Source: an uncultured Gemmatimonadales bacterium (GTDB lineage: Bacteria > Gemmatimonadota > Gemmatimonadetes > Longimicrobiales > RSA9). Taken from it: DNA of 64,000 nt. The stretch is taken from assembly GCA_963798085.1 (NCBI GenBank), contig CAWCRS010000008.1, positions 480,001-544,000 on the forward strand. Reading direction: 5' to 3'. The position numbers and the translations under genes are program-made. The notes beneath the pieces are model-generated. The model worked only from the letters and a program-made list of their open reading frames with translations. It had not been told where the DNA came from and did not search any database. Below are positions 1-64,000 of this stretch, piece by piece (position 1 is the first letter of the stretch; each line of letters begins with the position of its first letter).

Positions 1-1
1 G

Positions 2-718
2 CTGCCAGTCGGCTGGCACTGGCTGTATTTCAAGCCGGTGGCGCGACAATCGGAGCTGGGTGATGACGGGCACGCGCGCCGCGGGGGATTGCTGCCGCCC
101 GTGCAGCTGCCGCGTCGCATGTGGGCCGGCGGGCAGTTGCGCGTTCTTCAGCCGTTGCGCCTGGGCAATGCGGTCACGCGCGTGTCGACCGTGCGTGATG
201 TCGCCAGCAAGCGGGGGCGCAGCGGCGAACTGGTGTTCGTGAGCGTGCAGCACATCGTGTCCGGAGGCAACGGGCCCGCGTGCGACGAACGGCAGGACAT
301 CGTATACCGCGAGGGCATGCGTCCCGGCGAACCGCCTCCCGGCGCGGAACTGCTCAAGCAGAAAGCCGACTGGTGCGACGAATTCCGCACGGACAGTGTC
401 GCGCTGTTCCGCTTCTCCGCCCTGACGTTCAACGGCCATCGCATCCACTACGACCAGCGCTGGGCCAGGGACGTCGAAGGGTATCCTGACCTCGTGGTGC
501 ACGCGCCACTGCTGGCGCTGCTGCTGCTGGACGCGGCATCCCGCCACGGCGACGGGCGGGTGGTGTCCGGCTTCGAGTATCGCGCGCTGGCGCCGTTGTT
601 CAGCGGGCAGACCGTCCTTCTGCAGGGCGCAGCCATAGACCGGACGCAGACACAAGTCTGGGCCACATCGCCGGCTGGCGGCATTGCTCTGGGTGGGGTG
701 GTGGAATGGGGTGCCTAG
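2..718 (+). CDS. MaoC/HTD2-like hot-dog-fold hydratase (mesaconyl-C4-CoA hydratase / FAS1 dehydratase-like), 5'-truncated by window edge
   Basis: Frame is open from base 2 (LPVGWHWLYF...). Motifs PRRMWAGG, ERQDIVYR and LFRFSALTFNGHRIHYD...EGYPDLVVHAPL are typical of this family. Confidence 0.85.
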   Translation: MPVGWHWLYFKPVARQSELGDDGHARRGGLLPPVQLPRRMWAGGQLRVLQPLRLGNAVTRVSTVRDVASKRGRSGELVFVSVQHIVSGGNGPACDERQDIVYREGMRPGEPPPGAELLKQKADWCDEFRTDSVALFRFSALTFNGHRIHYDQRWARDVEGYPDLVVHAPLLALLLLDAASRHGDGRVVSGFEYRALAPLFSGQTVLLQGAAIDRTQTQVWATSPAGGIALGGVVEWGA

Positions 719-722
719 GGCC

Positions 723-1002
723 CGGACCGTCTTGGCGTTCTTGGGTTATGGCTCGTCCGGGCATGCAACGCCAGCTCGGATGAACGATAAGTTAGGGCCG
801 GAACGCGTGTGCAACATGGCCGAACCGGCCGACAACATGAGCTCGAGGGCCAGGTCAGGCGTTTGATCGGCGGCGGCTGGCCTGGAGCTGCGGGTCGCCG
901 CGCCATCGAGACATGACGGCATGCCATACGCCGGCTCGGCTCTTTCGCGTGGGACGACCGCATGCGTCCAGCGGACAAACCCAAGAACGCCAAGACGGTC
1001 CG
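723..1002. mobile_element. MITE/REP-doublet-like element, family A, copy 1
   Basis: Perfect 25-bp inverted repeat: CGGACCGTCTTGGCGTTCTTGGGTT at 723-747 and its reverse complement at 978-1002. It lies between convergent genes. Confidence 0.7.
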
Positions 1003-1100
1003 AGCGCCCTTGCCGCCTGCCAGCGCTCCGCCCAGCCGTCGTAGACCGACTGGGTCAGCCCTCGGTCGAACGAGCGTTGGCGGCGTTCCGGGACGCGGGG

Positions 1101-3335
1101 TCAGCCACCATCCGCGGCGGCCGCGCCCTTCTCTCCCTTCAGCCAGTACGAGAACCACTGGCGCAGCCGCGACAACCGGTCGACCAGGAGCCACGGTTCG
1201 CCGGTGCGCGAGAGGTCGTGCGTGGAGCGCGGGTAGCGCACGAACTCGACCGGAACGCCGCGCTTCTGCAGCGCCACGAACCACTCCTCGGCGTTGCCGA
1301 TGCGCGTGCGGAAATCCTCTTCCGACTGCACCAGCAGAGTGGGCGTCTGCACTCTGTCGACGTGGCGGATGGGCGACAGGTCGTCGTATAACTTCCAGTT
1401 ATCCCAGGGCTTGCCGTAGAACTCGAACTCGGTCAGTCCCTGGGCGTCGCTGGCGCCGTACCAGTAGCCCCAGTCACTGATCATGCGGTCCGCCTCCGCA
1501 GCCTTGAAGCGATTCGTCCTGGTTGTCACCCACGCGGTCATGAAGCCGCCGTACGAACCGCCCGTCACGCCCATGTGCGTCGAATCGACGTCGGGCCGCT
1601 TCGCGACGATGTCGACTGCCTTCATCAGGTCCTCGTAATCCTCCATGCCCCAGCGCCCGCGCGTCGAATAGGTGAACGGTCCGCCGTAGCCGCTCGAGCC
1701 GCGCGGGTTCGTGTACAGCACCCACATGCCGGCGCCGGCAATGCTCTGGAACTCGTCGAACCAGTTCTCACCGTACGCGGAGTGCGGACCGCCATGGATA
1801 TAGAGCACGAGCGGATACTTGCGGCCCGCCTGATAGCCGTACGGCTTCATGAGCCACGCCTCGATTTCCAGTCCGCCCACTGACTTGTACGTGAAGCGCT
1901 CGGCATCGGAGAATGCGACTTCGCCGTTCAGCCGGTCGTTGAAGTGCGTGAGCTGCCGCTCGTTCCGGCCGTCGATGCCGGCGATGAACAGTTCCGTGGG
2001 GCGGGGAACACTGGTGGCGACGAAGGCGACCTTCGTGTGTGCGTCGTCATACGTCGTGCCGTTGATCTGCCGCCGGCCGCCTAACACTTCAGTCAGGCTG
2101 CCATCGCGCGTGGAGACGCGGAACAGTGCGCCGCGGCCGCCGATGTCGGCGTTCATCATGAGGTCGCCATCCGGCAGGAACTCGAACGGCCCGGGCTCGT
2201 AGGGCCAGCTGTCCGCCAGCAGGCTGCGTGGCTGTCCGCCCGCCACATCGACGACGTACAGCCGGGCCAATGCGGTGCGCTTCGCGCGATTGGTGAAGGC
2301 GATGCGCCTGCCGTCCGGCGACCACACCAGACTCCCCTCACTCCCCAGACCCGTGGTCAGGCGGCGCGGCGTACCGCCCGCGGCGGCCACCACGAAGAGG
2401 TCGGCGTCGTTGCGGTCCGCCTCGTCGCGCTTCGCGTCGTAGGGCAGCTTCGCGATCGAGTCGCGCTCTTCCTGCACCACCGAATCGGAGCGCAGCTGCG
2501 GGTCCGCCGTGAACGCGATCCACTGTCCGTCCGGCGAGATCTGGGCATCGCGGTGCGAGTACGAGGTATCGGTGAGGCGCTTGCGGGCCGTGTCGCCCAC
2601 CATCTGTGTCCACAGCTGAGCCGGGCGGAAACGCCGGGCCTCGCGCGGATTCACCAGATAGCCGCGCCCGTTTGCCGACAGAGGCAGCTCCGTGTACTGC
2701 CGGCCATCGAACCGGTGCGGGTCGAGCGGCTGCGTAATGGCGCCGTAGGGCGGGCGCGACTGCGCCGGCATGGCGCCAAACGGATCGTTAGCGTTGCCAC
2801 GCGCGCCCTGCGGCCCGTCCTCGCCGCCACGACCACCGCCCCGGCCACCGCGGCCGCCGCGGCCACCGGTATCGTCTGCACCGCCATCACGGGGCGCCGT
2901 GAATACCACCATGTGATGGTCCGCGGTCATGGCGCCATTCGGGTAATCGTTGATCTGCACCGCCTCGCCCGAGGGCTGATCCATGCGCAGCGCCCATGTG
3001 TTGCCGCGGCCGCCCGGCCGGTTGGACGTGAAGAACAGATACTTGCCATCGAAGGACCAGCGCGGGTTCGAGCTCTCCGTGCCGGGCGACGTGTAGCGCA
3101 CGGGCTCGCCACCCGACGCGGGCACCACCCACACCTCGGAGTGACGCGCGTTCTCCGACTCGCGCACGGTCGTCACCGTGAACGCGACCAGTCGCCCATC
3201 CGGCGACATGGCAGGCGCGCTCAGCGTCGTCAGCCTGTACCAGTCGCCGGGCGTGAACGCGCGCGGCCCTTCCTGCGCGAGCGCAGGCGATGCCATGAGA
3301 ACCAGGATGGCGAACGAGATCGTGATTCTGCGCAT
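1101..3335 (-). CDS. S9 family peptidase (acylaminoacyl/dipeptidyl peptidase) with PD40 beta-propeller, secreted
   Basis: Signal peptide, SPDG/PD40 repeats, IHGGPH, NPRGSSGYG, nucleophile GGSYGG, and C-terminal EDFR and H. Confidence 0.93.
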   Translation of the reverse strand: MRRITISFAILVLMASPALAQEGPRAFTPGDWYRLTTLSAPAMSPDGRLVAFTVTTVRESENARHSEVWVVPASGGEPVRYTSPGTESSNPRWSFDGKYLFFTSNRPGGRGNTWALRMDQPSGEAVQINDYPNGAMTADHHMVVFTAPRDGGADDTGGRGGRGGRGGGRGGEDGPQGARGNANDPFGAMPAQSRPPYGAITQPLDPHRFDGRQYTELPLSANGRGYLVNPREARRFRPAQLWTQMVGDTARKRLTDTSYSHRDAQISPDGQWIAFTADPQLRSDSVVQEERDSIAKLPYDAKRDEADRNDADLFVVAAAGGTPRRLTTGLGSEGSLVWSPDGRRIAFTNRAKRTALARLYVVDVAGGQPRSLLADSWPYEPGPFEFLPDGDLMMNADIGGRGALFRVSTRDGSLTEVLGGRRQINGTTYDDAHTKVAFVATSVPRPTELFIAGIDGRNERQLTHFNDRLNGEVAFSDAERFTYKSVGGLEIEAWLMKPYGYQAGRKYPLVLYIHGGPHSAYGENWFDEFQSIAGAGMWVLYTNPRGSSGYGGPFTYSTRGRWGMEDYEDLMKAVDIVAKRPDVDSTHMGVTGGSYGGFMTAWVTTRTNRFKAAEADRMISDWGYWYGASDAQGLTEFEFYGKPWDNWKLYDDLSPIRHVDRVQTPTLLVQSEEDFRTRIGNAEEWFVALQKRGVPVEFVRYPRSTHDLSRTGEPWLLVDRLSRLRQWFSYWLKGEKGAAAADGG

Positions 3336-3461
3336 GGATGACTCCGGCGCTGGTCGACGGATTCGGGTTGATGCGGGAAGCCGGCCCGGTCTGCCCGTTG
3401 CCGGAAATATGCGCGCTCGTGGCCGAGCGTCAAATCGGCGCCCCGGCCGGGCAATTCGGCG

Positions 3462-4799
3462 CTAGCGGGGCGCCACGGCCGACCGTGTGAGCCGCCACAT
3501 CTGCACCGCCGCCTCGCCCGAGACCAGCGCGCCCTCTACTGTGCCCGGCGGTTTCGCCGTGGCCGTCGCCTCACCCGCGAAGAACAGCGTGTCAGACACC
3601 GGCTGGTTGAGCGCTGCGGGTGCGCCCTCGCCGCCCACGAGCGCCCAGGCGTACGCGCCCCGCGTGTACGGGTCCATCAGCCAGTCGTGCACCCATGCGT
3701 GCACGAACAGGGAATCGAGGCGACGCTTCGGGATCCCGGTTTCCTGCGCCAGCTCGTCCAGGACTGTGCGCACAATGGCGTCGTGCGGGAGCGCGAGCAG
3801 TTCACCCGCGGGCGGGCCGCCCGACCACGCGACGAGCAGCGGCGCGCGTACCGGGTATTGCGTCCACCACACGTTGCAGCGGCTGCGTGGCGTGTACAGG
3901 AGGTGCGCGCGCTCCAGCGTAACACGCGTGTTATCCGGTGCTGCGCGCAGCTCTGCTTCCCAGAACAGCTCCCGGAACAGACAGGCGACCCGCACCGCCA
4001 CGCCGGGCGCGAGCCGTTCCACTGCGGTGCGCATGGAGGGCGGGTCCGGATCGAAGGCGACGCCGCCCGTTTCATGCGCCGGCGTTTGCAGCACACCGAC
4101 CGGCAGCGTCACGATCGCGGCGTCCGCCTCGAGCGGATTCGTCTCGCCTGCGATGGTCACGCGGACCCGACCGCGCTCCCACGCGATGCGCGTCACCACG
4201 GCGCGCAGACGAAGCGCTTCCGCCACATTGCGTGCAATGTGCTCGAGCAGTGGCGTGTATCCGGAAAGCGGCCGACCCGCGCGCCCGATCGTATCGTTGT
4301 GGGCTGGATCGCCCAGCGCGGCGAGTCCGCGCGTCCCGATGCGCGCGGAATCCGCGCCATAGAACCCTTCCACGAAGCGGCGGGCGAGCGTACGGTCCTC
4401 CGGCGTCACATCCGGCGGCAGTGCGGAAAGAAACGCGGCGAACGGGCGGTCCGGTGCGTCGCCTTCCAGCTGTTCCATCACGTAGCCAACGCGACCGAAG
4501 GCTGCTTCGGCGCGACCCAGCTCACCGTTCTGCGCCCGCCACTGCTCGCCACCTGCGTCGTAATCGGCGAGCCCGGCCTCGAGCAACAGACGACGCGTGA
4601 CCGGCGCGCGGCCGTGAATGAATTCCGCACCCAGCTCGACAGGTACGGGTGAGCGGGCGTCATGCAGCGTGTGCGCGCGTCCGCCCACGCGATCCCTGGC
4701 CTCGAGCACCAGGAAGCGGGCGCCCTCCTGCTTCAGCGCGCGCGCCGCGGCCAGACCCGCTGCGCCGGCGCCCACCACGATCACATCGTACGCGTCCAC
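3462..4799 (-). CDS. Flavin-containing amine oxidase family oxidoreductase
   Basis: GAGAAGLAAA dinucleotide fold, LEARDRVGGR, ELGAEFIHG, DPYTRGAY and FFAGEAT...GTVEGALVSG. Start placed at GTG 4799. Confidence 0.9.
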   Translation of the reverse strand: MDAYDVIVVGAGAAGLAAARALKQEGARFLVLEARDRVGGRAHTLHDARSPVPVELGAEFIHGRAPVTRRLLLEAGLADYDAGGEQWRAQNGELGRAEAAFGRVGYVMEQLEGDAPDRPFAAFLSALPPDVTPEDRTLARRFVEGFYGADSARIGTRGLAALGDPAHNDTIGRAGRPLSGYTPLLEHIARNVAEALRLRAVVTRIAWERGRVRVTIAGETNPLEADAAIVTLPVGVLQTPAHETGGVAFDPDPPSMRTAVERLAPGVAVRVACLFRELFWEAELRAAPDNTRVTLERAHLLYTPRSRCNVWWTQYPVRAPLLVAWSGGPPAGELLALPHDAIVRTVLDELAQETGIPKRRLDSLFVHAWVHDWLMDPYTRGAYAWALVGGEGAPAALNQPVSDTLFFAGEATATAKPPGTVEGALVSGEAAVQMWRLTRSAVAPR

Positions 4800-4824
4800 G
4801 CGTCGTCCGCAGAGCCGCGGCGTG

Positions 4825-6051
4825 CTAGCCGGCGTCAGGCTTGTGGAGTGCGTACACACGCACGTGCTCGACATCCTCATCGTCGAGGAATACGCCCGCC
4901 ACATGGTCCTCACCGATCTCGCGCACCATGAACCACGCGGGCGTCTCGACCGTGCCCAGCCAGCGGCCACCCGGGTCGAACACGCTCCAGTGTGCAGGCT
5001 GATCCACGGGCGCCGCGCGGAACATCGTGCGATTCACGGCGTGCGGCAGATCGGTGTCCATCACCCACACGTTGCGCGCGGCATCCACAAGGACATCGAG
5101 GTACGCGGGCAGGTAATCCGCGAAGACTGCTTCGCGGTACTGCTTCTCCATCGCGGCGCGCGCCTGAGACGAGAGCGAGCGGCCCGGGCGCGGCGTCAGC
5201 AGCGCATCGTGGAACGCATCCTTGTACAAGAGGCGCACGGGCGACCTCGCCCACTTGCGCCGGATCACCGTGTGCAGTGCGCCGCCCTCGCCGTAGCGCC
5301 GTAATTCGTAGTTATCGCCGAACCCGACGACCACCTCGCTGTCCGCAGCGGCAACGGAGGCCAGCGGCCCGTACACCATGGGCGCGGCCGGCTGCCCTGG
5401 CGCGATGACCAGGAAAGGCGATTCAGCGATGCTGTTGAGCACGCCCCCTGCGCGCGACACGCGCACAATCTTCATGCTGACGCGCAGGGGCCGCGTGGGT
5501 GCTCTGGGCGGGGGCTGGCCGAATGCCGGATCCGAACTGGCCACCAGCGTACCGTCCCTGAGGAAGCCGTGAAAATCGGCGACGTCCACACCCGCTGAAG
5601 GCTTGAACTCGAACGCGCGCAGCAGACTGCCGTCGGGGGCGAAGAACTGTCCGTGATTGAAGGTGTCGATCACGAGCAGTGTGTCGCCCGGACCGCTCAG
5701 CAGGATGAGGTTGTGGCGGAACTCGCCCGGGCCCTGACCGCGACGGCCGACCGTGCGCACGACAGCGCCATTCTCGTCGAAGAAACGCAGCTGCATCGAG
5801 CCCATGTCCGCGGTCACCAGGCCGCCATCGCTCAACAGGTGCACACCGCCCACGCCGTCGAACTGGTAGGCGGGCAGGCCATCCGCGCGGCCGATATCGA
5901 TCCCGGGCGTGTCGGCCACGGTCCATGCCTCGCGGTCCTTCCACAGCGGTTTGTCATTCTCGACGATGCGTACGCCGGCGCTGTCGCGCACGGTCTGCGC
6001 GGCCGCGGGAGCGGCCAGCGTCAGCAGCACTAACAGAGATGTTCGCAGCAT
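4825..6051 (-). CDS. Secreted 6-bladed beta-propeller (NHL-like) protein
   Basis: Signal peptide and the GRRGQGPGEF motif. C-terminal WSVFDPGGRWLGTV...DVEHVRVY is typical of this expanded family. Confidence 0.75.
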   Translation of the reverse strand: MLRTSLLVLLTLAAPAAAQTVRDSAGVRIVENDKPLWKDREAWTVADTPGIDIGRADGLPAYQFDGVGGVHLLSDGGLVTADMGSMQLRFFDENGAVVRTVGRRGQGPGEFRHNLILLSGPGDTLLVIDTFNHGQFFAPDGSLLRAFEFKPSAGVDVADFHGFLRDGTLVASSDPAFGQPPPRAPTRPLRVSMKIVRVSRAGGVLNSIAESPFLVIAPGQPAAPMVYGPLASVAAADSEVVVGFGDNYELRRYGEGGALHTVIRRKWARSPVRLLYKDAFHDALLTPRPGRSLSSQARAAMEKQYREAVFADYLPAYLDVLVDAARNVWVMDTDLPHAVNRTMFRAAPVDQPAHWSVFDPGGRWLGTVETPAWFMVREIGEDHVAGVFLDDEDVEHVRVYALHKPDAG

Positions 6052-6078
6052 GTCCGCGGCCTCCTCTGCGTTTCCGTC

Positions 6079-6528
6079 TCAGCGGTGCGTGCTCACGGTC
6101 ACGTGCTTGCCCATCGACATGTCCCAGTACGCTTCCGCGTTGCGGGGCATTCGGAACGAATCACTGGTCACTTCGGTGCCCGCCCCCAGCGCGTGGATGC
6201 GATAGCGGCCGGGATCACCGGTCCAGGGAAAGCCAACGGTGCGACCCGGCTCCACCGTGCCCAGCAGCGTCTCGACACCGACGTCAGGCGACATGTAGAT
6301 GGTGAGCACGCTGTTGCCCGCGCCCAGGTTCGCAACGCGCACGACGGATCCGCTGGGGCCGCTGCGGCCGCCGCCGCCGCCACCACCGGTCCCGGACATG
6401 GCCCCCCCTGCGCCGCCGCCGCCGGTCCCGCCCTCGCCTCGTCCACCACCGGCGCCGCCGCTGGCGCAGGCGAGGGACAGGCCGACAATGAGGCTGCAGG
6501 CGAAACTGAACGTGCGCTTGCGTAGCAT
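6079..6528 (-). CDS. Hypothetical lipoprotein with Gly-rich linker
   Basis: MLRKR..LIVGLSLAC lipobox, a poly-Gly tract, then a small beta-rich domain. Confidence 0.65.
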   Translation of the reverse strand: MLRKRTFSFACSLIVGLSLACASGGAGGGRGEGGTGGGGAGGAMSGTGGGGGGGRSGPSGSVVRVANLGAGNSVLTIYMSPDVGVETLLGTVEPGRTVGFPWTGDPGRYRIHALGAGTEVTSDSFRMPRNAEAYWDMSMGKHVTVSTHR

Positions 6529-6595
6529 GCGGGCTCTCCGGTATCGGATGACGGGCGACGTCACTCGGATTTTCACTCTGATGGAACCAGCGCTG

Positions 6596-8080
6596 CTAAC
6601 CGTCTGTTCCAAAACGCCGGCGCAGGGCGGTCAGCAGCTTGCCGTGCACACCGCCGAAACCGCCGTTCGACATGATCAGCACGATATCGCCGGGGCGGGC
6701 CGCGCCCGCGAGTGTGGCGGCGATCACGTCCGGTTCGACGATATGCTGCGCGGGAATGCCGGCCGCCTGCCACGCATTCACGAGCGCATGCGGGTCCAGC
6801 GCCGTATCGCGCGTGTACCGCTCGGGATGGAAGAGGCCGGCAATCACCACTTCGTCCGCCCCGCCCAATGCCTGCCGGTAGTCTTCCTGGAATTCGCGCC
6901 GCTGCGCCGTGTAGCTGCGCGGCTCGAACACGGCGACCAGTCGCCGGCCGGGATAACGCTGGCGCGTGGCGCGAATCGTCTCACGCACCGCAGTCGGATG
7001 GTGCGCGAAGTCGTCCACCACCGTGATGTCGTGCACCGTGCCACGCACTTCCATGCGGCGTCGCACGCTGCGGAAGCTGCGCAGTCCTTCCCGGATGCGC
7101 TCCGCGTCGGCGCCCGTCGCCGTGGCCGCGGCGATGGTCGCCAGCACATTGCGCACGTTGAACGCGCCCGCCAGCGGCGTCTCCACGGCGCCCCACAGCT
7201 GTCCTTCGCGGAGTACCGTGAAGGTGGTCTGCTCCGCGCCGAAGTGCGCATCCACAGCGGTCCACATGGCAGGCGACGACGTGTCCGCGGCTTCGCCGTC
7301 CCGTTTCCCAGCGCGCGCGGCGCTGGACGACCCGTCGTCGCCTGCACCCTCCGGGAACGCGAACGAGGCGACTGGCGCGAACGAAGCCGGAGCCAGCGAG
7401 CGCACCGCGGGCGAATCCCAGCCGGCCACCAGCGTCCCCCGCGACGGGATCAGGTTGATGAATCGCGAGAAGGCCCAGCGGTACGCGGTCTCGTCCCGGT
7501 AGATGTCAGCGTGGTCAAACTCGATGTTATTGACGATGGCCGTGTCCGGCAGGTAGTGCCACATCTTGGGGCCCTTGTCGAAATACGCCGTGTCGTACTC
7601 GTCGGCTTCGATCACGAAATGGCGCGAATCCGTCAGCCGGAACGAGGTCCCGAAATTCTCCGCGACACCGCCCACCAGGAAGCAGGGATTGAAGCCCGCC
7701 ACCTCGAGCACCCACGCGAGCAGCGACGTGGTGGTGGTCTTGCCATGCGTCCCCGCTACCGGCAGGGAATGACGGCCGCGCAGGAATTCCTCCTTGAGCG
7801 TGGCCGCGGCGGAGGTGTAGCGCAGCTTCTCGTTGAGCAGCCATTCCAGTTCGGGATTGCCGCGCGAGATGGCGTTGCCCACCACCACGATGTCCGGGCG
7901 AGGTTGCAGGTTCCGGGGGTGGTAGCCTTCGCGGACCTCGATGCCGAGCCCCGCCAGCAGGTCGGACATGGGCGGATAGACGCCCTCGTCCGAACCGGAG
8001 ACGCGGTGCCCCGCGGCCTGCAGCAGCCCGGCGAGCGCCGCCATGGCGGTCCCGCCAATGCCAATGAGGTGGTAGTGCAT
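6596..8080 (-). CDS. mpl: UDP-MurNAc:L-Ala-gamma-D-Glu-mDAP ligase (murein peptide ligase)
   Basis: HLIGIGGTAM, GSDEGVYPPMS, GNAISRGNPE, AGTHGKTTT, EADEYDTAYFDK, NNIEFDHADIY, DDFAHHPTA, FEPRS and MSNGGFGG. Confidence 0.93.
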   Translation of the reverse strand: MHYHLIGIGGTAMAALAGLLQAAGHRVSGSDEGVYPPMSDLLAGLGIEVREGYHPRNLQPRPDIVVVGNAISRGNPELEWLLNEKLRYTSAAATLKEEFLRGRHSLPVAGTHGKTTTTSLLAWVLEVAGFNPCFLVGGVAENFGTSFRLTDSRHFVIEADEYDTAYFDKGPKMWHYLPDTAIVNNIEFDHADIYRDETAYRWAFSRFINLIPSRGTLVAGWDSPAVRSLAPASFAPVASFAFPEGAGDDGSSSAARAGKRDGEAADTSSPAMWTAVDAHFGAEQTTFTVLREGQLWGAVETPLAGAFNVRNVLATIAAATATGADAERIREGLRSFRSVRRRMEVRGTVHDITVVDDFAHHPTAVRETIRATRQRYPGRRLVAVFEPRSYTAQRREFQEDYRQALGGADEVVIAGLFHPERYTRDTALDPHALVNAWQAAGIPAQHIVEPDVIAATLAGAARPGDIVLIMSNGGFGGVHGKLLTALRRRFGTDG

Positions 8081-8096
8081 GGGGATGTGGTACCAC

Positions 8097-8405
8097 CGGA
8101 CCGTCTTTGCGTTCTTGGGTTCGGCCCCAGGAACTATCGCGGGACGAACCCAGCGCACGCATTCTGGCTGGAGCGGCTCCGGCCGCTATCGCGATGCCCC
8201 GTCCGGTCCGCAGAATTGCCGGCACCGTTCCGCGTGAGGCGGCGAGCATGCGTTGTCGGGTTGCACGCATGATCGAACGAGACAGTCGTGAACCCGGGCC
8301 GTGCCCGCCTGGGTTCCGCGTCGGCTGAAGTAGCCGCAATCATGTCGGTTTGGGGGCGTTCAGATTGCGGAACCGGCCATAACCCAAGAACGCCAAGACG
8401 GTCCG
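8097..8405. mobile_element. MITE/REP-doublet-like element, family A, copy 2
   Basis: Same 25-bp terminal repeat as 723-1002: 8097-8121 (1 mismatch) and 8381-8405 (perfect, inverted). Bases 8376-8405 are the exact reverse complement of 723-752. Confidence 0.7.
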
Positions 8406-8528
8406 AAGACGATTGTGGACGTAGTCCACCACCCTTTTTAGTTTATGTGCCTTGCCACCAGCAACCTGACGCGGCGGCACGGGGCGACGACGACCCGTCC
8501 GGATTCCACCAGGATACGCGGGAGGATC

Positions 8529-8720
8529 ATGATCGAGATCGAGATCAACGACGGTGACCGTATCGAGTGGGCGCTGAAGCAGTTCCGGCGGAAGATGCTG
8601 CGATCGGGTCTCTTCAAGGACATGAAGAGGAAGCGGTTTTACGAAAAGCCCAGCGAGGCGAGAAAGCGGAAGGCCGCGGATGCGCGGCGCCGCAGCCTGC
8701 GCGCGCGACGGCGGCGCTAG
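8529..8720 (+). CDS. rpsU: 30S ribosomal protein bS21
   Basis: IEWALKQFRRKMLRSGLFKDMKRKRFYEKPSEARKRK, with GGAGG at 8521-8525. Confidence 0.93.
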   Translation: MIEIEINDGDRIEWALKQFRRKMLRSGLFKDMKRKRFYEKPSEARKRKAADARRRSLRARRRR

Positions 8721-9194
8721 CATCCGGTTCCACACCGAGCTCTCCACGGCAATTCCGGCACAGGGCGGCGATTCCGGATCTGGCGCGACCGGGTCGCGCG
8801 GGACCGCGCCGCCCGTGAGGCGGACACCCACGGGCTCCCGTCCCGCCGGCAGCCCGATAACGGCGATGCCGCAGTAGAGACGCAATCACGACCGCGCCCG
8901 TGCGCGGCCGCCTGCTGGTGTGCGCTCGACTCTCGCCACGCTGCCAAAGCGTAATGCAGCGAACCGGTCCACAACCAACGACCTGCGGCGAGGGCTCGGG
9001 CAGATTGCGCGGGTGTTCCGTCGTGTCGCCCTCCCGCTCACCGCAGCCGTCACCGTGTGCAAGAACTCCTGCACCCCAAACCGGCGGCCTCCTCTTCGAC
9101 TTTGGCGTTCTTGGCGCGACGTGGGTGGGGCGGCCATGCCGGCGGCATCGCAGCCGCGCTGCTTTCGCTCATTCCGTCGAATGTCGCTGCGTCC

Positions 9195-9402
9195 AGCTCT
9201 CCGAACGCATCGTCGATCCCTTCTGGCAGGCGGAGCAGAGCACGACCCGGCGTTTCGGTGGGCGGGCATCGGCCTTGGCGTGGCGCGCGGCCTGGCTCGT
9301 CAGCTCGGCGGCGACCTGACCGGGCAGAGCGCGCCCGACCAGGGCAGCAGGTTCACCCTGCGCATCCCGGCCCGCTTCGAATCGGTCCCGCCCAAGGCCT
9401 GA
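9195..9402 (+). pseudogene. Remnant of a histidine kinase HATPase C-terminus
   Basis: ERIVDPFWQAEQSTTRRFGG in one frame continues, after a shift near 9260, as AGIGLGVARGLARQLGGDL...DQGSRFTLRIP*. No H-box or N-box is found upstream. Confidence 0.75.
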
Positions 9403-9450
9403 GCCTGGCGCGCCGATAATTCTTTCGGACACAGCCAACAGGACGACCTG

Positions 9451-10941
9451 ATGCCCAGACACGATCCGGTGCACGACCTGGAACTCCTGATCCGGTCGCG
9501 CTACGGACTCATCGTCATCGAGACAGCGGAGGATGATCGCGCCGAGACGCTGCTGCGCCTCGTCGCCGATCACGTGTCACTGCCACTGTTCCTCTGGTCG
9601 CGCTCCAAGGGGCTGCGCCGCGATGGCGCCGTCAGCGCCGTGTACGGCACGACGGACCCGACCCAGGCGCTGGGCCACGTGTCCAGCGCACGCATGGATG
9701 CGCTCTACTACCTCGCCGGCAGCGAGGCCATCCTCGCGGATGCGGCGCTCGTGGACCGCATGCGCGAGATCGTCACCGAGCTGGGTACGCGCGCGGGCGC
9801 ACTCATCCTGACCGGCGCGGCGCTCACTTTGCCGGAGTCGATCCGCCGCCTGAGCGCCACCGTCACATTGCCACCACCCGATGGCGAGGAATTCGAGCGG
9901 CTGATCCAGCGCCTGTCGCGGGACCTGCGCCAGCGCATGCGCGTGGAGGTGGCATTGACGCCGGAGGAGACCTCGCGACTGGTGACCAACCTGCGCGGGC
10001 TCACGCTGATCGAGGCGGAGAAAGTCCTGACGCGTGCCATCGTGGAAGACGGCAGGCTGGCTGCAGACGACGTCGCCGCGGTCATCGAGTTCAAGAAGGA
10101 GATCGTCGAGCGCGAGGGCGTGCTCGAGTACTACCCTGTCGAAGAAACACTCGCCAATGTCGCGGACCTTGCAGGCCTCAAGGCCTGGCTGGCCAAGCGC
10201 ACCCAGTTCATCAGCGCGCCGGAAAAAGCCGAAGAGTTCGGGCTCTCCTTCCCCAAGGGCGTGCTGCTCATTGGCGTGCCCGGCTGCGGCAAGAGTCTGT
10301 GTGCACGCGCTGTCGCCATGGAATGGAAGCTGCCCCTGCTCAAGCTCGATCCCGGCCGCCTCTACAACAAGTTCATGGGCGAAAGCGAGAAGAACTTCCG
10401 TCGCGCGATGGACGCAGCCGAGCGCCTGGCGCCCTGCGTCCTCTTCATCGATGAGCTGGAAAAGGCCTTCGCTTCCGGGGACAGCGAGGATGGCGGCGTG
10501 TCGCAGCGCGTCCTGGGCACGTTCCTGTCCTGGATGCAGGACCGCTCCGGCGATGTCTTCACGGTCGCCACCGCCAACGACGTGTCGCGCCTGCCCCCCG
10601 AATTCCTGCGCAAGGGCCGCTTCGACGAGATCTTCTTCGTGGACCTGCCCAACGCCGAGGCGAGGTGCGCCATCTTCAACATCCACCTGAAAAAGCGGCA
10701 CCAGGACCCGTCCGCCTTCGACGTGCAGGCGCTGGTCGCCGCCACCGACGGTTTCAGCGGCGCGGAGATCGAGCAGACCGTGGTGGCCGCGCTCTACACC
10801 GCGTTCTCCGCCCGGCAGAAGCTCGAGACCGCGCACGTCCTGCACGAGATCGCAGCCACGCGCCCGCTATCGCTGACCATGGCCGAACGCGTCAGCGCTC
10901 TGCGCGCCTGGGCGAAGGGCCGCACCGTGGGCGCTAACTAG
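9451..10941 (+). CDS. AAA+ ATPase, Ycf46/SpoVK-like
   Basis: Inactive N-terminal AAA-like domain. PKGVLLIGVPGCGKSL Walker A, VLFIDELEK Walker B, PPEFLRKGRFDEIFFVDLP, and C-terminal LRAWAKGRTVGAN. Confidence 0.9.
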   Translation: MPRHDPVHDLELLIRSRYGLIVIETAEDDRAETLLRLVADHVSLPLFLWSRSKGLRRDGAVSAVYGTTDPTQALGHVSSARMDALYYLAGSEAILADAALVDRMREIVTELGTRAGALILTGAALTLPESIRRLSATVTLPPPDGEEFERLIQRLSRDLRQRMRVEVALTPEETSRLVTNLRGLTLIEAEKVLTRAIVEDGRLAADDVAAVIEFKKEIVEREGVLEYYPVEETLANVADLAGLKAWLAKRTQFISAPEKAEEFGLSFPKGVLLIGVPGCGKSLCARAVAMEWKLPLLKLDPGRLYNKFMGESEKNFRRAMDAAERLAPCVLFIDELEKAFASGDSEDGGVSQRVLGTFLSWMQDRSGDVFTVATANDVSRLPPEFLRKGRFDEIFFVDLPNAEARCAIFNIHLKKRHQDPSAFDVQALVAATDGFSGAEIEQTVVAALYTAFSARQKLETAHVLHEIAATRPLSLTMAERVSALRAWAKGRTVGAN

Positions 10942-10949
10942 AGCGTAGC

Positions 10950-11267
10950 GAACGGCGTTGCCGGGGCTGGTTGCCGGGGCTGGTGGCTCGGGAACGGCAG
11001 ATCTGCTGCAACGGCGTCTCCCGTGCCGGGGCACGGGCTCGGGCTGGACTCACGAAAGGTCTGCGTTGCCGGCGGCCAGGCCAACGCTGCGGTCACCGCA
11101 TTCCAGGGCAGCGGCTAACACCTCATTCGAGATGCAGAACGGCCGGACCACTGTCGCAGTCCGGCCGATAATCTTCTCCGCTCCCCCACCATGTCCCGAG
11201 GCCTGACCCGAGAAACCGATTCGCCCGCGAATCAGCCTTCCCGAGCCCGGCCCCGGCAACGCCGTTC
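10950..11267. repeat. Intergenic inverted-repeat element, family B (GTTGCYGGGGCTG units)
   Basis: 18-bp perfect inverted ends GAACGGCGTTGCCGGGGC (10950-10967 and 11250-11267). Internal hairpin at 11140-11167. Confidence 0.75.
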
Positions 11268-11279
11268 AAACGCCTGGCA

Positions 11280-14200
11280 CTACCACCCCGGTTGGAGCTG
11301 GAACCCGATATGGCCGCCCTTGTCGGGGCGCTGGAACGGAACGGCGTAGTATGTCTCCAGCACCAGGAAGCCGAGGATGTTCATGCGTGCGCTGATGCCG
11401 GCGCTGAATACGGGCACGCGGGCGTCGGTGTTGCGCGCGAAGGTGAAGTCCACGTTGTCGCCACTCGACCACGCGAGGCCCGCGTCGATGAAGGGGGCGA
11501 TCTCGGTGGGCAGGTACGGGAAATTGATCAGCCCGAATTCCGGCACGCCGAACAGCGGCACGCGCAGTTCGAGGTTGGCTACGGCAATGCGCGAGCCGAG
11601 CAGGCGGTCGAATACCGGGCAGGAGGACTGCTGCACACTGGTCGTATGGCATTCGCTGGTGTTGAACGAGTTCTGCCCGTACCCGCGCACGAAGGTCGCG
11701 TAGCCCAGGAACACGGGGGACAGCACCTGCGTGCCGTTGCTGGCGAGGCCGCTGGCATCGGGGCCATACCGCCCGAAGTGCAGGGCGCGGAAGGCGAATG
11801 TGAACGGCTTCTTGAATATGTAATCACGATAGTCCGCCAGCAGCGTGCCGTACTTGAGCGTTCCCAGCGTAGGTGTGACCGCGAAGCGGAAGCGCTTGCC
11901 GGATACGGGTGACGTGAAGCCGTAGTACGAATTGTCACCGACGAACGCCATCGAGGTCTCGAGGAACGTGATGGGAGCGGGCGAGACCGTGTCCACGCGC
12001 ACCACGTTGGTCAGCTGCTGGCCGGTGAAGGCATCGAAGTACGCCCGGTCGATCTCCGTGTTGAAGCCGTAGCGCGTGACGCCCCCGCTGAACTCCAGGC
12101 GCCGCGTCTGCGAGAACGGGTAGTACATGAGCGCCGCAGCCTGGTCGATGTAGATGCGCTGCAGCACCTGGTTCAATAACAGTGTGTTCGGGTCGCTCGG
12201 GTTCTGGTCGTAGTACGAATAGCCGGTCAGATAGGGGATGTGGCCAATGGAGGCGCCCCAGTTGAGGCGGCGCGACGCGTTGCGGTAGATGGCCTGGCCG
12301 CCAATATCCTTGAGTGTGCCGTTCGCCTGAATGGCGGTGCCGATGAATTGGTCGCCCAGCTCATCGCCGAAGAATGCGGACACGCCCCCCGCCAGCACGG
12401 CGCCGTAGTTCGAGGTGCCCACGCCGAAGGAGGGCGGCCCCAGGTAATCGAGCGAGATCTTGGGCGAGTAGTTCGTCGTCGGAAAATCGCCTGATTCCGG
12501 CAGACCCGTGTCCGGGTCGTTCAGGTACTGCGACACGATACCGCCGCCGGCCGCTTCGAGCGGCGGCAGCAGCTGCGCCGGCAGCACGCGCGGCTCCTGG
12601 CCCGCCTGCACCACCGTGCCGCACACCTGGGCGCAGTCCAGCGAATAGATGTTGTTGCCCGAGTTCTCGAACGCGGAGAACATGAGCAGCCCGGTTTCCC
12701 GCGACACCGAGATCGCGGGCGACAGCGCCGTGATGCCGCTGACGCCGGTCGCCAGGCGTGTCACCTGGAAGACCTGCTGGCTCTCGACGTTGATGCGGTA
12801 GACGTCGCTGAAGCCCTCGTGATCGGAAATGAAGTAGATCTCCCTGCTGTCCGGAGACCACTGCGGATTGATGTGCTTCGCGCCGCAGAACGGATCCAGC
12901 AGACGGATCTGCTTCGTCGCCACATCCATGAGCCCGATCTGCATGGGCGCGTAGGTCAGCTGATCGAAGTTGGTGCCGCCGCGATCCGTCACCCAGGCGA
13001 TGGTGTTGCCGTCCGGCGACCAGGCCGGCTGGATGTCGGCGTAACGGTCATTGGTCAGCTGCGTCACATCGTTGGTGGCTACGTCCAGGATGTACAGGTC
13101 GCTCTGACCGCCGGACATGCCGGAAAACACGATCCTGCGCCCATCAGGGGACCAGTGCGGATCGGTGACCGCGCCCACGCCGGGCGGCGAGATGTGCTTC
13201 TCGACCTTCGTCGACTCCACGTCGAGGATCTCCAGCTGGCTGTTGCCGCCGCGGAACACGACGAAGGCGAACTTCTTGCCATCGGGCGACCAGCCGCCGG
13301 ACGCCTGGATGTAGCTGATTGCGTCCATGTGCTGATCGCGCTGCGGGCTGGACAGCACCTTGAGGGTCTTGCCCGTGGCTGCATTGGCGAGGATGAGATC
13401 AGGCGTGAAGAGATTGCGCCGCCCGATGAACACCACCTTGGAGCCATCCGGACTGACGGATGGCGAGATGTTCATGGCGCCGGGTTCGGGATCGTAGAGC
13501 ACGCGTTTGCCCACGTCCTGCGGGCGCTGCCGGCCGGCGATGATGGGCAGATACGTCGACCGGATCGATGTGATCCAGTCCTGCGACAGCTGGGAAGAAT
13601 TCACGCCCAGCACGCGCTGCAGTGCCTCTTCGAAGCCGGTGGTCGTGGCAATACGGAAGACCTCGGGCACCGCACGGTCGCCCCAGCGTCCGGCGATGTA
13701 TGCCCAGAGCGCCTGACCGTAGCGGTAGGCGAAATACGGGCCGGTGGTGAGCTGCTGAATCGTCGGCAGGTCACCGCGCAGTGCGGCGTCGCGCAGCCAC
13801 ATCGCGGTGTGCGCGTCCTGCCGGCCCAGCGACAGATACTCGGCCATCCCTTCCACCAGCCACGACGGCAGGCGGCTGAAGCCGGCGAGTCCGCCGCCCT
13901 GCGGTGAGGAGGCGAGGTCGTACTGGAACACGTGCACCATCTCGTGGCCCAGCACGTGATCATTGTCCTGGTAGACGCCCGTGTAGGGCATGATCACGCG
14001 ATTGCGCAGCCCTTCCGTGACGCCGCCCGTTTCCTCACCCAGCGCCTCATTGATGACGTTGGTCTGCTGGAAGTCGGGATGGTCGGCGTAGAAGATCAGG
14101 GGCTTCTTGTCGAACTCGTGCTGGAAGGTGCGCGAGTGGCGCGTGTACCAGCGCTCGGCCATGCGCGCGGCATCCCTGGTGACTTCCAGTTCGGCAGGGT

Positions 14201-14363
14201 AGTAGTGCACATCGAAGTGCGGCGTCTTCATGATGCGCCAGTTCAGGTGCTCGTACTGCACCTTCTGGCGACCGAAGTACTGTGCTGAAGCCGGTGCGGC
14301 CGTGCCGGCGAGGCAGGCCGCGACGATGGAGAGGCCGAGACCCCTTCCTCTCAGGAGAGACAT
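11280..14363 (-). CDS. Omp85/BamA-TamA-family outer-membrane protein with N-terminal gluzincin-like domain and TolB/PD40 propeller
   Basis: Signal peptide; HEMVH...EGMAEY zincin motif; multiple WSPDG repeats; barrel motifs VRGY, ANLELRVP and PFIDAG; terminal W. GGAGG lies upstream of ATG 14363. Confidence 0.85.
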   Translation of the reverse strand: MSLLRGRGLGLSIVAACLAGTAAPASAQYFGRQKVQYEHLNWRIMKTPHFDVHYYPAELEVTRDAARMAERWYTRHSRTFQHEFDKKPLIFYADHPDFQQTNVINEALGEETGGVTEGLRNRVIMPYTGVYQDNDHVLGHEMVHVFQYDLASSPQGGGLAGFSRLPSWLVEGMAEYLSLGRQDAHTAMWLRDAALRGDLPTIQQLTTGPYFAYRYGQALWAYIAGRWGDRAVPEVFRIATTTGFEEALQRVLGVNSSQLSQDWITSIRSTYLPIIAGRQRPQDVGKRVLYDPEPGAMNISPSVSPDGSKVVFIGRRNLFTPDLILANAATGKTLKVLSSPQRDQHMDAISYIQASGGWSPDGKKFAFVVFRGGNSQLEILDVESTKVEKHISPPGVGAVTDPHWSPDGRRIVFSGMSGGQSDLYILDVATNDVTQLTNDRYADIQPAWSPDGNTIAWVTDRGGTNFDQLTYAPMQIGLMDVATKQIRLLDPFCGAKHINPQWSPDSREIYFISDHEGFSDVYRINVESQQVFQVTRLATGVSGITALSPAISVSRETGLLMFSAFENSGNNIYSLDCAQVCGTVVQAGQEPRVLPAQLLPPLEAAGGGIVSQYLNDPDTGLPESGDFPTTNYSPKISLDYLGPPSFGVGTSNYGAVLAGGVSAFFGDELGDQFIGTAIQANGTLKDIGGQAIYRNASRRLNWGASIGHIPYLTGYSYYDQNPSDPNTLLLNQVLQRIYIDQAAALMYYPFSQTRRLEFSGGVTRYGFNTEIDRAYFDAFTGQQLTNVVRVDTVSPAPITFLETSMAFVGDNSYYGFTSPVSGKRFRFAVTPTLGTLKYGTLLADYRDYIFKKPFTFAFRALHFGRYGPDASGLASNGTQVLSPVFLGYATFVRGYGQNSFNTSECHTTSVQQSSCPVFDRLLGSRIAVANLELRVPLFGVPEFGLINFPYLPTEIAPFIDAGLAWSSGDNVDFTFARNTDARVPVFSAGISARMNILGFLVLETYYAVPFQRPDKGGHIGFQLQPGW

Positions 14364-14917
14364 CCGAACCTCCCCGCCAATGTCACTGAACGTGATTCGC
14401 ATTCCATTGCGGCAGCGGCCTCGCGCACGAGTGCGTGCGTGGCGCGCGTGCCCCCCTGTAGACCTGTACAGCGACCATAATTCTAACAACGCACGACGCG
14501 TTCCTGATCGTACGCCACGCTCTGCTCCGGGCTACCGGCCGAGCGGGTCGCAACCAGATAGACACCTGCGGCCGGCCACGACCCTTAGCAGTTGGCCACA
14601 GGCGGGGATGACGTGGACCAGACGACCGCGCTCATGGTCGGAATCCAGGGGCATTCGAGGACCGCTGCAGCCCGAATCCTGCACGGGAGAGCCTGACGGA
14701 TCCTGCCGTGCCGCAGGGATTCTCCCCGCACGACCCGCTCGCCTCAACTCTCCGCCCCCGCACGCCCGATACTGGAATGGACGGTCAGTGGACCGTCGGG
14801 TTCGATGGCGCAATGCAAAACCGCGGGTTTGCAGGATGCGAACGAGCCCGTAACACGTTGACCGGCACGCGCTCGCGAGAAATGCGACGCGTGGGGATCT
14901 ACCCCTGCAAAGTGCAA

Positions 14918-16546
14918 ATGGCGCAGACGCTGCGTTTGCTCAGGGTCCTTTACATCGGGCGCCTCACCATCGCGGTCGGCATCTTCGTGGCCGCGTTGTG
15001 GGCGTGGACGGACGCGCCTGCGGACGTCACGCTGATAGCCACGCTTGCGCTGCTGCTGTCTCTCGCCGTTTCCGGCATTGGTTTCTGGTACACCGATGTG
15101 CTGGGTCGCCGGCCCGGGCGCGACTTCGTCTACTGCCAGGTTCTGTTCGACACGCTGCTCGTCACCGCCATCGTCCACATCACCACGGTCAGCAACGGCC
15201 CGAGCGATTTCTCGGCACTGTACGTCCCGGTCATTGCCACGGCCGCACTGCTGCTGCCCATGCCCGGTGGTCTGCTGGTCGGCGGGCTCGCCAGCATTCT
15301 CTACATCGCGGACATTCTGTGGCTGCAGACCTTCGGCGTGAGCGTCGCGTCGCTGATGCAGGTCGGGCTCTTCGTCGTGATCGCGGGCGTCACCGCGGTG
15401 CTGGGTCACCGCTTGCGGCGAACCGGCACGGCGCTGGGCATGGCGGAGTCCGAGCTGCGCCAGCTGCGCCTGGACACGGGGGACATCCTGGCGGCGATCG
15501 ACACGGGTCTCGTGACCGTGGCCGATGACGGTCGCCTCATGTACATGAATGCCGCCGCCCAGGCGATTCTCGAGCTGCGTCAGGACGACTGGCGGGGCCG
15601 CGCTGTGATCGACGCGCTGGACCGCGCCGCGCCGCAGCTGGGCACCACGATTGCCCGCACGGCGAGAACCGGCATGGCGGTGCGCCGTCTCGAGGTGCGC
15701 GTGCCGCATCCCGAAGGCGATGCCTTCCTCGCGGTACGCACCACGCTGCTGGACCGGCCCCAGCATCCATGGGTGACGGCGGTTATCCAGGACGTGACCG
15801 AACACCGGCAGATCGATGATCTGATCCGGCGTGCCGAGCGGCTGCAGGCCATTGCCGAGCTGGGCGCGTCGCTGGCGCACGAGATCAAGAATCCGCTGGC
15901 CTCCATTCGCAGCAGCATCGAGCAGCTGATGCGCAACCGTCTGGGTCAAGACGATCGCGACACACTGCAGCGCCTCGTGCTCGCGGAATCGGATCGCCTG
16001 AGCCGGCTGCTGGCAGAGTTCATGGAGTTCTCGCGTCTCGAGCTGCGTCGCTGGAAGGTGCTCGACCTGCGCGACATCGCATCGGAAGCGGTGGGCCTCG
16101 CGGCCCAGCATCCGGATACCGGCGCGGGTACGCGCATCGAGCTGGACGCGCCGCTGGATCCGCTCGTCGTCGATGGCGATCAGGACCTGCTGCACCGCGC
16201 TGTGTTCAACCTGGTGCTCAATGGTGTCCAGCACGCCGGTCCCAGCGGTCGCGTGCGCGTTCAGCTGGGCCGCGCCGATACCTTCGAAGTGCCGGCCAGC
16301 GTGCCCATCGAATCACCGGTGCGACTCACGGTCGAGGACTCGGGTCCCGGAATCCGCGAGGAAGACATCGGCCGGCTCTTCGATCCTTTCTTCACCACGC
16401 GCAACGGCGGCAACGGCCTCGGCCTCGCCATGGTGCATCGCGCCATTGAAGCGCATCGCGGCGCCATACTCGTCGACGGCAACGTCGGCCGCGGCGCCCG
16501 CTTCACAGTCTATCTTCCTGCTCACAGCAACGGTCGGAGGAACTGA
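14918..16546 (+). CDS. pilS: PilS-like sensor histidine kinase (multi-TM, PAS, HisKA, HATPase)
   Basis: About 6 N-terminal TMs with QVLFDTLLVTAIVHIT...SDFSALY, H-box LAHEIKNPL, and N/G/F boxes. It lies upstream of pilR in a pilus locus. Start is uncertain (14882 possible). Confidence 0.8.
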   Translation: MAQTLRLLRVLYIGRLTIAVGIFVAALWAWTDAPADVTLIATLALLLSLAVSGIGFWYTDVLGRRPGRDFVYCQVLFDTLLVTAIVHITTVSNGPSDFSALYVPVIATAALLLPMPGGLLVGGLASILYIADILWLQTFGVSVASLMQVGLFVVIAGVTAVLGHRLRRTGTALGMAESELRQLRLDTGDILAAIDTGLVTVADDGRLMYMNAAAQAILELRQDDWRGRAVIDALDRAAPQLGTTIARTARTGMAVRRLEVRVPHPEGDAFLAVRTTLLDRPQHPWVTAVIQDVTEHRQIDDLIRRAERLQAIAELGASLAHEIKNPLASIRSSIEQLMRNRLGQDDRDTLQRLVLAESDRLSRLLAEFMEFSRLELRRWKVLDLRDIASEAVGLAAQHPDTGAGTRIELDAPLDPLVVDGDQDLLHRAVFNLVLNGVQHAGPSGRVRVQLGRADTFEVPASVPIESPVRLTVEDSGPGIREEDIGRLFDPFFTTRNGGNGLGLAMVHRAIEAHRGAILVDGNVGRGARFTVYLPAHSNGRRN

Positions 16547-16549
16547 GGA

Positions 16550-17929
<1,380 letters not shown>

Positions 17930-17976
17930 CCGACGATTTCGAGAACCACTCGCGCATCAGGAGGGACCCTACCTCA

Positions 17977-18774
17977 ATGCGGCTTAGCGTCGTCATGCCC
18001 GTCTACAACGAAGCGCCCACCGTGCAATACTCGATTGCGCGCGTGCGCTCCGTTCCCCTTTCCATCGAACTGGTGTGCATCGACGATGCCTCCACCGATG
18101 GCACACGCGCGGTCCTCGAGCAGCTGCACCAGGACGGTGTGATCGACGTGCTGCTGCTGCAGGAACAGAATCAGGGGAAGGGTGCGGCCGTGCGGCGAGG
18201 CATCCAGGCGGCCACCGGCGATGTGATCGTGATCCAGGACGCTGACCTCGAATACGATCCTTTCGAGCTGCCTCGCCTGCTCGATCCCATTCTCGATGGC
18301 CGCGCGGATGCCGTCCTGGGCAGTCGCTTCCTGGGTGGCGTGCACCGCGTCCTCTACTTCTGGCACCGTCTGGGCAACGGACTGCTGACGCTGCTGTCCA
18401 ACATGCTCACGGACCTGAACGTCACGGACATGGAGACGTGCTACAAGATGGTGCGCGCGGATCTCATGAAGAGTCTGCCGCTGACGGCGGATCGCTTCGG
18501 CATCGAGCCGGAGCTGACCGCACGGCTGGCGCAGTCCCGCGCCCGCATCTACGAAGTGCCCATCAGCTATTCGGGCCGCACCTATGCCGAGGGCAAGAAG
18601 ATCGGCTGGCGTGACGGCGTCGCCGCCTTCTGGCACATCGTGCGCTTCAATCTTTCGGGACCGCGCGCGCCCCTGTACAAGCCGGTACGCAGCCTGACGC
18701 CGCCGCAGCCCGGCGTGATCGCGGACCAGCCACCCGTGGTGCGCAATGCCACGCGAGGCGTGACCGGCCCGTGA
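17977..18774 (+). CDS. GT2 glycosyltransferase, DPM1-like polyprenyl-phosphate sugar synthase
   Basis: [50 protein letters not shown] and [22 protein letters not shown]. Alternative start 17926 overlaps the pilR stop. Confidence 0.9.
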
Positions 18775-20883
18775 ACGCCAGGCTGGGGGGCATGGAAGCC
18801 CCTGCCGCCTCGAGCCGACGCACAGGCATGATGCCATGGCGGGGGTTGCGTGCGGCGCTGGGCGCAGTGCTGGCGCTGCTCGCGGTGCTCCCTCTCCATT
18901 CTCTGCTGCAGCGGCCCGAAACCGGACTGGCCGGCGCCGCGACCGCAGCCATGACACAGGCGTACACCTCGTTCGTCTGGGCCGGCTTCCTGTTCCTGCT
19001 GATTCCCGCATTCCTGGCTTGCAGGCTGTTAGAGCCGGCCGCGATGGAGCGCGCAGCCGGGCGCGCGGGCCGGTTGCTGACCGCATTGCCGGCTGGTGCG
19101 TTCGCGACACTGGCCGCGCTCATCGCCTTCGCCGCCGCGGCCGGCTTCGGCGCCCTTGTGCTGCACGGGCAGCCCAACCTGATCGATGCCATGGCGCAGC
19201 TGCTGCAGGCCCGGTACCTGGCGGCCGGGCACTGGTCCGGTCCGGGGCCGGCGCTGGGCGCGTTCTGGCAGACGCAGCAGAGCCTGTTCACACCGCACGG
19301 CTGGGTGTCGCAGTACCCGCCCGGGCACATCGTGCTGCTCACGCTGGGGCTGCGGCTGCACGCGGTGTGGGCGGTGGGCCCGTTCATGCTGGCGCTGACC
19401 GTGCTGTTCGCAACGCTCGCGGCCGGACGCCTGCTGCCGGAGCGCCCCGCGGTGGCTCGCCTGGGCGGATTGCTGGTGGCGGTCTCGCCGTTCCTGATCG
19501 CGCACGCCGGTGCCTACATGAACCACACCACGGCGGCGGCCTTCGGCGCGTTCGCAGTATGGAGCGCATTGCGCGCGGCGCGCGGCAAATGGCTGTGGGC
19601 CGTGGCGGCCGGCGCCGGTGTGGGCGCGCAGTTCGCTACCCGGCCGCTCTCGGGCGTGACGCTGGGCATCACCCTGGCCGTGTGGCTGGGGCTGTCCCAT
19701 CATGATGCAGGCGACGACACTGCGTCCGCCTCCTCTTCTAACTCCGTGTCAGTACTCGCCGGGCTGGCGCTGGGCGCACTGCCGCTGCTGCTGGCCGTGG
19801 CGTTCTACAACCTGCACTTCTTCGGCTCGCCCACGCGCTTCGGCTACGACGCGGCGCTGGGGCCGGCCGGCGGGCTGGGCTTCGGCACAGACCCGTGGGG
19901 CAACACGTACGGGCCGGCCCAGGCGCTGGCCTACACATCAGCCGAGCTGAGCACGCTCGGGCTCTTCCTGCTCGAGACGCCCCTGCCGCTCGTGGCCGTG
20001 ATCGGCCTGTTCCTGATGTTCGCGCCGCGGCTCTCGCGCAATGAGCGCCTGCTCGTTGCGTGGGCGACACTGCCGGTGGCGGCGCAGCTGCTCTACTGGC
20101 ATCACGGCCTCTTCATGGGACCGCGCATGCTGAACGAAGTGGCGCCCGCGTGGTGTCTGCTGGCGGCGCTGGCGGGTGTGACGCTCGTCGAACGGCTGCC
20201 CGAGCGCATGGCGGCGGCCACGCAGTACTCGCCGCGCGTGCTGGGCGCGAGTCTGCTGGGCGGCGCCCTGGTCGCCGGCGTGGCCGCGCTCTCGCCGTTG
20301 CGACTGGTCAGCTACGCGCAGCACCCGGCCGCGCTCGACGCGGTCAGAGGGGCATTGTCGCCGGCACTGGTGTTCGTGCATGGCGGCTGGACCTCCCGCC
20401 TGTCCATGCGCCTCGCGGCCGCGGGCATGCGCCTCGATTCCGTGGAGAGCGCACTGCGCCAGAACCCGACGTGCGCGGTGCAGCAGTACGCCGACGCGCG
20501 CGAGCAGGGCGGCGCGCTGCCTGCCCTCGATTTCGTGCCGCGCGCGTTCCCCCTGCCGCAGTCGGTCGAGATTTCACCCGGCAACCGCATACGCATTGGC
20601 AAGGGCGAATCGCTGAGCGGCGAGTGTGCGCGCGAAGCGACCGCCGACCGCCAGGGTACCATTCGACGTGTCGCCGCTGCTCTGGCGCGGCGACCTGGCC
20701 GGGCTGGACGGGAATAACATCATGTTTGTGCGCGATCTCGGGCCCGCGGCCAACGCCCGCATGCTGGCCGCTGTGCCGCAGCGCCGGCCGTGGCTGCTGG
20801 TGCCGGCCTCGCCCGACGCCCCGCCTGCGCTGCTGCCCTACGCGCAGAGCATGAGCACGCTCTGGGGCCCGGCGGGGGAATAG
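18771..20883 (+). CDS. Multi-TM GT-C-like (ArnT/PMT-related) glycosyltransferase, +1 frameshift near 20662
   Basis: Many TM segments; loop motifs [14 protein letters not shown] and SQYPPGH; GPRM motif. The ORF 18771-20717 continues as [11 protein letters not shown] in the +1 frame to 20883. Confidence 0.7.
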
Positions 20884-20884
20884 C

Positions 20885-22576
20885 ATGGCGACCATGGAAC
20901 CGCTCATCGAGCCGGCAGCACACTCGCCTCCTGCAGCGCGCAGTCGGGCGCCCAGCATGCGTCAGGCCCTGGCGGGTGCGCTCGCGCTGGCGCTGATCTG
21001 CACTGGTGTGACCGCCATGGCCAGCCGGCGCAATTCGACGACGTTCGATGAGATCGTGCTGATGGCGGGCGGTGCGCGTGGCTGGGTGACCGGCGAATGG
21101 AACATCGCGCCCGAGCATCCGCCACTCATGCAGTACCTGTACGGGCTGCCCATTCACCTGACGCACCCGCAGCTGCCGGACGTCAAGGCCACACCCGACA
21201 GCAGCACCGTGCGCGACTTCAGCTTCCGCTATGTGTACTCGCGCGCCTTCTTCTGGGCCAGCGGCAACGATCCCGAGAAGCTGGCGTTCCTGGGTCGCAT
21301 GATGGGTGCGATCATGGCCGGTCTGCTGGTGCTGGCCGTTTTCGGTCTGGCGCAGCGCTTCGGTCCGCTGACAGCGCTGTCAGCAGCGGCGCTCACCGCG
21401 TTCCTGCCTGACGTGCTGGCACACGGCGGTGTGGCGTATAACGACCTGCCGCTGGCGCTGGGCTATGTGCTGGGCGTCTGGGCGCTGGATGCGGCCGTGC
21501 GCCGGCCCTCGCCGTTGCGCGGCGCCGTGGCCGGGCTCGCCCTGGCATTCGCGCTCGCGGTCAAGTTCAGCGCCGTGCTGCTGGCGCCGGTCGCGCTGCT
21601 GCTCATCGTGCTGGGCGCTGTCGCGCAGCCGCGAGCGGAGCACTGGTGGCGCGACCTGTCGCTGGCGGCGCTCGCGGCGCTGGCTGCCATGTACCTGGCG
21701 CTGGTGCTCGTCTATCGCGGCGATTTCACGCTGGCCGAGATGATGTACGGGCTGCGCTACACCTTCGGGCACGTCGAGCGCGGCCACGGCGCGCCGTCCT
21801 ACCTGCTGGGCAATCTCAGCGTGCGCGGCTGGTGGTACTTCTTCCCCGTGGCCTTCCTGCTGAAGACGCCCGCCGCGCTGCAGCTGCTGCTGCTCATGGC
21901 GCTGCTGGGCTTCGCGCGCACATGGCAGAAGACGAGCTGGCGCGCGCTCGCGGGCGCCGGGCTGCGTGCCCCGCTGATGGGCCTCGGCGTGTTCGCGTTC
22001 GTGCTGCTCACCTCGAATCTGGACATCGGATTCCGCTACGCGCTGCCGGCACTGCCGCTGCTCGCCATTGTCGTGGCGGCGGGCGTAACACGACTGTTTG
22101 CGGCCTCGGCGGCCAGCCCGCCGCTGCGCTACGGGCTGGCCGGACTGCTGCTCTGGTACGCCGGCTCGACGCTCTCGTACTATCCGGATTTCCTGGCGTA
22201 CACCAGCGAGTACGGACACAGTCGCCAGCGCGGCGATCTGCTGCTGCTGGACTCGAGCCTGGACTGGGGTCAGGGCCTGCTGGAACTGCGTGATTTCATG
22301 CGCGCGCGCCACATTGAGCGCGTGTACCTGAGCTATTTCGGCTCGGCCATGCCCGATGGCTACGGCATCCGCTACGTGGCGCTGCCCAGCTTCTACCCGC
22401 TGCCGCGCGGGCCGCGGCCGGTCGAGCTGCCGGAGTACGCCGTGATTTCGGCGACGAATCTGCACAGCGTGTATCTGCCCGGCGACCCGCTGAAGATGTT
22501 CCGCACACGCGAGCCGGATGCCGTGATCGCGCACAGCATGTTAGTGTACAGGGTCGGCAATGCGCCCGGAAACTGA
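20885..22576 (+). CDS. ArnT/PMT_2-family GT-C glycosyltransferase
   Basis: STTFDE acidic motif after TM1, EHPPL, LAHG...NDL, AVKFS, WWYFFPVAFLLKTP, IGFRYALP and DSSLDWGQ. Confidence 0.85.
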   Translation: MATMEPLIEPAAHSPPAARSRAPSMRQALAGALALALICTGVTAMASRRNSTTFDEIVLMAGGARGWVTGEWNIAPEHPPLMQYLYGLPIHLTHPQLPDVKATPDSSTVRDFSFRYVYSRAFFWASGNDPEKLAFLGRMMGAIMAGLLVLAVFGLAQRFGPLTALSAAALTAFLPDVLAHGGVAYNDLPLALGYVLGVWALDAAVRRPSPLRGAVAGLALAFALAVKFSAVLLAPVALLLIVLGAVAQPRAEHWWRDLSLAALAALAAMYLALVLVYRGDFTLAEMMYGLRYTFGHVERGHGAPSYLLGNLSVRGWWYFFPVAFLLKTPAALQLLLLMALLGFARTWQKTSWRALAGAGLRAPLMGLGVFAFVLLTSNLDIGFRYALPALPLLAIVVAAGVTRLFAASAASPPLRYGLAGLLLWYAGSTLSYYPDFLAYTSEYGHSRQRGDLLLLDSSLDWGQGLLELRDFMRARHIERVYLSYFGSAMPDGYGIRYVALPSFYPLPRGPRPVELPEYAVISATNLHSVYLPGDPLKMFRTREPDAVIAHSMLVYRVGNAPGN

Positions 22577-23294
22577 CTCGCCACCGCGTGCGCCGGAAGC
22601 CGCAGCACCGGGCTCGCCGGGCGATGATTTCGTCGCCTGGAACGAGACCATGGTGGAGCGCTACGACATCGAGCGCTACTATCAGACGGCGCATCCCATC
22701 GTGCGCTGGCTCGAGCAGCGGCGGCTGGCGGCGCTGCGCGCGCTGGCGGCGGCGCAGCCGGGCGAGCGCCTGCTGGAAGTGGGCTGCGGCGCGGGTCACG
22801 TGCTGGAGCAGTTCGCGGGCACGCGGCGCACCGGCATCGATCTCTCCGCGGGCATGATGCAGCGGGCGCGCCGTCGCCTGCAGCACGATGTCAGCCTGGC
22901 GCGCGCGGCGGCGGATCGGCTGCCGTTTGCCGATGGCGCATTCGACATTGTCGTGTGTACGGAAGTGCTGGAGCACGTGCCGGACCCCGGCGTCGTGATC
23001 GGCGAGCTGGTGCGTGTGGCGGGAACCGGCGGGCGCGTCGTCGTCTCCATTCCCAACGAGCGCAACATCGACCGCATCAAACGTGCGGTTCGCGCCATTC
23101 CGGTGGTACGCACGCTGCTGCGTACACTGGCTGCCGAAGGCAACGAATGGCACCTGCACCGCTTCGACCTGGCGCTGCTGCGGCGCATCGTGCTGGGCCG
23201 GGCCACAGTAGAGCGGGTGCGCGCCATTCCCGGGCGAGGACTGCCCCTGCGTTACGCGGCGCTGCTGCGCAGCGCACCGCAAAGGAGGAGTTAG
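22560..23294 (+). CDS. Class I SAM-dependent methyltransferase
   Basis: LLEVGCGAG, GIDLS and LPFADGAFDIVVCTEVLEHVPDP. Confidence 0.9.
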   Translation: MRPETDSPPRAPEAAAPGSPGDDFVAWNETMVERYDIERYYQTAHPIVRWLEQRRLAALRALAAAQPGERLLEVGCGAGHVLEQFAGTRRTGIDLSAGMMQRARRRLQHDVSLARAAADRLPFADGAFDIVVCTEVLEHVPDPGVVIGELVRVAGTGGRVVVSIPNERNIDRIKRAVRAIPVVRTLLRTLAAEGNEWHLHRFDLALLRRIVLGRATVERVRAIPGRGLPLRYAALLRSAPQRRS

Positions 23295-23295
23295 C

Positions 23296-24285
23296 ATGAC
23301 ACCTCCCACTACACTGCGCGTGCAGCCGGGCACGGAAGGCTCGGCCACGCGCCCCCGCATCTCCGTGGTGGTGCCCGTCTACAACGAGGCACTCAACGTG
23401 GCTGAGCTGTACCAGCGGCTCGACGCCGTGCTCACCGAGCCGGCCGAATTCATTTTCGTGGATGATGGCAGCACGGATGAAACGTACGAGCGCCTGGTCG
23501 AGCTGGCCGCCGGCGACGCCCGTCTGCGCATCATTCGTTTCCGCCGCAATTTCGGACAGACGGCCGCGCTCTCCGCCGGCATCGACCACGCGCGTGGCGA
23601 GATCATCGTGCCCATGGATGGCGACCTGCAGAACGATCCGCGCGACATTCCTCGCCTGATCGAGAAGCTGGATGAGGGCTACGACGTGGTCAGCGGCTGG
23701 CGCGTGAAACGGCAGGACGCGTTCCGCCGGCGCCTGCCTTCGCAGATCGCCAACCGCATGATCTCCTGGATCTCGGGGGTTCGCCTGCACGACTACGGCT
23801 GCTCGCTCAAGGCGTACCGCCACAGCGTGCTGGAAGATGTGCGGCTCTATGGCGAGATGCACCGCTTCGTGCCCATCTACGCCAGCTGGCAGGGTGCGCG
23901 GGTCACCGAGATGGCGGTGGATCATCACCCGCGCACGCGGGGCAAGTCCAACTACGGCATCGAGCGCACCGTGAAAGTCGTGCTCGATCTCATTGTCGTG
24001 AAATTCCTGTCGTCGTATGCGACGAAGCCGATCTACGTCTTCGGTGGTTTTGGCGTGCTTTCCTTCCTGCTCTCGCTCATGGCCTTCGCGCTCATGGTCT
24101 ACTTCAAGTACTGGGGCGGGAAGACCTTCATCCAGACGCCGCTGCCCCTGGTGGTCGTGATGTTCTTCCTGGTGGGCTGCCTGAGCGTGCTGCTGGGCCT
24201 GGTCGCGGAGCTGTCCGTGCGCACGTACTACGAATCGCAGGGCAAGCGCACGTACGCCATCCGCTCCATCGAGGGCGGCTCATGA
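23296..24285 (+). CDS. GT2 ArnC/GtrB-like undecaprenyl-phosphate glycosyltransferase with two C-terminal TMs
   Basis: SVVVPVYNE, VDDGSTD, RNFGQTAA, MDGDLQNDP, HDYGCSLKAYR, LYGEMHRFVP and two hydrophobic C-terminal helices. Confidence 0.9.
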   Translation: MTPPTTLRVQPGTEGSATRPRISVVVPVYNEALNVAELYQRLDAVLTEPAEFIFVDDGSTDETYERLVELAAGDARLRIIRFRRNFGQTAALSAGIDHARGEIIVPMDGDLQNDPRDIPRLIEKLDEGYDVVSGWRVKRQDAFRRRLPSQIANRMISWISGVRLHDYGCSLKAYRHSVLEDVRLYGEMHRFVPIYASWQGARVTEMAVDHHPRTRGKSNYGIERTVKVVLDLIVVKFLSSYATKPIYVFGGFGVLSFLLSLMAFALMVYFKYWGGKTFIQTPLPLVVVMFFLVGCLSVLLGLVAELSVRTYYESQGKRTYAIRSIEGGS

Positions 24286-25295
24286 GGGAGCGTCTCGTTC
24301 CCTACCTGATGTGCCCCGCATGCGAGGGCGATCTCGATCTGCGCGCCCGCCGTCGCGACGGCGAGCATGTCATGGAAGGCTCGCTGGCCTGCGCTGCGTG
24401 CGGCCAGGAATGGCCCGTGCGCGGCGGTATTCCCCGGCTTGCTGCCGCCGTGGCCGCACTGGAAGAGCGCACGGCCGACGCCTTCGGCTACGAATGGCTG
24501 CGCTACAACGAGCTGGCACAGCGGTATCGCCAGCAGTTCCTGGACTGGATCCGACCGGTGGACGCCTCGTTCTTTGCGGGCCGCACCGTGCTCGAGGGCG
24601 GCTGCGGCAAGGGCCGTCATACGGCGTTAGCGGCGGAGTTCGGCGCGCGCGATGTCGTGGCCATCGACCTGGGCGTGGCGGTGGAGAGCGCATTCGCCAA
24701 CACACGTCATCTGCCCAATGCACACATCGTGCAGGCCGATCTCAAACGTCCACCCGTGAAGCGCGTATTCGACTACGCGTTTTCGATCGGCGTGCTGCAC
24801 CATCTGCCCGAGCCGGAGGCGGGATTCCGCGCGCTGGTGTCGCGGCTGCGGCCGGGCGGCTCCATCTCGGCGTGGGTATACGGCCGTGAAGGCAACGGCT
24901 GGATCGTGCACATGGTCTCGCCCATCCGCGAGCGCGTCACCTCGCACATGCCGCACGCACCGCTCGACGTGCTGTCCGCGCTGCTCACCGTGCCGCTGTT
25001 TCTGGCGACGAAGCTCGTCTACGGTCCGTTCCGCGGGAAGCTGCTCGGGATGAAGCTGCCGTACGGCGAGTATCTCGCGTACATCGCGGCGTTTCCCTGG
25101 CGCGAGCAGCGCTCCATCGTGTTCGATCACCTGGTCGCGCCCGTCGCGTACTACATACGGCGCGAGGAGTTCGCGCAGTGGTTCGCGCGTGCCGGCCTGG
25201 AGAACCCGCGCATCGAGCATCACAACAGCAACAGCTGGCGCGGCTTCGCGCAGGTGCCGGCCGCGCGCCAGGCGCCCGTCAGCGCCGCGACGTAG
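24282..25295 (+). CDS. Trm112-like zinc domain fused to class I SAM methyltransferase
   Basis: N-terminal LMCPACEGDL...LACAACGQEWPVRGGIPRL, then AFGYEW, VLEGGCGKGRH and SIGVLHHLP. Confidence 0.85.
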   Translation: MRERLVPYLMCPACEGDLDLRARRRDGEHVMEGSLACAACGQEWPVRGGIPRLAAAVAALEERTADAFGYEWLRYNELAQRYRQQFLDWIRPVDASFFAGRTVLEGGCGKGRHTALAAEFGARDVVAIDLGVAVESAFANTRHLPNAHIVQADLKRPPVKRVFDYAFSIGVLHHLPEPEAGFRALVSRLRPGGSISAWVYGREGNGWIVHMVSPIRERVTSHMPHAPLDVLSALLTVPLFLATKLVYGPFRGKLLGMKLPYGEYLAYIAAFPWREQRSIVFDHLVAPVAYYIRREEFAQWFARAGLENPRIEHHNSNSWRGFAQVPAARQAPVSAAT

Positions 25296-25303
25296 CCAGC
25301 CCC

Positions 25304-27232
25304 ATGTGCGGCATTGCAGGCTACGCGGCGCTCGACCCTCGCCGGCCACTGGATCCCGGGCCGGTGCGCGCCATGCTGCGCTGTCTCGCGCACCGCGGCC
25401 CCGACGATGAAGGCGTGCACTGCGCGCCGGGCATCGTACTGGGACATCGTCGGCTGTCCGTCATCGACCTGAGCGGCGGCCACCAGCCGCTCTTCGGCGT
25501 CACCGAGCAGACCGCGATCATCGCCAACGGCGAGATCTACAACTACCGCGAGCTGCGGCTCGATCTGGAGCGGCGAGGCCACCGTTTCCGCACCGCATCG
25601 GACACGGAAGTCGCGGCGCACGCCTACGACGCGTGGGGCCTCGACTTCCTCGAGCGGCTGGACGGCATGTTCGCGCTGGCCCTCTGGGATGGCGCGCGCC
25701 GCCGGCTGGTGCTGGCGCGCGATCGTCTGGGCGAGAAGCCGCTCTTCTGGACCCTGACAGACGGTTTGCTGCTGTTCGGTTCCGAGCTGACCGCGCTCAC
25801 GGCGCACCCGGCCGTGTCGCAGGAAATCGCGCCGGCGTCGCTCTCCGCGTACCTGGCGCTCGAGTACGTACCGGCGCCCGACACCATCCTGAAGGGCGTG
25901 TGCAAGCTGGAGCCGGGCGCCATGCTGGTGCTGGAGAACGGGCGCGCGCAGCAGAAAGCGTACTGGCGCCTGGACCCGCGTGTGCGACAGCCCGTGCCGC
26001 CGTACGCCGAGGCCGTGCGCACGCTGCGCCGGCATCTGGAGCACGCGGTGGAGTCGCGGCTGGTCAGCGATGTGCCGCTGGGCATCTTCCTCTCGGGTGG
26101 CATCGATTCCAGCACGGTGGCGGCGCTGGCGGCAAGGGCGGGCGCACTGGAGACGTTCTCGATCGGCTTCGAGGAAGCCAGCTTCGACGAGAGTCGCTGG
26201 GCAAGGGAAGTGGCGCAGCGCATCGGCAGCCGGCACCACGAGCGCGTGGTGCGCGGCAGCGAGATGGCGGAGCTGGTGCCCGGCCTGGGGCGCATGCTGG
26301 ACGAGCCGCTGGGCGACGCTTCCATTCTGCCTACCTCGGTGTTAGCGCGCTTCGCACGCGAGCACGTGACCGTGGCCCTGGGCGGCGATGCCGGCGATGA
26401 GCTGTTCGCGGGCTATCCCATGCACCAGGCGCAGCGCGTGGCCCGCTGGGCGAGGCTGCTGCCGTCGCCGCTGCACCGCGCCGCGGACGCAGTGGCCGCT
26501 CGCCTGCCCGTCTCGCATGGCAACTTCTCGACCGTTTTCCGGCTGCGCTCGTTCCTGCGTGGCTCGGCGGCGAGCCCGCCGTTCAATCACGCGCTCTGGA
26601 TGTCCTCGTTCTCCCCCGCGGAGCAGGACGCGCTGCTCGAGCCGGAGGTGCGCGCCGCAGCGGATCCGGAGGGCGCGGCACTGCTCGCCTTCCGGCGCGC
26701 GTGGCAGGCCTCGGCCGGCGCGCCCCTGCTCGCGCGTGCGGGACATCTCGATGCCATGACCTATCTGGCGAACGACATCCTGATGAAGGTCGACCGCGCC
26801 AGCATGGCGGTGGCGCTCGAGGTGCGCGCGCCGTTCCTGGCGACGGATGTCGTGGAATTCGCATTCTCGCTGCCCGATGCGTATCGCATGCGCGGGCTCA
26901 CGGGCAAACGCATCCTGCGTGATGCGGTGCGCGATCTGCTGCCGGAAAGCGTGCTGGCGCGGCCCAAGAAAGGCTTCGGCATGCCGGTCGCCGCCTGGCT
27001 CAACGGCCCGTTGCGCTCGCTCGCCGGCGATATGCTGGCGCCGGCAAGGCTGCGCAGCGCCGGCTGGTTCCGTGCCGACGTCGTCAGTGGCATGCTGCGC
27101 GATCACGCGGCGGGCCGGGCCGATCTGCGCAAGCCGCTCTGGACGCTGCTCATCTTCGAGCTGTGGCGCGAGCAGCACCTGGGCGCCCGCTCCGCCTCGC
27201 CGGAAGCGCTGCCGCTTTCCGTTTCCGCATGA
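25304..27232 (+). CDS. asnB: Asparagine synthase (glutamine-hydrolysing)-family amidotransferase, probably glycan-modifying
   Basis: N-terminal MCGIAG, HRGPD, NGEIYNYRELR, FLSGGIDSS, GDELFAGY, KVDRASM and RPKKGF. Confidence 0.92.
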   Translation: MCGIAGYAALDPRRPLDPGPVRAMLRCLAHRGPDDEGVHCAPGIVLGHRRLSVIDLSGGHQPLFGVTEQTAIIANGEIYNYRELRLDLERRGHRFRTASDTEVAAHAYDAWGLDFLERLDGMFALALWDGARRRLVLARDRLGEKPLFWTLTDGLLLFGSELTALTAHPAVSQEIAPASLSAYLALEYVPAPDTILKGVCKLEPGAMLVLENGRAQQKAYWRLDPRVRQPVPPYAEAVRTLRRHLEHAVESRLVSDVPLGIFLSGGIDSSTVAALAARAGALETFSIGFEEASFDESRWAREVAQRIGSRHHERVVRGSEMAELVPGLGRMLDEPLGDASILPTSVLARFAREHVTVALGGDAGDELFAGYPMHQAQRVARWARLLPSPLHRAADAVAARLPVSHGNFSTVFRLRSFLRGSAASPPFNHALWMSSFSPAEQDALLEPEVRAAADPEGAALLAFRRAWQASAGAPLLARAGHLDAMTYLANDILMKVDRASMAVALEVRAPFLATDVVEFAFSLPDAYRMRGLTGKRILRDAVRDLLPESVLARPKKGFGMPVAAWLNGPLRSLAGDMLAPARLRSAGWFRADVVSGMLRDHAAGRADLRKPLWTLLIFELWREQHLGARSASPEALPLSVSA

Positions 27233-28872
27233 AACCGCAGCCCGAGGTGCGCACGTCCGTCGGTGCCCTGGCTGTCGTCATGATGGCCATCGTGCTGTAC
27301 GCCATCGCGCTGCGTAACGGCTTCGCCTACGACGACGTGCCCATCATTCTGGGCAATGCGCGGATTCAGTCCTTCAGCCAGTGGCCTGCCATCTTCACGG
27401 GCGGCTACTGGAGAGACGCCGACCTGGCGCTCTGGCGTCCGCTGACGACGCTGAGCTTCGCGCTGGACTGGTCCATCGCCGGGAATTCGGCGGCCTGGTT
27501 TCACTTCACGAATGTGTTGCTGCACGCGGGCGCCAGCCTGTTCGCGTTCCTGCTGCTGACGCGGTTCTTCTCGCCGGCGGCCGCGCTCGCGGGCGGACTG
27601 CTCTTCGCCGCGCACCCTGTGCACGTGGAAGCCGTGGCCAATGTCGTGGGTCGCGCCGAGCTGCTCTCGGGCGCATTCTTCCTGGCCTGCTGCCTGGCAT
27701 GGACGGCGCCGTCGGGCGAGCCTGGGCCGCGCTCGCGCGCGCAGGTGCTGCTCATAACAGCGCTGTTCGCGCTGGCGCTGCTCTCCAAGGAGGGCGCCAT
27801 CACGCTGCCCGCGGCGCTGCTGCTGATCGACGCGGCGCGGGGCGAGCTGCGGCTGCGCAGCGCCGGTGCATGGCTGCGGCGCAATGCGCTGGCGCTGGGC
27901 GCCATCGCCGTTGCCACGGTGCTGTACCTGGTGGCCCGGTATGCCGTGCTCGGCGCATTCACGCCGACCCGCGTGGATCCGTTGCTCGAAGTGGCGGCAT
28001 CACCGGGCACGCGCGTGCTCACCGCGCTGCAGACCTGGCCCGTGTACCTGCGTCTTCTGTTCTTCCCCATGACACTGCTCGCGGATTACGGACCGCGTAT
28101 TCTCGAGCCGGCCAGCCGTCTCACGACAGGCGGCGCGGTGGGGCTGGTGCTGCTCGCAGGCTGTGTGCTGGGCGGCGTGGCCGCACTCGCGCGCGGCGCC
28201 GGACGGACGGGTCTGGGACTGCTCTGGTTCCCGCTGACCATACTGCCCGTTTCCAATCTGCTCGTGCCCATTGGCGTGCTGGTCGCGGAGCGCACGTTGT
28301 ACGTGCCTTGCCTGGCAGCGGCCATTGCCGTTGCGGGGGCGGTGGAAGTGCTGTCGCTGGTGTCGCCCGCAGCGCGACCCGCCGTGCGTGCCGCGCTGAC
28401 GGCGGTGTTAGCGGCCTGCGCGCTGCGCGTGGTGACGCGCGTGCCGGAGTGGAAGTCGACGAACAGCATCCTGGTGGCGCTGGTGCGCGACCGACCGGAC
28501 GCGTTCCGCGGGCACTGGCACCTGGCACGAATGGCGAGGGACGCCGACGACGTGGCCGGGGCCGTGGCGCAGTACGACACGGCGGTCGCGCTCTGGCCGC
28601 ACCGCGAACGGCTGGTCATGGAAGCCGCCACGTACGCGGTGGACAAGGGCCGGCCTCGCCGGGCGTTGGTGCTGGCGGCGCTGGCCGCACGGCAGTGGCC
28701 CGCGGACGTCAACGCGCAGCGCCTGCTGGCCGCCGTCGCGCTGGATGCGGCGGACACGGCCACGGCATTGCATGCGCTGCACGATGGCCTCGCCGCGTCA
28801 CCGCAGGACGCGACGCTGCTGCAAATGCGGGCGGCGCTCGACTCCGCCCAACACAGGATTACGCACCAGTGA
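27229..28872 (+). CDS. TMTC/DUF1736-like GT-C glycosyltransferase with C-terminal TPR-like helices (copy 1)
   Basis: FAYDD, WRPLT, FHFTNVLLH, FAAHPVHVEAVANVVGRAELL, SKEGA, AERTLYVP and RVPEWKS. ATG overlaps the asnB TGA. Confidence 0.85.
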   Translation: MKPQPEVRTSVGALAVVMMAIVLYAIALRNGFAYDDVPIILGNARIQSFSQWPAIFTGGYWRDADLALWRPLTTLSFALDWSIAGNSAAWFHFTNVLLHAGASLFAFLLLTRFFSPAAALAGGLLFAAHPVHVEAVANVVGRAELLSGAFFLACCLAWTAPSGEPGPRSRAQVLLITALFALALLSKEGAITLPAALLLIDAARGELRLRSAGAWLRRNALALGAIAVATVLYLVARYAVLGAFTPTRVDPLLEVAASPGTRVLTALQTWPVYLRLLFFPMTLLADYGPRILEPASRLTTGGAVGLVLLAGCVLGGVAALARGAGRTGLGLLWFPLTILPVSNLLVPIGVLVAERTLYVPCLAAAIAVAGAVEVLSLVSPAARPAVRAALTAVLAACALRVVTRVPEWKSTNSILVALVRDRPDAFRGHWHLARMARDADDVAGAVAQYDTAVALWPHRERLVMEAATYAVDKGRPRRALVLAALAARQWPADVNAQRLLAAVALDAADTATALHALHDGLAASPQDATLLQMRAALDSAQHRITHQ

Positions 28873-30848
28873 GCGCGCGCGCTGGCCGCCGGCTGCAGGA
28901 GCTGATGGTGGCGCTCGTGGCGTTTGCCACGTACGCCAATTCGCTGGCCAATCAGTTCGCGCTGGACGACAACTCGATCATTGCGACCAACGGGCGCGTG
29001 CACCAGCTGGCGCACCAGTCGCTCATCTGGCTGACACCGTACTGGCCCGGATACGGCCAGCACCTGGGTCTCTACCGGCCCCTCACCATCTTCGGCTACG
29101 CGCTGCAGTGGGCCGCGGGCGGCGGCGGCGGTCTGGCCTTTCACGCGGTGAGCATTGTACTGCACATCGTCGTCTGCATCCTGGTGCTGGCGCTGCTGCG
29201 ACGCATGGCAACACCCGGCGCGGCGCTGCTGGGCGCACTGCTGTTCGCCGTGCACCCGCTGCACACCGAAGTCGTGGCCAATGTGGTGGGTCAGGCGGAG
29301 CTGATCGCCGCGGCCGCGGTCCTGGGCGCCTGCCTGCTCCACATCGACCGCACGGACAATGTCCGCGGCAGCGGCCGCACGGCGGCCATCGTGCTGCTCT
29401 TCGTGCTCGGTCTGCTGGCCAAGGAGGGCGCAGTCGTGCTGCCGGGACTGCTGGTGGCGCTGGATTTCGGCATGTCGCGCGTCCGTCCCGTGCGCGCCAG
29501 CCTGCAGCGCTACGCCGGCGGGCAGTTCTGGCTCTTCTTCGCGCTGCTCGCTGCGCTCGCGGCCTACCTGCTCCTGCGCATCGCCGTGCTGGGTTCCATC
29601 GGCGGCGTCAATGCGGCGCCTAACCTGCCGTTTCTGCGGCATGGACACCGTTTCCTCTCCGCCCTGCGCGCGTGGCCCGAGTACGCGCGGCTGCTGGTAT
29701 TTCCGATCGACCTGGTGTCGGACTACTCGCCCGGTGTAGTGCTGCCGGTCGAGCACCTGTCGCCCATGGTGCTGCTGGGCGCACTCTTGCTCGCGGGCAC
29801 TCTGGCGCTGTTTCTGGCGACGCCCTGGGTACGCCGCGCCGGCCTGCCCGCCGCCTGGTTCTTCATCTCCGTGTTCCCGGTTTCCAACCTGCTGCTGCCC
29901 ATCGGCGTACTGCTCGCCGAACGCATTCTCTATCTCCCCAGCGTAGCGCTCTCCATGGCGCTGGCCTTTGCGTGGGATCATTACCGTGCGCGTTTCACAG
30001 CGCGCGATCTGCGTCTGGCGGTGGGCGCCTTGTCGGCGGCGCTGCTGGCATTGGGGGTGCGCTCCGTGCTGCGCAACCCGGACTGGAAGGACACGGATGC
30101 AGTGTGGGACGCCATCGTGCGGGACCACCCCGAGTCGTATCGCTCGCAGTGGGTGAACGGATATCGCATGGCGCAGCGCGGCAACAGACAGCTGGCGCGC
30201 GGCTACTTCGAGATCGCCTACCGACTCTGGCCCGATGATGAAGTGCTGCTCGACAACCTCGCCGGCGTCTACGTCGAGCTGCGCGAGTACGAGCGCGCCG
30301 TTCCCGTGCTGGAGCACGCGCGCGCCATCAGCGACATCATTGATAACACCGAGCTATTGCTGGCCTGCGCGTACCTGGGCACGCAGCGCTGGGCCGACGC
30401 GCTGGACGCCAGCATCCGCGCCGATCGCCTGAACGGCGATCGCGCCACCGTCTTCGCGCTCCGCGCGCAGGCCTACGAAGGGGAAGTGCGCTACGACTGG
30501 GCCGCCGGCGCATGGCGAGTCGCGGCCCGCCAGCGCCACGGCAACATCCCCACGTTCTGGCTGATGCTGGCGCGTGACCTCGCACGCACCCAGCACCCGA
30601 CCGCGGCCCTCGCCGCCATCGACACGGCGCGCAGTCTGATTCCGGCCACCGGCCGCCAGCTGCAGGCGACCGCGGACTCGCTGGCCGGCGCGGTCGCCGC
30701 GCACTGCTTCTCCACTACTGCCCCAACCATCCATTCCGGCGCCCCGCCGGCTGCCGCACCATGTGCCGACCCGCTCGCTGCCTGGCCGATCGTCGTGCCG
30801 TGGACTGCGCAGGAAGTTGCCAACCCCTTGCAAAATGCCACTAAGTAA
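28869..30848 (+). CDS. TMTC/DUF1736-like GT-C glycosyltransferase with C-terminal TPRs (copy 2)
   Basis: FALDD, YRPLT, FHAVSIVLH, FAVHPLHTEVVANVVGQAEL, AKEGA, AERILYLPS, RNPDWKD and TPR-like NLAGVY...YERAVPVLEHA. GTG overlaps the upstream TGA. Confidence 0.85.
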   Translation: MSARAGRRLQELMVALVAFATYANSLANQFALDDNSIIATNGRVHQLAHQSLIWLTPYWPGYGQHLGLYRPLTIFGYALQWAAGGGGGLAFHAVSIVLHIVVCILVLALLRRMATPGAALLGALLFAVHPLHTEVVANVVGQAELIAAAAVLGACLLHIDRTDNVRGSGRTAAIVLLFVLGLLAKEGAVVLPGLLVALDFGMSRVRPVRASLQRYAGGQFWLFFALLAALAAYLLLRIAVLGSIGGVNAAPNLPFLRHGHRFLSALRAWPEYARLLVFPIDLVSDYSPGVVLPVEHLSPMVLLGALLLAGTLALFLATPWVRRAGLPAAWFFISVFPVSNLLLPIGVLLAERILYLPSVALSMALAFAWDHYRARFTARDLRLAVGALSAALLALGVRSVLRNPDWKDTDAVWDAIVRDHPESYRSQWVNGYRMAQRGNRQLARGYFEIAYRLWPDDEVLLDNLAGVYVELREYERAVPVLEHARAISDIIDNTELLLACAYLGTQRWADALDASIRADRLNGDRATVFALRAQAYEGEVRYDWAAGAWRVAARQRHGNIPTFWLMLARDLARTQHPTAALAAIDTARSLIPATGRQLQATADSLAGAVAAHCFSTTAPTIHSGAPPAAAPCADPLAAWPIVVPWTAQEVANPLQNATK

Positions 30849-30940
30849 CGGGCTGTTGGGGCTGGCGGTGCCGTTGCTGAGATTCACGTAAAATCAGGGT
30901 GTTCAAGTAGTTACGGTAGTCCGACCAGGGCGGGACCGGG

Positions 30941-30957
30941 TGGGAATACCTCTTGCT
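30941..30957 (+). promoter_or_regulatory. Candidate sigma54 (-24/-12) promoter of the pilin genes
   Basis: TGGGAATACCTCTTGCT has GG(30943-44)-N10-GC(30955-56) with TTGCT. It is 69 bp upstream of the pilin ATG, and an IHF-like site (TCAAGTAGTTA) lies just upstream. Confidence 0.55.
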
Positions 30958-31025
30958 CCATCCGCCTCTCGGGAAAAGCTGCCTGCCGATCCCGATCCGT
31001 AAAACTCTTTCTGGAGGACGTCGGT

Positions 31026-31430
31026 ATGAAGCTGCGCAAAGGTTTCACCCTGATCGAGCTGCTGATTGTGATCGTGATCATCGGCATTCTGGCTGCGATC
31101 GCGATTCCGAAGTTCAGCAAGACTCGTGAGAAGGCCTATTTCAAGGCCATGATGTCCGACCTGCGCAATCTCGAGGCGCAGCAGGAGATCTACTACTCGA
31201 TCCCTGCCAACAACTACCAGTACGCCGCGAACGTGACGGACCTGGTGGACTTCGCACCTTCGAGCGGCGTAAGCACCAACATCGCCGCGTCGGGCACCAC
31301 CGGCTGGTCGGCGACGGCGACGCATGCCGCGCTTGCGGCCGCGACGCAGAACTGCGCGATCTACACGGGTTCGGCGGCGGCAGTCGGTCCGGCAACGACG
31401 CCGGGAATCGTGACCTGCACGGGTGAGTAA
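31026..31430 (+). CDS. pilA: Type IVa major pilin
   Basis: Leader MKLRKG|FTLIELLIVIVIIGILAAIAIPKF, SDLRNL, C-terminal Cys pair and GGAGG RBS. Confidence 0.92.
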   Translation: MKLRKGFTLIELLIVIVIIGILAAIAIPKFSKTREKAYFKAMMSDLRNLEAQQEIYYSIPANNYQYAANVTDLVDFAPSSGVSTNIAASGTTGWSATATHAALAAATQNCAIYTGSAAAVGPATTPGIVTCTGE

Positions 31431-31450
31431 TTTCGCCGGTGCTTGATCGT

Positions 31451-31473
31451 GGGGCGGCCCACTGGGCCGCCCC
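31451..31473 (+). other. Strong GC hairpin between the two pilin genes
   Basis: GGGGCGGCCC-ACT-GGGCCGCCCC, a perfect 10-bp stem with no U-tract. Confidence 0.7.
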
Positions 31474-31498
31474 CGGGTCAAACTAGGCGAATGCTGAG

Positions 31499-31894
31499 GT
31501 GATGATGCCAAGGCGAAGCGGGTTTACTCTGATCGAGATTCTGATCGTGCTCGTGATCATTGCGATCCTGGCAACGATCGGTGTCAACCGATTCTGGGCA
31601 GCGAAGGACCGCAGCCTGTACGCGAGTATTCAGAGCGATCTGAGAAACATGGGCGCAGAACAGGAGATCTATTACGAGAAGAACCTGAGCTACGCCGCGG
31701 CAGTAACGGATCTGGTGGATTTCAGGAGCAGCCAGGGCGTGACGATCAACATCACATACGCGGCAGCCAATGGCTGGGCAGCGAATGCGACACACACGTC
31801 ACTGGGCGGCAAGCAGTGTGGCTATTACACAGGGAACGCGCCAGCGGCGTCGGGCGCACCGGCGACCGTGAACGGCGTGGTCGACTGCAACTGA
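31499..31894 (+). CDS. Second type IV pilin, paralogue of pilA
   Basis: RRSG|FTLIEILIVLVIIAIL. Shares SDLRN, QEIYY, YAA.VTDLVDF, GW.A.ATH and the C...C pair with pilin 1. Confidence 0.9.
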   Translation: MMMPRRSGFTLIEILIVLVIIAILATIGVNRFWAAKDRSLYASIQSDLRNMGAEQEIYYEKNLSYAAAVTDLVDFRSSQGVTINITYAAANGWAANATHTSLGGKQCGYYTGNAPAASGAPATVNGVVDCN

Positions 31895-31908
31895 TCCGAA
31901 CGCACACC

Positions 31909-31961
31909 ACCGCGGCCTTTCCGTGAGCGCAAGCCATGGGAGGGCCGCGGTTCCTCTTTCC
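31909..31961 (+). terminator. Intrinsic terminator after the pilin pair
   Basis: Long stem ACCGCGGCC...GGCCGCGGT with a GCAA tetraloop, followed by TCCTCTTTCC. Confidence 0.65.
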
Positions 31962-32055
31962 TGAAGGCTCGCCCGCTGAGGGCGGGCCTTGCTGTCTTGC
32001 CCCGTGACGCACGCGCGTCCCATAATCGCTGCTCGCTTCCATAACCCACGCGGTC

Positions 32056-33300
32056 ATGGCCGAACTGCAGACACTGCGACGTGAACTCATTCTGGCGCTG
32101 GCGGTGGTATTCGCCTTCGCTCTTCTGGTGTTCGCGCTTGGTGTGTTCCTGTGGCCGTCGCCGGAGGGTCTGGGTGAGCGGGCCGTCTACAACGGAGTTC
32201 TGGTGCTGGTCGTGGTTGCCATTTTCGCGCTCATCAGTCATATCGTGATCCAGCGGAGCGTGGTGCGGCCCATCCGCGAGATGGTGGCGGAGATCGAGAC
32301 GATTGCCGGCGGGCAGTACGATCGGCGCCTGGCGGAAGGCGACACGCGCGAGCTGTCACGGCTCGCCGCCGCGGTCAATCACATGGCCGAACGCCTCATC
32401 ACGGACCAGGCGCAGCTGGCCGCCAACATCCAGTCGCTGGACGGCACAAACCGTCTGTTGACCGAGGCGAGGGACGCCATGGTGCGCGCCGAAAAGATGG
32501 CGTCCGTGGGCCGGCTCAGCGCCGGCATTGCGCACGAAGTGGGCAATCCGCTGGGCGCGATCCTGGGGTATCTCGGACTGCTGAGCCGCAGCGCCAATGC
32601 GCAGAAGCGCGAGCTGATCGAGGCTGCGGATCGCGAGGCGAGGCGCATCGACCGCATCGTGCGCGGCCTGCTGGACTACGCCCGCCCGCGTGATACCAAA
32701 TCGCTCGAGATGAATGTGAACCGTGTGCTGCATGACACACTCGAACTGATGGAAACGCAGGGCCGTTGGAGCGGAATCGAGCTGCAGGTGCAGCTGGCGC
32801 CCACCGTGCCCGCTGTCCTGGGCGACCCGTACCAGCTGCAGCAGGTGCTGGTGAACCTGCTGGTCAATGCGCTCGAATGCCATGGCGGATACGCCGCAGC
32901 CGCGCATCACCGTGAGCACGCAGGTCAAGGCGTGGGACAAGTTGCGTCCGAAGCCGGCGCGCCGGAAGGATGACCCGCCCGGCATCGATTACACACACCG
33001 GCGGCGCCTCGCGCGCGTCGGTGAGCCGTCGCTCGAACCGGCCGCATCGCAGAGCGGCAGCGTCGTCGAAATCGAAGTGGCGGACAACGGCCCCGGCATT
33101 CCCGCGGAGCTGCTCGACCAGATCTTCGAACCTTTCGTTACCACCAAGGAACCGGGCAAAGGGACCGGTCTGGGACTGGCGGTTTGCGAGCGGTTGGTCG
33201 AAACTATGGGCGGGGTTATCCGGGCAAGGAGCGCACCGGACCGTGGCGCGATCTTCACCATCATCCTGCCGGCCGCGTCACTCAACGTGAAAACGGAACC

Positions 33301-33304
<4 letters not shown>
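32056..33304 (+). CDS. HAMP-domain sensor histidine kinase (PilS2-like), +1 frameshift near 32876
   Basis: 2 TMs, HAMP, AHEVGNPL and QVLVNLLVNA. It continues in the +1 frame to ADNGPGI, FEPFVTTK and GTGLGL, and the stop overlaps the next ATG. Confidence 0.88.
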
Positions 33305-34659
<1,355 letters not shown>

Positions 34660-34672
34660 TCCGGTCGCACTC

Positions 34673-35103
34673 TTCACCGCGGAGAGTGAGGTGGGCGCTG
34701 CGAACGGATTCTCTTCAGTTGTTCACCGCGGAGTGTGAGGCGGGCGCGCTGAGAAGGGAATACACGGCGGGCTGAGGCGCGCGCATCACGCCACGCTCTC
34801 TGCCGGCGAACACGGTGTTTGACAATCCGCTCCGACCAATTCGCGTTCTGCACACCCAAGGCACGGGCTCGAGGCGCTGTCCCCACTGGTTGATCCCCGC
34901 GAGCCATTCTCTCGTCCTCCTGTCCCTTGCTCAATCCGTTCAACAGAAATGATCTGTTCCGCAGTTGGCGAAGCCTTGATGAACAGACAAGCTGACGGAA
35001 ATCGTGGACGGCAGGAATCCGTTCAGGTAATCACGGGCTGTTCTCTCCTTGGAGAGCGAGATCCGGCTTGAACCCCGGCCGCCTTCCGCGCCCTCCGCGG
35101 TGA
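34673..35103. repeat. Intergenic repeat family C (TCACCGCGGAG core)
   Basis: Two 26-bp direct copies with 2 mismatches (34673-34698, 34722-34747) and an inverted core CTCCGCGGTGA at 35093-35103. Confidence 0.6.
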
Positions 35104-35509
35104 TGAGACGGACCGGTGCAGATGAGGCCTGACGGCAGGTCCAGATGGTGCTGCGACCGGCGGCGCCGGCGGCAGCCAGGACTTCGTGGGAGACGAGGGC
35201 GACTCGACCGGCGATCATCATCCGCAGACGCACATTGCTCATGGCAGTACGCACTCGGGGGAGTGATACGCGAAGTTCCCATCCTCGGTCGCGGCGCCGC
35301 GCAAGCCGAGGTTTCCGGCAAACGCTTGGCATGCAGCACAGGTATACGCTTTAACACGCCGTTAGCGCCACCACGCCGCCATGCGATGCCGCCTTGACCG
35401 TCAATTCCTCAGCAACGTCACCGTCGCTTTTCCGGCCCGGGCCCGCGTCGGCGGCGGGCTGTCTCGAACCGCCATTCCGGTGCCCCGCCCGGCAACGCAC
35501 CCTCATGCC

Positions 35510-35959
35510 ATGCGGAATCGAGGAATGCCTCCCGGCGCCACACTGGCGGATCTGCTGATCACGCTCGCGATCCTGGCGGTGCTGCTGGCCATGGCGGCGC
35601 CCAGGCTGGTGCGGGCCAGGGACGCGTACGCGGTGCGCGGGGCGAGGGACGCGGCGGCGTCGCTGATCGAGCGGGCGGCCGCGCTGGCGGGCATGCGCGG
35701 CGGCGCTCGCCTGCAGGTGGATCCCGGTGCCGGTGAGTTGCGCGCGGAGGCACCCCCGGGGCAGCCCGCGGGTCAGGCGCTGCGCCTGACCTTGCAGTTT
35801 GGCGTGGTGCTCTCCGTGGACGGGCACAGCGGGCCGCTGGCGCTGGACTTCGACGGGCTGGGACTGGGCAGCATTGCTAACCGCACATTACGCTTTCGGC
35901 GCGGGGGTGAAGAGGCTCGCCTTTCGCTGTCGCTGTACGGGAGGCCGCGGCAATGGTAG
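35510..35959 (+). CDS. Minor pilin, FimT/FimU-like
   Basis: G|ATLADLLITLAILAVLLAMAAP, and LDFDGLG...ANRT..F..G..L.LSLYGRPR C-terminus. Confidence 0.75.
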   Translation: MRNRGMPPGATLADLLITLAILAVLLAMAAPRLVRARDAYAVRGARDAAASLIERAAALAGMRGGARLQVDPGAGELRAEAPPGQPAGQALRLTLQFGVVLSVDGHSGPLALDFDGLGLGSIANRTLRFRRGGEEARLSLSLYGRPRQW

Positions 35960-36324
35960 GCGGGGCCGGTCGCGCGGGGTTTTCCCTCGTGGAGGTGGCG
36001 GTCGCGCTGGCGCTCTTCGCCTGTGGTCTGCTGGCCGTGGCGGCGGGTGCCACGCGCGCCACGCGCTGGCTGAGCGGCGCCGACGCGGTCGATGGCGCCG
36101 GCCTGTTGGCCACGGCAGTCATGGATTCGCTGCTGCAGACGGCGCGGCCCACAGGCGGCTCGACCGTGCGTGGCCGGTACGCGCTCGCGTGGACGGCGAA
36201 CAGCGCGTCAGGCAGGACCACCCTGTTGCTTGTGGTGCGGTATGCCGATGGCAGCGGCATGCGCGCGGACACATTTGGCGCACACACGGGGCGCTGGCCG
36301 GCGCCGCTCAGCCATGTGCCCTGA
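35953..36324 (+). CDS. Minor pilin, PilV-like
   Basis: RAG|FSLVEVAVALALFACGLLAV. Confidence 0.78.
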   Translation: MVGGAGRAGFSLVEVAVALALFACGLLAVAAGATRATRWLSGADAVDGAGLLATAVMDSLLQTARPTGGSTVRGRYALAWTANSASGRTTLLLVVRYADGSGMRADTFGAHTGRWPAPLSHVP

Positions 36325-37096
36325 CGCGGCGTTCCCGTCGCGCCCGGGGTCGCGCGGCCACACGCTGCCCGAACTGCTCGCGGCACTCGTGATCATGGCC
36401 GTGATCATGACGGGTGTTGCGGCCGTGTTCACGGCACAATCCCGCCTGCTGCGCTCGGCGGGCGATCGCAGCGAGCTGCTGGGTGCGCGGCACATGGCGG
36501 CCGCCATTCTGCGCCAGGAGCTGCGTGCGATTGTGCCCGTGCTGGACGGGACGCTGCTGGGTCCGGATTCGGTGGCGCTGCGCGCGTTCCGCGGGAGCGC
36601 CATCGTCTGCGCCCGGGACAGTGCTTCCGTTCAGTTGCGCTACCGCGGCGTGCGGTTGCCGGATCCCAGCAAGGATTCGCTGCTCGTTGTGGGTGCCGCC
36701 AGCGAGCAGGTGCTGGCTTTTGGCACTGTCACTGCCCCGGTGCTCTCGCTGTGTACGCCGCTCTCCGGAGAGCAGGTGCTGCGCCTTACGCCGCCACAGA
36801 GTCTGACGATCGGCAATGTCGCGCTCCTGTTCGAGCGCGGCGCGTGGTACCTGTCAAGCGGGGCGCTGCGCTACCGTCGCGGCCTGGGCGGCAGACAGCC
36901 GGTCACGGCAGACGCGTTTCTCGACGATTCCACCGATTTCGCCTGGGCGGTGCGCGCCGTCCCGGGAGACACCGCAGGCATTGCCCTGCGCCTGACGACG
37001 CAGCCGGGGCAGGGACCCGCCGCACGCCCGCTCCGACTGCGCCTGCCGCTGCTTAACAGCCGGTTGCCACTCGATTCCACCACGAGCTGTCCGTGA
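36314..37096 (+). CDS. Minor pilin, PilW-like
   Basis: RG|HTLPELLAALVIMAVIM and ILRQELR. Third position in the minor-pilin series. Confidence 0.75.
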   Translation: MCPDAAFPSRPGSRGHTLPELLAALVIMAVIMTGVAAVFTAQSRLLRSAGDRSELLGARHMAAAILRQELRAIVPVLDGTLLGPDSVALRAFRGSAIVCARDSASVQLRYRGVRLPDPSKDSLLVVGAASEQVLAFGTVTAPVLSLCTPLSGEQVLRLTPPQSLTIGNVALLFERGAWYLSSGALRYRRGLGGRQPVTADAFLDDSTDFAWAVRAVPGDTAGIALRLTTQPGQGPAARPLRLRLPLLNSRLPLDSTTSCP

Positions 37097-38232
37097 TGCG
37101 GGCGCGTCGCGGCTACGCTCTGGTGGCGGTGATCGCGTGTCTCACCGTAATCGAGATCGCGGTGCTGGCAGTGCTGCTGGTGTGCGGCGCAGCGCGTGTG
37201 CGCGCGAACGAGTCGCTGGAGCAGGCACGCGCCCGCCTGGCAGCGGAGTCGGCCGTACGCGTCGCCGTGGCCGGCTGGGATGAGGCGGCGCTGCCTGTGA
37301 GCGCGGCCGAATTTGCCGTGCCCTGGGCCACGGGCGGTCTGCCAGGCGGCACGCAGTACGACGCGCGTGCCGAGCGCGTGTCTCGCGGCCTCTATCTGGT
37401 GCGCGGCAGCGGAATCGTCGGCGCCGGTGCCCTGCGCGCCCGGGCCGTGGCCAGTGCCCGGCTCACCGTGATTCCGCAGGACGTTCTCTGGCGTGACTTC
37501 CAGGCGGCGCTCACGGCCGCTGCTGACATCACCGTTATCAGCGCCGCAACCATCGACGGCAGCAACGCGGCCGTTCCGGCGCCACCCTGGCGTTCCTCCG
37601 ACTGCCCGCCGCCCGGCTACGCGCCGGCGTGGTACCCGGGGGGCGCAGCGCGGCCTGCCATTGCGCTGGGACCCGCAGGCGTTCTGCTCAGCGGCGCTGC
37701 TTCGCTCATCGGCGCGCCCGCCGTGCTCACCGGCGCCGCTGGCGCGGGCGCCGTGGATTTCACGCAGCTGGGCGGACTGAGCTTCAGCGATCTCGCGACC
37801 ATTGCGGACCGCATCGAAGCCGGGAGTGTCGGGCCGGCGCCGAGCGTCGCGGGCGGCCTGTGCGACACGGCTGCGCCCGGCAACTGGGGAGCACCGGACG
37901 ACCCGGCCAGTCCGTGTTTCGGTTTCCTGCCTCTCATCTTCGCGCCCGGCGATCTCACCATAACCGGCGGCTCGGGCCAGGGAATCCTCGTAGTCGGCGG
38001 GCGGCTGACGGTTGCGGCGGGTGTGCAGTTCCGCGGCGCTGTGCTGGTCGCGGGCGCGATCTCGGCGCCCGCGTTCGAGCTGCACGGCGCGCTGCGCGTC
38101 GGCGGCGCTGCCTCGCGCGCGGGCGGGACCATCATCTATGACGCGTGCGCGCTGGGGCGCGCGTTCACGCTCGCGCCCGCGTTCCGCCGTCTCTACCGGC
38201 CGGTCCTCCGCTGGTGGCTGCCCGCTTTCTGA
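37093..38232 (+). CDS. Minor pilin, PilX-like
   Basis: RRG|YALVAVI (no E5, as in PilX), QARARLAAES, and C-terminal GQGILVVGGRL..F.G.VLV.G repeats. Confidence 0.75.
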   Translation: MMRARRGYALVAVIACLTVIEIAVLAVLLVCGAARVRANESLEQARARLAAESAVRVAVAGWDEAALPVSAAEFAVPWATGGLPGGTQYDARAERVSRGLYLVRGSGIVGAGALRARAVASARLTVIPQDVLWRDFQAALTAAADITVISAATIDGSNAAVPAPPWRSSDCPPPGYAPAWYPGGAARPAIALGPAGVLLSGAASLIGAPAVLTGAAGAGAVDFTQLGGLSFSDLATIADRIEAGSVGPAPSVAGGLCDTAAPGNWGAPDDPASPCFGFLPLIFAPGDLTITGGSGQGILVVGGRLTVAAGVQFRGAVLVAGAISAPAFELHGALRVGGAASRAGGTIIYDACALGRAFTLAPAFRRLYRPVLRWWLPAF

Positions 38233-38598
38233 GCCCGGGCCTGGCAAACACAAAGTTGCGATGCGAGGGAAAAACGTATTCCGCCCGGCGCCTTCGCAGA
38301 ATGCGACAAACCCTTGCAAATCGCTGACTTGACACCTGGGCACGGTTCTGGAACCGAGGCCTGTCCGACCGGCCCGGATCCGGGAGACGATGCCAGCAGA
38401 AAAACGCTGGTGGCGTGGACCCGCTCCGGGAATGGATGCCGGTCGCAGGACCGCGGACCGTCGAGCTGGCAGCAGCAGCGCCGCCCGATCGATTGCCCCT
38501 GATGCGCTAACCGCGGGCTTGCCGCACGCACGCCCGATTGCAGACGACTGTTGGCAGCGGGCCTGCAAACCCGAAGCAGGGAATCGCCGGGAGCGACA

Positions 38599-39111
38599 AT
38601 GAAGCTTCCCCCTGTCCGTCTCGCAGCACTCATGCAGCGCCTGCGCGCTCCGTCACTCCGGATCGCAGTCGTGGCCATGCTGGTGCTTTACGGCGCCGGC
38701 TGGGCTCAGCTGCGCACGAATCGCCTGGCTAACCGCGCGCAATCCAGCGATGCCGCCACGATCCTGGCGCTCGCGGGTGTGCGTGATTTCGCGCAACAGG
38801 CTGATCCGGGCGCGCTCATGCGAATTCCCATGGGTGCCGATTCTATGGTCATGAAAGCCCGGGTGTTCGCCGGCGACGAGTCGATGGGAAGTTACGCCGT
38901 GCGCGTCTCGCACATCGGACCGTCTGATTTCCGGCTGCGCTCGACAGGTCGCCTGACGAAGGGCGCCTCTTCCATGACATGCAATCTCGACGTGTTCGTT
39001 CAGTTGAGCACAGACAACGAGCGCCCCTCCATGGGCGTGGAACAAGAACCTCTGTGCAACGGGCTGCGGCACGAATCCGCCGTCACCCGCGTTCGCAACA
39101 TCGGCTCCTGA
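38599..39111 (+). CDS. Hypothetical single-TM protein immediately upstream of pilM
   Basis: N-terminal hydrophobic segment and a C-terminal Cys pair. The stop is 6 bp before pilM. Confidence 0.6.
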   Translation: MKLPPVRLAALMQRLRAPSLRIAVVAMLVLYGAGWAQLRTNRLANRAQSSDAATILALAGVRDFAQQADPGALMRIPMGADSMVMKARVFAGDESMGSYAVRVSHIGPSDFRLRSTGRLTKGASSMTCNLDVFVQLSTDNERPSMGVEQEPLCNGLRHESAVTRVRNIGS

Positions 39112-39117
39112 GGTAGC

Positions 39118-40149
39118 ATGGTCTTCTTCGGCAAGAGCAAGGTCACGGCAGGACTCGACATCGGCAGCGGCATGATCAAGCTGGTCGTCGTCGATCACTC
39201 CAAGGCCCAACCAGAAATCGTGCAGGTCGCCACCTCGCCGCTCGTGCCGGACGCCATCGTCGAGGGCGAGATCATGGACCCCGTGCTGGTCGCCGAGACC
39301 ATTCAGTCGCTCGTGCAAAGCGTGGGCCTCAAGAACAAGCGCGTCATTGCCGCCGTGGGCGGTCACGACGTGATCATCAAGCGCATCCAGATGGATCGCA
39401 TGAGCATGGAGGACGCGCGCGAGGTGATCCGCTGGGAAGCCGAGCAGCACGTGCCCTTCGACATGGAAAACGTGCAGCTGGATTTCCAGATCCTGGATCC
39501 GGAAGGCGATGGCGCACAGATGTCGGTGCTGCTGGTCGCAGCCAAGCGCGAGCTGATCGACAACCGCATGAACCTGCTGGCCGACGCCGGCCTGCAGCCT
39601 TCGCTGATCGATGTGGAAGCCTTCGCGCTGCACAACGCCTTCGAGCAGAGCCATCCGGGCGGGCTCGAAGGTCTGGTAGCGCTGGTCAACATCGGACACG
39701 AGACCACCAACCTGAACCTGCTGCAGGAAGGCATTCCCGTACTCGTTCGCGATGTGCCGTTCGGCTCGCGCAAGGTGCGTGAGGCGCTGCAGCGCGACCG
39801 CGGCCTGACCGCCGATGAGGCGGAAGCCATTGTGCAGGGCCGCCACGACGACTCCAACGTGGGCAACGTCGTCACGGAGAGAATCGAGGAGCTGGCGGTG
39901 GGCATCGAGCGCGCCGCGGCCTTCCTCGTGGCCCAGTCCGGCGGCGCCATTAACCGCGTGTTTGTGTGCGGTGGCGGCGCCCGCATCCCGGGCCTGGTCG
40001 ACGCCCTGGGCAATCGCCTCGGCATCCGCACCGAGATCGCCAATCCGCTGGCCGGCATCTCCGTGCGTCCCGACGCCATGCTGGATTCCGTCGACGAAAT
40101 CGCTCCCATGCTGATGCTGCCCGTGGGGCTGGCACTCAGAAACGCCTGA
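39118..40149 (+). CDS. pilM: Type IV pilus assembly protein PilM
   Basis: GLDIGSGMIK, WEAEQHVPF, VLLVAAK, VNIGHETT, GGGA and PVGLALR. Confidence 0.95.
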   Translation: MVFFGKSKVTAGLDIGSGMIKLVVVDHSKAQPEIVQVATSPLVPDAIVEGEIMDPVLVAETIQSLVQSVGLKNKRVIAAVGGHDVIIKRIQMDRMSMEDAREVIRWEAEQHVPFDMENVQLDFQILDPEGDGAQMSVLLVAAKRELIDNRMNLLADAGLQPSLIDVEAFALHNAFEQSHPGGLEGLVALVNIGHETTNLNLLQEGIPVLVRDVPFGSRKVREALQRDRGLTADEAEAIVQGRHDDSNVGNVVTERIEELAVGIERAAAFLVAQSGGAINRVFVCGGGARIPGLVDALGNRLGIRTEIANPLAGISVRPDAMLDSVDEIAPMLMLPVGLALRNA

Positions 40150-40166
40150 TCCGAGCGAGGCATAAC

Positions 40167-40832
40167 GTGATCAAGATCAACCTGCTCCCTGGTGCGGCCA
40201 AGAAGTCGCAACGGCGGTTGCCGAGCCTGAGCGGACTCCGTCCCAAGACGGGCCTCTCGCTCCCATCCGTCGACCGCTGGGTGCTCTTTCTCGTGTTCAT
40301 GTGGATCGTCGGTCCGCTGGCGACCGCATGGCTGTTCTTCGGCGTACGCAATCGCATTTCCGATCTGCAGATCGCAGTGGAGAGCGCGCGCATGGACTCG
40401 GCCCGCTACGCCGAAATGCGCGCGGCTAACGCCGTGCTCATGGCGCGCCAGGATTCGATTGCGCAGAAGCTGGAGATCATCCAGGAAATCGACGCGGGCC
40501 GTTATTCGTGGGCGCACGTGATGGACGAAATCAGCCGCGCGCTGCCTGCCTATACGTGGCTCATCAACGTGACCGCGAAGCCGAGCCCCACGCCTCTGGG
40601 CGCGCCCCGCTTCACGATCGAAGGACGTACCGGCAATACCTATGCGCTGACCGAGTTCATGCAGGAGCTCGAGGCGTCACCGTTCCTCCGCTCCATCAAC
40701 CTGATGCGAACGGAGCAGGTCCACGAGGGCGAAGCCATGATCTACGCCTTCGTGCTGGAAGGTGAATACCAGACACCGCCCTCCGACCTGATCGAGACGG
40801 TGCCGATCTTCAAGGCCAGGGAAGGGGACTGA
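40167..40832 (+). CDS. pilN: Type IV pilus assembly protein PilN
   Basis: IKINLLP motif, a single TM, and ISRALP..WL and LEASPF. Confidence 0.92.
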   Translation: MIKINLLPGAAKKSQRRLPSLSGLRPKTGLSLPSVDRWVLFLVFMWIVGPLATAWLFFGVRNRISDLQIAVESARMDSARYAEMRAANAVLMARQDSIAQKLEIIQEIDAGRYSWAHVMDEISRALPAYTWLINVTAKPSPTPLGAPRFTIEGRTGNTYALTEFMQELEASPFLRSINLMRTEQVHEGEAMIYAFVLEGEYQTPPSDLIETVPIFKAREGD

Positions 40833-40833
40833 A

Positions 40834-41451
40834 ATGGCACTGCTACCGACCGATCCGAGCAGCCAGAAGAAACTGCTCATCGGACTGGTTCCATTGCTGC
40901 TGCTGTTTGCGTACTGGCAGCTGCTGCATGGCAAGAAGACGCACGAGGCTGACAATCTCGAGCAGCGACTCGAGCAGCTGACGGCTGCGAACAACGCAGC
41001 CAAGGTGCTGGCCGCGCAGGGCGGCCCCGAGCTGGAGCGCAAGCTGGCCATCTACGAGCAGCACATGCGCCAGCTCGAGGAGCTGATTCCCAAGCGCGAG
41101 GAAGTGCCTGAACTGCTGCACAGCATGACGCAGCGGGCGCAGACCTCGGGCGTGGATCTGACCAAGATGAATCCGGAAGCCGACGATCCCGGTCCGTTCT
41201 ATTCGCGGAAGATCTACGAGATCGCGGTGCGCGGGTCGTACCACAACGTGGCGACATATCTGACCGAGATCGGATCACTGTCGCGCATTGTGACACCCAC
41301 GGATCTGAAGCTGGTGAAGCCAGCGGCTGCCGCGAATACCGATCGCGGCAACCCCCCGCTGGTGGAGGCGAATTTCCGCATCGTCACCTACGTCATCCCT
41401 GAGCCGGCTGCGGTGCCGGCCGATTCCACGGCTGCCCATGGCACGCACTAG
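40834..41451 (+). CDS. pilO: Type IV pilus assembly protein PilO
   Basis: TM plus coiled coil, LIPKREEVPELL and GSYHNVATYL.EIG.L.RIV. Confidence 0.92.
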   Translation: MALLPTDPSSQKKLLIGLVPLLLLFAYWQLLHGKKTHEADNLEQRLEQLTAANNAAKVLAAQGGPELERKLAIYEQHMRQLEELIPKREEVPELLHSMTQRAQTSGVDLTKMNPEADDPGPFYSRKIYEIAVRGSYHNVATYLTEIGSLSRIVTPTDLKLVKPAAAANTDRGNPPLVEANFRIVTYVIPEPAAVPADSTAAHGTH

Positions 41452-41905
41452 ACATTTCGTCTCGATCCTGGGCCTCGCCCTGGCCTCCGGCCTGGGCGCT
41501 GTGCCCGTCGCGGCGCAGGCCGCGGCTGCGGCGCCGGATGCGGCCCGACAGGCCCCCGTGCATCCGCGCAACATCCAGCTCGTGTTCGAGCGGGAGGTCT
41601 ATCACTACCAGGGCGGCGGCCGGCGCGACCCGTTCAAGTCGCTCGCCAGTGACGACGCCATGGGTCCGCTCTTCGACGAGCTCAAGCTGCGCATGATCAT
41701 CTTCGTCGAAAAACCCGGACAGAGCGTCGCACTGGTCATGGACGGCGCCAAGAAGTCATACCGGCTGCGCAAGGGGGATGTCGTGGGCAACGCGACCGTC
41801 CTCGACATAACGCCGGAGCATGTGGTGTTCAGCGTAGAGGATTTCGGCAATCGCCGGCAGGAAACACTGGAACTCAAGGCCAAGAACCAGAAGGAAGGAG
41901 CGTAA
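41438..41905 (+). CDS. pilP: PilP-like protein
   Basis: RRDPF motif and Y.LRKGD.VG. Located between pilO and pilQ. No lipobox Cys is seen. Confidence 0.7.
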   Translation: MARTRHFVSILGLALASGLGAVPVAAQAAAAAPDAARQAPVHPRNIQLVFEREVYHYQGGGRRDPFKSLASDDAMGPLFDELKLRMIIFVEKPGQSVALVMDGAKKSYRLRKGDVVGNATVLDITPEHVVFSVEDFGNRRQETLELKAKNQKEGA

Positions 41906-41908
41906 GGG

Positions 41909-43663
41909 ATGATCCCGATCATCGCATTGTCGCTGGCGGTGCTTGCGCCGGACGCAGCGGTGACCGGTTTCCGCGTGCAGCCGGCCGCCGATCGCACCGA
42001 GATCGTCATCGGCGTGGATGGCCAGGTTACGGCCACTCACTTCGCACTCGAAAACCCGAACCGAATCGTCCTGGACCTGATCGGGCTCAAGCCCGTCATG
42101 CCCTCCCAGTACCGCGTGGGAAGAGGCGGTGTGGAGCGTCTGCGCATCGCGCAATTCGACCCGAACGTGGTGCGCGTCGTCGTCGACGTGAGCAATGCCG
42201 TCGACTACAAGGTGGAGCAGAGTGACGGCTCCGTCCGCATCAGCTTTCCCAACGGCGGCGGGCAGTTCGAGCCCTGGCAGTCGAGCGACCCGCCCACGCC
42301 CGTGACCGATGCCAATCGTCTGCCGCCCGTCAGTCCGCCGGCGCAGCGTGACAACACGCCGCCGCTGAACGCGAAGACGGCGCAGCAGCAGGCGACGCTG
42401 GTCACCGTGAGCTTCAGCGAGGAAAGCGTCGCCAACGTGATCAACACCTTCGCCGAGTACGCGGGCAAGAGCATCATTGCCTCGGCCGACGTGAAGGCCA
42501 AGACGATCACGGCAGACGTGCGCAATCAGCCCTGGGATGTCGCGCTGGACGCGATCCTCACGGCTAACAACCTGTACGCGAAGGAAAACGAGAACGGCGT
42601 GATCGTGATCGAGGACGGCGCCAAGCTGGCCGCCCGCGTCAACGAGGAGCCGCTCATCTCGCGCCAGTACCAGATTCTGTACGTCAGCGCCGACTCGCTC
42701 GTGCAGACGGTGGCGGCCATGCTGACGCCGACCAAGGGCAAGGTGGCGGCCAACAAGTCGTCCAACTCGCTGCTGGTCACGGACGTGCCTTCGGTGCTCG
42801 ATCGCATTGAGCCGCTCATTCAGCAGCTGGACGTGCGCATGCCGCAGGTCAACATCGCGGCCACCATCGCGTTCGTCGATCGCACGGCGCTGGAAGAGCT
42901 GGGCATTTCCTACGATGTGAAAGACTCGCGCGGCAACCAGATCAACAGCCACGTGCCCGGCTACATCGACAGCAACGGCAACGGCATTCTCGAGCCCGGC
43001 GAGCAGACCAAGCAGGATGTCGTGCTGCTGGGCGGCAACTCCATCGGTGCGCTGGCTAACGCCAACTTCCCGGTGCCCAGCCCGGCCCTGCAGGTTGTCA
43101 GTTCGCTGCTGCTCGGGCGGCACACGCTGATCTCGTTCCTGGAGGCGCTGCAGCAGGTTACGCTGAGCGACATCCAGGCGAAGCCGGTCGTCACGGTGAT
43201 GAACCACCGTCAGGCCGAAATCCAGGTCGGACAGCGCACGCCCATTCGCGTGATCGATCCCGGCTCGTTCAGCTCCGCCGGTGGCGCCGGTGGCGGTACC
43301 ATCACGGGCGCGCGGGCCACGGTGGACTACCAGAACACCGGTGTTATTCTGCGCGTCACACCGCACGTCACCGGCGAGCAGGTACTGCTGGACATTGCCG
43401 CCGAACGTTCGGACGCCGTCCCCGGGTCCTCGGATGTAGGCTTCGTGTTCACCACACAGAACGCCAAGACGCAGGTCCTGGTGCGCGATGGCGAGACCAC
43501 CGTGATCGGCGGCCTCACCATCACGGAGAAGTCGCGCGTCCGCACGGGCGTGCCGCTCCTCATGGACCTGCCCGTGCTGGGTGGGCTCTTCCGCCACACC
43601 CGTGAGTCCGAGAACAAGCGCGACCTGCTCATCATGGTCACGCCGCACATCGTCAGGGACTGA
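41909..43663 (+). CDS. pilQ: Type IV pilus secretin PilQ with AMIN domain
   Basis: AMIN (LENPNRIVLDL), QPWDVALDAIL, LDV..PQV.I, TGVILRVTPHV, GETTVIGGL, GVPLLMDLPVLGGLFR and LLIMVTPHIV. Confidence 0.95.
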   Translation: MIPIIALSLAVLAPDAAVTGFRVQPAADRTEIVIGVDGQVTATHFALENPNRIVLDLIGLKPVMPSQYRVGRGGVERLRIAQFDPNVVRVVVDVSNAVDYKVEQSDGSVRISFPNGGGQFEPWQSSDPPTPVTDANRLPPVSPPAQRDNTPPLNAKTAQQQATLVTVSFSEESVANVINTFAEYAGKSIIASADVKAKTITADVRNQPWDVALDAILTANNLYAKENENGVIVIEDGAKLAARVNEEPLISRQYQILYVSADSLVQTVAAMLTPTKGKVAANKSSNSLLVTDVPSVLDRIEPLIQQLDVRMPQVNIAATIAFVDRTALEELGISYDVKDSRGNQINSHVPGYIDSNGNGILEPGEQTKQDVVLLGGNSIGALANANFPVPSPALQVVSSLLLGRHTLISFLEALQQVTLSDIQAKPVVTVMNHRQAEIQVGQRTPIRVIDPGSFSSAGGAGGGTITGARATVDYQNTGVILRVTPHVTGEQVLLDIAAERSDAVPGSSDVGFVFTTQNAKTQVLVRDGETTVIGGLTITEKSRVRTGVPLLMDLPVLGGLFRHTRESENKRDLLIMVTPHIVRD

Positions 43664-43723
43664 GCCATGCGCGAGGCAACCCAGAACCGGACCCCGGGTC
43701 ACGCGTACCCGGAACAACCAGCG

Positions 43724-45355
43724 ATGAATCGTATGAATCAGAAATGGGAAGCGACCGGCACGAGCCGGATAGCGCGGCGGCTCTCGGCAGTGCTGTTCGC
43801 CGGCCTGGTTCTGGTTGGCGCCTGCGAGGGTGACAACCTGTTCAGCGGCGACGTCACCGAGCTGAAGCCCCGCATCGTCAATCTCTCACTGCCGCCCGCC
43901 GCCTTCGCCGGCAGCTCCGTCAATGTGCGCGTGGACGCACAGGCCGGACGCGGTGTGGCGCAGATCGTCGTCGCACTGCGCGGCGCGCTCTCCAAGGACA
44001 CGACGGTGACGATCAATCCGTCGCAGCAGCGCGTGTCCAAGGTGGTCTCGTTCGCCGTGCCCCTGGCACTGAGCGACACGGTCCTCCTGGTGGGTGCCAG
44101 CGTGATCGACGAGGCCGGTGATCAGAGCAGCCTCGTGGAAGGCGCCATTGCCGCCTTCGGTCCGCCTGTGGTCACGGCCGTGACCGGACCCAGCGGCATC
44201 CGCGCGGGTGAGCGCATCAACGTGCGTGTCACTGCGTTCGGCGCACGCAAGGTCGCGCGTCTCGATCTTTCCGCGCGCGGCGCGGTCACCACCGACACCA
44301 GCGTGATCATGTCGCCGGCACTGCCGTCCGTCGTGTCCGACATCGAGTTGCGCATACCGACCAACGTGCAGGATACGGTCATCACCCTGAACGTGACGGC
44401 GCAGGATGCGCTGGGCGCGCAGAGTGCAGCGCGCTCCGTGCTGCTGCCGCTCGCCATTGACACGCCCAGCGTGGAACTGCTGGTGCCGCCCAGCGTCGAA
44501 GCCGGACGCATTCTCACACTGGGTGTGCAGGCCAGCTCTGTCCGCCAGATCTCCGAGATTCGCGTCGAGCTGCGCGGCGGCGTTGTGAAGGACACGTCGG
44601 TCAAGGTGCTGCCCACGCGCGTGACCACACTCGAGTTCATCAATGTGGGCCTGCCCGCGTCGTTGACGAGTCCTGACATTCGCGTTCGCGCCTTCGCGCT
44701 CGACCGCGCCAACACCGTCAGTGCCACCGATGTGTTCACGGTTTCCGCACCGCAGGGCGCACCCAGCATCGTGCTCGTGGATCCGTTCGCGTCGACGCTC
44801 GAAGCCGGTGACTATGCCGACTTCCGGGTGCAGGCGATTGCGGATCGGCCTATCAAGGAGCTGCGCTTCCGCTGGCGCGGGTTCATTGCCGACTCGCTCA
44901 AGAAGTCGACGGGTGGTCCCGAAACCCGCCTGACCATTGATCCGGCCCGTACGTCGGTGGTGGAGGATGCCAGCGTGCAGACGCCCTGCCTGCGTTCGGA
45001 CGGGATCTTCATGGTGCTCGTCACGGCACGTGACCAGGACGATCACCTGAGCCCCATCGTCACCGCGACGCTCTCACTGATGGGCAACCAGACCTGCCAG
45101 ACGCCGGTCGACAGTGTCCCGGTCGACACGACCAGCGGACCCCGCGTCAAGCAGCGTGTACCCGCTGGCCTGCTCAAGAACAACGGCGGCTTCTCAATGG
45201 GCAGTGCGGTTCCGGCGCTTCAGGCTTCACGGAGCGTTCAGTATTTCGAGCCAGCCGCGCTCTTCGCGACGCGCGCCAGCTCGAAGCGCGGCCGCCGCGT
45301 GCGCTCCCTGCGTGCGCAGCCGTCGTCATTCCGGTCCGTCCCGCGACGCAGCTGA
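43724..45355 (+). CDS. Predicted lipoprotein with ~4 tandem beta-rich (Ig-like) repeats
   Basis: LVLVGAC lipobox and repeated V.V.A...R....I...LRG....DT.V units. Start is uncertain (43667, 43724 or 43733). Confidence 0.7.
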   Translation: MNRMNQKWEATGTSRIARRLSAVLFAGLVLVGACEGDNLFSGDVTELKPRIVNLSLPPAAFAGSSVNVRVDAQAGRGVAQIVVALRGALSKDTTVTINPSQQRVSKVVSFAVPLALSDTVLLVGASVIDEAGDQSSLVEGAIAAFGPPVVTAVTGPSGIRAGERINVRVTAFGARKVARLDLSARGAVTTDTSVIMSPALPSVVSDIELRIPTNVQDTVITLNVTAQDALGAQSAARSVLLPLAIDTPSVELLVPPSVEAGRILTLGVQASSVRQISEIRVELRGGVVKDTSVKVLPTRVTTLEFINVGLPASLTSPDIRVRAFALDRANTVSATDVFTVSAPQGAPSIVLVDPFASTLEAGDYADFRVQAIADRPIKELRFRWRGFIADSLKKSTGGPETRLTIDPARTSVVEDASVQTPCLRSDGIFMVLVTARDQDDHLSPIVTATLSLMGNQTCQTPVDSVPVDTTSGPRVKQRVPAGLLKNNGGFSMGSAVPALQASRSVQYFEPAALFATRASSKRGRRVRSLRAQPSSFRSVPRRS

Positions 45356-45416
45356 CGCGATCGCTGGACACAGCGGGGGAACCCGCAGTATATAAGGCAG
45401 CGGCTTGACCCAATGG

Positions 45417-45447
45417 AGAGCCCGGTTTCGGCCGGGCTCTTCGGCTT
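45417..45447 (+). terminator. Hairpin with TTCG loop between pilus operon and aroC
   Basis: AGAGCCCGGT-TTCG-GCCGGGCTCT followed by TCGGCTTT. Confidence 0.55.
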
Positions 45448-45561
45448 TGCACCTCCCGTGGACAACGAGCCCGACGCCCCGACGCGACGGGCAGACGGAA
45501 ACACGGAGGTGCCTGCACCTCTGAATCGCGCGAGCCAGACTGCCGGAGGCGGCGACCTCAC

Positions 45562-46800
45562 ATGCATTTCCAATTCAGGACAGCGGGGGAATCACACGGA
45601 CCGGGCCTGGTCTGCCTGATCGAAGGCCTGCCCGCAGGGCTGCCCGTGTCCGTGCCGCAGCATATCGACCCGGAATTGCGGCGCCGGCAGGGTGGTCATG
45701 GCCGCGGCGATCGCATGAAGATCGAGAAGGACGGGGCCCAGCTCGTGGCGGGCGTGCGCCTCGGCGAGACGCTCGGGTCACCCATCGCACTCGTGGTCTG
45801 GAACCGGGACTGGGAGAACTGGCAGCTGCCCATGTCGGTCGAGGCCCGGCCCGAGGCGACGGACGAGCAGCTGCGCCGCGTCCACCTGCCCCGTCCCGGG
45901 CACGCGGACCTCGTGGGGGTACTGAAGTACGATCGCGATGATGCGCGTGACATTCTGGAGCGCGCCTCGGCCCGGGAAACCACCTCGCGGGTGGCGGCCG
46001 GCGCTTTTGCCAGGCGCCTGCTGGCCGAATTCGGCATTCGACTGGGCAGCCATGTCGTCATGCTGGGCGGGATCGAGGCGAAACCGCCCGGGACATGGCC
46101 CGAAGACATCAACGGACTGGCCGACGCATCGCCCGTCCGCACGCTGGACGCCGATGCCGAAAAACGCATGATCGAGGCGATCGACGCAGCGCGCGAGGCC
46201 GGTGATACGCTGGGCGGCTGCTTCGAAGTGGTCGCGACCGGCCTGCCCGTGGGACTGGGCAGCCACATTTCGTGGGACCGCAAGCTCGATGGCCGCATCG
46301 CCCAGGCCATGATGTCGATCCAGGCCATGAAGGGCGTCGAGATCGGCCTGGGCTTCGAGGCGGCGAGGCGACCGGGCTCCCGCGTGCATGACGAGATCGA
46401 GCGCGCGGACCAGCCCCGCACGGGCGGGTTCCGCCGCACGGGCAACAGCGCGGGCGGCCTGGAGGGCGGCATTACCACGGGCGAGCCGCTGGTGGTGCGG
46501 GTGGCGATGAAGCCGCTGTCCACGCTCATGAAGCCGCTGCGCAGCGTGGACCTGCGCACCGGTGATCGCGCTTCCGCCGTGCGCGAGCGCAGCGATGTCG
46601 TGGCCCTGCCCGCCGCAGGCGTGGTGGGCGAGGCAATGCTGGCCATCGTGCTGGCCGATGCGCTGCTGGAGAAGTTCGGCGGGGACAGCCTGGCGGAAAT
46701 GAAGCGCAATTACGCGTCTTACCTGCGTCAGCTGGCCGAGCGCAGCGCCCGCCTTGCGGAGGGCGCGCCAGTCCTGCCCGACGCGGCGGCCGGCCACTGA
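45562..46800 (+). CDS. aroC: Chorismate synthase
   Basis: TAGESHG, RRRQGGHGRG, PRPGHAD, ERASARET, KGVEIG, GGLEGG, MKP.STL and ERSD. Confidence 0.97.
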   Translation: MHFQFRTAGESHGPGLVCLIEGLPAGLPVSVPQHIDPELRRRQGGHGRGDRMKIEKDGAQLVAGVRLGETLGSPIALVVWNRDWENWQLPMSVEARPEATDEQLRRVHLPRPGHADLVGVLKYDRDDARDILERASARETTSRVAAGAFARRLLAEFGIRLGSHVVMLGGIEAKPPGTWPEDINGLADASPVRTLDADAEKRMIEAIDAAREAGDTLGGCFEVVATGLPVGLGSHISWDRKLDGRIAQAMMSIQAMKGVEIGLGFEAARRPGSRVHDEIERADQPRTGGFRRTGNSAGGLEGGITTGEPLVVRVAMKPLSTLMKPLRSVDLRTGDRASAVRERSDVVALPAAGVVGEAMLAIVLADALLEKFGGDSLAEMKRNYASYLRQLAERSARLAEGAPVLPDAAAGH

Positions 46801-46807
46801 GTCGCGC

Positions 46808-47350
46808 GTGCCGCCTGTGCCACAGAAACCGGGCGGCCTGCCGGTGCGTACCGTCGTCCTCGTCGGCTTCATGGCCGCGGGCAAGACCACGGTGGGCCGG
46901 TTGCTGGCGACGACACTCGGCTGGCGCTTCTTCGACCTCGACGAAGAGATCGAGCGTGAAACGGGCGCCACGGTTCCGGAGCTGTTCCGGACCCGGGGCG
47001 AGGCGGCGTTTCGCGCGCTCGAGCAGGCGCATGTCGCCCGGCTGTGTCGGGAGCAGGATGCAGTGCTCGCGCCCGGCGGCGGCTGGGGAGCGCGCGCGGG
47101 CGCGTTCGGTGTACTGCCAGCGGGGGCACGCAGTGTGTGGCTGCGCGTGACGGCGGCGGAAGCGGTGCGCCGCGTGCGCACGTCGGGACTGGAACGGCCG
47201 CTGCTGGCCGTGCCTGATCCCATGGACCGCGCCCGGGCTCTGCTCGCGGAGCGGGAACCGTACTACGAGAAAGCCGATTGCCGCATCAATGTCGATGGCC
47301 GCACACCGGCTGACATTGTGGCGGCCATCGTGAACTGGATCAAGCAATGA
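46808..47350 (+). CDS. aroK: Shikimate kinase
   Basis: LVGFMAAGKTTVG, DLDEEIE, GEAAFRALE, GGG, RPLL and REPYY. Start is approximate. Confidence 0.92.
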   Translation: MPPVPQKPGGLPVRTVVLVGFMAAGKTTVGRLLATTLGWRFFDLDEEIERETGATVPELFRTRGEAAFRALEQAHVARLCREQDAVLAPGGGWGARAGAFGVLPAGARSVWLRVTAAEAVRRVRTSGLERPLLAVPDPMDRARALLAEREPYYEKADCRINVDGRTPADIVAAIVNWIKQ

Positions 47351-49806
47351 CGAAGTCGGGCAAACAACTGGTTATCGTCGAATCGCCGGCCAAGGCCAGG
47401 ACGATCGGCAAATACCTGGGTCCGGGCTATCGCGTCCGCGCCTCGGTGGGTCATATCCGTGACCTGCCCGAGCGCGAGCTGGGTGTGGACGTGGAGAAGG
47501 GCTTCGAGCCGCGCTACGTCACCATCCGCGGCAAGGGCAAGGTCATCCAGGAACTGCGGCGCGATGCCGAGGGCGTGGACGCGGTGCTGCTTGCCACCGA
47601 CCCGGATCGCGAAGGCGAAGCCATCGCCTACCACGTGGCGGAACAGCTGGGTTACGAACCGGACGGGCGCAAGACCGATGGCGGTCCCAGCTTCCAGCGC
47701 ATTCTCTTCCACGAGATCACACGCGACGCGGTCCACAAGGCACTGCGCGCTCCCGGCTCGCTGGACATGCGCAAGGTGGAAGCGCAGCAGGCGAGGCGCA
47801 TCCTGGACCGGCTGGTCGGCTACCAGGCCAGTCCGCTGCTCTGGAAGCCGATCCGCCCCGGTCTTTCGGCGGGTCGGGTGCAGACCGTGGCGCTGCGCCT
47901 GATCACCGAGCGCGAAACCGAGATCCGCGCCTTCAAGGCGGAGGAGTACTGGTCGGTCACGGCACAGCTGGAGAAGGATAACGCGCTGTTCGAGGCCCGC
48001 CTGCACTTTGTCGATGGCAAGGCCTTCCGCCTCGATAACGAGGTGTCAGCAACGACGGTTGTCGACGAAGTGCGGCCTCTGCCCTTCATCGTCACCGAGC
48101 TGAAGCGGCGGGAACGCCTCAAGAACCCGCCCCCGCCCTTCACCACTTCGACGCTGCAGCAGGAAGCCGCCAAGCGACTCGGCTTCAGCGCGCAGCGCAC
48201 CATGCGCACCGCGCAGCAGCTGTACGAGGGCGTGGAGATCGCCGAAGGCGCGGTGGGCCTGATCACGTACATGCGCACCGACTCGACACGCGTTTCCGCG
48301 GATGCGGTGAGCGGCGCGCGCGCGTTCATCGAGCGCGACTTCGGCAAGCGCTATCTGCCCGCCGAGCCCCGCCTGTGGATGGGCAAACAGCAGAAAGGTG
48401 CGCAGGAAGCCCACGAAGCCATCCGTCCGACCGATGCGGCCAGGCGGCCGGATCAGCTGCGCCAGTACCTGGACAAGGACCAGATCCGTCTGTACGAACT
48501 GATCTGGCTGCGCTTCGTCGCCGGCCAGATGGCGTCAGCGGTCTACGACACGACCACCGCAGATTTCGATCTGCGCGCCGCCAGCGGGCACCGCTACCTG
48601 TTCCGGGCCACCGGCTCGATCGTGAAATTCGACGGCTTCACGCGTCTGTATCAGGAGGCGACGCGAGGAAGGCGACAAGCGCACGCTCGATGATCTCGCG
48701 CCGCTGCCCGAGCTGGCCGAGAAGGATCGCTGCCGCCTGGAGCAGCTGGTACCCGCGCAGCATTTCACGCAACCGCCGCCGCGCTACACGGAAGCCAGCC
48801 TGGTGAAAGAGCTGGAGCGTCTCGGCATCGGCCGGCCCTCGACGTACGCGCAGATCATCTCCACGCTGCTCGATCGCGAATACGTCGAGACGCAGCAGAA
48901 GCGGTTCCAGCCCACGCCGCTCGGTGAGACTGTGGCGCGCGTGCTCGTGCGCGTGTTCCCCGACCTGTTCGATGTCGGTTTCACCAGTGAAATGGAAGGC
49001 GAGCTGGACCGCATCGAGGATGGCGAGCTGGATTGGCGGCACGTGCTCGACGATTTCTACAAGCCGTTCCGGCGCCAGCTCGAAGAAGGCGAAAAGAACC
49101 GCGACGACATCGTACGCGAGATCGTCGACCGGTGATGGCGACAAGACCTGCCCCGACTGCGGGCGGCCCATGGTCGTGCGCTGGAATCGCTACGGCCGCT
49201 TCCTCGGCTGCTCCGGCTACCCCGAGTGCCGCCACACCGAGCAGCTGGACCGCGAGGCCGCGCCGGAACCGAAGCTCGATCGGCGAGAAGTGCCCCGTCT
49301 GCGGCGGCGAGATGGTGGAGCGCGCAGGTCGCTTCGGTGCGTTCATCGCGTGCAGCAATTATCCGAAGTGCAAGCACACGCGGCCCCGCACGATTCCCGG
49401 ACTCAAGTGCGCGCAGTGCGGCATCGGCGATGTCGCGGAAAAGCGAACGCGTCGGGGCAAACCGTTCTGGGGCTGCACGCGCTATCCCGCATGCGACTGG
49501 TCGGTGTGGGATGAGCCCGTCGCCATCCCGTGCGAGGTCTGCGATGCGCCGTTCCTCGTGCGCAAGAGCACGAAGAAGCAGGGCGAATTCCTCAAGTGCC
49601 TCAAATGCAATGCGGTGGTAGCCGACACCGGCGCAGAGCCCGCACTCGAGGCCGCGGCGGCGACCGCCTCGGCGGGAGCGGCGCCCGCGGCAGCTGGCGG
49701 GGTCGGCCTGCCAGGCGCACCGGCTGCCGGCCACGCCGTGCGCGCGACGAAACGCTCCCCTTCCCGGTCGGGTACCAAACCGAAAGCACGACGGAAAGGA
49801 CACTGA
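47347..49806 (+). CDS. topA: DNA topoisomerase I with C-terminal zinc ribbons; three +1 frameshifts (~48662, ~49130, ~49278)
   Basis: IVESPAKA, ATDPDREGEAI, SAGRVQ and LITYMRTDS. It then continues in successive +1 frames as PPPRYTEASL/GIGRPSTY, CPDCG...FLGCSGYPEC, and CPVCG...CSNYPKC. Confidence 0.93.
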
Positions 49807-49810
49807 CTTC

Positions 49811-51247
49811 ATGGCGAGCGCCACCGTGATCGGCGGGGGGCTGGCCGGCTGCGAGGCCGCCTGGCAGCTCGCCGGACGAGGGCACCGTGTCACCCTCGTC
49901 GAGATGCGGCCCGTGCGCACGACGCCTGCGCACCGCACCGCGAATCTCGCCGAGCTGGTGTGCACGAATTCCTTCAAGAGCACGGACCCCGGCAACGCAC
50001 ACGGCCTGCTGAAGCTCGAGATGGCGGACCTCGGTTCGATCCTCATCGCGGCTGCGCAGGACGCACGCGTGCCCGCCGGTTCCGCCCTGGCCGTGGATCG
50101 CACCGCATTCGCCTGCGCCATCACGGAGCGTATCGAGACCCACCCGCGCATCACCGTGGAGCGCCGGGAAGTCACGCAGCTCCCCGCCGGTCCCTGCATT
50201 GTGGCGACGGGCCCGCTCACCTCGGACAGCCTGGCACGGGATATAGCACAGCTGTTAGGCGACGACGGGTTGGCCTTCTTCGACGCGATCGCCCCGATCA
50301 TCGCGTTGGAATCGATCGACACCAGTGTCGTGTACGCGGCGTCACGCTACGGCAAGGGCGAAGGGCAGGACTATCTGAACTGCCCGCTCGACAAGGAGCA
50401 GTACGCGCATTTCCTCGAGGCGCTCCGCGTGGCGGACACGTACAGCGGTCACGACTGGGAGCAGGTGCCGTACTTCGAGGGCTGTCTGCCCATCGAGGTG
50501 ATGGCGGCGCGTGGCGATGACACGCTGCGCTTCGGTCCCATGCGGCCCGTAGGACTGCGCGATCCGCGCACCGGCCGCCGGCCCTGGGCCGTCGTGCAGC
50601 TGCGGCGCGAGGATCGCACGGGCCAGATGTGGAACATGGTGGGCTTCCAGACGCGACTCCGCACGGGCGAGCAGCGCCGCGTGTTCCGCATGATCCCGGG
50701 ACTCGAGAACGCCGAGTTCCTGCGCACCGGCTCCATTCATCGCAATACGTATCTCAACTTTCCCGCAAGACTGCGCACGTATGGTGCACCCGGCGCGCGG
50801 CCCGACGTCATTTTCGCGGGTCAGCTGACCGGCGTTGAAGGCTATACCGAGTCGGCGGCATCAGGCATTCTCGCCGGCATCAACATGGACCGGCTGCTCC
50901 AGGGCAGGGAGCCCGTGGTGCCGCCGGCCAGCACCATGCTGGGCGCGCTGTACCGCTATCTGCACGAGGCCTCGCCCGGCGAGTTCCAGCCCATGAACTC
51001 GAACTTCGGGCTGCTCGATCCGCTGCCCGAGCCCGTGCGCGACAAGGGCGCGCGCCGGAAGCGCATCGTGGAGCGCGCGCGCGCGGAATTCAGGGAATGG
51101 GTGACACGCGCCGATGTGGCGCCGCCCACTAACGTTGCTGTTATGCGTGCGGCGCAGAGCGCAGCCCATGTGCCGGCGGATGCGATCCTGTCCTGGGCGG
51201 CCTCGCCTGCTGCGGAGACGGCGAGGCTGGCCGTCGAGCCGACATGA
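49811..51247 (+). CDS. trmFO: tRNA (uracil-54-C5)-methyltransferase, FADH2/folate-dependent
   Basis: GGGLAGCEAAWQ, ELVCTNSF, PAGSALAVDR, FFDAIAPI, YFEGCLPIE, NMVGFQT, HRNTY, GVEGY.ESAA and FQPMN.NFG. Confidence 0.96.
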   Translation: MASATVIGGGLAGCEAAWQLAGRGHRVTLVEMRPVRTTPAHRTANLAELVCTNSFKSTDPGNAHGLLKLEMADLGSILIAAAQDARVPAGSALAVDRTAFACAITERIETHPRITVERREVTQLPAGPCIVATGPLTSDSLARDIAQLLGDDGLAFFDAIAPIIALESIDTSVVYAASRYGKGEGQDYLNCPLDKEQYAHFLEALRVADTYSGHDWEQVPYFEGCLPIEVMAARGDDTLRFGPMRPVGLRDPRTGRRPWAVVQLRREDRTGQMWNMVGFQTRLRTGEQRRVFRMIPGLENAEFLRTGSIHRNTYLNFPARLRTYGAPGARPDVIFAGQLTGVEGYTESAASGILAGINMDRLLQGREPVVPPASTMLGALYRYLHEASPGEFQPMNSNFGLLDPLPEPVRDKGARRKRIVERARAEFREWVTRADVAPPTNVAVMRAAQSAAHVPADAILSWAASPAAETARLAVEPT

Positions 51248-52185
51248 CGCAGCCCGTCGACGTGGCGCAGTCCTCGGTCCGGCTGAACGCGTATCTGCGC
51301 AACATTGCGGACGGTCGCCAGCTGAGCGTACACACGGTCGCCGCCTACCGCCGCGACCTGCTGGAACTGTCCGCGTTCCTCGACCAGTATTTCCACACGG
51401 AGAGCTGGGACTGGGCCGGCGTCGATCGGCTGGCGTTGCGCGGTTTCCTCGGCCAGCTGGCACGGCGCCGCCTCAGCCGGCGCAGCATCGCGCGCAAGCT
51501 GTCGGCCGCGCGCTCCTTCTTCCGCTGGCTGCACCGCGAGGAATTCGTCGAGGCCAACCCTGCGCGCGCGGTGCGCTCGCCCAGGCTGGAGCGCACACTG
51601 CCCGGCTGGCTGACGCGCAGCGAGACTGACAGACTGTTCGAGGTGGCGGAGAACCGCTCGGCCGAGAACACCTTCAGTGGCGTGCGCGATCATGCCATGC
51701 TCGAGCTGTTCTACGCGGCCGGTCTGCGACTCTCCGAGCTGTGCGCACTCGATACCGTGGACGTCGATCTCGTGGGCGACCAGGTCAAGGTCAAGGGCAA
51801 GGGCCGCAAGGAGCGCATCGTGCCGCTGGGCCGCGCCGCGGTGCAGGCACTGCGTCGCTGGGAGCCTCGCCGCGCCGAAGCCGCCGCCGCCGGCGATGCC
51901 GCGGATCGCAAGGCGCTGTTCCTGTCCGCGCACGGCCGGCGCCTGTCACGCCGCCGTGTGCAGGCCATTGTGAGCGAACGACTGCACGCCGCGAGCGACG
52001 ACAGCAAGCTGTCGACGCACTCGCTGCGCCACACATTCGCCACGCACATGCTCGATGAAGGCGCGGACCTGCTGGCGGTGAAGGAACTGCTGGGCCACGC
52101 CTCGCTGTCGACGACGCGCATCTACTCGCACACATCGCGCGAGCGACTCAAGCGGGTATACGAGAAGGCGCATCCCAGAGCATGA
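51244..52185 (+). CDS. xerC: Tyrosine recombinase XerC
   Basis: AYRRDL, GLRLSEL, GKGRKER.VP, HSLRHTFATH, ELLGHASLSTT.IY and Y.KAHPRA, in topA-trmFO-xerC-hslVU context. Confidence 0.9.
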   Translation: MTQPVDVAQSSVRLNAYLRNIADGRQLSVHTVAAYRRDLLELSAFLDQYFHTESWDWAGVDRLALRGFLGQLARRRLSRRSIARKLSAARSFFRWLHREEFVEANPARAVRSPRLERTLPGWLTRSETDRLFEVAENRSAENTFSGVRDHAMLELFYAAGLRLSELCALDTVDVDLVGDQVKVKGKGRKERIVPLGRAAVQALRRWEPRRAEAAAAGDAADRKALFLSAHGRRLSRRRVQAIVSERLHAASDDSKLSTHSLRHTFATHMLDEGADLLAVKELLGHASLSTTRIYSHTSRERLKRVYEKAHPRA

Positions 52186-52188
52186 GCT

Positions 52189-52360
52189 GCGTTGCTGGTT
52201 GCTGGGGCTGGGGCTCGTTGCTCGGGAACGACAACAGACTGAACTGCGTTGCTGATTGCTGGTGCCCGGTCTGTGTGCTGGGGAATCGAAGGGCGATCCA
52301 GCTGTCGTGCCGCTCATTGGTTGCCCAGCAACCAGCCGGAGCAACCAGCCCCAGCAACGC
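52189..52360. repeat. Intergenic inverted-repeat element, family B
   Basis: GCGTTGCTGG...GCTGGGGCTG units on the left and CCAGCAACCAGC...CCCCAGCAACGC on the right. Confidence 0.75.
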
Positions 52361-52383
52361 CTTCAGAGGCAGGAGGAACACAA

Positions 52384-52934
52384 TTGGGCAATGATATTTC
52401 CTTCCACGCCACCACCATTATCGCGGTCCGTCACAACGGGCGGGTTGCCCTGGGCGGGGACGGGCAGGTGACGCTGGGGGAAACGGTGATGAAGGCCACC
52501 GCACAGAAGGTGCGGCGTCTGAAGGATGGCAAGATCCTGGCGGGGTTCGCGGGATCCGTGGCGGACGCGTTCGCGCTCTTCGAGAAATTCGAGGAGAAGC
52601 TCGAGCGCTATCCGGGCAACCTGTCGCGCGCCTGCGTCGAGTTGGCCAAGGACTGGCGCACGGATCGTTTCCTGCGCCGCCTGGAGGCGCTGCTCGCCGT
52701 GGCGGATCGCAACCACCTGTTTGTCATCAGCGGCGATGGCAACGTCATCGAGCCGGATGACGACGTCATCGCCATCGGCAGCGGCGGCGGCTACGCGCTG
52801 GCCGCGGCGCGCGCGCTCAAGACGCACGCGCAGCTGGACGCGGCACAGATCGCGCGCGCGGCGCTCGAGATTGCCGCTGACATCTGCATCTTCACGAATC
52901 GCAACATCGTGGTGCTCGAGCTGGGTGAATCCGC

Positions 52935-52938
<4 letters not shown>
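52384..52938 (+). CDS. hslV: ATP-dependent protease peptidase subunit HslV
   Basis: [41 protein letters not shown] and CIFTN. TTG start with AGGAGG. Confidence 0.96.
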
Positions 52939-54455
<1,517 letters not shown>

Positions 54456-54457
54456 AC

Positions 54458-54848
54458 CGTTGCTGGTTGCTTGTTGCCGGGGCTGGTTGCTGGGGAACGG
54501 CGTGAACGGATTGAACTTCGTTTCTGGGGCTCGGGCCGGGGCTGGGTGACGCATTCGCTGGAAGGGTAGCGTACCCAACCGAGGACGAGCCCGCCCATTG
54601 CCGGTTCGTTGCAGATATCTAACACGACACTATCGAACCGCCAGCCCGACGCCAGTGTCGCGCAATCAAGGCTGCCCACCGTACACTCCGTCGTTCCCGA
54701 GCCACCCGCCCCAGGAACCAGCCCCAGCAACGCAGTTCGTTCTGTTAGAGCCGTTGCCGAGCCACCAGCCCCAGCAACGAGCAACCAGCAACGCATTTGA
54801 TGCGTCGTCGTTCCCAGCCCGAGCCCCGGCCCCAGCCCGAGCAACGCC
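54458..54848. repeat. Intergenic inverted-repeat element, family B (largest copy)
   Basis: Left CGTTGCTGGTTGCTTGTTGCCGGGGCTGG and right CCAGCCCCAGCAACGAGCAACCAGCAACG (~54765-54793), plus further units. Confidence 0.75.
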
Positions 54849-54897
54849 GCTGAGCCCGCCCTTTTCGGCGCTCCACGCGTCCACTAGCTTGCGCCCC

Positions 54898-55819
54898 ATG
54901 TCCAAACGCGATTTTCTGGCTCTGCCCGACTTCACGGGCGAGGAGCTGTACGAGGTGCTGGAGGTGGCGGCGCGCATGAAGCGCGGCGTCTGGGCGCCGC
55001 GCCCGCTGGAGAGGCGCACGCTGGCCATGATCTTCGAGAAAAGCTCGACGCGCACGCGCGTGTCGTTCGAGGTGGGTGCGTGCCAGCTGGGCGGGCACGC
55101 GCTGTTCCTCTCCTCGCGCGACATCCAGATCGGGCGCGGCGAGCCGGTCCCGGACACGGCGAGGGTACTGTCACGCTATGTCGACATGATCATGATCCGC
55201 ACCTTCAGCCACGCCATGGTGGAGGACCTGGCTCGCCACGCTTCGGTACCCGTGATCAACGGACTGACCGATCTGCTGCACCCCTGCCAGGTGCTGGCAG
55301 ACGTGATGACCATCCAGGAAAACCTGGGCGCGGATCTGCGGCCGCGGCGGGTGGCGTGGGTTGGTGATGGCAACAACATGGCGAACTCGTGGCTGAACGC
55401 GGCGTACAGTTTCGGCTTCGAGCTGCGCCTCGCATGCCCCGAGGGGTACCGCCCGGATCCGGCGATCCTGGCGCGCGCGAGTGGCGCCACGCGCGTGCTG
55501 CTGACGGATGATCCAGCGCAGGCAGTGGCGGGCGCAGATGTCGTCAACACCGATGTCTGGACATCCATGGGCCAGGAGAGCGAGACTGCGGCACGCCAGC
55601 GCGCGTTTGCCGGGTATCACGTCGATAACGCGCTGATGGCGAAGGCGGCTGCAGCTGCCATTTTCCTGCACTGCCTGCCCGCGCATCGCGGCGAGGAGGT
55701 GGCGGAGGAAGTAATCGAGGGAGCGCGTTCGCGCGTCTTCGATGAAGCAGAAAACCGGTTGCACGTACAGAAGGCCATCATGGCTCGCCTGATCGAGTCG
55801 GACCACGTCCAACCCCTGA
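54898..55819 (+). CDS. argF: Ornithine carbamoyltransferase (stop probably displaced by one extra base near 55813-55816)
   Basis: FEKSSTRTRVSFE, NGLTDLLHPCQ, GDGNNMANS, TDVWTSMGQE, HCLPAHRGEEV and EAENRLHVQKA. An out-of-frame TGA at 55817-55819 follows CCCC. Confidence 0.93.
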
Positions 55820-55827
55820 ACACGAAC

Positions 55828-56935
55828 ATGCCGGAATCCCTGAAACGCACGCCCATGCACGACCAGCACGTGGCGCTGGGCGCGAAGATGGTGCCGTTCG
55901 CAGGCTGGGAGATGCCCGTGCAGTACCGTACGGGCATCCTGGAAGAACATCGCGCCGTGCGCACTTCCGCCGGGCTCTTCGATGTGTCGCACATGGGTGA
56001 ACTCGATGTGCGCGGCCCGCAGGCACTCGCGCTGGTGCAGCGCGTGACCACGAATGATGCGTCCACGATGAAAGTCGGGCAGGCGCAGTACGCAGTCATG
56101 TGCCGGGAAGATGGCGGCGCCATCGACGACTGCATTGTGTATCGCTTCGCCGATCACTGGATGATCGTGGTCAATGCGTCGAATCGCGACAAGGATCGCG
56201 ACTGGGTGCTTGCGCACGTGGAAGATGGAGTTCAGGTGACGGATGTTTCGGACGACATCGCCCTGATCGCATTGCAGGGACCCGTCGCGCAGCGCGTGCT
56301 CGCGCGTCTCACCACCACGGATCTGGACGCCATTGCGTATTATCATTTCGCCGAAGGCGAAGTGGATGGGGTCCCCGGCATCATCAGTCGCACCGGGTAT
56401 ACGGGCGAGGATGGATTCGAGCTGTACGTCGCGGCGGAACTCGGGCCGCGCGTCTGGCAGAGCGTGCTGGATGCGGGCAGCGGTGAGGGCGTGATTCCGG
56501 CCGGCCTGGGTGCGCGCGATTCGCTGCGTCTCGAGATGGGCTATGCCCTCTACGGCAACGATCTCGACGAATCGCGCACACCGCTGGAAGCCGGACTCGG
56601 CTGGGTCGTCAAGCTGGACAAGGGCGATTTCCTGGGACGCGCGGCTCTCGCACGGCAGAAGGAAACAGGCGTGCGCGAGCGACTCGCCGGTTTTCAGCTC
56701 AGGGAGCGCGGCTTCCCGCGGCACGGCTATCACGTGCGCTGGAAGGGCGACCGTGTGGGCGATGTGACAAGCGGCATGCTCAGTCCATCCACAGGGCAGG
56801 GAATCGGCATGGCGTACGTGCCGCACGCTCGCCGCGAAGCCGGGCACGGAAGTGGAAGTCGAAGTGCGCGATCGCGTCACGCCCGCCGAGATCGTACGCC
56901 CACCCTTCTACAAGGAAGGCTCCATCCGGAGGTGA
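55828..56935 (+). CDS. gcvT: Glycine cleavage system aminomethyltransferase T, +1 frameshift near 56823
   Basis: LKRTP, FAGWEMPVQY, FDVSHMGE, SRTGYTGEDGFE and GLGARDSLRLEMG. The true C-terminus KPGTEVEVEVR...PPFYK...RR* is in the +1 frame. Confidence 0.93.
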
Positions 56936-56937
56936 GG

Positions 56938-57436
56938 TTGGAGCCAATCCGTCTGGCGGTCCTGACGATTTCCGATGGGGTCGCGGCCGGCACGCGCGCG
57001 GACCGGAGTGGTGAACGCATTGTGCAATGGGCGACGATGCGTGGTCATCAGCTCGTGCACCGCGACGTCGTCGCGGATCAGGCCGAACGCATTGCCTCGC
57101 TGCTCGCGCAGCGCGCGGACGCCGGTGCTGTGGACCTCATCGTGACCACGGGCGGTACCGGCTTCACCGCGCGTGACGTCACGCCGGAAGCCACACAGAG
57201 CATTGTCGAGCGTGCCGCACCCGGCATTGCCGAAGCGATTCGACTTCGTGGCGGCGGGGCCACTCCCTTTGCCTGGCTGTCGCGCGGCTGCGCCGGGATC
57301 CGCGCGCACACGCTGATCGTCAATCTGCCGGGCAGCGAGTCCGGTGTCGGCGATGGCCTCGCCGTGCTGGACGAGCTGGCGGCCCACGCCGTGCAGCTGC
57401 TGCGCAACATCGACACGGGACGCCACGGGCCGGCCG

Positions 57437-57444
<8 letters not shown>
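56938..57444 (+). CDS. mog: MogA/MoaB-family molybdenum cofactor biosynthesis protein
   Basis: VLTISD, DRSG, TTGGTGFTARDVTPEAT and SRG.AG....LIVNLPGS. GGAGG precedes TTG 56938. Confidence 0.88.
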
Positions 57445-59023
<1,579 letters not shown>

Positions 59024-59091
59024 AGCGAAGCTTCGCCCGGAGCATCTAACAGATAGTCAGAATTGCGTGCAGGAAGTGCCAGCCCGGGCGG

Positions 59092-59709
59092 TCAGCCGCC
59101 GCCCAGGGCGCGCACGCGCGCGCGCTCCGCGTCCAGCTTCGGGATGATGCGGCTCCAGGCGTCGGTTTCGTGGGTGCCGTAGCGTACGAGAATGGGGAGG
59201 CCGTAGTTGATGGGATCGGCGAACACGTAGATCGCCTGTTCCGTGTCCTGCTGATTCAATCGCTGGCGGCCGAAGCCGCTGGTGATCTCCAGCATGGTGG
59301 CCGCTCGCTGCAGCCTGCCCTGATGTGCGAGCTGCAGGTCCTGCGGCTGGAATTCGACGTCCGCCTGGTAGCTGAAGAACGAGACCAGAAACATTTCGTT
59401 AGCGCGGCCGGGCGAGGCGGATTCCGCGTCCACCCGCCGGCTCTCCGCCAGCGAGTGCATGCGCTGGTACATGTCAGGCGCCAGCAGCCGGATGGTGCCC
59501 TCGTCGAGAGGCGTCACCTTGATCAGCAGCGGACCGGAACGCAGCGACACGGTGATGTCATCCAGCTTGAGCGTGCCCTTGCCCGCCGGCACCATGTTCC
59601 GCTGCGCGTTGCTCACCTGTGCCGACAGCGGCTGCGGCGACGGCAGGCAGGCGGCGCTCGCGATTGTCAGCCCGACGCATGCGGTACGCAGCAAACGCCG
59701 CCAATTCAT
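59092..59709 (-). CDS. Hypothetical exported protein / lipoprotein
   Basis: MNWRR..LTIASAAC signal or lipobox, ordinary globular composition, directly downstream of engB. Confidence 0.7.
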   Translation of the reverse strand: MNWRRLLRTACVGLTIASAACLPSPQPLSAQVSNAQRNMVPAGKGTLKLDDITVSLRSGPLLIKVTPLDEGTIRLLAPDMYQRMHSLAESRRVDAESASPGRANEMFLVSFFSYQADVEFQPQDLQLAHQGRLQRAATMLEITSGFGRQRLNQQDTEQAIYVFADPINYGLPILVRYGTHETDAWSRIIPKLDAERARVRALGGG

Positions 59710-59744
59710 ACCGGACTCCGTTGCCAGGCTCAATCTCGTCCCGT

Positions 59745-60362
59745 TCACTTTCGTTCGAGCAGCCGTTCCACGGCCGCCAGCAGTGCGTCCCGGCCAGCAC
59801 CGGTGCTGGCGGAAAACGGTACGATCTGCTCCGCGGGCAGGGCCAGCAACTTCATCGCGTCTGCCGTGTGCCGGGCGCGTTCCGCTGCGCCCAGCTTGTC
59901 CGCCTTGGTCAACGCCACCACCACGGGTAACCCGAGTGTAGACAGATACTCGAGCATCTGCCGGTCCAGTGCCGTGGGCTCGTGTCGCATGTCCACGAGC
60001 TGCACGACGCCACGCAACTCGGGTGTGCTCGTCAGATAACGCTCGATCAGCGGTTGCCACGTGCCACGCACTGCGACCGGCACGCGGGCAAATCCGTAAC
60101 CCGGCAGATCGACCAGGAAGAACTCGCGTTCTCTGCCGCCCGCGCGACCTGCGAGCACGCGATAGAAGTTGATCTGCTGCGTCTTGCCCGGCGTACTCGA
60201 TACCCGCGCTACGGGCGTGCGGGTCCTGCCCAGCAGCCTGTTGATCAGACTCGACTTGCCCACGTTCGAGCGACCTGCGAACGCAACCTGCGGCAGCCCG
60301 CGCGGCGCGTCGCCGCCCGGTTTTGCGATCACCGCGGCCATCTCCACTGACTTGATCTTCAT
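59745..60362 (-). CDS. engB: Ribosome biogenesis GTPase YihA/YsxC
   Basis: AFAGRSNVGKSSLIN, TPGKT, VDLPGYG, TKADK and PFSA. Confidence 0.95.
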   Translation of the reverse strand: MKIKSVEMAAVIAKPGGDAPRGLPQVAFAGRSNVGKSSLINRLLGRTRTPVARVSSTPGKTQQINFYRVLAGRAGGREREFFLVDLPGYGFARVPVAVRGTWQPLIERYLTSTPELRGVVQLVDMRHEPTALDRQMLEYLSTLGLPVVVALTKADKLGAAERARHTADAMKLLALPAEQIVPFSASTGAGRDALLAAVERLLERK

Positions 60363-60375
60363 GTTGACGGCAAAG

Positions 60376-60486
60376 GCGTTGCTGGGGCTGGTTGCTGGGG
60401 CTGGTTGCTCGGAAACGGTAAACCTATTCCGGGGGGCGGTCAATGCGCTACCGGGCAGAGACTGCGTAGCCCCAGCAACGCAGTTC
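60376..60486. repeat. Intergenic inverted-repeat element, family B
   Basis: Tandem GTTGCTGGGGCTG units. 14-bp perfect inverted ends at 60376-60389 and 60468-60481. Bases 60468-60486 are identical to 54720-54738. Confidence 0.78.
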
Positions 60487-60569
60487 TCCGTCCTTGTAGC
60501 GCCCGGCGCTGTCGCCTACCTTGCTCGCTTCGCAGGATCGACCGCTCACTCTGCAAACGGCGTCCGCCG

Positions 60570-62795
60570 ATGGCCGCTCCTTCGGAAGTCCGGCTGGCCC
60601 GCGAGATGCGGCTGCTGGACATCACCATGATTGGAGTCGGCGCCATGATCGGCGCCGGCATTTTCGTGCTCACCGGCATTGCCGCGGGTGTCGCCGGGCC
60701 GGGCCTGCTCCTCGCCTTTCTGCTCAACGGGTTCGTCACACTGTTCGCGGCCGCTGCCTATGCCGAGCTGGGCTCTTCCTTCCACGATGCGGGCGGTGGC
60801 TATCTCTGGGTGAAGTCCGGACTGCCGGATCCCCAGGGCTTCATGAGCGGCTGGATGTCCTGGTTCGCTCACGCCGTGGCGTGCTCGCTCTATGCGCTCG
60901 GCTTCGGCGCCTACTTCGAACTGGTGCTGCACGCGCTGGGCGTTGGTGTCATCAACACGCCGTTCATTGCGCTCGACAAATGGCTCGCCGTCATCGTGGT
61001 CGCGCTCTTCGCCTGGATCAACTACCGCGGTGCATCGGAAACGGGCAAGGCCGGAAACATCGTCACGGCGGGCAAGATCCTGATCCTTGCCGTGTTCATC
61101 GGCTTCGGCATTGCCATTACACTGCGGCGTCCCGACTGGCGCGTCACATTCGATGACTTCCTCCCCAACGGCATGGGCGGCGTATTCACCGCCATGGGTC
61201 TGACGTTCATCGCGTTCGAAGGTTACGAGATCATCGCGCAGTGCAGTGAAGAGGTGCGCAATCCCAAACGCAATGTGCCGCGCGCCGTCTTCCTCTCACT
61301 GGTCATTGTCGTGCCCATTTATCTGCTGGTGGCGTTTGCGGCGCTGGGCGCGATCCGGCCGGAGGGTATGCCCAGCTGGCAATTCCTGGGCGCGCACAAG
61401 GAAACCGCGCTCGTGGACGCCGCGGCGACTTTCTTCCACGGCGGCGGCGCGATGATCCTCGTGGGCGGTCTGCTTTCCACCATGAGCGCGCTGAACGCGA
61501 CCATCTATTCGTCCTCACGCGTCTCCTACGCGATGGGCCGGGACCGCAATCTGCCAGGCTGGTTCGGCATCGTGCACGCGCAGCGCAAGACGCCGCACCT
61601 CGCGATTCTGGCATCCGCGGTCCTGATCTCGTTCATGGCCGTGGCACTTCCCATCGAGGCGGTCGCGAGCGCCGCCGACATCATGTTCCTGCTGCTGTTC
61701 ATCCAGGTGCTCGTCGTGCTGATTGCGCTGCGCCGCAAGCGGCCGGACCTGGATCGCGGGTTCCGCGTGCCATGGGTGCCGGTGGTGCCCATCGTCGGGA
61801 TTCTGCTGCAGCTGTTCCTGGCTGTCTATCTGTTCGTCTACAGTCCGCGCGCGTGGCTCAGCGCGGCCGCGTGGATCGCGATCGGTCTCGTCGTCTTCTA
61901 TGCGTACGCGCGCAGGCGGGACCGCGCCCACGCCCGGGTCGTCGCCGTGCGCGAGGCGACAGCGCGCAACGAGTACCGCATCCTGGCCTGCATCAGCAAT
62001 CCCGGACACGCGCGGCACATCCTCGAGCTGTCTCGTCTGTTAGCGAAACGGTTCGATGGCGAAATCGTCGCGCTCAATGTCGTCGAGGTGCCGGATGGCG
62101 AAGTGCTGGCGCGCGGACTCGATGATGTGGATGAGGCGCAGCGGCTGCTGGAAGCCGCGATCACGGACCACGACGAGGAGCGACCGATTCGCGCGCTGGT
62201 GAAGGTCGGGCACCGGACATCGTGGGCCATCACGGAGACCGCGATCGAGGAGAACTGCAACCTGATCGTCATGGGCCGGGCACGCCGCGCCACGTTCGTG
62301 GAACGGCTGGCGGCAACCATTGTCGATCGCGTCGTGCGTAGTGCGCCGGCCCAGGTCATCGTGGTGAGCGCGGGGCGCTGGCCGGAACGCATCTCGACGA
62401 TCATGCTGCCGCTGGAGCCGGGAACGCACACGGACCTGGCAGCGCGGCTTGCCTTCGACCTGGCGGGTGTGGCGGGCGCTCACGTGCGCGCCGTACGCGT
62501 GCTCCCGCTCGGCAGCGATGGTATGGCGATGGCGCGCGCCGAAACGGAAGTCGAAGCCGCGCTCGCGACCCACCGCGATGAGGCGGAGATTCGCACGATC
62601 CGGTCGGAGGACATCACGACGGGGCTCCTGGATCAGGCGCGCAGCGCGGACATCGTGCTCATGGGCGGCGCCGATGCGAGCGTGCTGGAGCAATTGTTCG
62701 CATGGCCGGTTCCGCTGGAGCTGGCAGAACACAGTGATCGGCCGGTTCTGATGGTTTACGAGATGGCAGCCGAGCCCAGCATACCGACCGCGTGA
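60570..62795 (+). CDS. APC-family amino acid permease fused to two universal stress protein (USP) domains
   Basis: GVGAMIGAGIF, YAELGS...AGGGY, FIAFEGYE, SSSRVSYAMGRD and ~12 TMs. Two C-terminal USP-like domains (LIVMG, IVLMG). Confidence 0.9.
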   Translation: MAAPSEVRLAREMRLLDITMIGVGAMIGAGIFVLTGIAAGVAGPGLLLAFLLNGFVTLFAAAAYAELGSSFHDAGGGYLWVKSGLPDPQGFMSGWMSWFAHAVACSLYALGFGAYFELVLHALGVGVINTPFIALDKWLAVIVVALFAWINYRGASETGKAGNIVTAGKILILAVFIGFGIAITLRRPDWRVTFDDFLPNGMGGVFTAMGLTFIAFEGYEIIAQCSEEVRNPKRNVPRAVFLSLVIVVPIYLLVAFAALGAIRPEGMPSWQFLGAHKETALVDAAATFFHGGGAMILVGGLLSTMSALNATIYSSSRVSYAMGRDRNLPGWFGIVHAQRKTPHLAILASAVLISFMAVALPIEAVASAADIMFLLLFIQVLVVLIALRRKRPDLDRGFRVPWVPVVPIVGILLQLFLAVYLFVYSPRAWLSAAAWIAIGLVVFYAYARRRDRAHARVVAVREATARNEYRILACISNPGHARHILELSRLLAKRFDGEIVALNVVEVPDGEVLARGLDDVDEAQRLLEAAITDHDEERPIRALVKVGHRTSWAITETAIEENCNLIVMGRARRATFVERLAATIVDRVVRSAPAQVIVVSAGRWPERISTIMLPLEPGTHTDLAARLAFDLAGVAGAHVRAVRVLPLGSDGMAMARAETEVEAALATHRDEAEIRTIRSEDITTGLLDQARSADIVLMGGADASVLEQLFAWPVPLELAEHSDRPVLMVYEMAAEPSIPTA

Positions 62796-62807
62796 GGAGG
62801 AAGCGCC

Positions 62808-63548
62808 ATGCAGCAGCAACCATCGCTGATCTCGGTCAAGGACCTGGTCGCGAAGCTCGCGGGCTTCGTACCGTCACTCATTGCCGGACTGCTCGTCCTC
62901 ATTATCGGCCTGATCGCGTGGTGGCTGGTGGCGAAGTTCGTGGCGCGCATGCTCATCGTGCTGCGCCTCGATCGCGTGCTGTCGCGGCTGGGCTGGGGCA
63001 AGGCGCTCGCCAAGGGCGACGTGCGCCACGCGCTCTTCGATCTGGTCGGCACCATCCTGGGTGGCATCGTCTTTCTCGTGTTCCTCGACAATGCGCTCGT
63101 CATCTGGAACCTCACGGTTCTCTCACGCCTGCTCGACAGCCTGGTTGTCCTCATTCCCAACCTGGTCGTCGCGGGCGCCATCCTCGCCGTCGGCTGGGTG
63201 ATCGCATCCATCGCATCACGCGCCACGCGCAACGGACTGCTGCAGTCCGGCATTGCGCAGGCCGGCCTCTTCGCGCACCTCGCGCGCGCCGCTATCCTGG
63301 TGTTTGCCACCGCCATGGCGCTCATCCAGCTCAATGTGGCGGCGACGATCGTGTCTCACGCCTTCATGATCACCTTCGGCGCGCTGGGCCTGAGCTTCGT
63401 CCTCGCCGTGGGCCTGGGCAGTCGCAAGGCGGTGGAAACAATGTGGGAGGAGATCCTGTCTCGCCGCCGCGAAGCCAGTCGTGCGTCGGGCCCGCGCACC
63501 ACCGCACCACCCGCCCAGCGCGAGCCCATCGACCCCGCGCCCCGCTGA
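62808..63548 (+). CDS. Conserved TM-helix repeat membrane protein (MscS N-terminal-like / CmpX-like)
   Basis: Repeated FVPSLIAGLLVLIIG and IPNLVVAGAILAVG, and C-terminal LAVGLGSR. No MscS cytoplasmic domain. Confidence 0.75.
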   Translation: MQQQPSLISVKDLVAKLAGFVPSLIAGLLVLIIGLIAWWLVAKFVARMLIVLRLDRVLSRLGWGKALAKGDVRHALFDLVGTILGGIVFLVFLDNALVIWNLTVLSRLLDSLVVLIPNLVVAGAILAVGWVIASIASRATRNGLLQSGIAQAGLFAHLARAAILVFATAMALIQLNVAATIVSHAFMITFGALGLSFVLAVGLGSRKAVETMWEEILSRRREASRASGPRTTAPPAQREPIDPAPR

Positions 63549-63764
63549 CCGCGCGTTAGAAGCGCGCAGCGGCCAGCCGGCCGGTACGCACGATACCGCG
63601 CGTGAGCGTGGCCTCACGCGCGCGCCATGGTGCATTGTCGCAAGGTTCAGGAATGTCGGATCAGGCGGGACGCACAATCCCGGGACAGGACGAGCTTGAC
63701 AGGTAGTCAAGCGACGCCAGGCCGGCCGTCACCGGTCGCCTGCGATATCACGGGTTCCCAGGCA

Positions 63765-63835
63765 CCCAGCCGAGGAAATCCGTCAGCCCGGCAGTAGTCC
63801 GTTCAGCCCCAGCAACCAGCCCGGGCCCGAGTCCC
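63765..63835. repeat. Partial family B repeat cluster
   Basis: CAGCCCCAGCAACCAGCCC near 63805-63823, plus degenerate units. Confidence 0.55.
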
Positions 63836-63853
63836 TGAGCCGCCGCGGGCGGC

Positions 63854-64000
63854 TCAGGCCTCGCGCTTCTTGCTCTCGGGCCGCAGCACGAGCAGCGGCT
63901 GGATAGCCTTCTCGATGCACTCGGGCGTGATGACCACTTCGCGCACGTCGTGGCGTGAGGGCACATCGAACATCACGTCGCGCATCAGTTCCTCGAGCAC
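63854..64000 (-). CDS. clpX: ATP-dependent Clp protease ATPase ClpX, C-terminal end only
   Basis: Manual translation VLEELMRDVMFDVPSRHDVREVVITPECIEKAIQPLLVLRPESKKREA*. Same strand as, and upstream of, engB. Confidence 0.82.
   Translation of the reverse strand: MLEELMRDVMFDVPSRHDVREVVITPECIEKAIQPLLVLRPESKKREA

What the first reader, a model, noticed from the sequence alone, without database searches (positions are those of the whole stretch)
17977..31894. Pilus-embedded lipid-phosphate-sugar / GT-C glycosylation cassette: a candidate sequential pilin glycosylation system
Seen: nine overlapping or closely spaced genes sit between pilR and the pilin genes. They are two GT2 synthases (DPM1-like and ArnC/GtrB-like), four GT-C-type membrane proteins (two ArnT/PMT-like, two TMTC-like), two SAM methyltransferases and an AsnB amidotransferase. 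No initiating phosphoglycosyl transferase, Wzx flippase, GT4 enzyme or PglL/TfpO-type oligosaccharyltransferase is recognisable. Pilin 1 has 17 Ser/Thr in its last 58 residues, and neither pilin ends in the C-terminal Ser that TfpO requires. Known: GT-C enzymes use polyprenyl-phosphate-monosaccharide donors made by DPM1/GtrB-like GT2s, and P. aeruginosa TfpW is a precedent for a GT-C glycosylating pilin. Inference: sugars are added one at a time on the periplasmic side, primed by the TMTC-like enzymes, extended by the ArnT/PMT-like enzymes and tailored by methylation and amidation.
Basis: partly seen in the sequence, partly recalled or inferred. Interest (0 to 1): 0.85.

Follow-up and report, generated by a model that had tools for sequence, protein, structure and literature searches.

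The report
Two-module pilin sugar-coating gene cassette
Nine sugar-handling genes sit between the pilus regulator and the main pilus-subunit gene of this Gemmatimonadota bacterium: a core kept beside the pilin across the phylum likely attaches a sugar to it, much as Pseudomonas TfpW does, and a lineage-specific add-on likely makes a second, chemically tailored sugar whose target is untested.

Summary
The nine genes are real and tightly packed between pilR and pilA; one GT-C gene carries a frameshift, probably an assembly error. They are two modules, not one. Core: a DPM-synthase-like GT2 plus GT-C/TPR proteins with the TMTC catalytic motifs and the TfpW architecture. In 64 of 89 Gemmatimonadota loci such a gene lies within 700 bp of a pilin. 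Add-on: an ArnC-like GT2, AsnB, methyltransferases and a GT39-like GT-C. It is confined to about one clade here, and similar blocks occur without pilins, once inside a polysaccharide cluster. Most likely the core O-glycosylates pilin Ser/Thr from a lipid-phosphate sugar (about 0.7). Whether the add-on also serves the pilin glycan is open (about 0.45). Two first-reader arguments fail. Pilin Ser/Thr richness is the same where the enzyme is missing (14.4 vs 13.7, p=0.49). AsnB and the methyltransferases lack export signals, so they would tailor the donor before flipping, not the finished glycan. Sugars, flippase and order of transfer are unknown. This scan noted the core before in at least seven other Gemmatimonadota genomes; I found no paper on it. 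Verdict: new variant of TfpW-type pilin glycosylation; moderate interest.

The parts
14708..17929 (+). pilS and pilR two-component pair; pilR stop overlaps the GT2a start, so the cassette likely shares their transcript
   Evidence: 6TM_PilS, HisKA, sigma-54 activator; gaps
17926..18774 (+). GT2a, DPM-synthase-like GT2 without TM helix; core gene; predicted polyprenyl-phosphate sugar synthase
   Evidence: PF00535; best PDB hit DPM synthase 5mlz E 5.6e-19; no TM segment; 57-83% identical orthologues at pil loci
18771..20883 (+). GTC1, probable GT-C membrane protein, frameshifted near 20663 (tail in 20626-20883)
   Evidence: No Pfam hit itself; PMT_2 in 2 of 23 family members; profile match to GTC2 89%, E 2.2e-6; intact in G001; fused to a TMTC1-clade gene in G036
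20885..22576 (+). GTC2, GT39/PMT_2-like GT-C with invariant TFDE and DSSxDWGQ motifs; acceptor unknown
   Evidence: PMT_2 above cut-off; motifs; model pLDDT 93; AglB Z 26.6, ArnT 25.0, ALG12 24.4, Pmt4 23.6
22560..23294 (+). MT1, class I SAM methyltransferase, add-on gene, missing from some add-on loci
   Evidence: PF08241 E 1.3e-22; presence table
23296..24285 (+). GT2b, ArnC/GtrB-like GT2 with two C-terminal TM helices; predicted second lipid-sugar synthase
   Evidence: ArnC E 2.5e-50, GtrB 1.1e-37; TM segments; same 13 of 61 genomes as AsnB
24282..25295 (+). MT2, Trm112-like N-terminal domain plus class I methyltransferase with one hydrophobic segment
   Evidence: NF038101 (below cut-off) and PF08241; 2 of 121 phylum genomes
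25304..27232 (+). AsnB-family glutamine amidotransferase, N-terminal MCGI, no signal peptide
   Evidence: TIGR01536 above cut-off
27229..28872 (+). TMTC1: TMTC/TfpW-like GT-C plus TPR, 547 aa; member of a paralogue clade never found directly next to pilA
   Evidence: Motifs; model pLDDT 94; AglB Z 21.1, STT3B 19.4, Pmt2 19.2, ArnT 18.0, plus TPR hits; tree
28869..30848 (+). TMTC2: TMTC/TfpW-like GT-C plus TPR, 659 aa, directly upstream of pilA; core gene
   Evidence: 36% identical to TMTC1, E 3e-61; motifs; tree; adjacency tally
30863..30958 (+). Two sigma-54-like -24/-12 sites (30863 and 30942) upstream of pilin 1
   Evidence: the pattern lies upstream of 32 of 75 major pilins against 1.3% background
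31026..31430 (+). Pilin 1, major type IVa pilin, predicted glycan acceptor
   Evidence: N_methyl, PilA_Myxo below cut-off; invariant Cys pair in 62 orthologues
31502..31894 (+). Pilin 2, paralogue about 46-49% identical to pilin 1

Best explanation
The cassette is likely a TfpW-type pilin O-glycosylation system: a phylum-wide core (GT2a plus the pilA-adjacent GT-C/TPR enzyme) would load a sugar on polyprenyl phosphate and transfer it to Ser/Thr of membrane-held pilin, and a clade-specific add-on would supply a second, amidated and methylated sugar. Steps: (1) GT2a charges polyprenyl phosphate with an unknown sugar on the cytoplasmic side (family shown, activity inferred). (2) An unidentified flippase encoded elsewhere moves it across (inferred; no GtrA found). 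(3) TMTC2 transfers it to pilin in the periplasm (motifs and linkage shown, fold shown for its paralogue, substrate inferred; about 0.7). (4) TMTC1 and GTC1 add sugar at further sites or extend the first one (retained paralogue and one fusion shown, role inferred). (5) AsnB and MT2/MT1 amidate and methylate a carboxyl-bearing sugar in the cytoplasm, GT2b lipid-links it, and GTC2 transfers it as a cap or branch (co-occurrence shown; chemistry inferred; target on the pilin glycan about 0.45). Likely purpose: masking the pilus from phages, by analogy with Pseudomonas.
For: Linkage: of 89 loci with a TMTC-like gene, 64 have a pilin within 700 bp downstream, 10 within 4 kb, 2 at 4.4 kb, 8 end too soon, 5 show none. 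The smallest form is GT2a-TMTC-pilA (G005, G055, G059). The two window genes are the only TMTC-like hits in this genome. TMTC motifs from PMC7801869 Table 4: DD, RP, KE, D286 and ERxxY are invariant in 118 of 118 homologues. GT-C plus TPR fold: AglB Z 21.1, rmsd 4.3, 331 aligned. TfpW is an 11-TM GT-C with DDX and a C-terminal TPR domain, sits next to pilA, and modifies pilin Ser/Thr. Both window proteins fit its proline motif with M or I in place of F; 107 of 152 locus proteins fit this relaxed form. GTC1 is fused to a TMTC1-clade protein at the G036 pil locus. GT2b and AsnB orthologues occur in the same 13 of 61 genomes, 12 of them at the pil locus, and again together in G064 and L264.
Against: No biochemical or expression data. 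Pilin Ser/Thr content does not differ with or without a TMTC-like gene: 14.4 (n=62) vs 13.7 (n=11), p=0.49. GT2a stays beside pilA in G013, G027, G041 and G049 without a TMTC-like gene, so it may serve other transferases. GTC2 orthologues lie only at non-pilin loci in 5 of 22 genomes, once beside a 1923-aa Ig/cadherin-like protein. In G064 a GT-C, GT2b, AsnB, MT2 block sits among Wzx, Wzm/Wzt and pyruvyl-transferase genes with no pilin on the 14.5-kb contig. The add-on genomes form about one clade with one loss (support 0.91), so 13 of 13 is not independent support. The loci were picked as best hits and are kin. The exact TfpW motif occurs in 0 of 118 and 2 of 152 sequences. The fusion is one record and could be a read-through error. 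The pilA gene has its own sigma-54 sites, so proximity need not mean one transcript.
Confidence: 0.55

Rival explanations
1. Two unrelated jobs share an operon: the core glycosylates pilin, while the add-on is a portable three-component modification block (lipid-sugar synthase plus GT-C) that decorates LPS, a surface polysaccharide or other surface proteins and merely inserted between pilR and pilA.
For: The block occurs in a polysaccharide cluster in G064 and without a pilin in L264. GTC2 orthologues occur in other GT-rich clusters. GT2b is closest to ArnC/GtrB, which serve lipid A and O-antigen (PMC11127046 passages). The pilR-pilA interval holds unrelated sugar genes in G008, G012, G025 and G032.
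Against: In this clade the block stays at the pil locus in 12 of 13 genomes, overlapping the TMTC1 start. GTC2 lies at the pil locus in 16 of 22 genomes. The genome has a separate large polysaccharide cluster with its own GT-Cs.
Confidence: 0.3
2. All four GT-Cs are initiating protein O-glycosyltransferases that place single sugars in parallel on different sites or different pilus proteins (pilin 1, pilin 2, minor pilins); there is no chain extension.
For: GTC2 has TFDE and HPP motifs that recall PMT (motif recalled, not tested); Atlas neighbours carry PMT_2 in 73-94% and PMT in 40-64% of members. TMTC-like genes are often duplicated two- to fourfold at the locus.
Against: The GTC2 model also aligns over 409-424 residues, C-terminal domain included, with the chain-extending ALG12 and ALG9. 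TfpW alone builds oligomers.
Confidence: 0.2
3. The TMTC-like enzymes act on something other than pilin (other secreted proteins or an envelope glycan), and their place beside pilA is inherited synteny.
For: The family is very large (26,949 clusters at E<=1e-30) and occurs in several phyla. Five of 89 loci show no pilin. The sample is one phylum. Ser/Thr content gives no support for pilin as acceptor.
Against: Adjacency persists while the rest of the interval is rearranged, gained and lost. TfpW has the same architecture and is a tested pilin glycosyltransferase.
Confidence: 0.12

Closest known systems
TfpW pilin D-arabinofuranosyltransferase of Pseudomonas aeruginosa group IV strains (bioRxiv 10.1101/2020.04.19.049825; parts 1-3 of 4 read)
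   Same: GT-C with about 11 TM helices, DD motif in the first periplasmic loop, C-terminal TPR domain, similar length, encoded next to pilA, lipid-phosphate monosaccharide donor; a related proline motif before the TPR domain.
   Different: Here upstream of pilA, in one to four copies, with two more GT-Cs. The donor would come from GT2 synthases, not the DprE1/DprE2 route (no ALO-family or GtrA hit). Amidotransferase and methyltransferases are added. No direct sequence comparison with TfpW was made.
Eukaryotic TMTC1-4 O-mannosyltransferases (PMC7801869; passages and part of section 6 read)
   Same: GT-C plus TPR architecture; motifs M1 DD, YRP of M2, M3 RxD/E, M4 KE, M5 D-aromatic, M7 ERxxY in order.
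   Different: SHKS of M2 is lacking and M6 spacing differs; DUF1736 stays below cut-off (16.6 vs 27 bits; 10 of 75 homologues at E<=0.01); fewer TPRs; sugar unknown. The paper already notes uncharacterised full-length prokaryotic homologues.
Three-component extracytoplasmic glycosylation systems (GtrB/GtrA/Gtr*, ArnC/ArnEF/ArnT; PMC11127046 passages read)
   Same: GT2 lipid-sugar synthase (GT2b vs ArnC E 2.5e-50) encoded with a GT-C transferase.
   Different: No flippase in the cassette and no GtrA hit in the genome; no ArnA/B/D among the nine genes; acceptor possibly a protein-linked glycan.
Bacterial GT2 plus PMT-like protein O-glycosylation (actinobacterial Ppm1/Pmt with PimE extension; Streptococcus mutans Pgf) - recalled, not read here
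   Same: Polyprenyl-phosphate monosaccharide donors and GT-C enzymes acting outside the membrane; GT2b scores 152 bits on the PgfS model.
   Different: Far below the PgfS cut-off of 500; those systems are general and not tied to a pilus locus.

Membership tests
TfpW-type pilin glycosyltransferase | GT-C membrane domain with DDX in the first periplasmic loop | tested here: met
   D35-D36 invariant in 118 of 118; GT-C fold
TfpW-type pilin glycosyltransferase | C-terminal TPR domain | tested here: met
   TPR hits
TfpW-type pilin glycosyltransferase | Encoded next to the major pilin gene | tested here: met
   64 of 89 loci within 700 bp; upstream here, downstream for tfpW
TfpW-type pilin glycosyltransferase | Proline motif YX6PFX7P | tested here: inconclusive
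   Exact: 0 of 118, 2 of 152; with any residue for F: 47 of 118, 107 of 152, both window proteins included
TfpW-type pilin glycosyltransferase | D-Araf donor pathway (DprE1/DprE2, GtrA-like 6247) | tested here: not met
   No PF04030 or PF04138 hit in G000, 90% complete; controls rang in 3 and 8 of 14 genomes. Three UbiA-family genes were not characterised
TfpW-type pilin glycosyltransferase | Sequence homology to TfpW itself | not tested
   No TfpW sequence was returned by any search
TfpW-type pilin glycosyltransferase | Transfers sugar to pilin Ser/Thr | not testable with these tools
   Needs MS or reconstitution
TMTC O-mannosyltransferases (GT105) | Motifs M1, M3, M4, M5, M7 | tested here: met
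   DD, RxE/D (R 117, D/E 118 of 118), KE, D-Y/W, ERxxY; TMTC2 clade has Q for the M3 Arg in 24 of 24
TMTC O-mannosyltransferases (GT105) | Full M2 SHKSYRP and M6 PxxP | tested here: not met
   Only (Y/W)RP of M2; prolines 335 and 340 are five apart
TMTC O-mannosyltransferases (GT105) | DUF1736 (PF08409) above cut-off | tested here: not met
   16.6 bits vs 27 at the expected place in TMTC1; 10 of 75 homologues weak, best E 1.1e-4; Atlas DUF1736 cluster at 0.93, rank 21
TMTC O-mannosyltransferases (GT105) | Mannose donor | not testable with these tools
   GT2a best matches DPM synthase at low identity; sugar not predictable
GT39/GT83 (PMT/ArnT) GT-C, for GTC2 | PMT_2 domain, acidic DE motif in loop 1, GT-C fold | tested here: met
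GT39/GT83 (PMT/ArnT) GT-C, for GTC2 | Acceptor class (protein, lipid A or glycan) | tested here: inconclusive
   AglB Z 26.6 (rmsd 3.3, 329 aligned), ArnT 25.0 (3.7, 344), ALG12 24.4 (6.3, 409), Pmt4 23.6 (3.8, 385)
GT-C superfamily, for GTC1 | GT-C fold and acidic catalytic motif | tested here: inconclusive
   One invariant Asp in loop 1; PMT_2 in 2 of 23; profile match to GTC2 89%; no model made
Three-component glycosylation system | Synthase and GT-C transferase encoded together | tested here: met
   GT2b with GTC2
Three-component glycosylation system | Dedicated flippase | tested here: inconclusive
   None in the cassette; no GtrA in G000; two PF03706 proteins elsewhere are candidates only
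TfpO/PglL en-bloc pilin glycosylation | Wzy_C O-oligosaccharyltransferase beside pilA; C-terminal Ser for TfpO | tested here: not met
   No Wzy_C hit in the cassette; three elsewhere; pilins end in E and N

The most novel reading that the evidence does not exclude
A bacterial pilin glycan built wholly on the protein in the periplasm by a relay of four GT-C enzymes from two single-sugar lipid donors, one of them pre-amidated and methylated in the cytoplasm, primed by a bacterial cousin of the animal TMTC enzymes, with swappable add-on blocks that diversify the pilus coat across Gemmatimonadota.
Probability: 0.25. Interest if true: 0.7.

Novelty: new variant of a known kind. Interest (0 to 1): 0.45.

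Why it matters
If true, a common soil phylum coats its pili by a TfpW-like route that uses GT2-made donors, and TfpW and the animal TMTC enzymes would share a small bacterial model with a defined substrate. The add-on would show how a pilin glycan is elaborated without en-bloc transfer. In Pseudomonas, pilin glycans block phages (bioRxiv 10.1101/150227, abstract read), which would explain why this interval is so variable. The principle itself (a GT-C/TPR enzyme beside pilA with a lipid-phosphate sugar donor) is already published for TfpW.

Tried and rejected
Complex prediction of TMTC2 with pilin 1: no answer, score 0.01 against a mark of 0.32; no evidence either way. Sequencing runs: no RNA holder listed. 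Sequence searches of PDB with TMTC1 or with the GTC1 and GTC2 profiles found no GT-C; only fold searches did. No TMTC or TMEM260 structure was among the listed fold hits, which excludes nothing. No TMTC1 relative in plasmids at E<=1e-8. No NCBIfam model named TfpW or TMTC matched 75 homologues. Pilin Ser/Thr richness rejected as evidence; 6 duplicate loci and 2 frameshifted pilins were dropped, and one of the 11 controls (G002) may be misfiled because its contig is broken. N-glycosylation rejected: the one sequon of pilin 1 (N69) is not kept in G001. The DSSxDWGQ motif of GTC2 resembles the WWDYG motif of oligosaccharyltransferases (recalled); the fold output gave no residue pairing, so this is untested. 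The sigma-54 pattern had the wrong spacing and was replaced. Most MT2 relatives in metagenomes (about 52% identity) have no add-on genes in view; the membrane genes beside them that I scanned were mostly NrfD-type (6 of 11 proteins). Cluster sizes for the fusion protein could not be looked up. Other phyla were not surveyed for linkage. Literature: nine searches listed no paper on this locus or on pilin glycosylation in Gemmatimonadota; the library lacks most subscription papers, and the TfpW preprint's figures and supplements were not seen.
Full report
Setting. The window is G000:C8:480001-544000 of a 6.2-Mb, 67% GC assembly, 90% complete. Named homologues of the cassette proteins are Gemmatimonadota, many Longimicrobiales. 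The locus reads pilS, pilR, nine sugar genes, two pilins, a second two-component pair, minor pilin-like genes, pilMNOPQ, aroC.

Observation. The nine genes are present in the stated order with gaps of -17 to +8 bases. GTC1 is split near 20663: the G001 orthologue aligns in two frames. The downstream kinase has a similar break, and one near-identical soil contig of depth 2.9 lacks a base at 32876, so such breaks may be assembly errors; no listed contig tested the GTC1 break itself. GC content shows no island.

The TMTC-like pair. The two proteins are 36% identical and are the only such genes in the genome. The AlphaFold model of TMTC1 (pLDDT 94) matches GT-C enzymes over residues 1-419 (AglB Z 21.1, STT3B 19.4, ALG12 19.4, Pmt2 19.2, ArnT 18.0) and TPR proteins over the rest. 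Against Table 4 of PMC7801869, DD, RP, KE, D286 and ERxxY are invariant in 118 of 118 homologues; the SHKS part of M2 and the M6 spacing are not kept; DUF1736 is hit below cut-off. So these work like TMTC but fail strict membership. TfpW, the tested pilin glycosyltransferase, has the same architecture: 646 aa, 11 predicted TM helices, DDX, TPR, and a YX6PFX7P motif. Both window proteins fit that motif except at F. I could not compare them with the TfpW sequence.

Linkage. TMTC1 relatives were found in 36 of 61 related genomes at E<=0.001, several of them weak. After dropping 6 duplicates, 64 of 89 have a pilin within 700 bp downstream, 10 within 4 kb, 2 at 4.4 kb, 8 end too soon and 5 show none. 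The usual form is pilS-pilR-GT2a-TMTC(1-3)-pilA. These are best hits within one phylum, so they are biased and not independent. On a tree of 152 proteins, TMTC1 falls in an 18-member clade (support 1.0) that is never next to pilA, while the TMTC2 clade mostly is: the two were kept as distinct paralogues. A sigma-54 pattern precedes 32 of 75 of these pilins against 1.3% by chance, marking them as major pilins under a sigma-54 activator such as PilR.

Natural controls. Among 14 pilin loci fetched from genomes with weak, no or unlinked TMTC hits, G013, G027, G041 and G049 keep GT2a beside pilA without a TMTC-like gene, G039 keeps a 73-aa remnant, and G011, G043, G045, G053 and G057 have neither. 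Pilins at such loci are as Ser/Thr-rich as the rest (13.7, n=11, vs 14.4, n=62; p=0.49). Loss of the enzyme with GT2a retained shows the modification is dispensable and that GT2a may feed other GT-Cs; this genome has 11 PMT_2 matches.

The add-on. GT2b is ArnC/GtrB-like. Close orthologues of GT2b and of AsnB occur in the same 13 of 61 genomes; 12 are at the pil locus and G034 is on a short contig. On a tree of the neighbouring response regulator (19 genomes) they form one clade with one loss, so this is about one gain. MT2 was found in 2 of 121 phylum genomes. The second, G064, has GT-C, GT2b, AsnB and MT2 in a row among Wzx, Wzm/Wzt and pyruvyl-transferase genes with no pilin. L264 has a similar block beside an epimerase and DUF354. 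Of 80 metagenome loci, the 8 closest (69-76%) repeat the window's order as far as they reach, and one reaches the pilins. GTC2 was found in 22 of 61 genomes: 16 at the pil locus, 5 only elsewhere, 1 unclear; in G033 it precedes an Ig/cadherin-like protein. Its model (pLDDT 93) is a GT-C, but AglB, ArnT, ALG12 and Pmt score within 3 Z units, so the acceptor is unresolved. GTC1 is tied to the pil locus in another way: it lies near pilS on the opposite strand in 13 other loci and is fused to a TMTC1-clade protein in G036 (one record).

Order of chemistry. MT1, MT2 and AsnB have no N-terminal hydrophobic stretch or Tat motif by a simple scan. SAM, ATP and glutamine are cytoplasmic (established knowledge). 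PMC2615507 (passages) argues likewise that Bordetella glutamine amidotransferases most likely form uronamide on the sugar nucleotide. So tailoring would precede flipping, and GT2b would carry an already modified sugar. That the sugar is a uronamide is inference from the AsnB pairing. No flippase lies in the cassette and no GtrA was found in the genome. No ALO-family (DprE1-type) gene was found, so D-Araf is unlikely.

Prior notes and literature. The scan's index lists seven notes on the same core in other Gemmatimonadota genomes, all pointing to TfpW, and one on a cable bacterium; they led me to read the TfpW preprint and are not counted as support. Nine literature searches listed nothing on this locus (see Tried and rejected). 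PMC13712944 (passages) describes GT2/GT4/GT39, methyltransferase and TPR genes beside another glycosylated filament, OmcE, a loose parallel.

Verdict. Shown: gene content, GT-C folds of two proteins, motifs, linkage, two-module history. Inferred: substrate, sugars, flippase, order. Core pilin glycosylation about 0.7; the add-on acting on the pilin glycan about 0.45; the full stepwise relay about 0.25. New variant of a known kind; interest 0.45.

Noticed in passing
window 32056-33300: The second sensor kinase, downstream of the pilins, is frameshifted near 32880; one near-identical soil contig lacks a base at 32876, so likely an assembly error. This second sigma-54 two-component pair is conserved after the pilins in most loci.
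   Followed up: partly
L046:12672-16295 (G036); P0146: 1208-aa fusion of GTC1 and a TMTC1-clade protein at the pil locus; single record.
   Followed up: partly
L163:9913-13155 (G025); P0329, P0358: GTC2 orthologue fused behind a flavin amine-oxidase-like domain, seen in two database clusters.
   Followed up: no
L166:8371-17924 (G033): Two GTC2 orthologues directly before a 1923-aa Ig/cadherin/invasin-domain protein, within a run of membrane genes: a possible adhesin glycosylation cluster.
   Followed up: partly
L164 (G001:C190): A second copy of the add-on (GTC1, GTC2, GT2b, MT2, AsnB) on a 7.6-kb contig of the same-genus genome; duplication or bin contamination.
   Followed up: no
L174:6251-7972 (G000:C1): Solitary 573-aa Wzy_C protein outside any sugar cluster, about 10 kb from a pilin-like gene; a possible PglL-like transferase.
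   Followed up: no
G000:C7 about 358000-432000: Large polysaccharide cluster with Wzx, Wzy_C, GT4s, several PMT_2 proteins, a GTC1 paralogue and a PF03706 flippase candidate.
   Followed up: partly
window 54598-57444: One 948-aa ORF hits ornithine carbamoyltransferase, glycine-cleavage T and MoCF_biosynth domains in turn; probably genes run together by sequence errors, possibly a fusion.
   Followed up: no
window 43667-45355: 562-aa ORF after pilQ with almost no family hit, conserved in part after pilQ in relatives.
   Followed up: no
pilins of add-on genomes: Their mature pilins are near neutral (net 0 to -3; frameshifted G010 aside), while others run from -1 to -17; confounded by kinship.
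   Followed up: no
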